In this document: one piece after another, positions 1 to 64,000 of the stretch
Layout of the letters: each line of letters starts with the position of its first letter
How positions within the stretch are numbered: position 1 is the first letter of the stretch
DNA from: Yuukianura sp. NJ FZ-2021
Taxonomy: Eukaryota
Reading direction: 5' to 3'
Assembly: GCA_046563655.1 (NCBI GenBank)
Contig: CM102284.1
Location: 310,001 to 374,000 of the forward strand
Length of the DNA: 64,000 nt
Notes under the pieces: model-generated
The model's input: only the letters and a program-made list of their open reading frames with translations
The model's database searches: none
What the model was told of the DNA's origin: nothing
Made by a program: the position numbers and the translations under genes

Positions 1-933
1 CCACAAAGTGCGTCCCACGGTCCCACCAATGTGTGCTCCCAGTCCGAATCCCACTATATGCACATCCTCTACTCCCCGGAGCACTTGAGACTTTGGTAAA
101 AACCAATAATTTTTTAAAAACAAAGAGTTATGGGATAACCTGTGAAGAAAAACAGAACAACCTTGATTAAGAACGTTATGAACTCTGCAATTTCATGTGC
201 GATTTGATTGGTTCGCAGCATTGCGTTGAGGCCCTGGACGAACGGCAACGACGTTTTAGTAAACTGCCCGTAGTCAACCATAATCACGTTGGCTTCGAAG
301 CATGTCTTCACGTAAGCTAAGTTTTTCAAAATTTCAAGGGAATTGTAGACTACTTTTTCAAAAATTTTCAAAATTTCAAGTTTTTAAAAAAAGTTTTCCA
401 CTTTTACCGTCTTTCACTACTTTGATGTCGTCTGGAGTTTTGGAATCGGCCGTTTCGCCATGAATTAGGAATTTAACTGGCCTGGAGGAATTGTAGGCCG
501 ACGCTGCGAGCGATTCTCTGCTGCCTGAATCAATTACATGACAGCTCTCCGTGTCACTGGATAAAAATTTGACAAACTTTTGAACTTTTTTTGAAAATGA
601 AAGTTTCCCATTTTCTTCTTTTAGAAAAGCGAAGAAAAAGTTTATAACCAACAATTTTTGAGTTACTTTGGGTTGAAGTAAAGCAGGAACTTGATGCCGC
701 TTGACTTTTTTGGGACAATTTCATTTTCGTGGTCTAGGTTATTCGGTCCCAGCGGCACACTAAGTAAGAGGTTGAAATTTAATTAGTTTAGTTATAAAAA
801 TAATATTATTAAAAATACAAAAGTTAAAATTAAAAAGTTACCCGAGCGGAACTCCATACTGTATGTCTTGCGCAGCAGCTAAATATTTAATTTGTATTAA
901 AACCAACACGACGAAGGTCAAAGCCGGCTTCAT
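1..933 (-). CDS. Pancreatic lipase-family secreted protein, 5' portion only (runs off the window start), multi-exon, probably catalytically inactive
   Basis: ATG at 933 (MKPALTFVVLVLIQ, signal-like). Exons encode IKFLLYFNP, YNSSRPVKFLIHG, NVIMVDY and, at 1-90, VHIVGFGLGAHIGG, which corresponds to the lipase H-x-x-G-x-S-L-G-A-H elbow. Confidence 0.85.
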
Positions 934-2051
934 TTTCTCAATTTTTTCTCAAAAACGGAAATTTCCGAAAAGGAAATTTTCCGAAATGGAAATTTCCTAA
1001 AATGCTGCTTCCGGAGTCACAGTTCGGCACACTTTGTAGGAACCAGTGGACGTGACATGTCAATTTCTCACTACTTTTTGGGTACTTGGCCAATTCTTGT
1101 GTACTTTGTTACACAACAAACAGAAGTTGATTCTGCATAACTTTTGTTAAAGTTTGATTGAAAACAAAAGTTGTAATAAAGGAGGAGGGGGTACTTATCA
1201 GCCCCCCATCTAATGCCAATTCATTGCTTTTAAGGGTTCACTGATTGCACGAGCACTTAATCTACAAAACTTCTGCCAAAAAACATGAAGTGGCTCTGCC
1301 AATTAACAAAAGTGTAAAGATTTAAGATCGCAAATTGCAAACTGATCTCCTTTTATTGTGCAAATTACGGTTACTCCACTCTGCAAAATTTCAAAACTTT
1401 ACACTAAATTTTGCAAGGTTTTTCCCTACATGCCGCAATTAGGGAAAAAAATACGCATTTCCAAGGGAGGATTCGCTAATTGTGGAATCAAACGAAGGAC
1501 AATGGCAATCAAGTGTTAAAAATCAACGTCAAAACAAATAAAAAACAACTAAAAAAAATCTTGCAAATCAAAATTCTGTAATTTGTAATTTTTCCCTGTC
1601 TATTGTTCATGTTAAAGCTAAGGACGTGCCTTGTAACACGTTCAATGCAACTTTATGATGGCCAGTACACAATTTTTCACAAATGCACATCATGAACATC
1701 ATGATTCATGACCTCAACTTTTTTTTACAGTTTTCGAAGTAAGGCGTTTCAGAAATGGACATTTTAACGTTAGATACTGAAATGGTAAAACGAAAAAAAG
1801 TTTAGCATTTTACAGGATTTATTGCCTAATTTCTTTGAATTTTTTGTGATTTCAACGGCTGTTTTAACATTTCAACGTTTCAACAGTATCAACGTTTCAA
1901 GAAAGTTTCAACATTTGCAGAATTTAACTCCAACTTCACTTTTTCTATAATTTCGGAGTTCCTAGTACACTATATCCGTTGACCTTTGACCTGACCAATA
2001 GCACTTAATTTTAGCATTTCGGTGATTTTTTTAACTAGATCTTTTTTCTTC

Positions 2052-5000
2052 TTATTTTTCGGATAGTACTTCGAGTGAGTTTAGTTCCGGTTCTGGTGGT
2101 TCCAGAAACTGACTACTGCGCCGTCTCTCTCCAAATCTTTGCTTCGCTTGACCTTGACGAAACGAAGTTGACCCGCCACTCCAAGACTCAAATCCCTCGT
2201 CACTGTTCGTTTCAATTGCAAAAACAGGTTTTTTCAGCAACTCTCTCCGTCCGAATCCAGCATTTCCATTGTATTGCTGATTCTGAACTTTTCTTTTCGG
2301 TTTCGGAATGCTGAAGCCTCTCCCTCCTGCTTTCTCAGCCTCCCGAACTTCTGCTGAAACACACAGAAATGGTGGCAGTGGGCCAAAAGCTCCTCTGCGA
2401 CCTTTGACCTGCTTCTCAAGGTCATCGTGCTCCTCCCCAGCCAGTTCAAGGTCAAACTCCCAGTCGTTCTTGATCATAAACCGAGTCGGGATGTCAACTT
2501 GTTCTGGTCCAGCGTCAATCGAAGTCATGTAATTTTGAAGATGCTCTTCTACTTCATGCAGGTCGTTGTGAGCAGCGCGGATTTCAAAATTTTGTTGCTC
2601 CAACTTGTCCATCAACTCCATAAGCTCCATCCTCTTTGGCTTCAATCGCTGACGAGTAATTCTAAAAAAAAAGTTAGACGTTTTAAGACAATAAAGTTGT
2701 GAAAAAAATAAAGGGCCGAGTGGGATTTGAACCCACATCTCTTGAATCCAAGAAACACTGTAACCCTTGAGCTATCCGGCTCTATTTTACAAATGCTCAA
2801 AGAATGAGCAAATGGAAGACGGATATCCCAGCTCCCAAACGTCACAACAATGTTTTTTAACAATCTTTGTTTTTCAAAAATGTTCGTTTGAAAAAAAAAA
2901 CTTACTCTTTTTCTTTCTCGAGCAGATCTTGGAGTCTCTTGTCTTCAGTCTTGTACTTGACATATTCCGAGGTCATGGCGTCAATGTCCTCTTGCAGAAA
3001 ATCCAAAATTCGGGCCAAGGGATTGGCCAGACGCGCTGAAGTCTGGATGAGACCCTTAAGGGCCTCCAGCTCCCCTTGACTCTGCTTGCGCAGGGCTCCC
3101 ATTTCGTCGTCCTTGCTTCTATCTCCAGCTTCCAACTCTCGTTTCGTTTCCATAATTTGCTGAACTAAATGGCCACGCCCATCCGTTCCACCAATGATAT
3201 CTCCAGAACCTATAGCTCCGCCTACTGGACCCTGAATTCAAAAAATAAATAAATAAATATTTAAATATATAAAATATATTACAATTAATTCGATTTAAAA
3301 GATTACCGCATTTGGGATTGGTTGAGCTGCGAGCAAATCCAAAAGTCCTTGTTTGCGACTGTCCGAACTTTCGTCGTCATCGACATCTTCCGAATCCAGT
3401 ATAACCTTGGACAAGATAAATTAAGAAAAATTAATTATAATTAAATTAATTTATATAAATAAAAATAGATTATTTTAATCATTTACCGGGATTTTGGTTG
3501 TGGGAGGGCGGAAAATTGCTTCCTCCTCAACAATGGCCGTTTTTGGTCTGGGTGGAGCCGGACGAGCACTCGTGGGACGGGCAAAACTGGACGGTGGACG
3601 ACGCATGGCACTTGGTGGGGCGTTCCGGACAGGCTCTCTTAAAAAGTAATTAATACAAATTAATTTATTATATTATATAAAATATTTACATAATTTTGTA
3701 AACTAATTCTTTTTGAACTTACGCTTCACTGCTCCCCGTCTGGGGCTGATCCTTCTGATTCCTTGCTGGTCCCACGTTCCGCTTGGCGTTGTTTCCCAAC
3801 GGTCCCACCTCTGAGTCATCCGTGTCCACATCAGATTCGTCCGAATGGGTGGGTTTATGTGGTGGTGGGTCAGAGGGCACGTGGGGCAATTTCGGCGGTG
3901 GGTCAGAGGTCACGTGGGACAGTTTTGGTGTTGTAGAAGTGGGTTTGGGTGGATTAGAAGGAGGAACAACAACATTAGCACTTGCTTTTGGCTCCACCGA
4001 AACCTCAACAGCGATCGGAGCAGCTTTTACTTTTTAGCAGAAAGTTCAGAATCGCAAGCGAAATCAAGGCAGCGCCAGAAAATTCATGCAACAAAGGCAA
4101 AGAGAAATTAATTTAAATTAAGTATTAAATTAAACTAGAATTAACTAATTGAAATAATTAAATAAAGTTAAACTAATTAAGAAGTTGCCCATGCTTAACT
4201 TCTACTATAATAAGTTCAACTGGTATTTGTTTCAGCGCTAACGACCAATCAGAATGTAGACGCATAAAAGTAATAGAGGAAGCTTTTTGCCTCGTACAAG
4301 TCTAGGAAGCTTTTTGTCTCGTATAAATAAGAAAGCATTGTACTCGTACAAAAAGTGAATTACCTTGATTAGAAGTTTGTTCCATTGGTTTCTCAGCGAT
4401 TGATTTCCCTCCCACAGCAGATTTCTGGTAAATCAACAGAATTTACATATTATAAATAATTAATTTGAATAATTTAAAACTAATTTCTTAGCAACCTTTC
4501 GTTCCACTGCCGTCTTGTGTCTCTTTTCCTCCGCCTCAATTTGGATTCCATGCTCCTGCAGAAGTGACTCCACTTCACCCATGAATTGCATACTGTCATC
4601 TTCGTTTTTAGTCGGAACTTGGCCAGTACTTTCCGGAAGTACTGGCAGTACTTCCGGTTCGGACTCTTCCACTTCAGTCTCTTGCTGTACACTGTCTGGC
4701 ACTCTCTCGGTTCTCGTCAGTGATTGGTCACGACTTGGGGCGTGTTGGCGGGAAGCACTCCCATTGGTCCGATTCAAATCTTCCTTTGACGGGAGTTTGG
4801 TCAGAGGGGGAGGAGCTTCTGTCTTCGCCGTCACTTTTTCTTTGCTTTTGCTATCTTGACGCAACAGTGGCTGCGTCTGCGCAGTACCCGATTTCGATTC
4901 GTCTCGAGATCCAGAACGATCGCGTTTTTCATCACTGCGACGCGTAGTCTTGCTATCTTCTGTTTTAACACCTTTCGACGCTGGAGATTTCGTTCTAAAA

Positions 5001-5849
5001 AATATTAGTTGACTAAAATCTCAAAAGAAAGTGTAAATTTTTTTTGGATTTTGAAATTCTTACTTTGAATTTGAGCTGGATTTGGCATTGGGAGCTGCTT
5101 TATCCTGACGCTGTTTGTGCTGTACTTGAGCAGCAGTTGGTTTGATGACCTGCTGAGACGAGCTCTTCTTGACCCCTGTGACCTCTTTGTCCTTGACCTT
5201 CCCGCCGGGGGCTTCTTTTGACTTGCTTCCTTTAGCGTCTGACTTCTTCTTGTCACCACCACCAAGTGTTGTTGCCATCACGGTGGCAACAGCATCTTTG
5301 GAACTCACTCCACGGTCTAACGCTCCTCCAAGCACAATCAAAAGTTCCAGCGTTTTCTCCGGATCCTGTCCAGCCAGAATCTTACTCACTTTGGCATCCA
5401 CCTTGGCACCAGTAGCCAATCCTGGATGAAAAGGAATTGAATAGTGTATAAAATATATTATATAATTTAATATAAAATTATGTTATTTAAATAAGTTAAC
5501 AAATGACTTTAGAAGTTTGTGACCTGTGACACTGATGACCTTGTTCAGAAACTCCGTCTTCTCTTCTTTTGTGTTGAGGGCCGAAGAGTCCAGCTCTCCA
5601 GGAGTGAACAGACCAGCGTAGAATCCAGTCCCATTCATAACCTGAAAAAATATGAATAAAATAAATAAACTAATGAATAAAATAAGTCAACAATTATATC
5701 AAATAAATTTTGCTGACAGCAACGAGGATGTCGTGGAGAAAGCGAAACGGTGGACGAGCCAAATGCTTCTCAGCCAGCGGCGGTTTCTTGACATACTTCC
5801 CCAGCACACTTTGGACAGCAGTAATTTGCTTCTGGAGAGCTGGATCCAT
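2052..5849 (-). CDS. TRAF3IP1: TRAF3-interacting protein 1 / intraflagellar transport protein 54, multi-exon
   Basis: N-terminal CH-like domain LGKYVKKPPLAEKHLARPPFRFLHDI and ILAGQDPEKTLELL; charged low-complexity middle with RPSAPRPK-type motif; C-terminal coiled coil IQTSARLANPLARILDFLQEDIDAM. GT-AG introns link the ORF pieces. Confidence 0.93.
2713..2782 (-). mobile_element. Degenerate tRNA-like element (tRNA-derived SINE head or tRNA pseudogene) in the last IFT54 intron
   Basis: Minus strand GAGCCGGA-TAGCTCAAGGG (A box)...GTGGGTTCAAATCCCAC (B box/T arm)-TCGGCCC, followed by a T run. Anticodon arm is non-canonical. Confidence 0.7.
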
Positions 5850-6085
5850 GCTGGCACACTCAAAAACTTCAATCAGCAGCGATTTCAAAAAAATTGAAAT
5901 TTTTAGAAATTGAAAATGGCTGATGTCCTTTTTAAAACTGAAACTATGGATTATCAGGCAGGGAGATCGATTAAATGCACAAAAATTTATGTCGAGTGAC
6001 TACTTTCGAATGCCGTGACGAAGTTGAGTGCGGACCTTTTGTTTATAAATACAAAGCCTTTCACTGGAAATCTGAATCATCCATG

Positions 6086-6099
6086 GTCACCATGACAAC
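6086..6099. promoter_or_regulatory. X-box (RFX binding site) upstream of IFT54
   Basis: GTCACCATGACAAC matches the X-box consensus GTHNYY-AT-RRNAAC and lies ~240 bp upstream of the ATG of a ciliary IFT gene. Confidence 0.8.
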
Positions 6100-6608
6100 G
6101 AATTGCACAACACAAAAAAAAACGAATTCAACCGAGTTCGTCCGATACAGACTGCAACAGTAAAACTAAGAAAAATTAAAAAAGATGGTGTCGTGGAGGG
6201 AGTAACTAACAAATAATTTTACTTTCGCGACACAAATTAAGACGTATGGTTAGTTTAACATAACCTGCACTAAGGAATACTTTTTTTTTACATAATATTA
6301 ACATTAATATTATATCAATATTATAATTAATAGTCACAGTAAGTAACTCTTATGTAATCGTCCACTCTTTCCTTATTTTTTCTCACAACTTCATCAACCA
6401 CCAATAAAAATTAAACTAACAATAAAAACAGGAAGAGGTATGCATGCAAGGATTCCAGCATTTCATGTCACTGGAACAGGAGCTACTCTGCAGGTCAGAG
6501 GTCACAGACGCCATCACTTGACCACCACACACCAATTCCCGCAGTACTTTCGTCCAGCACATCCAGCACAACATCCGCAGTACTTCCCTCCAGCACATCC
6601 AGTACTTC

Positions 6609-9600
6609 TTAAATACTTTCCTTCGAAGGAACCCAGATCGTTGGCCCACTTTGGTTGGAAATTACTCTTCGCACTTTTTCATAAATCTCCTCCGGCGTTT
6701 CACCCTCAACAATAGCTGCACAAAATTCAAATTCAACTTTTTTTTTTTCAAAAATTTAACAAAAATTTAAAATTAGCTACCACTAATTGAAAATGGTTTA
6801 AAAACTGTACCTGTAAAATACTCTGAAAACTCCTGTTCCGTCTTCTGTGCTCTCTCGAATGTTTTCCTCGCTTGCTCTTCCGTCATTCGCTTACTCATGT
6901 CCCTGCACCAAAACAAATCCAAAATCTTAAAAAATTCCAAACATTTCTTCCAACAACTCAACTTTTTAAAAACTGTGGACGTGGTAGCCACGTATGATGA
7001 AATTGTACTTACATTATAGATTCAGCGGACTTTGGTCTAATGAAAATTGCAATTGGATAAAGAGAAGAGGCCTGTAATCGCTTGATTGCTGCAAAACCCA
7101 CACAAAATCCAGTTTATCCACAGTTAATCCAGTTAAATCCAGTTAATCCAGTAATCCACAAAATCAAGTTCCACCAAAATCCCTTGCATAAACAACAGAA
7201 ATCTCGAAAGTTTCTCCGCTAACTTACCATTTCCGCTTACGTCCAAAATACAGTGTTTTCCCTGCATTTCAAAACGATTAATTTAAAAACAAAGTTTCAT
7301 AAACTTTGCAGAAATTGTTCGGTTTCCAAATTTTGAAAATCTGAAATAGTATAGTAACCTTATCAGCCACATCTTTGACAGCAGCGAGTGAGGTACCATA
7401 GAGATTGTCATTGTACTGTCCAGCCTCAATGAAAAGGTGCATCGAAATATCCCTGAATTTCAAATCAAAATCAAAGTTTTTAAACAAAATTTTCAAAAAA
7501 TGTCCAAAACTTGTGCTGACCTCTCCATTTGTTCTCGTGAAGCTACAAAGTGATAATCACGACCGTCAACTTCATACTCACGTCGAGGACGCGTCGTATC
7601 TGCCCAAATAAAAACAAACATAAAATCAAAATTCCGAGAATTAAAAGTTCCAAAAATTCAAAATTCGAAAACTGAAAATTCGATAAACCATTTCAAAAAA
7701 GTCTTACGTGGAACACATGAACCGAACTTATCCGGAAACTCTGAAATTAGGTCATCGTTAATCCGATCTTTCAAACACCCGAGTATGATGACAGGACGAG
7801 CATAATTGATTGTAATCTGCGTTACGCCCTCATATGACAACACTCCATCCTCTCCTGCTAAACAATAGAAAATGATTATATTATAATATATAATATATTA
7901 TATTATAAAAAAGAAAGGACTAAGAAAGGAGAAACTAGTTGGAGAGAAGGGCTAGAGGTCAAAGGTCAACTTTACCTTCGCCTCTTATTTCATCCTGCAT
8001 GTACACCATGTAGGCTACACAACAATTAAGAGGATAGAAAAAAGAAACACGCAATCAAATTTCAACTTTCTCACTTATTTTAAACTTATTTTAAATAAGT
8101 TAGTTAAATTCAACATTTTAACATTCAAAACCCAATTAAATTTAGACGATGACGAGAGAGACAGCAAAGAAGGAAATTGAAAAGTGAAAAGGAATTGCTC
8201 AAGATGAAACACAATTTTTTTTTTTGCAATTAAACTTACGAATGCTTGTGGAGTCCCCTTCAGGACCTGGAATTTGACTCTCTGGAGAAACACAAACAAC
8301 AAAACAACCAAAATAAACAAAAAAGTTAAACATAAGTTACAAAAAATATAAATTTTTACAAATTATAAAAATTCAACTAAATTAAAAGGTCTCTCATCAT
8401 CGAAAATTTCCAGGTCTACTTCCATTCTTAGCAACTTTTTGTTCGTTTCCTTACGTTCTCCCTCACTGACGTCATCAATATTGTCACGACTCTTCATAAA
8501 CGGAAACTTCCGAGTGAACGAAAAGTTCTTTTTCTTTCTATCTAACGTCGACATCTGAAATCCCAAAATTCAAAATTTCAAATTCAAACCTCAAAATTTT
8601 GACATGAATTGACCTACTTCAGATTTATTTTCTTGAGTCGGACTTTTTCCTTGAAACTTGACAGATCGATCCCGCGCTTTCTGTTTTCTTTCCCACCGCT
8701 TTTTTGAAGGAATTATTCCGATTCCCTCTTCCTGTCCATCGGGAAGGACAATACGAGCCTTCAAAGAGAAAACTCAAAATGAAATTTTGAATTTTTCACT
8801 TTTCTTTTTAAAATTCTGAGTCTAACCTGCCACCACTCTTCGTCACATGCATTAGTTACATGGAGAATGTCTCCGAAGGAAAAAGCGAGACCCCTTGAGG
8901 GCAAGTTGTCGTCTCGAGTGGGGTCAAAGTCATTTAGAGCTCGAACAAACAAAGTTCGCTTCTGAGAAGTTTTCATCAAACTTCCGGACAAAACGTGCTG
9001 CTTCATATCTTGAATTTTAGCCTCAAAACGATTAAACTCACTGCAAACAACAAACCAAATAAACAAAGTCAAAAACGGCAAAACTTCTCTCAAAAAGTCA
9101 AACAATTCTTTCAGTATCAAAAAAATTGAAAACCTTTGTTTATTCTCCACAACCAGAGTTACGATTTGGCCAGCACTCTGCAACAAACAAAAAGTTCAAC
9201 ACTTTTCACATTTCTCTTTTTAGAATTTTTTTAAAATCTTAGCATTTTTTGAAATTGAAACATTGTTGTCCTTACTTTGAATGCCTGGGCGGCTTGTTCG
9301 TGCGTTGCTTTGGTGATGTCAACTCCGTTGACACTGAGAATCTGATCTCCGCGATGCAATTGGCCGCTCATGTCGGCCGGTCCACCCGCCAGGATGAAAC
9401 TGATGAAAATGCCCTCTCCATTCTCCTCTCCTCCGACAATGTTGAATCCAAGTCCAGTGGACACTCGTGTCAAGGTCACAACACGTTGAGAGAACACAGG
9501 GTCATCTGACTTCCCAGACTCACGTCGTGATTGGTCCAGAGAAGTTCTGCTCTGTGACATCCTTCCATCAACGACTGAAGATGACACTGAGCCAGTGTCC

Positions 9601-12600
9601 AGCGGAGTGGGCGTGGTCTGCTTCGGGGGCGATCCTGCCGGGATTCGAACTGACTGCGGAGTAGTTGATGCTGGAAGTGCTGGTGGAGTGGACATCATGC
9701 GGATCGGGGAATCGAGCCGAATCGGGGGAGTGGGCGTGGAGCGAGTGGCTGGGACGAACCCAGTCACTGGGTCTGGCTTGATGATGAGCAGAATGACTCT
9801 GTTTTCGGTACATTTGAGTGTGGCCACGGCCTCTTCGTGCGTGACATTTTCCAAGTTTTTCTCACCACTCTGCAAATTAACACCAAACAACCACAAAATT
9901 TATTGTTCACACTTCCGTAGGCGGCTTTTAACAAACATTTCGCTTTCGCATAGTCAACAATATTTTATGTTGATGTTTTTTATGTTTATGTATTTTATGT
10001 TGATGCTTTTTGTGTTTATCTCACCGGTGTATTTCTGACAGCGACCAACTTGTCTCCGACGGCCAATCGCTTGTCCATGAAGGCTGCTCCTCCTTCGGAT
10101 ATCTTCGTAATGTAAATTCCGTTGTCTCCCGGAATGTGCTGATTTCCGATTCCTCCAGCGATGCTGAACCCCAGCCCTTTGTTTCCCTTGTACAACTCAA
10201 TCTCAATCAAACTCGGCCCAGCATCACTTGCCCTGCGTCTCACATACTAAAAACACAAACGTCAAACACTCTCCACAAACAACTTTTCATCATTTCAAAA
10301 ATATTTTCAAAAATCCAATATTTTGATTTTTCAAAAACTCACCAACCGTACTGTAGTGCCTGCTCTCTTCAACGCATCCACTGCTGTCGCATGCGGAACA
10401 TTCACCACGCTCTGTACAATTTCAAAATGAAAACATCAAAAACCCGTACAAATCGTTACAAAATCCTCAACAAAAAATCCCTAAAAAAATCTAAAAATCA
10501 TAAAGTTCATCTAAAACTTAATCATCTAAAAACTAATTAAAAAAAAAACTTACAGTATTATTGACCCGCATTATAACGTCACCCACTCTCAAGCGACCGT
10601 CCATCGCTGCTGCACCAGCTAAAATTCAGTCAACCAAACCTTAGTTTAGCCTAACAAAACATCACTTTTCCATACCCTAACATAACCTTTGGAGAGGAAA
10701 ACATTAGTTAGCATCGTTTTCCTCGCAGAGCGCTGGTTCTACAACCGAATTCATGTGAAATTGGTGGTTCTAACCTTGAATAATTTTGGTAATGTAAATA
10801 CTGGGATCATCTTCTACATGTGGATTGTCCGTTCCGCCGGCAATGCTAAACCCGAGTCCAGAAGAGGCTCTCTCCAGAATAATTTCTTCATAAGTCCAGT
10901 CCTCCTCGTTCGTCAGTTTTGTGTCCAGCAAACTCACTGGACTCAGGTTCTCAATCTCCCTCGGACTAACGTCAACCTAAAACAAAACAAATTACACTTC
11001 CAAATTCAAAACACGATTTTAAAAACTGCGCATGTTGAGCTATGTCCGTGTCTTCAAAATTTGGAACATAAACACTTTTGTTCAAAAACACTTTGGAAAG
11101 TGTTTCTTTTTTTGAAAACCTTGGAGCGTGTTGCCAAAAGGAAGAGCCTCTTGTAAGGTCGTTAGCTAAATTGCCTCAAAGGAAACCGGGAGTCAGTCAG
11201 TCATAAACAACGTCAACCCAATCGCTTCACTGAAACTTTTATGGTCATGCAACTTGAATGTTAAAGTCAGGAACAAATAGCACGGAATCACATAACCTAA
11301 CATTTACTCAGGTTAACCTAACTACAGAAGATCCTCTCTTATAGCAACTCGCATTTTCTCAGTGGAACACCTTAAAACTCAAGTTTCTGGAGGAAAGTTA
11401 ACTTTAAAAATTCAAATGATAATCGATACACTTTTTACAAAATCAATACCGCATTTTCTTGCATAACGCGCATTTCTAAAGCCAGACTTTGCGTGGTGCA
11501 ATACCTCTGATGGGACATAATCAGAAAGTTTAAGGTATCGGAGCGAGTTGTTATATATGAGATTGTTCTGTAAAATTTGAATTTTTTTGAAATTTGATGT
11601 AGTCCATTACCTTAGACCCAGGTTTAGTTCCAGTGCCGTTGAGCTGATTGAGAAGGTTGTGCTGCTGCGTAAAGGGTGACCTTGGTGGCTGTTGCATTTG
11701 AAGTGTGGCTGCGTCCACATCGTCTTCTCTGCCCTTGTGACCTCGGTGACCTCTGTCCCCTTCTCGGGCCGCATCTTCATTGTAGATCTTCTGTCCAAAA
11801 AACAAACAAATTAAAGTACACAATCCAATATGTCAAAATACCATCAATCCTGGAAAATACCGCCCATTCCATCTAAAAAAAACTCACTAACTTGTGTAGT
11901 TTGGGAAAAATTCAACCGCTAACATTTTTTGTCACTATCGCTAAAAACGTATATTACACACTATAAGCCAGGATTTAGGGTAACTAATCGAAGTTTTGAT
12001 CAAAGGATGTTCAGAGTCGTAGTAAATTTCGTTATCTTTGCTAAAACTTTGCAAAAATGTTTAACTTAATTTCGAACTTAGAACTCGATAAGTCAAAAAG
12101 TAAGGAAAAAGTTTCATTTTGGACTTCTTTGCAAACAATTTCGAAAGTTGAGGAATCAAAGGTAGGACTTTGGTGTTCTAAGGGTACCCGGGTACGTGTC
12201 CCCTTAGAAGTACCCCCAAGTGGGGGTGGGGGGTACTTTTAAGTGGGTTAAGGGTACATGTGCCCCCTTGCCTGCTTCTCCAGTGCTTCCTTCATTTCAT
12301 TCCTCATTCGATTCCGTCTGTTCTTTTGTCTCACTTTGTTCGGTACATTAGAAACATATGACGAAAACCGATTCGAACTTTGTCGAACAATTGAAACCCA
12401 GTCGATCATGGTCGAACTTTTCTCTTCCAAGGGATTAACCCTTCAATTATGATTCACAATTTCAACAAAAACTTTTTTTTCCAAAAAATCTTCCTTTTCA
12501 CCGAAATTTCTTCTCTTTCTGTCCAAAAACTCGAGAAAATTAAATCAAAAAGTTGTAGTTACTCCCTCCAACTTTTCACTCAAACTTTCTTTCTCTCGCT

Positions 12601-15600
12601 TTTTCTCAGTAGTTACTCCCTGCAGAGGAAGAGAGTGAGAACAGACTAACACAAAATCTTAGACAAAAGTACAAAACTGATTGAAAAACTAAAGCCCTGT
12701 ACAAAGAAACTCTAAAAATACATTTTCGAAAACTGTTTTTTGAAAAAGTTAAGTTGGCAGTTGGCCCAGTCACTCATCATGATCTCCCCAAGGATGACTG
12801 CATTTGAACACTGCTCCCCTCTGTCGCTCCCTAGATCGCTTCGATAACAAAAGCGAAAGCGATATTGCGCTGCCAGCGTTTTGTTTAAAAAGCGCTACAC
12901 AAAACGAGAACAATGCAAGAACAAATTTACTTCTGACTTTTCCTGTCACACAAAACAAATTCTAATCAAAAAGCATAACAAAACCGAATTCCAACACAAA
13001 AAATTGTTCAAACTTGTTACACGTTAAAAAAATCTTCTTTTTTTTGGCAATGTCTTTTAAAATTTTGTTTTTTCCGCTAATCTTTCATCTGCAAAGAACC
13101 CGCCAGTTTTTGAGCCCGCCAAAGCCATGTCACACTTGACAACAGCGAGTGAGATACGAAAGGTCAATGATCTAAAAAAAAAATGAACCAAGTGGGCCTC
13201 GAACCCAAATCCATCATTCCGTGAAGATGCTTTCTACCAATTTAGCTATCGCGTTCCATTCTGCCATGTGAGTCCGACATCTAAAACTGTTTTCGACTTC
13301 AGTTTAGTCGACTTGAAATTTGTTAAACAGTAATTACTTAACTTCATAATTACTAAGTAATTAGTAATTCCAGTAATTAGTACTTCAAGTAATTAGTAAG
13401 TATAATTACTTTATAATTACAATTACTTTCGGACATACCTGTGCCACTGCCTGGGGGTTAAGCACTCCGCCCACCGGTCCATCCGGCCCTTGCTCCCACT
13501 TTGAAGCGATTCGCAGCGTCTCAACTGTCTTCTCCTGCACAGATTTGCTCTCATCCAGCAGCGTCAATTCATAAAACTCTTGAATGTCTAAAAAGGTCAA
13601 AGGTCAAACACAAAAATTAAATCCCGCATAAAGTACAAACCGTTTCTGCCTTTTCACTTTACTTTACGACTAAAAAGAGAAAAAGAGCTGTTCAAAAGTC
13701 AACTTAAGTTATTACCCGCTTCAAACATCATAAATTACCCACTTCCATTTACATTCACACAAAAAAAAGAAAATGTGCGCACAACTCTAAAAACTTTTAA
13801 GTTTCGCACACTTAAGCTTTTCTTTTACTTTCTCTTCCGTGTCTTCACTTTCCACTCTCAAAAAATGCCCTCAAATCTTCCTAAAGTGTCAACACTATTA
13901 CACTCTACAAAAAAAAAATTAAGAAACAAAAAATTTCATTTTTTTCCACTTTAAATTTTCAATTTCAAAATTGCTAAATTGCAAAACTTTGAAACTACAC
14001 TTGCAGTTATTTTTTAATAAAACTCTCCTCCCTTGTTCTTTCATAAACTTTTGAACTAAAAAAGAACTAAAACTTTTTTGGACTTTCTAAAAACCTTGCT
14101 TTTTGCTTTTGTTGTTTTAATACAACCTGAGCATTTAGGAAATTCCTCTGACTGAAAGATAAACAAGAGAAAAGAAGAAAGGAGAACGTTGGTCTGAGCA
14201 TCACAATTATTTCAAGTAACAAGGAATGCTAGACTTGTGCTTTTGAAATTTGAAACTTCCCTCCAAATTTAAAACCTCCACAACCACTTTTCCCAGAGGA
14301 GAGCCTGAGCAACACTTTCAAGTTTCAAATCTCCCTCCACTTTTCCCAGACTCCGGAATGGACTTTCTCTCTTATCTTCCTCCCAAATGACTTTCACAGG
14401 AGAAACACAAACTCAAACTAACACAAAAACAAAAATCAACTCCACAAACGAAACCCAAACCCTACCTACAAAAACTTCAGTCAGACTTTCAAAATAGCAA
14501 GAAACCAAATCAAAGTAGCACAAAAGGTCACAAAGTCACAGCAAAGTCACAAAGTCTGACTTTTCCAAAATTCTAGAAAGTCAGAAAGTCGTCTAAACAC
14601 AAAACAAAAACAAAAAATTCAGTAATCCTCTCAATGAATTCAGTCCGTTCTCCAAAACATTCAAAAGCAAAATTTCTCCCGCTCACGACCAAAAAAATCC
14701 AAATTTTCCTAAAATTTTCCAAAAATCAAAATCCCATGATTCCCAAAATTAAAAACTTCAGAGATCCCACTTTGTTATCTACACAGAGCACCGCACTTTT
14801 TTGGTACTGCAGAAATCATTGCTGGAGCTCCAGCAACCATTTTTAAGCTCCAGAAAAATACCATCAGTGTCCCAGAAACCGTCAATTTATGTGTACCATG
14901 AACAGATCAGCGGCAAGTCTCCTAATGACTTCCAGCAAAACCAACCTCCACAATCACAATTTTCAGAGGATTAGTCTCCTCATCGCATTTTCCGAGGATT
15001 ACTCTACCCTCCTTGTTTTCCGTGGATTCCTCTACTCTCCGCATTTTCCGAGGATTCGTCTCGTCCTCGTCTCCTCTCCTTACCTTCATCACTGAAAACG
15101 GAATGATGGTGGAATTGGTGGAAGTGGCTCAAGTTTAGGTGGGGCTCAAGCGGATTCCGGTGGCTCCAAGTCGCCCCACCATCCACCGCTGCCTGAGCAA
15201 GTGCAAGTGCATGGGGACAACAAGAACAAGGCGGCGGCAACGACTGTCTCCTCAGCAGAATCGCTGGAGGTGGGGGCGGAGGTGGGACGTAGTCGTCCAG
15301 AACTTTGGCTGACCTTGACCTCGATGACCTTGACCTCTCTCCCCCAGAAAAACTCTGTCCCCCACTATTTTCACAATGACCTTGACCTCCGACCATCACA
15401 AGGTCACAGAGGGAACTATGTGACGACACACTTTCACATGACCTTCGGCTGACCTGGACACAAGGGCACTGACCCCCAGTCGATCTTCTCTCTTTTCTAC
15501 GACCTTGACCTCTGTCACTGTCACATGACCTTTCGCGTGACCCCTTGGGGTCATTGACCTTCGGTGGTGATTGTGGCAACATCAAAGCCGGTGGCAACAG

Positions 15601-18600
15601 CAGTTCCTTCCGTATCTCCTCACGCACTTTGAGTAGCCAGGCCATTCCGAAAAGTGCCATTTTGAGAGAAGATGGAGCGTACATGTCTCTCTCTGGGTGA
15701 AAGCTAGGCAACTTCACTAAAACTTGACACCTTCACTTCTGTTAGGTTAAGGCAACATTAGGTTACTAGCCTAACATGTTCAGCTCAAGAGTCACTTAAG
15801 TCCCCCTACCGTGTCGGTGTAATTGAAATTCAAAGCTACAATAACATTTTCTCTTCCCAAATTTCACTTTCTCCTCCTTTCAACTTTTTATAAGCCAAAA
15901 AAGTAAAAATTTTGGCGGGAAAAGTAAATTTGACTTTCACCCGCTTTGGCTCCAGTCCAAAGTAAACAATTACGTTGAGGTTTCTCTTTCCTTGTCCCAT
16001 GCCAAGGGCCCCCTTCCAGAAAAAAGAAGTCCAAGGGACATAACCCTTAACTTCCAGGACAACTTTACAAGAAAAAAGTATCACAAACATAATTTATAAG
16101 ATCCAAAATAAATTTTAATCTGCCACAACCCTAGTCCCTTAAATTCCCAACTCCCTCTCTCCACTTTCCTAGAAAAAAATCTAAAACAAAAGCCGCCATT
16201 TCCATTCATTTTTTAAACGTTGACAGTTAACTTCTCCCCTCACAAATTTCACAACAAATGTTCACTTTTCTCCCAATTCAATTTCTCAAGTGAAACTAAA
16301 ATCCCAACTGTACAACTTTTTTCAACAACTTCTTTTCCAAATTTAAGTTCCAAAATTTACAGCATTTCCATTTTTACAAGATTTAAAAAAAAATACTCAC
16401 AGCAATTGTAACAGACAGACAGACAGACGGACAAAGTCATATCAATAGTCGTACTTAGTTAAAATACCGCAAAAATTCCTAACCCAATATTACAACGAAT
16501 TCGGTAACTTCAAAATCTTTTAAAATTGAAATTTCATAAAAACTTCTAGAGAATGATGAAAACTAAAAGTTTTCCATTTTTTTTTGTTTGAAAAATTTAT
16601 TTTCCGTCTGTCACTGATCAATACTTTTGTTCCATAAACAAAAAAAAAAACGGATTTCGAGGAGAAGCTTCATTTTTATCTTTCAGTGACAGACAGAGCG
16701 ACGACTTAAGATTTTCCTTATGCCTCAGTGACAGCTTCTTCCCAAAAGTTACTTCCGCCATTTCAAACTTCCCACCACAAAAACAGCACAAAACTCAGAG
16801 GAAGGTTAAATAATTTTACACCTCAAAAAATCACTTTCTCCAACAACATCCCACTCGACTCCGTTCCAAAAACAAAACTCTCATTCCAAAACCAACAAAA
16901 TTCAAAATTTCACAGAAAAAGTCAAAGAAAAATCTTAAAAAAAAGAAAAGAAGTCAGCATTTGAACAAAAATGCCCAAAATTTAATAAACTCTTGTGACC
17001 TCCAGAAAAAATTGATCGCCATTCCTCTACTTCCGTAAAATCACTTTTCGTTTTTCATCCTACCTTGAAATCACGCACACCAATAGAAAACCTCGTTTGA
17101 AAAATGAAACTTTTTTGAAAACTGCCACCAAAAGTCAAAATGACCACACGTTTCACATTCCAAATTTGAAAATTTGAACGGGAAAATTTGAAATATTACC
17201 CAAATCGATCCATCTCAAATAATAAAAACGCACTGCACAGAAGAGTGTCAAATGGCATATAACTCCTACTTCAAAAAAAAAATTCACTGATTTAAATTCC
17301 TCTCCAAACTCCTTCTCATCTTTCAAAAATTTCTTCTTCATCTTTCAAAAAAATCCCAAATTTCGAAAATTAGGCTTAATGAGTTCATCCTCTTTTCAAA
17401 CCTAAATCCAGAGATGTCACATTTCCAAATCCCAAAAAAAAGTTTCCGCTTCCCTCAATGAAAAATGGAAATGAAGTTTGGAAAGCGAATAATGATGACA
17501 AAGGACTTTGGTTAAAAAAAAAACTGAGCTTTTTTTTTTTGAAAAAAGTGAGTTCATCTCCCGAATCCAGTCATAAAGTCAGTCATCTGAGAAAACTTCC
17601 GTCTTTTTACAAATCCCAAATCCAGCAACCGGATCACGACAAGAATCCAACTTTCATCTTAATTTCCTTCTCTGCGTTTCAAAAAAAAAAAGAAAAGAAT
17701 TGTGTCCAATGTTCATTTTGGCGCTCTTTTTCCTTTTCAAATTGAGCAACAAAAGATAGGCTCACTCAATGAAATCTTTTACTCCCCTCGTTTTCTCTAA
17801 TACTCCGCTCTTTTTATTGCATTCACCGGATAGCAATCACATAAGCTCTTCCCTCACCTCACATAGAAATCCATCTAAAAAATCTGGAGGGAGTAACTAT
17901 TTTCTTTCTTTATTCTACGAAATCTGGAGGGAGTAACTATTTTCTTTCTTTATCCTAAAATCCAGCAAATCCTCTTTCAAAAGTTCCTAAACATTTCCGA
18001 AACTCAACAAAATCTGCTTGGAAAATCTTCAAAAATCTAACCTTACATCAAAAATCTGGTTTAAAAATCTTTCAAAATTCCAAAGAATCTTAAAAGTCTT
18101 CAAAAATTTTCAAAATTTTCTAAACATCCTAACTAAAAGTGTATCGACCGGAACCGCTACCGTGTTTTGTTCTCAGCAACTTATGAGCGATTAGTGAAAA
18201 AAAAAAGTTACACAAAACAGGAAAAAGTGGTGTAAGGAAACAAATAGGAATTTGTGTCTTCCCCCATCCAACTTTCCTTTTCCTGCCAATTTCCTCTGAA
18301 AGTACAAAAGAAAAGAAAGGTTTTGCTCAGATCCACACATGGAATGGACCGATCCATCTTGTTGTCTCTGTCCATCATCAATCTCGAGTTACAGAAAACG
18401 AAAGACTTTGGGACTGCACTGCCGAGATACACAAAAAACAATACATAAACATCACATCTCCTCCAGCACACAAATATTTTCAAACTCTATCCACAATTCC
18501 CAATTGTCTCAAACCGAATTCAATCACTTTCTCCTAAACTCATGCTTTCTCCAATGTAAACATAGTAAAACCTAACAAAAACACAGCACAACCTAACAAA

Positions 18601-21600
18601 TTCATAGCACAACCTAACGTTTTCAGTAATACTTTCTCCATCCCAAAACTCAATCTCGCATCCCAACAAAAGAGAAGCCGAATTCAAAGGGAAAAAGAGA
18701 AAGTTGAAAAGAGAAAGATCCGAATCTCATTTTCTGTCCAACAATAAAGGAACACACAAATCCATAAATTTCCATTTAGTACTTCCAACTGCCCGTTTCA
18801 ACACAAAAATACGCTTTAACAAAGACTTTTCACTTTCAGCACACACACATCACACAGAAAAAAAAAACTAACAGTACAACTTGCTTCGAATTTTACAAAA
18901 CTTCCACCACAAATTCCTGATTTAAAAAGAAAACAAAACTTGTTTTTAGCATCTTCCTGACTTTATTCTTGCAAACTTATTCTTCATTTTTTATTTGTGA
19001 AAACTTCCCTTACCTTTTTCCATTTTTCAAACACAGCAGCTAAAACTTCACTTTAAAAAACTAAATGGAAAAATCTAAAAAATTTCAATCTATTCTCTCT
19101 GATTGGTTATTGCTATTCTTAGAAATTTTTTCAAAAATTAAAAAAAAACGCCCCAGGCGTTCCGACTTGAGTTGCTCAGGAATGTGTGGAAGTGAAAGCA
19201 CAAAAAGTGAAAGCAAAGCCTACCTGATGAGAACCTACTCAAAAGAAACTTATTTCTTCAATTTCGCTCAACTTTATTTCAATTCAAACTTTCTCTCAAT
19301 TTTTCCAAAGAATTTGTTTATAAAATTGGAAAGAGGTTCACTTATTTAAGCTGTACAGGAGAAATTTTTTCAAATTGAAAAAAAAAAGTTGGACAGGGGA
19401 TTGCATGGTTCCTTAGGATTTTGTATTCCACTAAATAAAAAAGGAAGGAAGGAATGGTTTTACTGTTTTAGTGGAAACGTCGTGGAATCCTAATGAGACT
19501 TACGGCTACTTTCTCCTTAGGAAATTCAATTCCATGAAACAACTCCAGAACAAACGACCACTTCCACAAGATTCATTCCACTACAAAACTACTTCAAATC
19601 ACTAACACAAATTTATACACTCACATTTACTTGTCCAACTACTCTAATAACAACCAATCCTCAAATCAAATCACATTCTATAGTCTTCAAACTCTAGTCC
19701 TCGCATCCTAGTCCTCAAACTCTAGTCCTCGGATCCTACTCCTCAAATTCGGACTTCAAACAGAAGTCCTCAATTTCACTCTAGTCTTCAAACTCAATCC
19801 TCGAATTCAGTCATCAAACTCTAGTCCTCAAAAAATTCTAGTCTTCAAAAAATTCTAGTCTGCAAATTCTAGTCCTCAAAATTCTATACTCAAATTCTAT
19901 CCTGGCTGTAAACCTCGTCCTAAAACTCTAGTTTAGCCAAATTCTGAAATTCCAAGTGTAGTCAAATTTTAAGCTTCCAAATTCTAGTTATAAAATTCTA
20001 GTCTTCAAAATCGAGTCCTCAAATTCCTTTCCTGCCAGATTCGACGTTGTTCCTCACGACAAGAGTAAAGTTAGTCCTCGTCGTAATGACCACAATTGAA
20101 AAGTTGGAGAAAGTGAAGGAGGGAAAGTACGCGTCGTAGGATTCAAGTGACTCTTGAGCTTTCTTCACAACCACTCCAATTTCCCACCAAAATCACTCCA
20201 TAACTAAAAATTACCACCAAAATTCAAGGTCAAGTAATAACCGTAAGACTTCAAAATTTAACACAGTAACCAACAAACTTAGGACGAGAACACACCGACA
20301 GGAAGGAACAAACACAAGTGGAGCCGACTTCTCCCAGTCTCCCACACTCACTCAACCTCAGTTCTGCTTCTGCGCTTAACTTTTTCCAGCCTTCCAACTT
20401 GCCTAAAACTTTCACCAACTTTCACTCTCTTTCCAAATCCAAATTCTGTGCTCATCTTCTCAAAGTCTAACTTTCACTAACAAGGAACGGATCCTATCAA
20501 CAACTCTATCAGACACTACAGACGCCCCTTGCATACGCAAAATCCAACTAAACAGATGGACCCAAATTTCAAAATTTCACAAACTTATGCCCAACAGTCT
20601 CTTTTCGAGATTAACTTTCTCTTTTTTCAAAAAAGTCTTTTCTCATCTATCACTTAAAAAAACATTTCTCTTCTCGTGACAAACCTAGCTTTAGCTTGTC
20701 TCCTCTCGTTTCTCTTCTAAAATCACTTTCTCCTAACAAAAAAATTTCAACAAAAGTTTGGAAAGTCTTTTAACATAAAAAAGAATTGTGCACAACACAA
20801 AAAAAAAGAGGGAAGCATGTGGATGTCATGTCTTGTTCGTGAAACAGGTGACACAGGGCATGACATCCAAAGTAACTGAACCTGGAGGCTCCATTTCTCA
20901 ACAAACTCTCTCAAATAACTAAACTTTTTGTTCATCTGTCCACTTTCATACTTTCCGCTTCCGAAAAACACTAATTCCAAGTTGGAATTTCAAAGTTTCA
21001 AAGTTAGCACCAAAATGTAATCTGCTCACAAGGGCACGAACAATTAATTCCTAATTTCTCAACCCACCGTCCTTCAAGCATAAAATTCTTTAATTATTTA
21101 CAACTTAATTCAATTAAAACACAAACTCAAAAGCATCCCTCAACTTTGCTTACTTCAAAAGTCCCGCTTTTCAAGTTTCAAAATCTTCAACTTTTGCTAC
21201 TTGTGTAAATACAGTTTATTTTTAATTTCAAATTCCTTAACTTTACTACTTTTGTAGTTATTTCAAATCTCCTTACCTTCAAATCACAAAGTCTATCACT
21301 TGTGTTACTTGGGTATCGTGAAAATTTAAAATCCGTATTTTTTCAACATCCTTGAATTTCATAGTTCATTTTCAAAACTGAAACCTCTCAACTTTGGCTA
21401 TTTGGGTATAAGCTGAATTTAGAATCTCAAAATGTTCCACTTGTGCTACTCGGGTATCGTCAAATTTAAAATTGGTAACTTTTGCTACCTGGGCACTAAA
21501 AAATTCATTTTTTTTTCATGAAAATTCTGAAAAGTGCACTTACCGAGTAGAGCCTGGAAAAGTCTTGACTTGAAGATGCGAATGACCCTTTCGATGGCGG

Positions 21601-23721
21601 TGCGTAGCTGCTTGTCCTGCGGTCGATTGAGCTTGGAGTGATAGTCCTCCAGCAGTTCCAAGGCCCTGTGTGCCTCTGCAAAACAAAACAACACACATTC
21701 CCGTGTATACTCAGACACAAATATGGACATCAAGTGAGTCACGCATTCAAGTCCCACTTAACTGCGGCGCACAACTCCAATTGAAGTGTTAATCACTACT
21801 AACACTCGACTTCACATCATCCTCAATCCACAACTTCAGTCCCATTCACTTCAACTTCATTTCGCAACTCCCGCATTCTTTATACACTTTTTACACGAGG
21901 CCAAATTCCGCTTTTGATCATAAGCAGATCTCGACGTGATTTGGTCAAATTCTGATCATGTTCAACGTGTCTACCTCTACCACTTATTCGCATGCGAACG
22001 GTACTTTCGTTTCAACCGGCTCAATTTTCCAAATTTCGAAAACAAAAAATGAAAAAAACTCGTTTTGTGTTCAGGCTTTACCTAACGTAAATCTAAATTG
22101 TAGGTTGAAGCCTAACGTGAAATTGTTGATGCAAGGCAGACCCTGCTGAGAAACCCATTAAGTCCACGTGCTACTCCATTGTCTCAGTCTATTCAATAGA
22201 CTATTAAGTCTATAAAGTGCTAGTGTTAGTCTCATGGTCTAAGTCTATAAAGTGTTAGTCTTAGTCTATAGGAAGTGTTAGTCCATCGTCTAAAGTACTA
22301 ATAACTTCTGTGACACTGAACACATTACCCCAACCCTGCTGGTCCAGGAAGAGGAAACGTAGTGTATTCAACCTCTCCTGGTTGCAGGGGTTGCTTACAC
22401 TATCTTTCCTGTAATTAATATTAATAGTTACTCCCTCCAACTACTTTTAAAACGTAAAATTTACGCATGTACAAACTATGCTCACTTTCCAAAACCTAAC
22501 ACCTCGACTCAAATTTCCACACTTTGGGCAGTAGTCGTTAGATTCAAATTAAAAGTGTTTAAATTTTGCTCATTTGCTTTCAGCCTTGAGTGATAATGAC
22601 TAAGAAACTAATAATTTTCAACAAGCAATGAATCATGACCTTCATTTACGCAAACTCTTAAAATTTAATGTTCGTACCGTATTTTCTCATATATAAAACG
22701 CAAGCGTTATCCAAGGAAATGCGGTAAACAAATGCAAAAACGGAATTATATTCCATGACCTCTACTCGCAAACTCTTAAAATTTTATGCGTACTATATGC
22801 CAGAAAATACGGTACACAAATGCAAAAAGGCATTTATTTCTTGTACTTCATGAGAATTAAGTCACCTCACACGCAACACGCAACAAATCATTGGCAGCAA
22901 CTTGCGAACGTTACAAATTAGTCAAACATGCTAAACAACACGTTAAAATTATTGCTGTGAAAAACCGTTTAAAAGTTACGACACAAACAGAAACGTGTTA
23001 AAACGTTATGAAAGTTTAGAGGTTGTCGACAAGTGCTTACAAAAAAAGATATGAGTTGCCACTTCAAATTAAAATTTACGACACTTAAGTCGTGTCCTTT
23101 GAATTTCAACCACATTTCTAAATTGAAATTCAAAAAAGTTTGGGAAACACCCACAAAAAGTACTAAAAAGTCTAAATGTGAAAATTATATGAAAAGGCGG
23201 AGTGTATAGTGTATCAAATTAGAAACTGAGAACGTGAAATGAAGATTGAAGATGCGTTTGTTTGTAGTTTTTTTTTTTGTTTGGACCGGATAGGATATGT
23301 GTAGCACCTAATGATAAATCATGAAGTTAATTAGCTTTTGACAATGTTTAGACCTCAATTGACTGTGACAATGAGTGACTGTGGCAGTGACATGACAGCG
23401 GAAGAACCTCAACGGAAGTCATAACTTTTTCATTTCAAATGATGTAGCTACACAGGAATTCTGAAACGTGGATCCTCTTCCGTTTTGTTTATCATAAAAA
23501 TAACAGACATTTCACATTTCAAAATAAACAGTGTCAGAGTGAATGTACTTCAAAATCCGGATACAAACCGGTACTCCTGTATCGTTATCATCCCTCTGGC
23601 TGTCGCTTCTCATGATGTGATGTTTCGATTAACTAAAAGACTAAAACTAATTCATTTAGATACACAGGATTATTTAGTATGTTAGTAAAATTGATTACTC
23701 ACCCTGTTTCCGAACAGGCAT
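6609..23721 (-). CDS. dlg1: Discs large 1 MAGUK (L27-PDZ1-PDZ2-PDZ3-SH3-HOOK-GUK), multi-exon
   Basis: First exon MPVRKQ (ATG 23721); [16 protein letters not shown]...[10 protein letters not shown] / [11 protein letters not shown] (L27); GLGFSIAGG twice and GLGFNIVGG (PDZ1-3); RALNDFDP...EEWWQ (SH3); GSCVPH and [15 protein letters not shown] (GUK); ends [13 protein letters not shown] at 6609. Confidence 0.97.
13185..13256 (-). mobile_element. Degenerate tRNA-like element in a dlg1 intron
   Basis: Minus strand GAACGCGA-TAGCTAAATTGG (A box)...GGGTTCGAGGCCC (B box)...TTGGTTC, followed by a T run. Confidence 0.65.
19677..20025. repeat. Degenerate minisatellite of (T/C)TCTAGTC(C/T)TCAAA units
   Basis: More than ten imperfect copies of ctagtcctcaaa/ctagtcttcaaa inside the large dlg1 intron. 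Confidence 0.75.
22677..22812. mobile_element. Small Tc2/pogo-like MITE remnant
   Basis: TA-CCGTATTTTCT...AGAAAATACGG-TA inverted ends, same terminus type as 39018-39671. It overlaps a local ~120 bp tandem duplication (22635-22840). Confidence 0.55.
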
Positions 23722-25208
23722 ACCGCCGTCGAGGAGTTGCAGAAGTCCTGTAATCTTGAGTCCGTATTAAAAACCGACGATTAAGGAACGAACAGGGAAT
23801 TCCTGAACCACGACGGGACTCGGGAGTTGGGTATAACGTTAACTCTGTTGCAGTCCAAACAAGAGTTGTTGTTCCTAAACCACTCAAAGTCAGTTGTACT
23901 AAAAAGTACCGTTGAAAAGTGAGTGAAATGTCCACCAAGTAGCTGACGTTCTGAGATCCAAGAGAATGAGGTCAGTGGGTTTAGTTCGGTCGTTAACCTT
24001 TCAGTCCGTGTCGGATATCCGCAGTGCAATGCTGCATTCACATCCACACTCCAACAATCGACGAAAGCAAAACGACAAAAGTAATCGACGAAAGTAAAAC
24101 GTTTATTCCGATGTTCCAAAAATGGACCAATCCCAGTCCAGAATGAGATCCTCTGACTACGCTACTTAGATTGAGACTGTATTGGGCGATGGGTGACACG
24201 ATAACAGCACTAGAGAGAACACAAGAGATGAAAAGTGAGTAATGGTAATTGATACTGGAACAAACAGTGTTGGTTCATGAGATGGTACCTTTTTTCTGCA
24301 ATCTCCTCTGAGTGCTGGTGAAAGTCCTCGGAATATGGAACTTGGCAGTACGAACTATGACTTTCTCCGGAAACTGTCGAAGATGACCGTTTTTTGCAAA
24401 AAAGGAACGAAGATGATCCTCCACTGCAAAATTTCTGCAAAACAGCAGAGAGAAGTAAACGTCAAGAGGAGAGAACAAGAGATTTGTTGTTTTTTTACAA
24501 AGGGAAAATGAAAGTGTAAACAGAATTTGGGGCAAGCCCATTTACGCCTAGATATTTACATTTTCAAACCCGCTCGCATTTCAGCACCTCTGAAATAATT
24601 TACATGTACAACAGTGATTATCCTTATTTTTCATATTGCTTTACATCAGATTATAATTCAACATATTCAACAGGTTTGAAATACTTATACAAAATTTATT
24701 CAATTACATAATTTGTTTAGACAATTTGTGAGATAGATCGGATTGTTTGGATTTTGGAATTCCGCGGTGCTCAATTCAAATGTATCTTGTTGGCGCCATA
24801 TTTGCATGTACTTTTCTTTGTTTTTTCTGTGTTCAGATTATGCATTATATTATAATTTTGTTGCAGTAATATAATTTAATTATAATTATTATAAATTGTA
24901 TGGTGTTTAATTTATTATTATACAACACAGTAGCAGATCTGAATTCCTGTACGGTGCCGAATCTGACCAAGATCTAAAACTAATTACTTTCGCTCCCGTT
25001 ATTCGAGTACAGATTCTCCAAATTCAAATTTTTTGGCGCCTTTTGCTCACCTCATTAGCATAACTGTGTTTTTGAATACACAAAAAACACATGTGAGATG
25101 TGACGAGATTTAAATAAAGTTACGTAAAACTACCGTTAGTTTTTAGAGTTAATTTTTCTCTTTTCACCTCTCGATACTGTTGGATGCATCAGGTAATTGA
25201 CATTTGAC

Positions 25209-26221
25209 ATGTCATCGACCTTTGACACGGAAGGGGAGGCCAAGCCGAGGCCGGAGCAGCATGTTGTGAAAGGTACTGGCGAATTTTTTGTTTGGAAGAA
25301 ACACGACAACGATAAGACGATCGACGAAATCTACTATTGCTTCCGGAACTGGCAACCTCCCGAGGAAGTGTAAGTTAATCAATCATGAAGCATGAAACTT
25401 AATTAGTCGGGAGTTAACTAACCTTAACCTTATTACTAATCTTTTAGATATGTGTACAAGTTCGGAGCGGCTCTTCTTGGTTTGACCAGTACGATGTCCG
25501 CATCTTACGTCAACTACTACTTCCGGGAAACTCTTTTTCTGCTCAACTACACAAGACTGACGAGCTACGGTGTGATGTTCCTTGCTCCCGGTCTCACCGC
25601 AGCAGTACTCCACCACTTCGTGAGCCTTCTAACACCAATTAATCCATTAATTGAGAAACTTAACAAATTAATTGATTTGCAGCTTGTGACCAGACACATT
25701 TTGCTGGAGAGCCCAGCATCAAGGTGTTCCGTGTGCGTTCAAGTCAAAGGGATGGGTGTCCAGGCAATAGCTGCCATGGGATACCCCCTTATTCTTGTGC
25801 CTCTGCTCTGCTACCCGGTAATCAGACAACTCACTATTAATTAATTAGCGTAACCATTTCCTAATTACTAAGCCCTAGGCTAACCTAACCTAAACCTTCA
25901 GCCTTCATGGGACAAACAAATAGCGTTTTTCTTTTTAAGGTTGCTAAGCGACTGAACAACTACAGCATACCTAATTTGACTTTCAACAACAAGGCTTCTA
26001 TTCTCCAGTTCACGAAAGACGTACTGAGGCCGATTCGTGGAAAACTTTGGGCCATCACGGCAGCTCAAATTGTTCTGGCAATGGGCATGACTTTCTACGA
26101 ACAAAACAACTTCACTTTCTCAGTCAAACCCAAACTGGACAAAATGAAAACAATTTTTTCTCCACTTGACCCCCGACCTCATGCCACCAAAAAACCGCCA
26201 AGTACCCGTGATCCAGAATGA
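25209..26221 (+). CDS. TMEM126: TMEM126-family mitochondrial inner-membrane protein, 4 exons
   Basis: ATG 25209; YVNYYFRETLFL, hydrophobic segments and the CSVCVQVKG...GYPLILVP motif typical of TMEM126/DUF1370; GT-AG introns. Confidence 0.8.
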
Positions 26222-26225
26222 ACTT

Positions 26226-26350
26226 TGACCAATAGGAAGGCTCCAAAACGAGCTTTAGCCAATAGGAAGACGCCAAAATAAACATCAGCCAATAGGAAGA
26301 CACTACAATGAAAATCAGCCAATAGCCGGGCTGCAGAACCTTGGCCAATG
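26226..26350 (+). repeat. ~30-bp tandem repeat containing CCAATAGGAAG in the TMEM126 3' region
   Basis: CCAATAG recurs four times at ~30 nt spacing, followed by a fifth degenerate CCAAT. Confidence 0.75.
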
Positions 26351-27278
26351 GGAGAGAAGTTTAGCATTTTCGACCTCGGTAGTTTATTTGATATAAAAAG
26401 TTTAACATTAGGAGTCACTCACACTCTGAGTAAACTAATTGAATTCAACTTTTGTTGATTAATCGATAGTCCGTTATAGCGCACACCGTCACTGGATCAC
26501 TCGATGATTGCAAATCCATTAGTAGAATAAAAGTTACAACTAACAAATAACGAGCTTAGACTGTAGGAGAACGGCCACTTTTAACTAAAATCATGGTTAG
26601 TTTCCAATTCCTTAAAGTTTAATTCTAATTAATTAGTGTAACCAAAAGCCCAATTAACACTATAAAGTACACCCTACAAACATCTCTTCCACTACCTTAC
26701 AATTTCTGGATTATGGATTACTGAAAAGTGGATTACGGATTATAGATTGTGGAGCGAAGTATCCTTGAGACGCATGTTTACAAATCGTCATCCATGCGCC
26801 GAAAAAACTAACCTCCACCTTTTCCCGCTTAATTTTTCAAAATTTTGGAACTATGTTATGCGATTCAACTAATTTTTTTAACTTCCAAAAATCCGTAAAT
26901 CTAAAGTGTGGTGATTGTTATTTTACAGGAGGTGGGTTGGAGCTTTGGATCCTAGTCAGAGCCTTTAAGTGTCCTAGTCCAGAATACTTCCAGCACATCC
27001 AAAATACTTCCGAAGTTTCTGGACAACCAGAATACTTCCGAAGTATCCTACACTTTGATTCTAAAGTCATTGAGCCCCAACCCACAGGAAAGACCATGAA
27101 ACCAATCGTCGCGTCAACGTTTCCTCTTCTCTGCCTGTCAATTTAGTTTATAAAAAAGATGTCAGAATCCGTGTCCACTAAGACGTCGTCAGAGTCAAAA
27201 TTTTGAAGTGTCGTCAGATTTAGTTAATTTGGACTTGTTTGAAGATGGAGAATTGAGGTTCCTAAGAGTGCACGAAGG

Positions 27279-28771
<1,493 letters not shown>

Positions 28772-30192
28772 CGTGTTCGTAACGTATCGTCAACGTTCCA
28801 GCTGAGAATCCCGCGTTGATGCAGTCTCGTCTCTCTTTTCTGTTAAAAAAAAAACAATCAATTAGTAATCGGTCATTGCTCTCTTGGAAAATAAGAATAA
28901 TAAACATTACTTCGCAGAAATAAGGTCCTTCATACCACAATTCAGCAATAACAACCATATGCTAGCTGCTAGCTCAGTTACTCCGTTGACACTTTTCGCA
29001 AGCAATCAAAATGTGATTACTAATTAGCAATTAGCAATCACTTTTTGGTTAGCAAATAGCAACCAAATACCCTAATATGGTCCTCATTACAAAAAAAAAG
29101 TTGGTAGTAAGCAATTAATCCACACAAGTTAAACATTAATTTAACACTTCCATGGCTCTAGCAATCATCTTTTAAGAATCATAGTTACTCCCTCCATTTT
29201 TTCAGACTTCTTTTTATGAACCCCTCCCCGTCCCCAAAGAAACTCATCGCTGGTGATTGCTGAGTCTCATGAAAAAAGGTCATGACCTTAACAGTTGGCC
29301 AGTTGCGAGCATGATTAGTTCCCTCTCTCTGTTATGATTAGTTAATTGAGTTAAGTTAATTACTTTAGGTTAGACTGTAAATAAGCTCCCAGATGATTGT
29401 ATTGTTTACCTACCTCCTGTGGTCCAGTCTGCTGCCTGGGTGGATCCAACCCGTGACCTTTTGTGTTGTGCTTTCTTAGGTGAGTGTATTTTGACCAGCA
29501 GGAGGAAAGAGAGGGAGAGGTCACGTAAGGTGGAGTTGGAGGTGACCCAGATGAGATGTAAACAATGTATCCAACTAACAGAAGAACAAAAGAAGAACTG
29601 AGAGTTTAGCACAGCATTTGGATGGCTGTCTCCCTTTGAAGTGGACTTTCCCTTGTCCCATCTTGTTCCTACGCAATGAGCTACGCAACTCCTCACTTAC
29701 GTTACCACAACTTGATACGGTCGTCCCCTCGTCATGCTGGGGGGTTAGGCAGTGAGGGGGACCAAGGTCAACAACCTCTCCCTCAATCAGCTGATCACAA
29801 GGACACAACAATCCTTCCGCATCCATCATCTTCTCTCTAAAACTTAGTCAAAAGTTGCTAAACTAAAATTTACTAAAGGGAAACTTACTAAACAGCTAAC
29901 TAAATTATTAGACAGAATTCCGTCTCCAAAAATTAATCAATTGACTGACCTTTATTTCCTGCACAAGGTCAAACGGAGTAGCCGACTAAATGTGAAAATT
30001 AAAATGCGTGTAAAAAGTAAATATTTGTAAGCGGAATTACACAAAATCATTAGGTAAACGTTAATTAGTCTTACCTTAATTAGTTAAAGCATAACCTGTA
30101 TGTTAAGTACTAAGGCAACTTGATTAATTGAGTCAAGTACCGTAGGAATTTCATTTTTTGCGTGACCTCATGACCTCCTTGTGACAGTGACC

Positions 30193-33100
30193 TCAAGGGA
30201 CCAAGCTAACGTCGAACTGACTTGTACTTTGGAAGTTCAGGAAAAACGGACCTTTGCAGCCCGGCGTAAACGTTGACGGAACGATATTGTAAATTCCCGC
30301 CGGAATCAGCCCAAGGTCAAGCACAACAAACCCAGGTCTAAAAAACATCAAAAAAAATTCAAAAAACTCAAAATTTTGAACTTTTTTTTTAAAAGCTTTG
30401 GAAATACCTGTAAGCACCAGAAGACTTTTTGAAAAAGGCTCCACTTGCAGGTTGCTGGTCAGACACATTGGCATTGGCACAGATCACATCGAACCCTACG
30501 TTGTATTCTTTGGGGCCCTTAAGGTCCACGACCAGCTTCCCATCGTGTTTGAGCTCCAACCGGTAAATGGGATTGTTCATTGTTGTCATAGGGTAGTTGG
30601 CACACCCTCCGGCAGTCTTTTCCGTCCACTCCCCAACTACTCTCTTGCGATACTTGCAAGTATTCAGTATTTCGCCCATCTTGAATGGACAAGAGGCATA
30701 CACTCTCAGAGTGTAGTGGATCGTCGTCGTCTTTTCGTACTGAGAAATCACCAAAGTGTATCGCTTTGTGCCAATTCCTTTCGGAGTTACTAATTTGCAT
30801 AAATAGTGAGGTGAGTTGATCCTCACTCCATCGATAAACGGTGCTGGATCGTCTGGAGTCAAAAAGACAAAGTTTTTAAAAAGTTTCGATTTTTGTGTGA
30901 AATTTTGAGTTTTAAACTTACTTGGATAGTAAACTTTTTTGCCGTCGTTGTCATAGACCAAGACAGTAATGTACTCTCGGTTGTCCCGGAAGTCAATGAT
31001 GTCTGTGATGTGACGAGTGAGCAGAATCCAGACAGCGGCTTCCGTTCCTCCAGAATTTGTCTCCAGAGAGTACTGCGGATTCTCTCCAATCGAGTACACA
31101 TCCTTGATTGGTCCAGTTCCATGTGACCAAGTCCTATTACAAAAAAAAAAGTCAATCAGTTTTGTTTTCGAAATTTTTTTTTTTTGACTTTTCGAAAAAA
31201 AAATTGAAATTGCTACCGATGGACGCAGTATGTGTACTGGAACAGATCTGGATTCCAGTTCATGTAGAACACATCAAAGAACTTGCAAATTGATTCGTAG
31301 TCTATCCAGAACACTCCGTTGTCAAACATCTGAGCATCGTTTGGATTGTAGTTGAGCAGTCGCTTCATTTCGTCCGTCCAGTGCACTGCGTCTATCTCTG
31401 AGTAGTTTCCTCTCCAGCGTAGATGTGACCATGGATTCTTCACAAGTAAAAGTTTGACCCCTTTGACCTCTTGTATATCCAGAACTGCATAAGCATGCGT
31501 CGGAACCAGACCAGCTCTGTCTGCCGTCCGGTCGTCCATTTCTCCCGTCGCGACTGTCACCAGCACGTGACCTTCGTTTAATTTATTCATAAGCATGTAA
31601 AACGTTTTCTCCCGGGCAGTATCGCTTGAGATCGAACGCCGTTCCGGAATCCACCCAGTCAGAGCATGCAAGTCAATATTCTCCAAAAAAAAAAAAAAAT
31701 CAAAACAAGTTTTTCAAAATTTCGAAAAAATACTTTTTGGAACGTCAAATGAACGTTTAACGTTTCCTGAAATTTTTCATAATAATTAGCTTATCCTTAC
31801 AGAATTGCTTCCTGGAAAATCATATCCTCCCATGACCTAAAAACAAAAACGTTTTTGAGACGATAATTCAAATTTTTGGCAGCGGGAATTTTCAAATGTA
31901 TGGTGATATTGTTCGTCAGAGAAAATGTTCTGAGCGGGAATTTCAAAATTTTCAAATTTTGAACGTTACCTTCATGTAAGCCTTTTCCAGTAGCGACACC
32001 CACAACTCTCCCTTGTTATTGGAGTATGAGCAGAGTAACTGGTTGTTTGGTCCAGTGGGCAGCATGTCATCGATCACAACCTTCCTCCTCACCCCGTTCA
32101 ACAGCAATTGGACCATGTACTTCCCAGAAGGATTCACAATTGGCTCTCCGTACTTATTTTGAGGATAAATGATTGTTCTAATTAGTTTCTTCTTGAATCT
32201 CTTCTCATAGTTGGCCGAAATCGCAAGTGAAGCAATCATAGAACAGTCGGAGACTAAAGTCTGCTTGATACTGAAACTATCAATGACCTTGATGATCTGG
32301 GGGTCAGAGTGCAGTTCATGCGGTCGTGACCAGCGACGGAACTGCTGCCGTTGCTTTGGTGACAGGCTGAGGAGGCCATCAGGATCTTCGAAGTTCGTCA
32401 AATAAGTGAATCTCTCCTTGAGATCAATTGTGAGGAACGGCATGTACGAAATTCCGTTAATCTCTGACGTTTTTAACAAAACTTGCTTTTCTTCATCGGA
32501 GTAAAAGCTTCCTCCTCCTCCTCCTCCTGCTCCTCCAGGGAGGATGGACGGGGTCGGAGGGGCAATGGGTTGGGAGGAAGCCGCCTTTCGCTGATTGACG
32601 AAACTCCGATCTTGGGATTTCGGATCGCCCCGAGTTTCTATCACTGGAGTTTCTGTATTAAACTGAACGCCTTTGAGTAACTCGGCTCTTTCCAGAGCTT
32701 GTTTAGCCAATTTCGTTAGGTTTTGAACAATTTCTTCCGCAATTCCTTTCTGCATCCTCTGAAATTAATCGTTTAATCATAATCATAATTGTCAATTAGT
32801 GAACAAGAATTTTAATGACGTTTGAGCGATTGAATTCTTACAGTTTCTAAGCAAAACTCGACAGCTGTTGTGTAGAGTTTGATGGCATCTTCCTTACAAC
32901 CGTTTTCATCTGCAGCTAAGGCCTCATTTATCATGAACTTTGTCTTGTCAATGGCAATTTCTCCTGCGGACTTCTTCACTGTCTTGTCCGATTGCTCCTG
33001 AGCTTGACTTTCCACAACTGAAAGTAAAAAGTGCAATATGAATGTCTAAAAACGAAATCAGACTTTATGTCGGTCATAAGTCATAACGTATCCGACTGCT

Positions 33101-33383
33101 GACATGACGAACCTGTCATAAGTTGCTGGATTCTGTCCAGGTATTCTTGAGACTTGGTTTGACATTGATCAGTAATCTGATCCTCTGTGTCACTTTCTTG
33201 GATTGCTCGTTGAAGTAAATGATGTGCTTCATAGTAAAAGTAAACTGCAGCGGGGAAATTCTGTTGTCGTTCAAACCCAATTGCTCTTTCTGCAACTTCG
33301 ATTGCACTCCGGACAAAGTCCATTCTGCTCTCGTGATCTTCTTCACCTTGACCTAGCTGACCTTCATCTCCAGACGTTGACAT
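30193..33383 (-). CDS. CAPN7: Calpain-7 (PalB-type; two MIT domains, CysPc, calpain III domains)
   Basis: MIT helices (AAVYFYYEA; ALAADENG..DAIKLY); catalytic triad QTLVSDCS / LVPTHAY / VKNPW; DGVRINSPHYL; TAGGCANYP; YNIVPSTF. Confidence 0.96.
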
Positions 33384-34415
33384 TCCAGAAATATTCAGTG
33401 ACTTTTGTTCAGCCTGCTGTGCTGTAAGATTTGCTCTTAATGTTCCAGTTACTAGCAAAGTAACTCTCTTCAATCAAATTCAAGTTAATTAATTCAGTAT
33501 TAATCACAGAAATAACTTAATTAACTAAAATAATTTGTCACTTCCGGTGACTCACCTTTATGTCAACAGCTCTACCATATGATCAGTCACCTCATTTTTT
33601 GTTTACCATTTCAAACGGCACCATGCGCGCTATTGATTTTTTGTAGCATTTTCTCACTTCCAAGGCCGTTTTAGCAGTACTCCTAAACCTCGGAATTATC
33701 GCAGAGCTAAATGGCGTACATTGTTGAGGTAAGGAATACGCTATCATTGTATCCGCATGGTATGACATTACCGCTTGTAGTTATCCACGGTGGCTATGCT
33801 ACAAGTGGCAACTTATGTAGCCACTTTAAGCTAAACTACTATTTAGCAATATCATTTAGCAATTTATGCAACAATTAATAACCGTATGAACAGAAGCGGT
33901 GAGCGAACGACGACGAAACGAAAAAATAACTGTTTTGGGTTATCCGGGGATTAGTGGGCCTGTCCAGAGATTTCTGTTTTTTGTGGATTTCCTGAGATTA
34001 GGGGACCCGTTTTTCCTGGAATCTTAGTTTTTACTACTCCGACTCATTCTCCCTCTTCTTTAGACTTTTTTGTCTTTCTTGATGTTAATTTGTCACACTT
34101 TAGCATTTAGCTTGTTTAGTGCCACTTTGTTTGCTCGTGACGAGGAGACGACTGAAGAAGAAACACCTTGCACGTCCTTGAACACGGTCAGTCACCTCTA
34201 AAGACGTAATGTTTTCATCTTTCATGTCATCTTTTATCTTGCAGATCCTCTGTACCACCTTAACTATTGTTGTGGAGGACTTGAGTCATCGCCACCTCAC
34301 ACGTTTTCCATTCAATGTCAACGAACTCATCTTGTCAAGATCATTCCGCAATTGACATTCGACAGACAAACATCAAGCAACAAAACAATCTCAAGATTTA
34401 GAATAAGAAATCGTT

Positions 34416-36403
34416 ATGGAAGAAGCTCATCGCAACATTATTCAACGGAATCACGTCAAACTCAGTCAGACTGTGGATCTAGATCTACTCTACCCTGTTT
34501 TGTTATCGAAGGAAGTCGTATTCTATGGAGAAATTGAGAAAATTAAGGTAACTCACTAAAAAATGGATTATTAATTGACTTAATTTGATTAACTTTAACA
34601 GTGTTAACTTATTGGTTCCAGGCCAAGTATCATGGAAAGGAAAGCGTAGCCCAGGAGTTTTTTCTGCTTTACACGAAACGAGGACCGAAGGCTTTCCAGA
34701 CTTTGATTGACAGTCTGCTGGAAACTGGGCATATCAGTGAGGCCAAACTGCTGGAAGAAAGGTCAAGGTCACCTGACTTTCCTTACGATGGGAACTGTGC
34801 CAGCAGGCGCAGTAGTAGTGGCGTTGAGCCATTTCCGATGACACCTTCTCCGAAACACATGACTTATGGCAGAAGGTGCGATTTTTTTTAGTTAAGTTGA
34901 AATTCTAAGTTAATCAGCTGAGGATTTAATTGTGTTGTTTTGGATTTCAGTCGGAGCAATCCACCGTCTGAGAATGCATCTCCAAAGTTGTCCGTGCGGT
35001 ACGAGGCTGAAGTGACCATGGAGGACTTGCCACCGTTGACTCTGCAAGTTGAAGAAGCTAAGCTCTACAACAACGGGGTTAGCATGGACGAGGTAATTGA
35101 ATAATTGACTAATTGTTAGTACAGAAAAACCTCTCAATCAGAAACTCGCTCTGATTGGTTGGTTGGCTTAAAAGCTTCTCGCACCTACCGTAAACTTTTC
35201 CAGTACATTGAAACTATTGGATGTGCAGTGGATAATATATTTCATCCGGTTTTATCCAGAAGAAATGGATGGATAAAATGGATAGTACTGGATACTTCCA
35301 CCTAATTTGATGTAGGTGTAAAAATATTTTTTCCATTCGACAGAACTGAGAGTTTTACAGTTCATGTGTAATTTCATACCTAACAGTCATGTGATTACCA
35401 AAAATAAGTTTCATGAGACATTTCACTGTAACTCTTTTTGTTGTATTCAGTGTTACCAAATGATGTCTCGTCCCAGAGGTTTTGCACTGGTCATCAACAA
35501 CATTGAATTCGACGGCGATCCAGATGCCACTCGGCACGGTGCCGAACAGGATTCGGAAAACTTGGCCACAATTCTGGAGCTGCTCCACTTCCAAGTCACA
35601 GTTCGTCACAATGTTCACAAAACCGCACTACTCAAGGCCGGAGGAATCCTGGACACTTTTTTGGCCCAGTTTTTAACAAAAGACGTTGACTGTTGTATTG
35701 TGGCTGTCATGAGTCACGGAGAAGAAGGCTACTTTTTGACTTCCAACGCCGAACATCACCTCGATCCGCATGCAAATCGCGTTTCTCTCAACCGTGAATT
35801 TCTACCGCGATTCAACAACCATTATCCGGCGCTCCAAAAGAAACCCAAAATCTTTTTCATTCAAGCATGTCGTGGGGACCAGCGAGATCGTGGAGTGAGA
35901 CGGACAGCCGTGGATTCGAGAGATCCCGAAAAATCGGACTCGGGAAGCGAAAGCAGCCCGAGTCTCAGTATCAAAAGCAGATCGTCCAGTTCGTCTGACT
36001 CGGAACGCCGCATACCGTCTTTTGAAGACTTTCTGGTTTGCCAGAGTACCGTTCCGGGATTTGTGGCGAACCGGGACACGCAACGCGGAACTTGGTACAT
36101 CTATTCACTCTGTCGCGAATTGGCCGCTGGAGCTCACGACACCGAAATCACGAAGATTCTGCAACGAGTAAGTTTTCAATATTTCGTAATTGCTACGAAT
36201 GAATTGCTACGAAGCAAATTACTCCGACAGATTATTTGCTGCGAAGATGAAAAATCAATGATCAACTAATTTCGGTTGTTTTAAAGGTTGGACGATGCAT
36301 GCGCTGCTTGAGTTCAGAGTACGGTGAGAAGCAAATGTCGTCGTTTGTGAACACTGGATTCCACTTCGATCTGTACTTCAACCCTGGACTGTTTGGATCA
36401 TAA
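34416..36403 (+). CDS. CARD-containing initiator caspase (Dronc/caspase-2/9-like), 5 coding exons
   Basis: MEEAHRNIIQRNHVKL...KRGPKAFQTLIDSLLETGH (CARD); PRGFALVINN, VMSHG, PKIFFIQACRG, GTWYI; ends LYFNPGLFGS* at 36403. Confidence 0.93.
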
Positions 36404-36407
36404 GTTA

Positions 36408-36629
36408 CAGTAGACCCTCTCAAATTGCAACTCGCTCTGATTGGTTGATTTTAGTTGTGTGTTTGACGCCTAAAACTTTCGGATGATACGGCAGTAGTGA
36501 TTTGCATGTGCAATTGGATTATCGCGAAGGGTCAACTGATTTGTTAAACGTTGAGTTCCCTCCAGTAACTCCAAGTCTTAAGGAATACTACTGCCTAGAG
36601 AAAGTGTTGCAATTTGAGAGAGACTGCTG
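36408..36629. mobile_element. Tc1/mariner-type MITE (~222 bp) immediately after the caspase stop codon
   Basis: TIRs CAGTAGACCCTCTCAAATTGCAAC / GTTGCAATTTGAGAGAGACTGCTG (3 mismatches in 24), with TA on both flanks. Confidence 0.8.
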
Positions 36630-37495
36630 TACTTGTGATTGATGCTGACGTTGTTGCAGCGGATACGTGCGATCCCATTTAAATATTGTCACAACTTTCA
36701 ACTTTGTCGAAAGTGAAATTTGTCGAAAGTCGACTTTTGTTAGGGTAATTCAGAATCTCATAATTTATTTATTATAATTCTTGTCATCAGATGACTCACT
36801 CACTTGTTATTAGAAAACGATGAGAAGTGAATAAAATTTGATCGCTTTTGAACAGTCGCTTGTGTCAATTTAATGCCGATCTCATGCAGTCATCGGCAGT
36901 TTAACTCTGTGGATGTGAATCAGCTGACTTTCCTTTTCGTACTCACCAAAAACGCAGAAAAAAAAATTTAGTCAGCAAAAAGACGAAGAAGAGGCAAAAA
37001 CTACACGCGATTAACAAGAACAACACGACAACACAAAGGAAAGATTTAAGCAAAGTCAGAGTGACGACGACCAAGGTCAGTCGTCGTCAAGATTTAAATT
37101 TTGGTCCTGGTTGCACGTTCATGGTCTGTCTGACCTTGGCCACTTGTCCCAACAACGTTTTAATTTCGTTTTGTCCTAATTTATGCAGTTCCAGTAGCAG
37201 TTAGTGAGGTAAGTTTCTTGGTTTTTACTAAATCTAAGTCATTGTAGTCGTAATCGGAGTACATTGTACTAAGCGTAAAAGTTCAGAAAGTAGTAAAAGG
37301 TCAGAGGTCATTCCGTAACCGTTTCAGTTTTGGTCGATTTTGTTACTTTGTGAACTAATTGACTCAGTTTTTGAATGATACGATTAGTGTTGGCCTACTT
37401 ATAAATTAAAAAGTGACTTTAATTAAAGTTAGACGTTTGTTAATTTTAGATTACCGAGAGGAGACGGAGCTGCATGGATTTGGGACGGACGAATA

Positions 37496-38398
37496 ATGGA
37501 AGGACGAGATTTTGACGACGTGGACGTTTCTGTAGGCAGTGGACGGATTCCCGTCTTTTGTTTTCCAGCTTCTCTAGTTTTTAGGTAAGTTGATTAACTA
37601 AAATTTAATTAATCAACAAAAATCAACCAATTAACTAATTGACGATGACGATATAACGTTGGACTTTTTTCTTTGTTTCAGTGGCAATGACCGAGATCAG
37701 TTGAAACAGATTTTGACAATTTACAATCCATATGACTTTCCTATCCGATTTAGAGGTAAACGTTTTCAAAACGTTATCAAAATTTTCAAAAACGTTTGAA
37801 TTCGAACTACATTGGTGATTATTTTCGGATACTTGCAGTATTATCTACTACACCAGATCACTACAACGTTCTGAGTCCAGAAGGTTCCATCAACTCTAAA
37901 AACTGCGTAGATTTGATCATCCGATTGACTGCGGACGTGCCGTCATCGTCCGTCGTTCCACTCGAAAGCAAGTTCCGAGTCCAAGTTTTCCACCAAGCAT
38001 CGAAGCAACCGCTCGGACGGAAGGACGTCCCGTCCACCATCACTTTCCTCCCGGAATCCCGGCACCACCACTCGCACTCTCTGGATTCACTGGACACGGA
38101 CTTCCATAATGTCATGGAAGGACCATCCAGTAGCACTGGACAGAGATTGTCCCGTCGTCATCGGCCTGACACTGCTGCTTCAGCTCAGGAATACTCTGGA
38201 AATGCTGCTCAACCACCCAACAACATCAACTACGTCGCAATCATCACTGGGATTGTGTGCATCATTGGACTTTTACTGCCTCTGGACAAGGAGGAACCCT
38301 CTTCCGTTGTACCCACCTACCTCCACCTCAGTGTCAACCAGAAACTACTCGTCGCCTACACTTTGGGGCTCGTGACAATGGCCCTCTTTCGTCCTTGA
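37496..38398 (+). CDS. MOSPD1: Motile sperm domain-containing protein 1/3-like, 3 coding exons
   Basis: IPVFCFPASLVF, KQILTIYNPYDFPIRFRVLSTTP, CVDLIIR, KFRVQV; C-terminal transmembrane segments and YLHLSVNQKLLVAYTLGLVTM. Confidence 0.92.
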
Positions 38399-38809
38399 CC
38401 CCTGTCACTTCCCCTGGCAGCTCTTAGGCTCCATCTCATCCTTTCAATTCTTTAAATTGTTAGTACTTTAGATCGAAATCGCACTCCGAGAATTAAATAT
38501 TCACGTTTTGTATCATTCGCTACACACGGATGTTCCTGGATGCTTTGTTTTACTCAATTATAGTTGGATTTCAGTTGAATTACGAAAAATTCAACTTAAC
38601 TCTAAAAGTTAGATTTCAGTTGAATTTTTCACAATCCTATCACTCTAAAAGTTACAATTTCAGTTGAATTTTGCTGTGAAAATTAATAATTAACATAATT
38701 AATTTCCACATTAATTATGAAGTGACGACAAGAATAATTAATCACATTTTTGAAAAATTTCATTAAAAAATGATGGTTCAACGTTATTAGACTTTTGAAA
38801 AAAGAAATC

Positions 38810-39002
38810 GTCTACTTGGGAGAAAAAAACTAGAGCTTGTTAGACTCGTGACCTAGTTGAAGCTTCAACAGTTTCTTGAGAATTCTTAAGAAAAAACCCC
38901 TATTGTTAGCACTACACTAAAATTCTAAAACCTCTTTTAAACTTTCAGTTAATAGGTCAGCACTTATTTGGAATTACAAATTTTTAAAGGCAAAAAGTTC
39001 AA
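38810..39002 (+). repeat. Dispersed repeat family (other copies ~41490-41580, ~43285-43435, and inverted ~61830-62020)
   Basis: Shared blocks GGGAGAAAAA..GAG(C/T)TTGTTAGACT..TGAC(C/A)TAGTTGAA and CACTAAAA...TAATAGG(T/C)CA..ACTTA...CAAAAAGTT. Confidence 0.75.
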
Positions 39003-39017
39003 CCTTCTATTTTATTA

Positions 39018-39671
39018 CCCTATTTTCTCGCAGATAAGACGCGTATTATCTGTGAAATTTCGCAGAAATTGGAAGGAAGGAAAATATTTCCGCTGAAAAA
39101 GCTGAAAAACTGACGATTTTTGTTAAAAGTATGTAGGAATTGTCGGCAAATTTGCTAAACTCTAGTTGAAAGCTTTTAAACTAATTTTAGTTAATCAAAT
39201 CGAGCATTTTCGCATGGTTCAGGCTCAGGCAATTCAAATTGGGACGTATTTTCGTGCAAATGACGTTTTGTAAAAATTGTACTTCGCCAATTTTTGCGAA
39301 TGCCTTTGAGTGGAGTCGAAAACAAAATTCAAAAATGCTACGAGTTTGACAACATTTGTTTGAATTTAACGCAAATGTGAATCGACGACATTTCATCAGA
39401 TCAGAATTTCGGAATGACGAAATCTTCCATATAGCGAAGGAGGAGGGATTCGTTTTGGAATTCTGCTGTGAATGCTTTTTGAGTGACTTTTCTCACATTC
39501 TTTGTCTAAAACTTAAACGTCATAGAAATTAACTTCACTGCCTAATTAGGAAGCCTGGTTAAAAAAGTACAATTTTAACTTTAAACCTGACATTTTGGCG
39601 GTATTCAAGATTTTTCAAAAATTCCGGGTGCGTCTTATACGCGAGAGCGGATTATACGCGAGAAAATATGG
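39018..39671. mobile_element. Non-autonomous Tc2/pogo-like DNA element (~654 bp)
   Basis: Ends CCCTATTTTCTCGCAGATAAGACGC and (GCGTCTTATACGCGAGA)GCGGATTATACGCGAGAAAATATGG, TA on both flanks, no transposase ORF. Confidence 0.75.
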
Positions 39672-39830
39672 TATTTCGAGTCACTTTTTTGAGGTCTTCG
39701 TGCTTGGCAGTGATTGGTTGTGGATTGATGTAAGGCTGCTCAAATCCTTATAAAACCCATGAATTTTCAGTAAAGAGTCAAAATCTCCAGAATTTTGAAA
39801 CTTCCAAAATTTTGAAACTTTTATTTCAGA

Positions 39831-40556
39831 ATGCAAACTAAGTTGGTCGTTGTTGTGGTGGGAGTTGTTCTCCTCTTTTTCAGCGTTTGGGGTCAAAGCC
39901 ACAACGCCTCTCCAGAAGTTGGGCTCAGAAGGAGACCACACAAGGTCATATTTAAAAAAAAATTTTTTTTGAAAAATTCAAAACGTTTTCACAATTTCGT
40001 TTTTGTGTAACTATCTTTGGAATTTGTTTAGAGCTGCGTTGGTAATGGAGGGGCGTGTAAGGGACGTTGTTGCCATAGATACTGGTGTGTGCTGGAGGAT
40101 GCTGGAAGTACTGGTGTATGCAGACCCAAGTCGAGGTGTAAAAATAACGAAGACTGCGAAAAACACCGAGCCACTTGCTCATTGCCCGATTTCCCATGTT
40201 GTGCAGGCCTCAATTGTTCTTCGCAGTCCGTGTCTGGCGCCTTGTCCGTCTGCAGAAATCTGGTAAACTGCGTAGGGGTAGGCAAACGTTGCGACGGAGA
40301 ACAGGATTGCTGCTATACCCTTTACTGTATTAGGGATCCAAAGGACCAGTTCACCAAAATTTGTAAGTGGAACTTAACACGTTAAATGAAATGTGAACAT
40401 GGTAAAAACAACATTTCTACAATTCAATTATTATGTATACATTAATTTATTTAATTAGTATATATAAATGCCAATTTATTTTATTATATACATGTCACGA
40501 CTTTTGTAAAGAAAAGTGACCTCCTTTTCTTTTTAGGTGCGAAGGAGCTGCCATGA
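39831..40556 (+). CDS. Secreted cysteine-rich peptide with three tandem ICK/knottin-like units (~154 aa)
   Basis: Exons 39831-39944, 40032-40362, 40537-40556. Signal peptide MQTKLVVVVVGVVLLFFSVWG, basic propeptide end RRRPHK, then three C-C-CC-C-C frameworks. Confidence 0.8.
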
Positions 40557-40702
40557 GCAACACATATCCTCCACCTTTTTGAACAAGAATACGAACGGCA
40601 AATATTCATTCATGTTTTCTTTTTTCCGAAATATTCGGTCCATATTTCAAATTTTGAAAATGTGAATTGAATAAAATTGATACAATTATCTTATGCAGCA
40701 AT

Positions 40703-40952
40703 CAGTGTTGCTGGACGCTGAAACGTCCAGTGGCTTAACTGCCACTTTCACTGGAACAAATGCACCCGAAATGGAGGAAAATATATGAGTGCATGGAAGA
40801 AATCAAAAATTTAGAGCGAAATTAAAAAAAAAAATTCAAAATTAGCATTAAGAAAAGGGCGGGGAAAGCTCTGCCCATTTAGATTCATCCAATTCGTCCA
40901 TTGTTTCCACTGGCCATCCAGCGGATGAAATGTCAAAAAAGTGGATATCCTG
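40703..40952 (+). mobile_element. hAT-like MITE fragment related to 53897-54087
   Basis: Starts CAGTGTTGCTGG and shares the CAAAAAAGTGGATATCC block with the reverse complement of 53897-54087. Confidence 0.5.
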
Positions 40953-41844
40953 ATTTCTAAAAATTGAACCATTGAGTTTTTTGCACTTTGACCTACTTTA
41001 GGAAAAGCCCTGTCATCTACACTTCGTAAAAACTTTGACTTTTGATTCTGCTCAAATTTTGCTTCCCCTCAACTCTGATTGCTTGTCAGTCTAAATTTTG
41101 AGAAGTCTTATCAACTCTGATGCAAGTTGCAAAGGTTTTTGACTTTTAGACAATTCTAGGACAGTACTACTAAATTAGTACTACTAAGTTAATTAGTACT
41201 ACTAAAATAATTAATCATAATTAATGCTGTGCCGAAAACTTTGGAAAAACAATTCCGCTTTGCCAAATTTTTTCCAGGTTGTGAGTCACAACTTGTGACT
41301 CAAAAAATGCTGGGATCATTATAATTGTGATTTCAAAAAACCATTTCAACTTTACTAATACCCCACGATATGCCAATTGATGATTTTTGAAAATGAGGCT
41401 AAAAAAGTTGGAATTGTTTTCTGATGATAATTTTAATGATAATTGGTATTAATTATAGTTAGTAGATTTCATCTAATTCTATTCCAATTACTGTTAGCAC
41501 TAAAACTTCAGGAACTCTTTTAACATTTCTGGTAATAGGTCACCACTTAAAGTTTTAAATTTTTGAAGCCAAAAAGTTCAAAAAAAATATTTTGTTCTTG
41601 TGTCATTTTTTGAATTGTGGCTTCAAGCACCCGTTCGTGCTTAGCACGAACTTAGCGTGGTTGTAGAATCAGGTTAGGCTCCTCATAAAATCCTAAAAAA
41701 ACCGGAAATTTTCAGAAAAGAATCAAAATTTTCAAAATTTTGAGACTTAATTTCAAAATGCCGCCTAAGTTGAGGTTGTTGGTTGGTTCAAACTTAACTA
41801 TTTTTTTATTTCCAGTGGCTGTTTTTTTTTGAATGCTACAAAAT

Positions 41845-44605
41845 TCAGAGACACTGCATTTCGTCGCAGTAGATTTGGAAAGTACTGGAGAGTACTTTTG
41901 TACTGTCGTGCGTTCGTCTTCTGCGACAAACTTCCTGAGCATGCGTGCGTGTGGGTCGTCCTGGCAACCAAGTGGGGCGGCCCAACCTGTACATTTGTTT
42001 GTCCGAGGTCAAGTACCCCCCTTCCACACAAAGGTCAAGGTTCCTCACTTGAAGGGACCACGCAGGGCCCAGCAGACGTTCGTACAGGTTCCTTGGGCAC
42101 TCGGGATACAACCTGGCAACATACACGCATAATTTTCAAAAAAAAAATGTAAGTTGTAAGTTTAAAAGTTAGTTTTTCGAAAAAGTTTTCGGTTGACGTA
42201 AACATTAGCGACCGTAATTGTAGCCGCACAGTGTTGCCACTCCGCTCATTTTAGTAGCAACACATAGTGCCAGCATTTGTAGCAGGTCTGACTTCAAAAA
42301 GGTAACATAACGTGGCAACATGAGTAGCCGCATAGTGTAGCTATCAATTATAACCACAAAGTGGCAACACCACGGGTAAAATGACGGTCGTTAATCCTTA
42401 CCCCAACCAAGTTTTCAAAAAGAGACATTTCGAAAAACAAATCTTACCAAAACATTCTTAACTCTTTTGTATATAATTTTTCCATTCCTTGTTCCAGTTC
42501 GTGGTACATCCGATAGCTCTCGTGGAAGTAATCAACGCACATGACATTGATGAGATTGACAATGGACCAATAATAATAATCAATATAAGTATATTAATAA
42601 ATAAAATATATAATTAATAATAATAATATAATTAAAAATAATGATCAAGGTACTTACCAAGGGATGTCCAGCACAATGTGGTGGTCAAAGTACTCGTGAT
42701 CCCTTGACAAGGTCACTGGAGTGTAAAAACTAAAGTTGAACACATCAGTGACCTCTCCGGCGCAACTGTCACAGCGAAATCTCATTGGTCCAGCATTTTC
42801 CAAACAAGTATCCAGTACTTTTGAAATGTGCTGGAAGTCTGATTGGCTGAAATCTTCGTGGAAGTAGTAGCCACGCCCCTCGTGAGCCACCTTCAGCAGG
42901 TCAACTGCTGTTGACAACATTTTGTCCCCGATTCCTGCGTTTTGGCACACTTTTTCTGTGATTTGGGCCATTTGAGAGAGTAGTTGAAATGACCTTTCTG
43001 GTTTGAATTGTTGCATTTCGGAGTCAGAGAATGACCTTTCGATGCTTCTTTTGAGCAATCTCGTGTTGAGGTCATCGTGCAAAGATTTGAGTGAAGCTGG
43101 AATCGGTTGGCATGACTCCGAAGGCTCGGAAGCATCTTCGGATGGAATCGGAACAAATCCGGAGTTTTCATGCTCAACTGTCCCCTCGGGGTAATTTAGT
43201 TTCTGCGGGTCAACGCATTGTAAAGAGCATCCAGAACCTGAAATTCAATTGCAAAGTTCCAAATTTTGAGTTCGATAAAATTTCAGCTGGGAGAAAAAAA
43301 CAGGAGTTTGTTAGACTTTTGACCTAGTTGAAGCAACTAGAACTTTCTGAGAATAATAATTTTTTGGTAGAATGAGCTTCCATATGCTACACTAAATTTT
43401 CCAAAACTTATTTGGAAATTTCAATTAAAAAGTTAAATTAAGAGACGTTAAAAATAATTTTTTTAAAATCTCAAAATTTAGTTGAATTTATGAAACTATA
43501 TTTTGGAATTTGCCTATCAGCAAATATGATAAAAAGTCAACCAAGGTCAAGTTTCTCATGGTCGTTTCCAGGAAAATGTCACTTTTGAGCTCAAGGTCAA
43601 AGGTCACCGGGGGGTAAAAGGTCAGGAACTTTAAATATTTTTTTAAACTACTTACTCTGACGATTGATGTCCAGAGAACTTTCGTTCAAGAAGACTTTAT
43701 GGACCAATCGAGCATCTTCGATGGGATGTCCAGGACAACGACCTCCAGTCGCCATGACATCGACGTGTCCAAAAACATTTTTGTAAACACGGACAGTTCC
43801 GGTAGTTTCACTTTCATCTCGTTTCTGTAAACATTTGACCCCAAGGTCATCTTCAAACAAGCATCCATTGAGGATATAAAGTTGACCTTCAGCTGATACT
43901 TGCAAGTATTCAGCATTTCCCGCTAGAGACGTCAACTTCCATCTCGAATTGCCCCGCCCTCTGCCGGTCACCAGCAGAAAATCGGAGGAGTTGAAAGTGC
44001 GACTGCGCAGAAACCGAACCGAAATCACACCGCGTCCGAAACTCCCGAATTTTAAACATGCGTCGTTTCCAAAGTAAATTCGTCTCTCACAGTCCCTTGC
44101 TTCATCCATTTGAACACTAATTCTACATTTTATATAAATTATTTAATATTAATATTATTTATATATTAATATTTATGTAATATGTTTTATGCAGTGTTTC
44201 TCACATTCCCTCGAAGCAGAAACAAGACGGAAAGGGCGGAGCAAAAGTAATTTCTGGGCACTGATTGGCTGAAAATCTCCTCCGTTGTCCATCTTCACAC
44301 CACTCTACATAAGCAGGGGCAGTGGGCATGGAGGGGTCAATGACCTCTGTCTCAGTTGACCTTTGACCTTGACCTTCTTCTGGCAATTCCCCCATGTTGC
44401 CACTCCGGTGGACATTGTCGTAGTAGTCTTCGTCAGTTCCAGAAGATCCGCCAATCATAACGTCATTCTCTCCTGGGTCGACGTAGTCACCGAGGTACGA
44501 CATTTGTGCCGATACTTCAAGGTCAACCAAAAAAACTAAAACTAAGGTGACAAATAGCCGTTGGACATACGCGGGAAACTTGAATTTCCGAAATTTAAAA
44601 TTCAT
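41845..44605 (-). CDS. Uncharacterised secreted/membrane-anchored protein, ~5 exons
   Basis: Consecutive minus-strand coding blocks (~44605-44207, 44120-43655, 43237-42657, 42565-42447, ~42135-41845) with GT-AG-like borders. N-terminal hydrophobic segment LFVTLVLVFLVDLEVSA; scattered Cys; no family recognised. Confidence 0.65.
42231..42370. mobile_element. Short MITE-like element in an intron
   Basis: Perfect 10-bp inverted repeat GTGTTGCCAC...GTGGCAACAC with internal GTAGC/GCAAC sub-repeats; similar motifs at ~33770-33830. Confidence 0.5.
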
Positions 44606-45478
44606 TTTTAAAAAACTGTAGAGCAATTTTAGAACAATCTTTTGAACTCGTCACAGAACGGTGTCAACTGAGTCGTTTGTTTTAAATACTTGTTTACACA
44701 AAGTTTTCTTGGAACGATTTTGACAAAAAGTAAATGTTTATATTAATACGCAAACATCTTGTGTCATTCCACTTTCAAATTTTTTACTCCTTTCAAAATT
44801 TTGACACAATTCAACAGTTTAGAAACCAATACTCAAAAAAGTCAAAATTTTTCAAGTCAAAATTTAGTAACTTGAAGGTGCCCTGGAAGGCACCTCCAAC
44901 TTCCTAAGCTTAAAAAAAATCTGTAAAAATTATTCCATCGCGTTCTTCAAGTTTATTAGAATAATAATAATTTAGTAATTTACATCCAAACCTAAAGTAT
45001 TTAACAAGAGCAGTAATTCTAATGTTGGCACTGCAGTTGATACCCTCATTTCAACTATTATTGAAATTAATTAAAATTACGTTATAAGTTAATTAACACT
45101 TAAAATAGTTAACAATTCAGAAAGTAAGAAAAGTGTAAAACCCCTAGTCCCCAGTTTGACTAGAGAAATCAACGTATGCTACTCTCCAGAATGTCCTTGT
45201 CCGGTCACAATTTAACTAATTTAACTAAACAAAATTTAACTAAACAGAATTGAACTAAACAAAATTTAACTAAACAAAATTGACCTAAAATATAGTTTTC
45301 TAAGACATAAAATTACTAAAAACTTATTAAAATTAGCAATTTAATTAAAATATTTAAGTACTAAGAATGATGATGGTAGTATGCGTTGTCCGTTCATAGA
45401 AAAATTTAGGAATCCGGTTGTCCAATTTCACAAAAAAAAAAATTCTTGCCAAAAAATTTTCAATTTTTTTTTGGGAAA

Positions 45479-48426
45479 CTATTTGAAGAGCGTTCTGACT
45501 CCAAATCGAAATCCATCCCAGAGCTTATTGACGGAATACTGCTTGAGACAGTACATTCCTTGTGTAGGGTCATTGGCTCTACCTTCAATTACATAAAATA
45601 AATAATACAGTTTAATTAATATATTTTAAAATGTAAAATATATTAAATTCCTTACTGAATGCATAGACAATTCGATTTCCAAAGTCAAAAATGCTGTTTC
45701 CCGTAGAGGGAAGGTGCGTACTGCCAAAAATCAAGTCAGTAATTCCTGATCCTGCGTCAGGATCATGCGTCAACACGTCTTCACGCAGACGTGCAGTCCT
45801 TTCAGCAATATTCAGTTGTCCAAATCCTGGTAACCTGGTTTCAAAATTTCAAAAAAATTCAAAATTTTGAAAATTTTTTAACTTTTATTGAACTTACCCT
45901 GGGACAACGCCAAAATATGAAATGAAAAATGGTTTTGCCACTTCGCTAATCGTGTCCACAATGTCCGATTTTTCTTCTGCTGGCGTCTGAGAAGTTTGCG
46001 TCGTCGTAGCAGAAATGGACGAAGTTTTATCTGGATTTTTGACTTGTTTTGGTGGGAGGGTGGGACTGGTTGGTGGTGGGGCCGGTGGGGCCTTGCTGGA
46101 AAAGTAGTGCTTGATGTAAGTCTGTGCAATTTGGCCCAACATTCCAGCCAATCCTGAGTCTTGTTGCTGCGGAGACTGTTGATTTTGAGGATGTGGACGC
46201 TGATTGGTCGATGAGGAAAATGCGGGCATCTGATTGGTTGGTCTCGGGAGGGGCTCAATTTCATTACTCTCCTCTCCACTTACGACTTTTTGGGGAGGAG
46301 GGGGTGGTGGGGGGCGGGAATTGTCGGGAGGGGTGAGGAAATTAGACACAATGTTGGAAACTACCCCTTGGATCATTGGACTTGTCGCAACTTGCCCCAG
46401 GAGGGGGAGGGCATTTTGCAGGAGGACGTTGACCTTGTCACCCCCGTCGCCCCCCGAACCACCCCCTCCGGAACTTGCTACTTGCATCAGCATATTGGCC
46501 ATGTTGAGCAAATTCGGGCCCTGTGATTGGTTCCCGCCACTTTGCCGTTTTGTCGCAGTAACATTGACTTTGCCCTTCTGTGCTTGTGGATTTGAATTTT
46601 GCGCAACTGTGATCTTGGAATTTTGTGCCGCTGGAAGAATGACCTTGGAAATATTCTCGGGTGGAGCAGAGTTTACTCTCAGTGGAGGAACTACCTTGGA
46701 AAAAAGTTCGGCCGACGAAACGGTACGTGAAACAGTTTCAGCCGATGAAGCAGTACGTGAAGCAGTTTCGGCAGGTGAAACGGTATGTGAAGCAGTATCG
46801 GCCGGAGCAGGCGGAACTTGAGCAATTTGTCGAACGACGGCACGTCTGTTTCCAGTCGAAGCACGGCGCACACGTCTGTTTGCCTTGCCGTTGCCAAAAA
46901 CTCGACTGACAATGTTGCCAACTCCTTCGTTGGCAACATTGTACAAACCATACTCCATGTAGCAGTATCCCAAATTGAATTCACGACTGTAAGCAACGTA
47001 GTTCGTCTGATACTTGCTCACCCAACCGCCAACGTCTACTCGTTTTAGCAACTCGGTAGCCGTCGATGCCGGTAAAACCGTCGAAATTCCTTCAACGACA
47101 TCCGACATTCCGATACTCCGCATCAAAGCCCCGACGAACTGAAATGCTTCTGCCAGTATCGTACTGTTTAAAGTACTTTCGACCGTTTCCGGTTTCGGTG
47201 TGGTGAAAGGTTCGACTTTTTCCATACTCGTATCGTTTAGATTCACGCACGGTTCGGTCGTTGTCGTAGTTGGATTTGTCGATACATCGTTTTCGGTGTC
47301 CACTTCTTCCGACGAAATGTCGTCTTCTGGACGTTTTTTTATTATCAAACGCGGGCTGCGATTTGAGTGCGGATGGGGTGGACTTTCGTCGGAATTGGCC
47401 GATCCCTGACACCTTGAAACACAAAAGGTCAAAGGTCAAGGTCATTCTAACACTTTTTGAAACGTAACAAGGTCAAAAACATCATGTTTTCAAAATTTTG
47501 AAAAAATTTTGAAAATGTTTCCAAAAACTTACTTCACTGGAAGGCCATTGGAACAACAGAGTGGTTCAGCCGAACTCACGCCAGCATAGATCCAGTGCAT
47601 GTCGCACCATCTAAAAATATGAAAATTAATTTAGGAAGTTTTGTAATTTGGGAGATAAAAGTCAAATAAGTAAATTTTTTTTTTTCAAAATTAGACTTTT
47701 TCGAAAGATTTCAAAATTTTATTTTTTCATTACCTGTAGAATCCTGCTAGCCACCTTGGATCTGTTGTGCGCATGTTGCGTTCTTGTTGTCTCCAGCCAG
47801 CAGGCGATGCAATGTGGATTCTTGGCAGTGGCACTTTGGCTGAAGCGTTGAATCGCTGACAAACCAAGGTTTTAGTAGCGCTGAGAATCAGCGTCTGAAC
47901 TAAAACTGGCTTCTCTTGGTTGCTCATCGCTCGAACCAATCGCTGACAATCGCTCGCACACTTAGCTCGATCTCCAAGCGATGTGCAGTTTGTCGACACT
48001 GGATTTCCTGAAAAATTCCACAAAAAATTTAACCCACGATTCAACCAACTTTGTGGAATTTTTCAAAATTTGCTTTTTATGAACTAAAAATTTCTTTGAC
48101 AAAATGCTGAGGTAGGTTCTACACACAAGGAAACCAAAAAATTCAAAGTTCCTGCTGAATTTTTAAATAAAATAATAATAAAATGTTAATAATTTTAGTT
48201 AAAACATATTTAATTAAAAAGTGCCTGTTAGTGTAGGTGTTGCGTCTGCTGAGAATTGAAGTGGCGGAGAGCCGAGGAGGAAGACGCCACATTGACAAGT
48301 GCTCGCAATTGCATTGTCCTCACTTCCACTTCCACTTAACTCGGCTTTCACTGTTCCCCCAAAGGTCAAGGGCAAGGTCAAGGTCACCACTGTCCAAATC
48401 CAACCAATCACGCAGCTTCTTTTCAT
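45479..48426 (-). CDS. Secreted protein with an N-terminal follicle-cell-protein-3C-like Cys domain and a long low-complexity body, 6 exons
   Basis: Signal peptide, then CQCGVFL...C...CASDC...VC...WCDMHW...PLCCSNGLPVKC; ~500-aa T/S/P/Q/G-rich exon; terminal exons ending YCLKQYSVNKLWDGFRFGVRTLFK* at 45479. Confidence 0.75.
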
Positions 48427-49274
48427 TTTTCTATCGCGCCCAGTTCAAAAAAATGCACAACCTCAAAAAATTTGTGTGTTTCACTGAAACTTGAGTCGAA
48501 AAATTTTAAACTTCATAAAAATGTTGAGCACTTTACCAATGTTTTCAACAAGAAAAAAATCAACTTTGTGAATCTTTCCACAATAAACAAAGTTTTGCCA
48601 AATCTGCCACAAAAAAAACACTTTTGGTAAGGTTTTTTCTCGAAAACGGAAAACTAGATCAGTGGAATTTTGTGTTTGAGATTGGAATGTTATTGTTCCG
48701 CTCCCGTGTGTATCCGTGTTGGAGTAGACTGTAGAATGCCGTGAATCCCCTTGAACCAAGTGAAGTTGAACTAACGGGAGGTTAACCCAGGAATGCACAG
48801 ATCCACTAGTACGAAGATGCACAAGATGAACAAATTCTGAAGATCTTTCGAGACAGATCCCGTTACAATCCACCTCTAATAAGAACAAACAGCCACACTC
48901 AATCAGGGATCCACTTGCGGACTCAACTTTACAATGTGGGTACTTCCAACAAAACACCACAGAATCACCTGACCAGTCTACGACCAACAGAGATTTCAAT
49001 CCGCCGCCCAAAATGTACCAATTTATTAAACAAAATTTAACAAACCCTCAACACGATTATGACTTTTAACAAGCAAAGTAAGCATTTACAGAAAATAATA
49101 TGCGAAAAAAAGTTAAACCATTTCACATTTTGGAGTGTAAATATTTATGAAACATTAAGCAAAAAATGCAAGGTGAATAAAAAAACAAAAGAGCTAACCG
49201 AAATCAAACCGAACAAGGAAAAGCCTGAAATAAAAAAAAAAAAGCATATATCCACCTATAGAGAGAGCCTAACA

Positions 49275-49380
49275 AAACTGGTCGGAAAAGTGGTAGGCAG
49301 TTTGAAATGTGTTAGGCAGTTGGAAAAGTGGTAGGTGGTCGGAAAACTGAGTGGTCGGGCAAGTAGTAAGGTGGTCGCGG
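49275..49380. repeat. GGTCGGAAAAGTGGTAGG-type short tandem repeat cluster
   Basis: Several imperfect copies of ggtcggaaaa and gtggtagg. Confidence 0.55.
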
Positions 49381-52088
49381 GAGATGAGAGTACTTTTACT
49401 GCACAAGTTGAATAAAATGAATTTAAAAAAAATGAGAAATTTGTATTTTGACATGACACTCTGCTGAAAAATTTAATTTCTCGTGAGAATCAAAAATACC
49501 AATAACTTAATTCAAACTTTGTGATTTCTGAGGAGCGTAATTTGAGTGCGTGGCGCAGACTGCCAAGACCAGAGTGGTGTTAATTGTGTGTATCACTTGA
49601 GAGTGGCAGTAGTAACACAGTTTCGCGATGAATGACTCCTTCATCTTCCTGTTCGGAGTGAGTCAACACATTTAAACTTGCAATTCACCTCTTGTGCTAC
49701 CAGCTAATGTTTGAATTTGAATTTGAAGGTTTGCCGCCTCTCGGAGGCATAAAATGAAATTGGACCACAGTCTAAAAATACTTCCATTTCATCCTAGGGC
49801 TAAAATTGGCCAAATCCAAGTGACCGTGTCCACTTGTGAGGGTGGACTAAAAGTCGGACTTTTGAGGACGACGCCTTAGGGGTTTCAAGTAGGCTGCAAC
49901 ACTTCACTAAACTCATGTCCAATTTCTACTTTTTGGTTCCGGATTCCATTACTCAGGTATCCCAATTTTCAAAAACATAGCCTAACTTCACCTGAAAAAC
50001 AAAAATCTAAAGTGTTTTGGAACAAGATGAGACCCTTAAGGCCTAAGGGCTGGACCCTTCAAAATCCTGGGAGGAAAATCTTGTTTGGAAGTTTGAACTT
50101 TTCTTGAAAATTTTCGTTTCTTGAAAAAGGAAAAGGAAATGGATTTCAAATGACTTGGCAGAAGAAGGAACACAATGGAAACGGTTTTGTGTCGGATTCC
50201 GTGCGAAGTAAAAGCAAAACTGTTTCTTCAAAAAGAAAAAAAAAAGAGAAAAAAAAACTTTCTACAGTTGTTACAAAAAAGAAAAAAAAGTAATTTTGAA
50301 ATCCTAGAGGTCAGCGGAGGTCACTTTTAATGAAAATGGACTTTTTAAAGAACAATTTTTTAAAGAAATCAAAGAACCGATGATATTTGTTTTAAAATAT
50401 TTTTTGCTTTTGTCATTCAATACACACCCAGAGGCAGTTTGAAAGGAAATTTTGAAAAAAAAACAAAGGTTTTCTTTCTTTTTTTTTTCAAGAAGGTTCA
50501 CGGAAATTGGGAAAAGAACCTTGAAATTTTAGCTTTATTTTTTCTTCCATTATAAAATTGGGGAGGAAATTGAAAAAAAAGGAATTTTCTTCTGAGAAAA
50601 AAGAAAAGAAAAAGCGGCAGTTTTTGAGTGAAACCTAAAATTTCATAAGGATTCGTGGGGAGAATGGGGTCAAAGCGTCATCAACCCAAAGCTTAATTTT
50701 TCATGTCGTTAAAAACCACATTCTCAGTCACGTTGAACTTCTCGAAACTTCACAAAAGAAAAAATAGTAAATCACGTCGTAGTTATAACTCAAAAAATGA
50801 ATAGAATCAATCAACCGGAAGATTAAAACTTAAAAAAAAATCAGATCAAGCCTTTGTTTGCATTTTAAATCTTCCCTCCCCAATTTTCAGTTTCACTTGG
50901 CCAAACCCAGTACAAATTGCAAAGAAATTGGCAAACCGAATTTGTGGTTCCGCTCATTTTCCACACTAAAAACAACTTTTCACAAAAAACTGAAAAAAAG
51001 TTTCAAAAAAAAACTTGATCTACCAAAAAATTTGAGTTCCGGCTACAACACATACTCGCTCAAACTAAAAAGCATGCCAAAATTTTACACAAATTCTCCA
51101 CTTTTCCAAAATTATCCCAAAATTTTCAAACTTTTTTGGAATTTTCCCTCGCAAGGTCAAAGTTGTAAAAGATCAAGTGAAAAGCAAGTGTAAACGTAAA
51201 CTAAAATGCAAAAAAAAAACTGAATGTTAAATGGAAGAGCTACATTTTTCACACGCATGCGCGTCGCGAAAAATTCAAAATTCGACACGAACTGTGGCCA
51301 AACTGTACAAATTTTGTTTGCATGCGACTACTAATTGCATTTTTTTTGTCTCTAAAATTTCTGTTTCATTTTCTATGTTATGTTTGAAATTTAAGGCGTT
51401 TATTTAACACAATGTTGAAAATATGATACGGAGCTGAGAGGTTCCTTCCGAAAACTCAGAAAAAGTGAGGAAGCGCTTACCTTAGTTAGTACAATTTAGC
51501 AATATCCCGTTTAATACTTAACCGTAGCCACCTAGCCTTAACTTTCATAGTTAACTTTTTAATTCACATTATTAACTTAGGCAGTTAACCTTAACTTTCG
51601 AAAGTTAGTTAACTTCTGAATTTGAATTTATGATTAGCTTAAGATTAGTTAGCGTAACCTTAAATTTTTTTGGTTAAGAGTACCTTCCCAAACACAGTCT
51701 AAAATACATTTCATCCCTGATTCCTTTTACAAAAAACTTAGTTTTTCTAAAACTAGGTTTTCTATAGTTTTTCTAAAATTTAGTTTTTCTAGAAACTAAC
51801 TGATTTCTTATGTAAAAGAAAGACTTGCGTCATGTGGCGAGTAGTTTAGGAGTTTTTGAAGGCAGAGAGGACAGGTACGGCGACATTGGAGCTACACTTG
51901 TCTCCTTCCTTCTGATTGGTTGGAACAGGACGACGGACGCTTTTGATTGGTTCAAGTTGTGGCCAATGAAAAACAGGAATGAAGGTTTGTAGTTGAGCGC
52001 AAAGTTTTCAAAGGTTGGCGGGGACTTTGTGATGATTTCCGGAAGTTTAGCTCCTCCCCCGGAAGTTTAGCTCCTCCCCCTGGAAACT

Positions 52089-53344
52089 TTAGTTTTGTGT
52101 GCCATAGAATTTGGGGGCGGAGCTCCAGCTCGGATCTTGTTCGCCTTCGTCCGAGTCTGAGTCAAAACTGGAGTCACCATCTTGGTCCCCAGCGTAAATC
52201 GGAGTCGGAGCCTCTTTTTTGCCGCCTTTGAGAGAGGCGGCGGTGAGTGTCTTGAAACAATTGTTGCAAACACGTTGCGGTTTCTTGGACATCGGCAGAA
52301 CAAACTTCTTGCTACAGCAATCTGCAATGCAAAAAAACAGCAATAACAGTAAAGGTCAATAGAATTCAACAGGAAGTTGTTGGGTGTGTCCGTGACGTAC
52401 TTCCGCAGTAGACTCCGCCGTCGTTACGACAGTGGTGCCTTCGGTTGACAAAGGTGAACACGCCCTGACACCCTTTGCATGTCGTAGCCTCTGCATCCGG
52501 CACCCAAAGTGCTGCATGCTGTTCCACAGGCTTCTTCCCACTTTTCTTGAGAAGGTCAAAGACACAGCGCTGAATGTGGGCCATCCACTCGGCTTTTTCC
52601 GTTGAAGTGGCAGCGTACACAGCAAAACTCTTACTTGCAGTGCGAATGACCCAGCCATTCTTCAGAACTAAAACGAAAACATAACGATTAACATTAACTG
52701 ACGAAAATAACGATTAATTGTCGATTTAGTAACTGCAAAAGTAAAGAATACTTACTGCCTTCGTCAGGAATGGACTCCAATTTTACTTCTTCTAGGGGAA
52801 TCACATGTTGCTTGTTATACTGCGCATAAAACAAAGTCAAAGTCAATTAAGATTGACATTTCAATGACACTGTGATGGACATGGTCCATGATGATGATCT
52901 TTGTCCAAAGTGGACACATTTTTTGTTCTTGACTTTCACTTTTTACCTTTTTCTTATTGATGAGAATATTTCCGTAGACGAGAATATCGTTGAAGAGGAA
53001 GAACTGTCTGGGTTTTGGTTTCTTGCGACACATCTTCGTTAAAACTCCTTCTCCCACAAGTACCCGTCCAGGAACAGATAGAGACTGTAAACAACCAATA
53101 ATAACATCATATCATTCCAATTCCAAAGTAATTAACTAACTTTAGATCAATTAAGTTAACGATTAAGGTCAATTACTTGTCCCGATGTTCCGAAGCACCC
53201 TTCGACGCATGTGATCCTCCTAGCATTGGCTTCGCTGTTTACTAAAAAACGAAATATCATGAGAATTAGGCAATTGTCGACAATGTGACGAAAATAAAGT
53301 ATCAATAATATGAACGGCTTATTCTTACCGAGTCGGTCCACCAT
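52089..53344 (-). CDS. PLEKHF2: Phafin / PLEKHF (PH + FYVE + poly-acidic tail; Drosophila rush hour-like)
   Basis: MVDRLVNSEANARRI..VEGCFG, GEGVLTKMCRKKPKPRQFFLFNDILVYG, KSFAVYAATSTEKAEWM, WVPD, RRHHCR, RVCNNC, DSSFDSDSDE tail. Confidence 0.96.
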
Positions 53345-53896
53345 GTTGGCCTTGGTCAGCTGATTGGTCAGTTCTGATTTTCAGATTAGTAGTGGACGAA
53401 GGACGAGTTAAGAGCTACTAATAGTCTTCTGAATGGACAAGACAGTGATTAGATGAGTCGCACTTGAAAAGACGGACATCCAGCTCTACGATAACCCACG
53501 GACTTTTAGAAACGATGAGTCACCAAGTCCATACACTTTCTTTTACTATCACTGACGTCATCAACAATAAGTAGTTACAAAAATATGGAGTTTCAGACCT
53601 TCTTTGACTGACCTTTTGACCTGTGACGTCTTGGAGTAACAACGGACGATGCGGATGGAAGTTAAGTGACTTTTGATGATTCTCTATCTTCTGGTGAAGC
53701 TGATTACCTCTAAATTAGGACTAATTGATGAGGGGAACTTTAGTTTTTCTGTGTTTTCTATTTCTATGTGCAACTTCGCCTCCCAGCTGTGAGAATGGGA
53801 AATAGAGGGGAACGGAACCTCTTCAATACATTTTTCGGTTGACGTACACAAATACATGCTAGGTTGTACCCGCGTAACGAGTAACTACAACGGTTA

Positions 53897-54087
53897 CACT
53901 GTTGCTGGATATCCACTTTTTTGCATTTTGTCCGGGCGATATCCACTGGATAAATGGATAAATCCGGATAAAATCCAGTTTCCAATGGACGAAATCGAGT
54001 TTCGTTTGGAAAAAACCAATAAAATCCGGATATATCCATCACTTTCGAGGAGAGTGGAAGAAATATTTTGTCCGTAGAGCAACACTG
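53897..54087. mobile_element. hAT-like MITE
   Basis: Ends CACTGTTGCT...AGCAACACTG (1 mismatch) with internal GGATA/TATCC sub-terminal repeats. No clear target-site duplication. Confidence 0.55.
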
Positions 54088-55164
54088 ATAAAAACAAGTG
54101 TAAGTGCCCACACGATTAGGTGGTTAGTGTATATTACGCAGTATGATACGTACTAAACTCAGAACAAAGAACTAAAATTCCGGGTCGTATCCTACCCTTC
54201 TTCCGGCCTTAAAATTACTTTCAAATTACATTCCCTGAAGATAATGTGTAAACTAAAACGTAAATGTATAAAATGTAAAAGGTTGGCCGTAAATATATAG
54301 CATTTAGAATACCTTGCAGTATAACTAAAAGAAATTACAATATCACAATGGTTGTATGTTTAACTTAAGTGTAAAAGTATTCGTCACTTCCACTACTCAT
54401 CCCAAGTGCTAAACTTATATGGAAGAAGTGACGCATCTTCAAATTAGAAGTGGCTTTATCCGTTTTACATCCAACTAATTTCGGAAATGAAACTCTCAAT
54501 TAAACTTAACAACACTATGATTATATTGACGTCAAAACTTAAATTTTGAGCGGTATTTACATTTTGGGAGTGAGATTTAAGAAAAGAGTTGAGTGTAGTA
54601 GAAAGTACGAGTGACCTTGACCTTGATTTGCCATCAGGATCAAGTGGACAATGGTATAGAGGCAAAAGACCTTGGACAAATATAACCTCTGTCAAACAAA
54701 AACGAGATTCATGCAGCTTGTGAATTGAAGACGCTCTTAGTTTCAGTCCTCTCGAATACACATAAAATGTAAACTATTTCATTACTATATTTTATTATAA
54801 TAAGGATATTAATGATCTCAACACTTGAACAAGTGGTCGGTCACTAATTATTCCTTCACACTCTCTATTCAAAACAACATTAAACAGAAGTTTGTTTTTC
54901 ACTGAAAGGAAATTATGGTCCGGAGTCATTTGGTTTATCTGCCCAATATTCTACCGTAATGCAGCAGTTTCATTTTGAACCCACTTTATCTTGGAGTGAA
55001 GCAGTGAAGTGAGAAACAGTTGAAGTGGCCGATAAGCCCCTGTCCCGTGTCACGAGGTCACTATCTAAACATAGTCATTAAATTTTCCATTTGCTGGAAT
55101 TTACCGTACGTCAGTCTCACTTTTGAACCTGCGCTGAGAAGATTCCAAAAGTGAAAGTTACAAA

Positions 55165-57182
55165 ATGGAGAGAAAGAAACAAAAGACGCATGCGCAGGCG
55201 AACGGACACAAAATGGGTGGGACTGGTGGGTTCTGGAGGTCATTGACCGTGGAACCAGCACTGTTGACCCACATGCTTTCTCTCGTCCTGGTCTACATGG
55301 TCGTACAGGACTTCATGACAGAAAAAGTTTGCTCCGTCAACCTGGGGTACTCGGACAAAGTATGCAAAACACTCATGTCACAAGATGGGTAAACAATATT
55401 TATTAGAATAAAACTACTTTAAAAAAATTTTTTTTCGAAATTTTTCTTTGTTATGATTAAACCTTTGATTTGTAGATCTGGAGATGCTTACCAAGAAGAG
55501 AAAGTCGAAGTGCAGAAGATGATCGGAACATTGATGATGGCTCGGACTTTTCTGGAAAACTTTTTCCCGCTCTTTCTCGTGCTGCTGATTGGTGCTTGGA
55601 GTGACAAGTATGGTCGGAAACTACCGATGCTCTTTGTGCTGGCTGCCTATGTCGTCCAGAACGTCGTTTTGCTTCTCTGTGTCTTCTTTCGACACAGTTT
55701 GGGTGGATGGACGGTTGCTTTGGCCGTTTCCTTGATTCCAGCCCTAAGTGGCAACACTGCCTGCTTCAACATGGCTGCATTTAGTTTTGTGGCAGAGAAT
55801 ACGCCACAGGAAAAACGGACGGCTCAAACAGGAGTGGCGCACTCGATGATGTTTTTTGGCGTGACAGTTGGACTAGCTTTGAGTGGAGTCATAGCAAAAA
55901 GTGGACTTGGATTTGCAAATGTGTTTTTGCTGGGAGTTTTGCTGGAGGGAGCAATTTTTGCCTACGTTTTGCTGGGCGTCAAAGAGAAGGCAAAGAAAAA
56001 AGGAAGTTCTTTTGGTACAATGTTTATGGAAATTTTTGACTTCAAACACATCACGGATGCTGCGGAAGTTGTGACGAAACGACGGGAAGGAAACACGAGA
56101 ACCAAGTTGTACATTTTGCTGGCAGCACATTTTTGTGCCTTTGCTCCCCTTATGGGTAAGTCAAATTTTGCCTTCCTTTTTTTGCTGTTGAGTTAAAACT
56201 AGGGAAGAGGGAATATTTTGTGAAAACTTTTCAAAATTTTGAAAACGATTTAAATTTTTAGGTGAAATGACGGTGTACTTCCTCTTCGGAAACTACAAGT
56301 TCAACTGGGACGGAGGTCAACTGGGGCTGTTTTTGACGTTCAAAAACGTCGTGGGTTTTGTCGGAAACTTCATCACGATGGGCATTTTGACTGAAAAACT
56401 GAAACTGTCGGATCCAGTTATAGGAATCATCGGAGTACTGTCCTTGCTCACCTCCAGTTTGTACTTTGCCAGTGTCAACAGTGGTCATCTCATGTTTGTT
56501 GGTATGACCTTTGACCTTTTTTGACCTCTGACCTTTGACCTCTGACATAATCTGATGTAGCGTTTGACCTCTCCCTGTCAACCACCAATGAGGATTGCAT
56601 CGAACTCAGAAGCTGGGATAGCCAGTGTTTGAGATAATCTAGGAAGGAGCAGATAGCTCAAGGGTTAGAGCGCTTCCCGGATTGAAAAGGCGAGGGTTCT
56701 AATCCCACTCGGATCAAATATTTTTTTGCGATATTTTTGACTCCGTTCTCAACCCAATGTTAGCCCTAAACTTGACATTGACGTTAACTGATTTCTGTTT
56801 TGCTAGGTCCAATTCTGGGCATACTCAGTGGTGCGAGTATTTTTGTGCCAAGGTCAATCCTGTCCAAGATGATGCCCACAGATGAGCTGGGCAAGGTCAA
56901 CTCTTTTCTGGGTTGCATTGACTCCGTGGCTCCCCTCATGGCTGGACCAATCTACTCCCTCCTCTATACTCACACATTCCAAGTATTCCCGGGAACATTC
57001 TTCCTCCTCACGGCACTACTCACCATACCACCACTACTCGGATACTTGTAAGCATCAAAATACTTCCAAGCATCTCAGAATGTACTGGCAGCATTCCACA
57101 AAGTATTTAACACCTGTTTCCTTTTTTGTTTTCCAGGTACTTCCTGTCTCACCCAACTAAAGAAGCGTCCAAGAAAAATTAA
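55165..57182 (+). CDS. SLC46-family (proton-coupled folate transporter-like) MFS transporter, 5 exons
   Basis: TVEP motif, EKVCSVNLGY..VC loop, GAWSDKYGRKLPM (MFS motif A), RSILSK...ELGK, FPGTFF; ~12 hydrophobic segments. Confidence 0.9.
56647..56715 (+). mobile_element. Degenerate tRNA-like element in an SLC46 intron
   Basis: GAGCAGA-TAGCTCAAGGGTTAGAGC...GGGTTCTAATCCCACTCGGATC followed by a T run; closely similar to 2713-2782. Confidence 0.7.
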
Positions 57183-57549
57183 TAATTTTTCTTTTAAAAT
57201 CGCAATCTTAATTTTTTAAACAAAACTAATTTGAATTTGAGAAAAATTAAACTAATTTGAAATTTTTGACTGTTTTACAACAACTCAAAATTTTGTACCA
57301 AAAGATGGTTTCGGATAAGGATTTTTTTTTTCGGCCCAACAATTTTACAATTTTGTGGTTTACAATTTTGTGTTTATATTCTTTTTTTATTTAATTTTTC
57401 TAGTTTAGGATAAAACCTTCTGTCCAGATTTAATTTTGCATTTCAAATTAGTGTTCAAATTCAATTGCATTTCAGAATTTTTGAATTTTAGTTACAATTT
57501 GGAAGTTAGGAAAGTAGTTTTTGAATTTTGAAATTTGAATGTAAGGTTA

Positions 57550-58102
57550 TTAATGCTTAGAAATGTTAAAGCAAGTCCCGACGTATTGGAAGCAAATATT
57601 GGAACAGCATTCGTAATTGGCAACACATTTTTCCCCAGCTTTTCTCTTTATACATATTTCTTCGTTCTTGATGCACTGGGACTTTCGCAAGCATCTGCCA
57701 GCATTTCCAGGAGATTCCAGCACACACCAGTATCTATGGCAACAACGACCAGTACATTCACCACCATCTCCAACACAACCCTGTCAATTACAGCAACTTT
57801 TTAACAAAATTCCAAATTTTGAAATTTACAGTTTCCAAATTAATGTTGTTTTTAAGAAAAATATACCTTAGGTTTTCTTCCTTTCCGCAAAACGTCAATT
57901 TCGTTGGTGGACAGATCACGGTCAGCAACAGCAAAACTTTTGACGCTTTTGCAGCAAAGGACGAGCAAAAATCCAGCAAAAATCAAACTCCACCCACTGC
58001 AAAAATTATAAACGATAAAGTTGTTTAGGTTTTTGGTAATTTAGCATGTATAGAAGGAAGCACCTAGTTTTCGTCAACTTAAAAGTGCAAACTTTACCTC
58101 AT
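57550..58102 (-). CDS. Secreted cysteine-rich peptide with two ICK/knottin-like units (~121 aa), paralog of 39831-40556
   Basis: Exons 58102-58098, 57996-57867, 57780-57550 join in frame: MSGWSLIFAGFLLVLCCKSVKS...RKGRKPK-GCVGDGGECTGRCCHRYWCVLESPGNAGRCLRKSQCIKNEEICIKRKAGEKCVANYECCSNICFQYVGTCFNISKH*. Not present in the ORF track. Confidence 0.8.
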
Positions 58103-59558
58103 GATAATGATTTCGTAAAGTACAAAAAAGTGGAACAGTTTTGAGATGCAGAGATTGAGTTTTCGTTAAACGTTTGGCTGATTTCGGGCGAAATAAAAGA
58201 AGAATTGTTCAAACAGCCTTCCAACCAATCAGAATTTGAGGTCACCGCATTACCCTAAAACCAACGTGACCTCGTGTCACAACCTCAAAAAATAATATTT
58301 TGTGTGACAAGCTAAGGCTCAAATCAACTTAAATTCTGAATTTTAACAAAGAGTTTCGTTGGCTGGCAGTTCTTTTTTGATTTTTCCAGAAATGGAGCAA
58401 CAGCCTTTGCTAACTAGTTCAAATTTTAAAAACCTGCTTTTCAAAATTAAAAAAAAGTTGGTATTTTTACCACTTTCGAAATGAAATGTTTTCTGAAAAT
58501 AATTAGAATTTTGTCCAGAAACTTGTCGACCAACAAATTATGAAAAACATTTTATATTTTGAGTTGGTAAAGCTAGTGCTGAAATTTTTTTGCGGATGGG
58601 CTGGCATGACTTAAAATAAGCAAAAAGTGACCTTAAAGTAAAACCAAAAAGAATTGCAAGAAACAGACACAAACTGAAGTAGAAAAGTAACATTTTAGAA
58701 CATTTTACATTGTGCAGCCACAACAGCCACACAAACACTCACACCATGAATCGCACCATATTTTTGGTAAGAACAAAACTGTTTTTATTTTACAGTTTTT
58801 CAAGGTCACGAGGTCAGGTCAATGACCTTGACCTTGAGTTGACTAAAAGTACATAATTAGAAAAGTCAATTTATTATACAAAGTTTGGAGGAAAACGAGA
58901 ATTGCACTTTTTATGCAAAAGAATTTTTGGGTGTGGGAAGTATGAAATCATCATTTTTTTTAAAGAGAAAATGAAATTTGAAATTTGCGTCGCCGTTTGT
59001 AGAGCGAGTGAATTTGGTAGTGCATGATGCATGCAAATTCAGTCAACCAATGCAGTTCCATACTCCAAAGGATCAATTGACATCAATGTTAAATATAGTT
59101 TTCATTTTTTGCAATGTTGCAAAAAATTGCAACGTGGCAGCAAGTTTGCCTTGTTTTGGTTATTTCATGATTTTAATGCTCATTCTAAAATGAGGGTCAC
59201 GCATCTAATTAATTTTTATATACTCATGTAATATATTAATATGCTGATAAGCATATTATAATATATCAAATTGTAAAGTCTATATTAATGTTTGTATAAA
59301 GTTAAAGAGTGGATTCAAAAGTTATTTTTTGCGAGTATTTTTTGGGGAGGAAATTGGCAAACCACAAAAGAATTGCGATTTTTTTGCAAATTGTGAGTTC
59401 AGACTCATCAGAGTGATCATACTTTTCATTGTTGTTTCTATTTGTGCCTGAGCACGGCCGGACTCGGAAGTGTGTGCAAATATTTTTGCACGAAACCAAT
59501 TTTGGCATCTGAAAAATCTTTTTTATAAAAAGTTACTAAAATTTGTACTAATTTGAAA

Positions 59559-61412
59559 ATGTTTCGTTACTGTGATTTGAAGTTGCGCGGAACAGTGTTC
59601 CGGAGGATGTGGTGGAAAAGTGCATTTCTCATCACATACACGGCAGTTATCGTTTGTCTTCATTTGTACGTTCGCGGCCTAAAAATGGAATTCAAACAAA
59701 CGCTCATTCCAATACTCGGTGTAGTCACTGGTCTTCTACTCGTCTTCAGAACAAACACGGCCTACGACAGGTGAAAACCCGCCAAAATTTCAAAATTTTA
59801 AAATTTCAAATTTTACCGCCAGCATTTTACACGTACTACACTTAAGCAACCTTTTCTAAACAAAAACATGCAAGAAAACGAAGAACGTCTATTACAATAC
59901 TAACGAAATTTGAGTGTTTGTCTGTCCGTCCGTTCGCTTTAACAAAGTACCATCAAAATATACACTATACATTTTTAGCTTACTGCGGATAAATTTTTCC
60001 CTGAACTTTTTTGTTTTCCACTTTTTTGAAATTTTGGTTTTTGAAATTTTGTGTTTCAAAATTTTAGGTACTGGGAGGGAAGACGTACTTGGGGTCAGAT
60101 GACCAACAACATTCGAACTTTGACACGCAGTATTTGGACGTCAGTGAAGGAAAAAGAACCGACGGATTTGATTGAGAAAAAGTCAGTGATAAACATTCTA
60201 ATTGCGTTTGCAGTTGCGACAAAACACTACTTGCGACATGAATATTCTTACGACTACGACGACTTGCGACATTTGATCAAACACCTTCCGACATTCTCCA
60301 CTCCCTCGTCCAATCAGCCTCTAGCAGACCAAGAATGCCCGCCAAAAGTGTCGTGGGTCCGCCAAGCACATGACACAGCCACGCCCACAAACATTCCGAT
60401 TGAGTTGTCGTACTATGTCGCAAGTTACATCAAAGATGTCAGTGGGCGTGGCTTAGTCGAAACTCCCATTCACTCTACTATGCAAGCAGGTGAGCTAAAA
60501 AGGCAGGACTTAAAGGATGGAGGTAGCTCAATGGTGAGAGCGATTAGCCTGGAACGGTAAGATGTGGGTTCAAATCTCACTCCAATCATGGATTTTTTTC
60601 TCTTTCTTGCTATATACAGTAGATGTAACCAACTGGGCATCGATTTCACATGAAAAAGTTCAAAATTAAAGAAAAGTTTTTTTTTTCTGTGAAAATTTAC
60701 AAAATTTTGAAGTTTTTGGAGAAATTTTGATTTTGGCTTTTCGTTTATACAGCTTTGGCGTCTATGACTGAGTGCCTGACAACTTTTGAACGCATTCTAC
60801 GCACACCGATACCGATTGCCTACTCTGTGCATTTAACTTACTGTACCTGGATTTACCTGTTGGCACTTCCGTATCAGCTGGTCAATGACCTGGAGTGGTG
60901 GTAAGCACAGAGTTTCAACTCTTTTCGAAAAAAAAAACGTTTCAAAATTTTGAAAATTTTGAATCCTAGGACACTTGCCGCTGTTGGTCTCGCCTCTATA
61001 TCACTACTAGGAATACTAGAAATTGGAAAAGAAATTGAAAATCCGTTTGGTTATGACGCAAATGATTTGGTAAATGCAAAATTCAAAAAGTTGAAAACCC
61101 TAACTTAAATTTCCAAAATTTTTGAAAAACTTAGCAATTTTTTGGAAATTTCAGCCACTAGACGACTTTTGCCAAGTGATGAAGCGCGAAGTGCGGATGA
61201 TCATAGGAAACAGAATTCCCCCCACCAGTGACTGGGTGTTTGTGAGCGGAAATACGCCGTTCGGTGATTCGTCGACTTTAAATGCGCAGGAGTTGTCAAA
61301 ATTGTCGCTCACAGAATTGCACCAAATCCTGTCTGAGGATGCGCAGAACGCAGTTCCACCCAAAACAAAAGGCAGGACGAACGTAGTTGCTCTCGAAGTG
61401 ACAGAAAAGTGA
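59559..61412 (+). CDS. UPF0187/YneE-type (fungal/bacterial/plant VCCN-like) bestrophin anion channel, 5 exons
   Basis: GLLLVFRTNTAYDRYWEGRRTWG, FAVATKHYLR, NIPIELSYY, FERILRTPIPIAYSVHL, LPYQL, IGKEIENPFGYDANDL-PLD; no animal RFP motif seen. Exons ~59559-59770, 60069-60489, 60752-60900, 60970-61069, 61155-61412. Confidence 0.92.
60516..60587 (+). mobile_element. Degenerate tRNA-like element in bestrophin intron 2
   Basis: GATGGAGG-TAGCTCAATGGTGAGAGC...GTGGGTTCAAATCTCAC-TCCAATC followed by a T run. Confidence 0.7.
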
Positions 61413-63093
61413 TTAACAATTGGATATTACATAATATAACATATAATTCATAGAAATACATATTAATTAATTAATAATAATAATATAATATGAACGAGGA
61501 ACGTCGTTTTCATCAACTCAAGTTATATTTTTATTTAGTACTTCCTAATCCAAATCCAATGTATTTGTAAGTAGGATATATTTCATTACATTTCACATTT
61601 AAATTTTAATGCCGGCCGATGTTGCGTATCTTCATTGTAATCGCACACCTAACAAATAAACAAAAGTCACTTTTGTTTACAAAACTCTTGACATGTAACA
61701 TTTATATATAATAATTAAACAAATTAATATATACATAATAATGAATTATACCATATTATTTTATGAACACTTAATTCAACGTTGAGTTCAACCTCAAAAA
61801 AAAAGTGGCACAAAGCCCCCCTTTTTGTTGTACAACTTTTTGACTTTTAAAATTTAAAATAAGTTGTGGCCTATTAACTAAAATTTCAAAAGAGTTTGTG
61901 AAATTTTAGTGCACTACCTACACTGCAGTTTCTTTCAAGAAAAACTATTGTCATAAAAATTCTCGCCGGTTCAACTATGTCAAAAGTCTAACAAACTCCA
62001 ATTTTTCTCCCGAGTAGTAAAGGATTTTTATCAAAAAACTTCAAAAAATACTTCAAAAAACTTCAAGCGATTGTTAATTAATTCCATTTTCAAAAGTAGT
62101 TTCACACATTGCAGAAACGTGTTTTCACCAAGTACTCGTGTAATATTTTTAATTAGTGCTTCCTCCTCCGAGTCCAATGCATTTGTAAGTAGAATCTTTC
62201 CTAAATTGTGCATTTAAATTTTAATGCATCCACCAGCACTCGGACGTCCATTTTTGCTACATCCTTACGCTATTCAAGTCGTTTAAGAATTCAGTCCAAA
62301 GCTAATGAACTTTTTTTTTGTCACAAACGAGGTCGCGTTCTACTAACGATGACCCAACCAACTGCAGAAAATTTTAAAATTTTAGAAATGACCTAGCAAA
62401 GCAATTTTTAGAAGAAAAAAGCTACGCCTTTTGAATGTTCGAGAAACAAAAAGAAATTGTGACAAAACTTTTAAATTAGGTGTTCAGTAGCTGAAATCGG
62501 CTCACTTTGTTATTGTAGTGCAATAGCTACCACATAACTCCTAATTTTCAAACTTTTTAGTACTTCTTAGTACTCTGAGTTTTAAAAAATAGATGGAGTT
62601 TTACTATTTTTTTTTGGAACTAATAATTGGCTTTGTTTTTCGAAAATAAAGCAAACCTTTTTATTTTATACCTTTTATTTTAAAAATAAAAATAAAACCT
62701 TTTTATTTTTATTTAAAAAAAATAAACTTTTTAATTGCAAAAACGTCGAATTGGTGAATTCCACAGCAAATTTACAGTTTACTATAGTGTTGAGGCGTTT
62801 TTTTCAAAGTCGATACTTCGCTTTTTGCTGTAAATAGCTTTTCGTGCTGTTTTTGCTCTTTATGCTTTAAAAGAAAAAGTTGCTATAAATGTTGCTGCAA
62901 GGAATGCGTCCGAATTCGACTTGGATTTAACGTATTAAATAGCAACATATTTAAAACAAAACAGCAAACGTGAGCTGGTCTCGCTGTTTCCTTCTTTTGC
63001 TTTCAAAGCAAAAAAAGCAAACAACAACAGCATCTGCTTTCAAACACTTCGGAACAGTGCAGTTTTACAACGTTTTTTTAAACTGAAGCGGAA

Positions 63094-64000
63094 ATGTTGA
63101 CCAAGGAGAGTCGTCGTATGCTTGGCCTGTACTTTGGAACTGCCGGTAAAATCGGGTTTCTGCCTTTGCATTGGGACAAAAGGTCAATGACCTTTGACCT
63201 CTCCAGCTCCTCGGGCATTTGGTTTTTCTGGATGGGCGTTATGTGGGCGAAAGTCATTTACCTCACGATCATCCTGGTCAAATTGGTCATAATTGACCAA
63301 GAGAAAGTCCGCAACATTATTTTCCATTTGTTCATCTACCTACCGTATCTTCAAGCGGGAATTCATCAGTTGAACTTGTTTAGAGTTCTGAACGAATATA
63401 AAATTCTCTACAGAGACTTGGTTATATTCAACAATATAAATTTGGGTAAGATACATCTCATTCAATTCGATATGCCGTCCACAACACAAAAATTACCGTC
63501 CGAAACACAACAAACCAAAACCCCGGCCAATACTACACAAAAATAGCCGGCTAAAAATAAATTCCCACTTGAAACAGAAAAGAGAATCCCGAGGAAGGCG
63601 AAAGTATTGCCCAACGCCGGCTGAAACTCTCAAACCAAATTAGGCCGGCTAAAACAATTTCCGCGGCCAAATAAAAACAATTTTTTTTTGTCGGAGATAA
63701 TGTTTTTTTTCTTAATTGAAACTTCGTATTGTAGGAAAACAACCAAAGGTATCGACGGATGAAACTATATTCGACGGATCGGCAGACATGACGAAACGCA
63801 GTATACTCATGATGTTTGGCATTTCTTTTAGCATTTTAGCAATTTCCCTCCAATTTCCGAATTTGCCCCAATTCTATTCTTCTTTATTTTCCACCGATTC
63901 GTCCGCGGTTAATTTTGGTTGTGGCCTCCTGGAGGCCATAACTGCCGCTGTCGCCTGGACAACAAATTTAAGCTACTCTAACATTTTGCCAGCGATGTCT
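63094..64000 (+). CDS. Divergent multi-pass membrane protein, probably gustatory/chemoreceptor-like; runs off the window end
   Basis: MLT...GFLPLHWD N-terminus, several hydrophobic segments, an intron at ~63446-63734, and an open second exon with more hydrophobic segments. Confidence 0.6.

What the first reader, a model, noticed from the sequence alone, without database searches (positions are those of the whole stretch)
59559..61412. Microbial-type bestrophin in an animal genome: probable horizontal transfer, now intron-containing
Seen: FRTNTAYDRYWEGR, ERILRTPIP and EIENPFG.D.NDL motifs, four spliceosomal introns (one carrying the host tRNA-like repeat), and animal genes on both sides. Known: these motifs define the UPF0187/YneE/VCCN branch of bacteria, fungi and plants, whereas typical animal bestrophins belong to the RFP-motif branch. 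Inference: an old, domesticated transfer; the IEKK..IN..IAFAVATKHYLR segment looks fungal to me.
Basis: partly seen in the sequence, partly recalled or inferred. Interest (0 to 1): 0.75.

Follow-up and report, generated by a model that had tools for sequence, protein, structure and literature searches.

The report
Fungus-derived bestrophin gene in a springtail
An intact, intron-containing ion-channel gene of the bacterial/fungal bestrophin type sits among ordinary animal genes in what is most likely a springtail genome; it belongs to a gene family that springtails took long ago from a soil fungus related to Mortierella, a family already listed as foreign in a 2016 springtail genome paper.

Summary
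Window 59559-61412 (+) encodes a 379-aa protein in five exons with four GT-AG introns. Exons 1-4 each pass Pfam's cut-off for PF25539 (bacterial/fungal Bestrophin_2), not the animal family PF01062. Intron 2 carries a tRNA-like repeat that also occurs elsewhere in the window. GC content, codon third positions and read depth match the neighbouring animal genes. A calpain-7 tree puts the host next to the springtails Folsomia and Orchesella.

The interpretation (an old, domesticated transfer of fungal type) is supported. The only named animal relatives are springtails (47-57% identity). Next come Mortierellomycota (46-50%), then other early fungi. In a cyanobacteria-rooted ML tree, animals plus Mortierellomycota form a clade (100/99) nested in fungi. 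Forcing all fungi together costs 30.9 lnL (AU p 0.037). Three of the four introns sit at the same position and phase in three other springtail-clade loci from metagenomes.

It is not new as a kind. Table S6 of the Orchesella cincta genome paper (2016) already lists five members of this family as transferred genes. The probable function, a pentameric bestrophin-type channel, is inferred. No RNA data were found for this gene.

The parts
59559..59770 (+). Exon 1. It runs from the start ATG to FRTNTAYD plus the first two bases of the R71 codon, and holds the putative neck residues V55, L59 and F63.
   Evidence: PF25539 48.2 bits. The same M-F-R start is seen in metagenome locus L081.
59771..60067 (+). 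Intron 1, 297 nt, GT..AG, phase 2, GC 0.30.
   Evidence: Same position and phase in L081, L129 and L138.
60068..60489 (+). Exon 2. It holds YWEGR, the IEKK..ATKHYLR helix and the fungal/springtail-type insert.
   Evidence: PF25539 53.4 bits. Used as query.
60490..60752 (+). Intron 2, 263 nt, GT..AG, phase 1, GC 0.34.
   Evidence: Same position and phase in L081, L129 and L138.
60516..60592 (+). tRNA-derived repeat (SINE-like) inside intron 2, followed by a T run.
   Evidence: ARAGORN tRNA-Ser(gga)-like. About 70%-alike copies at 56647-56716 and about 2700-2775 on the minus strand. High read depth and loose ends at 60522 and 60560.
60753..60900 (+). Exon 3, holding ERILRTPIP.
   Evidence: PF25539 48.9 bits. 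On its own it hits KpBest chains at E 2.6e-4 and bestrhodopsin 7pl9 at E 1e-4.
60901..60969 (+). Intron 3, 69 nt, GT..AG, phase 2 in the second W of LEWWT. Found only in the window's gene among the four loci compared.
60970..61069 (+). Exon 4, holding EIENPFGYDANDL.
   Evidence: PF25539 31.8 bits.
61070..61154 (+). Intron 4, 85 nt, GT..AG, phase 0 (NDL|PLD).
   Evidence: Same position in L129 and L138 and in L081.
61155..61412 (+). Exon 5, the C-terminal cytosolic part with the TGA stop.
   Evidence: It aligns to springtail and fungal homologues up to about residue 360-371.
55423..57160 (+). Context: the neighbouring host MFS transporter gene, 2.4 kb upstream. It has a copy of the same tRNA-like repeat in an intron.
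   Evidence: PF07690. Atlas look-alikes are arthropod MFS / proton-coupled folate transporter clusters, a lead only. Rfam tRNA at 56647-56716.

Best explanation
This is a functional host gene for a bestrophin-type ion channel of the bacterial/fungal branch (Pfam PF25539). It descends from one old horizontal transfer, from a fungus on or near the stem of Mortierellomycota into the springtail lineage. After transfer the gene acquired (or kept) spliceosomal introns, took on host base composition, and duplicated into several paralogue lines. The window holds one copy of one such line. By inference from the family, the protein assembles as a homopentamer. Its central pore would be gated by a hydrophobic neck (here V55-L59-F63, aligned to I62-I66-F70 of the Klebsiella channel KpBest) and would conduct small inorganic ions. 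Shown here: the gene structure, family membership, host context, nesting of the animal sequences inside fungi, and shared intron positions. Inferred: expression, pentamer formation, channel activity and ion selectivity.
For: Gene and family: there is an open five-exon CDS with GT-AG introns. Four exons pass the PF25539 cut-off. The protein matches 56 of 57 columns that are at least 90% conserved in a 59-sequence family alignment, and all 14 invariant columns. It matches 121 of 134 columns invariant among 7 springtail proteins. A springtail profile hits KpBest at E about 1e-35, bestrhodopsin at 1e-25 and AtVCCN1 at 6e-19. An AF2 model of the 57%-identical Allacma homologue (pLDDT 83.6) matches KpBest with target-normalised TM 0.84.

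Host context: the window's calpain-7 is sister to Folsomia plus Orchesella (99 SH-aLRT). CDS GC/GC3 is 0.465/0.50, against 0.42-0.525/0.45-0.53 for seven host exons; the introns have GC 0.24-0.34. A host tRNA-like repeat lies in intron 2. Contig depth is even across the flanks and the gene in runs of two studies: X1 48.6-59.2, X2 147-178, X5 3.4-5.5.

Origin: full-length identity is 55-57% to Allacma and Folsomia, 46-50% to Mortierellomycota and less to other fungi. All named animals among the listed hits are springtails. In the careful ML tree of 59 rows rooted on cyanobacteria, animals plus Mortierellomycota have support 100/99, Mortierellomycota alone 100/99, and the clade nests with Basidiobolus (99/94) and Zoopagomycota (97/90). 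The AU test disfavours a tree with all fungi held as one clade (delta lnL 30.9, p 0.037).

Age: introns 1, 2 and 4 are at identical position and phase in L081, L129 and L138. These loci are only about 50-68% identical to named springtail proteins (L081 is 51% identical to the window protein). Members occur in Symphypleona (Allacma) and Entomobryomorpha (Folsomia, Orchesella).
Against: No RNA run holding this gene was listed, so expression and splicing are unverified here. Monophyly of the animal sequences is only moderately supported (76/84; 76% of bootstrap trees), so more than one transfer is not excluded. The AU p of 0.037 is only just below 0.05. Seven rows counted as animal are unnamed metagenome or Logan proteins. 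Only the best 120 of 4548 hits were seen, so more distant PF25539 genes in other animals cannot be ruled out. The host is placed by one gene tree that lacks Protura, Diplura and other springtail orders. The fold was modelled on a homologue, not on the window's own protein. Ion selectivity cannot be read from sequence: KpBest conducts Na+, whereas VCCN1 and the animal bestrophins conduct anions (passages of PMC8496536 read; abstract of PMC9076864 seen in the listing).
Confidence: 0.8

Rival explanations
1. Vertical inheritance: the gene was present in the common ancestor of animals and fungi and was lost in every animal lineage except springtails.
For: The family is ancient and widespread: 8351 cluster representatives at E<=1e-3. 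The AU test rejects the fungi-only clade only at p 0.037. Only the top 120 of 4548 hits were inspected for animals.
Against: The animal sequences attach to the Mortierellomycota stem (100/99). They lie inside a fungal clade that excludes chytrids, Glomeromycota, Umbelopsis, Calcarisporiella and an ascomycete, with cyanobacteria as root. Identity to Mortierellomycota (46-50%) is well above identity to chytrids (34-38% on exon 2). No non-springtail animal appears in either hit list.
Confidence: 0.05
2. Contaminant fungal DNA was assembled by mistake into an animal contig.
For: The protein is about 48% identical to soil-fungus proteins. Springtails eat fungi (recalled, from no call).
Against: The four introns are AT-rich like host non-coding DNA, and one carries a host-wide tRNA-like repeat. 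GC3 equals that of the host genes. Contig depth is the same as in the flanks in runs of two organisms and studies; in organism B one contig (59425-59812) joins upstream intergenic DNA to exon 1. No listed fungal protein is more than about 50% identical.
Confidence: 0.02
3. The gene is a decaying or silent relic: a real old transfer, but this copy no longer makes a working channel.
For: No RNA holder was found. The window branch is fairly long (0.71). 13 of 134 springtail-invariant positions differ, including a W-to-K change next to the EIENPFG motif.
Against: The frame is open across five exons with canonical splice sites. All 14 family-invariant and 56 of 57 near-invariant positions are kept. 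Organism B carries the gene at host depth, about 5-7% diverged. The close relative P0001 is a full-length ORF on a 1.4-kb, apparently intron-free contig, which looks transcript-like.
Confidence: 0.1
4. Springtails received the gene several times independently from related fungi, or Mortierellomycota received it from springtails.
For: Animal monophyly has only 76/84 support, and the base of the animal-plus-Mortierellomycota clade is a polytomy. In one tree a long Rhizophagus paralogue fell among the animal rows.
Against: Three intron positions and phases are shared by four divergent animal loci, which fits one origin followed by duplication. Mortierellomycota is monophyletic (100/99), and the joint clade is embedded among other fungi, which fits fungus-to-animal transfer. 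The Rhizophagus row has a branch of 2.79 and is likely misplaced.
Confidence: 0.07

Closest known systems
Orchesella cincta 'Bestrophin/UPF0187' genes (orthomcl5020; Ocin01_08902, _08903, _13490, _15013, _16099), listed as HGT genes in Table S6 of PMC4987106
   Same: They belong to the same protein family and the same animal clade in the trees. They are 51-53% identical to the window protein. The paper flagged them as foreign, with a glomeromycete fungus as best hit (supplement passages).
   Different: They come from a different species and a different paralogue line. The window groups loosely with the unnamed protein P0001, not with the Orchesella genes. The paper gives only index scores (h 160-261, no extra phylogenetic check) and never discusses the family in its text (0 occurrences of 'bestrophin'). 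The Mortierellomycota sister relation and the shared introns are not in it.
Mortierellomycota Bestrophin_2 proteins (e.g. Linnemannia, Podila, Mortierella; P0006-P0080)
   Same: They are 46-50% identical over nearly the full length. They share the insert and the IEKK..ATKHYLR helix. They form the sister clade (100/99).
   Different: They are fungal genes of unknown function. Their intron positions could not be obtained here. They are typically 40-100 residues longer at the C-terminus.
KpBest, the Klebsiella pneumoniae bestrophin homologue (PDB 4WD7/4WD8)
   Same: It has the same fold (TMt 0.84 for the Allacma stand-in) and the same Pfam branch. The neck is hydrophobic at the aligned positions. 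It is a solved pentamer (5 chains per entry).
   Different: Identity is about 23%. The window protein has a roughly 60-residue insert and an 85-residue C-terminal extension. The neck is V-L-F rather than I-I-F. The aperture I180 aligns to a non-conserved loop. KpBest is a Na+ channel (PMC8496536, passages read); the selectivity here is unknown.
Plant/algal VCCN1/BST thylakoid bestrophin-like channels (PDB 7EK1)
   Same: They are in the same superfamily and are hit at E 6e-19 by the springtail profile.
   Different: They are more distant, organelle-targeted and voltage-gated anion channels (abstract of PMC9076864 seen in the listing).
Canonical animal bestrophins BEST1-4 (Pfam PF01062, RFP-TM)
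   Same: They share the distant common fold and the pentameric channel principle (PMC8496536, passages read).
   Different: The window protein does not reach the PF01062 cut-off (11 bits against 24.2, on one exon only). Whether it has the Ca2+ clasp was not examined.

Membership tests
Pfam PF25539 Bestrophin_2 (bacterial/fungal bestrophin; formerly UPF0187/YneE) | Profile HMM match above the curated gathering score (27 bits) | tested here: met
   Exons 1-4 were scored separately at 48.2, 53.4, 48.9 and 31.8 bits. Together they cover profile positions 15-273 of 288.
Pfam PF25539 Bestrophin_2 | Conserved family residues (the FRTNTAYDRYWEGR, ERILRTPIP and EIENPFG.D.NDL blocks) | tested here: met
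   56 of 57 columns that are at least 90% conserved, and 14 of 14 invariant columns, of the 59-sequence alignment A3 are kept.
Pfam PF25539 Bestrophin_2 | Bestrophin fold (four-TM helical bundle plus cytosolic helical domain) | tested here: inconclusive
The 57%-identical Allacma homologue P0003 (pLDDT 83.6) matches KpBest at TMt 0.84, E 2.9e-13. The window's exon 3 alone hits KpBest by sequence at E 2.6e-4; exon 1 alone gives no hit.
Bestrophin channels in general | Homopentamer with an ion-conducting central pore | not testable with these tools
   This is inferred from the solved relatives, which have 5 chains per entry. No complex prediction was run, because the tool takes at most 4 copies.
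Canonical animal bestrophin, Pfam PF01062 (RFP-TM) | Profile HMM match above the gathering score (24.2 bits) | tested here: not met
   Only exon 4 gives a match, at 11 bits and E 0.23.
Horizontally acquired gene in an animal (criteria as in PMC4987106) | Best non-metazoan hit far better than the best hit in Metazoa outside the recipient lineage | tested here: met
   Among the 101 and the 120 listed hits, the only named animals are springtails. Mortierellomycota are hit at E about 1e-38 for exon 2 alone. Only the listed top hits were examined.
Horizontally acquired gene in an animal | Physical linkage to native genes and host-like sequence features | tested here: met
   The gene shares a contig with calpain-7, caspase, PH-FYVE and MFS genes. 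It also shows even read depth, host GC3 and a host repeat in an intron. The downstream neighbour is unidentified.
Horizontally acquired gene in an animal | Phylogenetic nesting within the donor group | tested here: met
   Animals plus Mortierellomycota have support 100/99 inside fungi, with a cyanobacterial root. The AU test against fungal monophyly gives p 0.037.

The most novel reading that the evidence does not exclude
Introns 1, 2 and 4 were not gained in the animal. They came in with the gene as genomic DNA from the intron-bearing fungal donor and have been spliced by the animal spliceosome ever since. If Mortierellomycota orthologues carry introns at codon 71 (phase 2), codon 212 (phase 1) and after codon 294 (phase 0), this would be a rare documented case of spliceosomal introns surviving an inter-kingdom transfer. 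The gene would also tie stem Mortierellomycota and stem springtails together in time, giving a relative-dating link between early soil fungi and early soil arthropods.
Probability: 0.12. Interest if true: 0.65.

Novelty: new member of a known kind. Interest (0 to 1): 0.4.

Why it matters
Most documented foreign genes in springtails and other soil animals encode enzymes such as carbohydrate-active enzymes, proteases and antibiotic synthesis genes. An ion channel taken from a fungus, kept for a very long time and multiplied (10 members in one O. cincta orthogroup, supplement of PMC4987106) would be an unusual functional class for animal HGT. It is also a tractable one: Folsomia candida is a laboratory model, and bestrophin channels can be assayed electrophysiologically.

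Neither is in the supplement passages of the one paper that lists the family, and three full-text searches found no paper that treats the family in springtails. For genome annotation, the practical point is that this gene should be labelled a fungal-type (PF25539) bestrophin. The names 'UPF0187 protein sll1024' and 'RFP-TM chloride channel' carried by its relatives are misleading.

Tried and rejected
- Whole-genome look-up: no genome is held for this window. Copy number in the host, and whether it also has canonical bestrophins, could not be checked.
- RNA evidence: no RNA holder was listed for the stretch. Only DNA contigs could be laid, and no listed contig spans the whole stretch.
- Earlier notes of this scan: nothing by place, sequence or words.
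- Folding the window's own protein: not possible, because the tools take only contiguous translations. The Allacma homologue was used as a stand-in.
- Exon 1 alone against PDB sequences: no hit at E<=0.01.
- Downstream ORFs 63082-63546 and 63716-64000: no Pfam hit. For 63082-63546 the Atlas gave no usable look-alike.
- Folsomia candida genome paper supplements (2 files held): no occurrence of bestrophin, UPF0187, Fcan01_14539 or PF01062. File 1 of the O. cincta supplement was not searchable.
- Literature: three full-text searches combining bestrophin or UPF0187 with springtail, Collembola, Mortierella or HGT found no paper that treats this family in its main text. 'Fungal bestrophin' occurred 0 times in the 15 listed of 46 papers.
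The metagenome scan returned no Mortierella-like intron-bearing locus among its 80 loci.
- Trees: a Rhizophagus paralogue (P0283, branch 2.79) fell among the animal rows and was left out. Dispira (branch 3.79) and all unnamed representatives except the three named were also left out of the 59-60-row sets. Relative, one search dropped 12 Mortierellomycota rows and 7 unnamed rows that sat inside Mortierellomycota.
- Rejected idea, bacterial donor: the cyanobacterial proteins are only 35-38% identical and fall outside all eukaryote rows.
- Considered and not run: a homo-oligomer prediction. It takes at most four copies, and a pass would mostly reflect likeness to the solved KpBest pentamer.
Full report
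1. The observation

Reading window 59000-62000 and joining 59559-59770, 60068-60489, 60753-60900, 60970-61069 and 61155-61412 gives an open 1140-nt reading frame of 379 codons plus stop. The four introns all have GT..AG ends and measure 297, 263, 69 and 85 nt. Their phases are 2, 1, 2 and 0.

Scored one exon at a time, exons 1-4 each pass the gathering score of Pfam PF25539, 'Bacterial/Fungal Bestrophin' (48.2, 53.4, 48.9 and 31.8 bits against a cut-off of 27). The animal family PF01062 gets 11 bits on one exon. A tblastn of the spliced product finds no second copy in the window.

2. Host context

ARAGORN finds a tRNA-Ser-like element at 60516-60588 in intron 2. Rfam finds a tRNA-like element at 56647-56716, in an intron of the neighbouring MFS gene. 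A three-way alignment shows these, plus a third copy near 2.72 kb on the minus strand, to be about 70% alike, each followed by a T run. Contigs of public runs pile up there (depth about 1058 against a baseline of about 50 in X1) and show loose ends at 60522 and 60560. This is a dispersed host repeat.

Upstream lie an MFS transporter (55423-57160), a PH-FYVE protein, a caspase, calpain-7 and a PDZ protein. The calpain-7 exon hits Folsomia candida and Orchesella dallaii first, though every animal scores 47-53%. In a 31-row tree the window's calpain-7 is sister to those two springtails (99 SH-aLRT). The host is therefore a hexapod of the springtail lineage, outside Folsomia plus Orchesella. Other springtail orders, Protura and Diplura were not in that tree.

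The bestrophin CDS has GC 0.465 and GC3 0.50, inside the range of seven host exon pieces (0.42-0.525 and 0.45-0.53). Its introns have GC 0.24-0.34, in a window of GC 0.387.

Five DNA runs hold the stretch; none is on record as RNA. Four of the five (X1, X2, X3, X5) were laid on 52000-64000. Unique parts of the flanks and the gene have the same contig depth within each run: X1 48.6-59.2, X2 147-178, and X5 (another organism and study, 5-10% diverged) 3.4-5.5. One X5 contig joins upstream DNA to exon 1. Contamination or chimeric assembly is therefore very unlikely. The 2.6 kb downstream of the gene holds only unidentified ORFs.

3. Relatives

Exon 2 alone, searched against longer proteins, returns 101 hits. 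The first is an unnamed JGI protein (57%). Then come six springtail rows (Folsomia candida x3, Allacma fusca, Orchesella dallaii, O. cincta). About 80 Mortierellomycota rows follow, then Calcarisporiella, chytrids and other early fungi.

Over the full length, the window protein is 56.8% identical to P0001 and to Allacma, 55.5% and 50.5% to two Folsomia paralogues, 51-53% to Orchesella, and 46-50% to Mortierellomycota.

A profile of seven springtail-clade proteins finds 4548 proteins at E<=1e-20. Among the 120 listed, ten rows are springtails and every other named row is a fungus. Against cluster representatives the family has 8351, 3895 and 816 members at E<=1e-3, 1e-10 and 1e-30. The nearest prokaryote genes found are cyanobacterial, at 35-38% identity.

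4. Trees

Four trees were built.
- An 83-row tree rooted on chytrids places all animal rows with Mortierellomycota.
- A 119-row FastTree with nine cyanobacterial outgroups and 46 unnamed representatives does the same.
- A 60-row IQ-TREE does the same. In it a long-branched Rhizophagus paralogue, identified, fell among the animal rows, so it was removed.
- A careful 59-row tree (LG+C20+F+G4 PMSF, ultrafast bootstrap / SH-aLRT) gives these supports: animals plus Mortierellomycota 100/99; Mortierellomycota alone 100/99; adding Basidiobolus 99/94; adding two Zoopagomycota 97/90; animals alone 76/84.

Chytrids, Glomeromycota, Umbelopsis/Bifiguratus, Calcarisporiella and the ascomycete Saitoella lie outside that 31-row clade of animals, Mortierellomycota, Basidiobolus and two Zoopagomycota.

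Holding all 35 fungal rows together, which is the expectation under vertical descent, costs 30.9 log-likelihood units (AU p 0.037). This result is significant but not overwhelming.

The pattern fits a transfer from the stem of Mortierellomycota, or an unsampled relative, into springtails. Duplications followed: Folsomia has members in at least two animal sub-lines, and O. cincta has tandem genes 08902 and 08903 on one contig.

5. Introns are old

The metagenome scan returned three intron-bearing loci of the animal clade. Their best named matches are Allacma and Folsomia at 60-68% mean identity over the aligned pieces, and L081 is 51% identical to the window protein. L081 lies on a 17-kb AT-rich contig that also carries a trypsin-like ORF.

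Reading the junctions gives the following.
- Intron 1: all three loci have it in the R codon of AYDR|YWEG, phase 2.
- Intron 2: all three have it at M..A|L, phase 1.
- Intron 4: all three have it at NDL|PL, phase 0.
- Intron 3: none has it.

Three of the window's four introns thus predate the divergence of these genes. Whether they arose in the animal or arrived with the fungal gene could not be tested, because no fungal genomic DNA was reachable.

6. What it probably does

The springtail profile matches the solved pentameric channels: KpBest (E about 1e-35), the bestrophin part of bestrhodopsin (1e-25) and AtVCCN1 (6e-19). The window's exon 3 alone matches KpBest at 2.6e-4. An AlphaFold2 model of the Allacma protein (59-row alignment, pLDDT 83.6, pTM 0.76) superposes on KpBest with target-normalised TM 0.84.

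In the HMMER alignment the I180A mutant chain fixes the numbering offset. With that offset, the KpBest neck I62/I66/F70 (residue names from passages of PMC8496536) aligns with V55/L59/F63 of the window protein. The neck is therefore hydrophobic, with an aliphatic middle residue as in the Na+-conducting KpBest rather than the Phe of animal anion channels. The aperture position falls in a poorly aligned loop.

The window protein keeps 56 of 57 near-invariant and 14 of 14 invariant family columns. I infer a homopentameric ion channel under purifying selection. Ion selectivity, gating and physiological role are not known.

7. What is already known

Three full-text searches found no paper discussing this family in springtails. 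The supplement of the Orchesella cincta genome paper (PMC4987106) is the exception. [quoted passage not shown] For these genes the best hit is Rhizophagus irregularis, the metazoan scores are 0-41.6, the non-metazoan scores are 199-291, h is 160-261, and the 'additional phylogenetic check' column reads 'no'. The orthogroup table lists orthomcl5020, 'Bestrophin/UPF0187', with 10 members in O. cincta and none in the other species compared (main-text method and counts from passages). The two held supplement files of the Folsomia paper do not mention the family.

The transfer as such is therefore catalogued. The window adds a further member from a different, unannotated springtail-lineage species. 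This analysis adds the Mortierellomycota sister relation, the multiple old paralogue lines and the conserved introns.

8. Verdict

Novelty is modest: a new member of a known kind. Interest is 0.4. A fungal channel domesticated in an animal is uncommon and testable, but springtail HGT is well known and this family is already on a published list.

Noticed in passing
window 60516-60592 (+), 56647-56716 (+), about 2700-2775 (-): A tRNA-derived SINE-like repeat family, with a tRNA-like head followed by a T run. The copies are about 70% alike, and public-run depth there is 10-50 times the baseline.
   Followed up: partly
window 53600-54400 and 62400-63200: Two further stretches have contig depth in the thousands in all four runs, presumably other dispersed repeats. 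The one at 62.4-63.2 kb overlaps the start of the unidentified downstream ORF.
   Followed up: no
window 59788, 60054, 60940 (and 9 other places): The AT-rich word TTTCAAAATTTT occurs 12 times in the window, three of them inside bestrophin introns 1 and 3. Intron 2 also shares a 39-nt, 87% match with 45841-45877. This points to a small host-wide simple repeat in the introns.
   Followed up: partly
window 40032-40385 (+): A 117-aa cysteine-rich open frame with two knottin-like halves has no Pfam match at E<=0.01. It may be a secreted peptide gene.
   Followed up: no
window 45894-47435 (-): A 513-aa open frame rich in P, S and T, with short internal repeats, has no Pfam match.
   Followed up: no
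window 63082-64000 (+): Two hydrophobic open frames directly downstream of the bestrophin gene look like a multi-pass membrane protein. Neither has a Pfam match, and the first (63082-63546) has no Atlas look-alike.
   Followed up: partly
L081 9257-9697 (+): The metagenome contig with a springtail-clade bestrophin gene also carries an ORF ending in an IVGG...trypsin-like start. This fits an animal origin for that contig.
   Followed up: no
proteins P0001, P0029, P0079, P0223 (JGI): These full-length springtail-clade proteins lie on contigs of only 1.27-1.40 kb. The contigs therefore have no introns and are probably environmental transcripts, which hints that relatives are expressed in soil samples.
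   Followed up: partly
calpain-7 tree, rows P0104, P0106, P0108, P0109, P0110: An unnamed five-row clade of calpain-7 sequences sits beside springtails and insects. It may represent other soil hexapods or crustaceans present in the databases without names.
   Followed up: no
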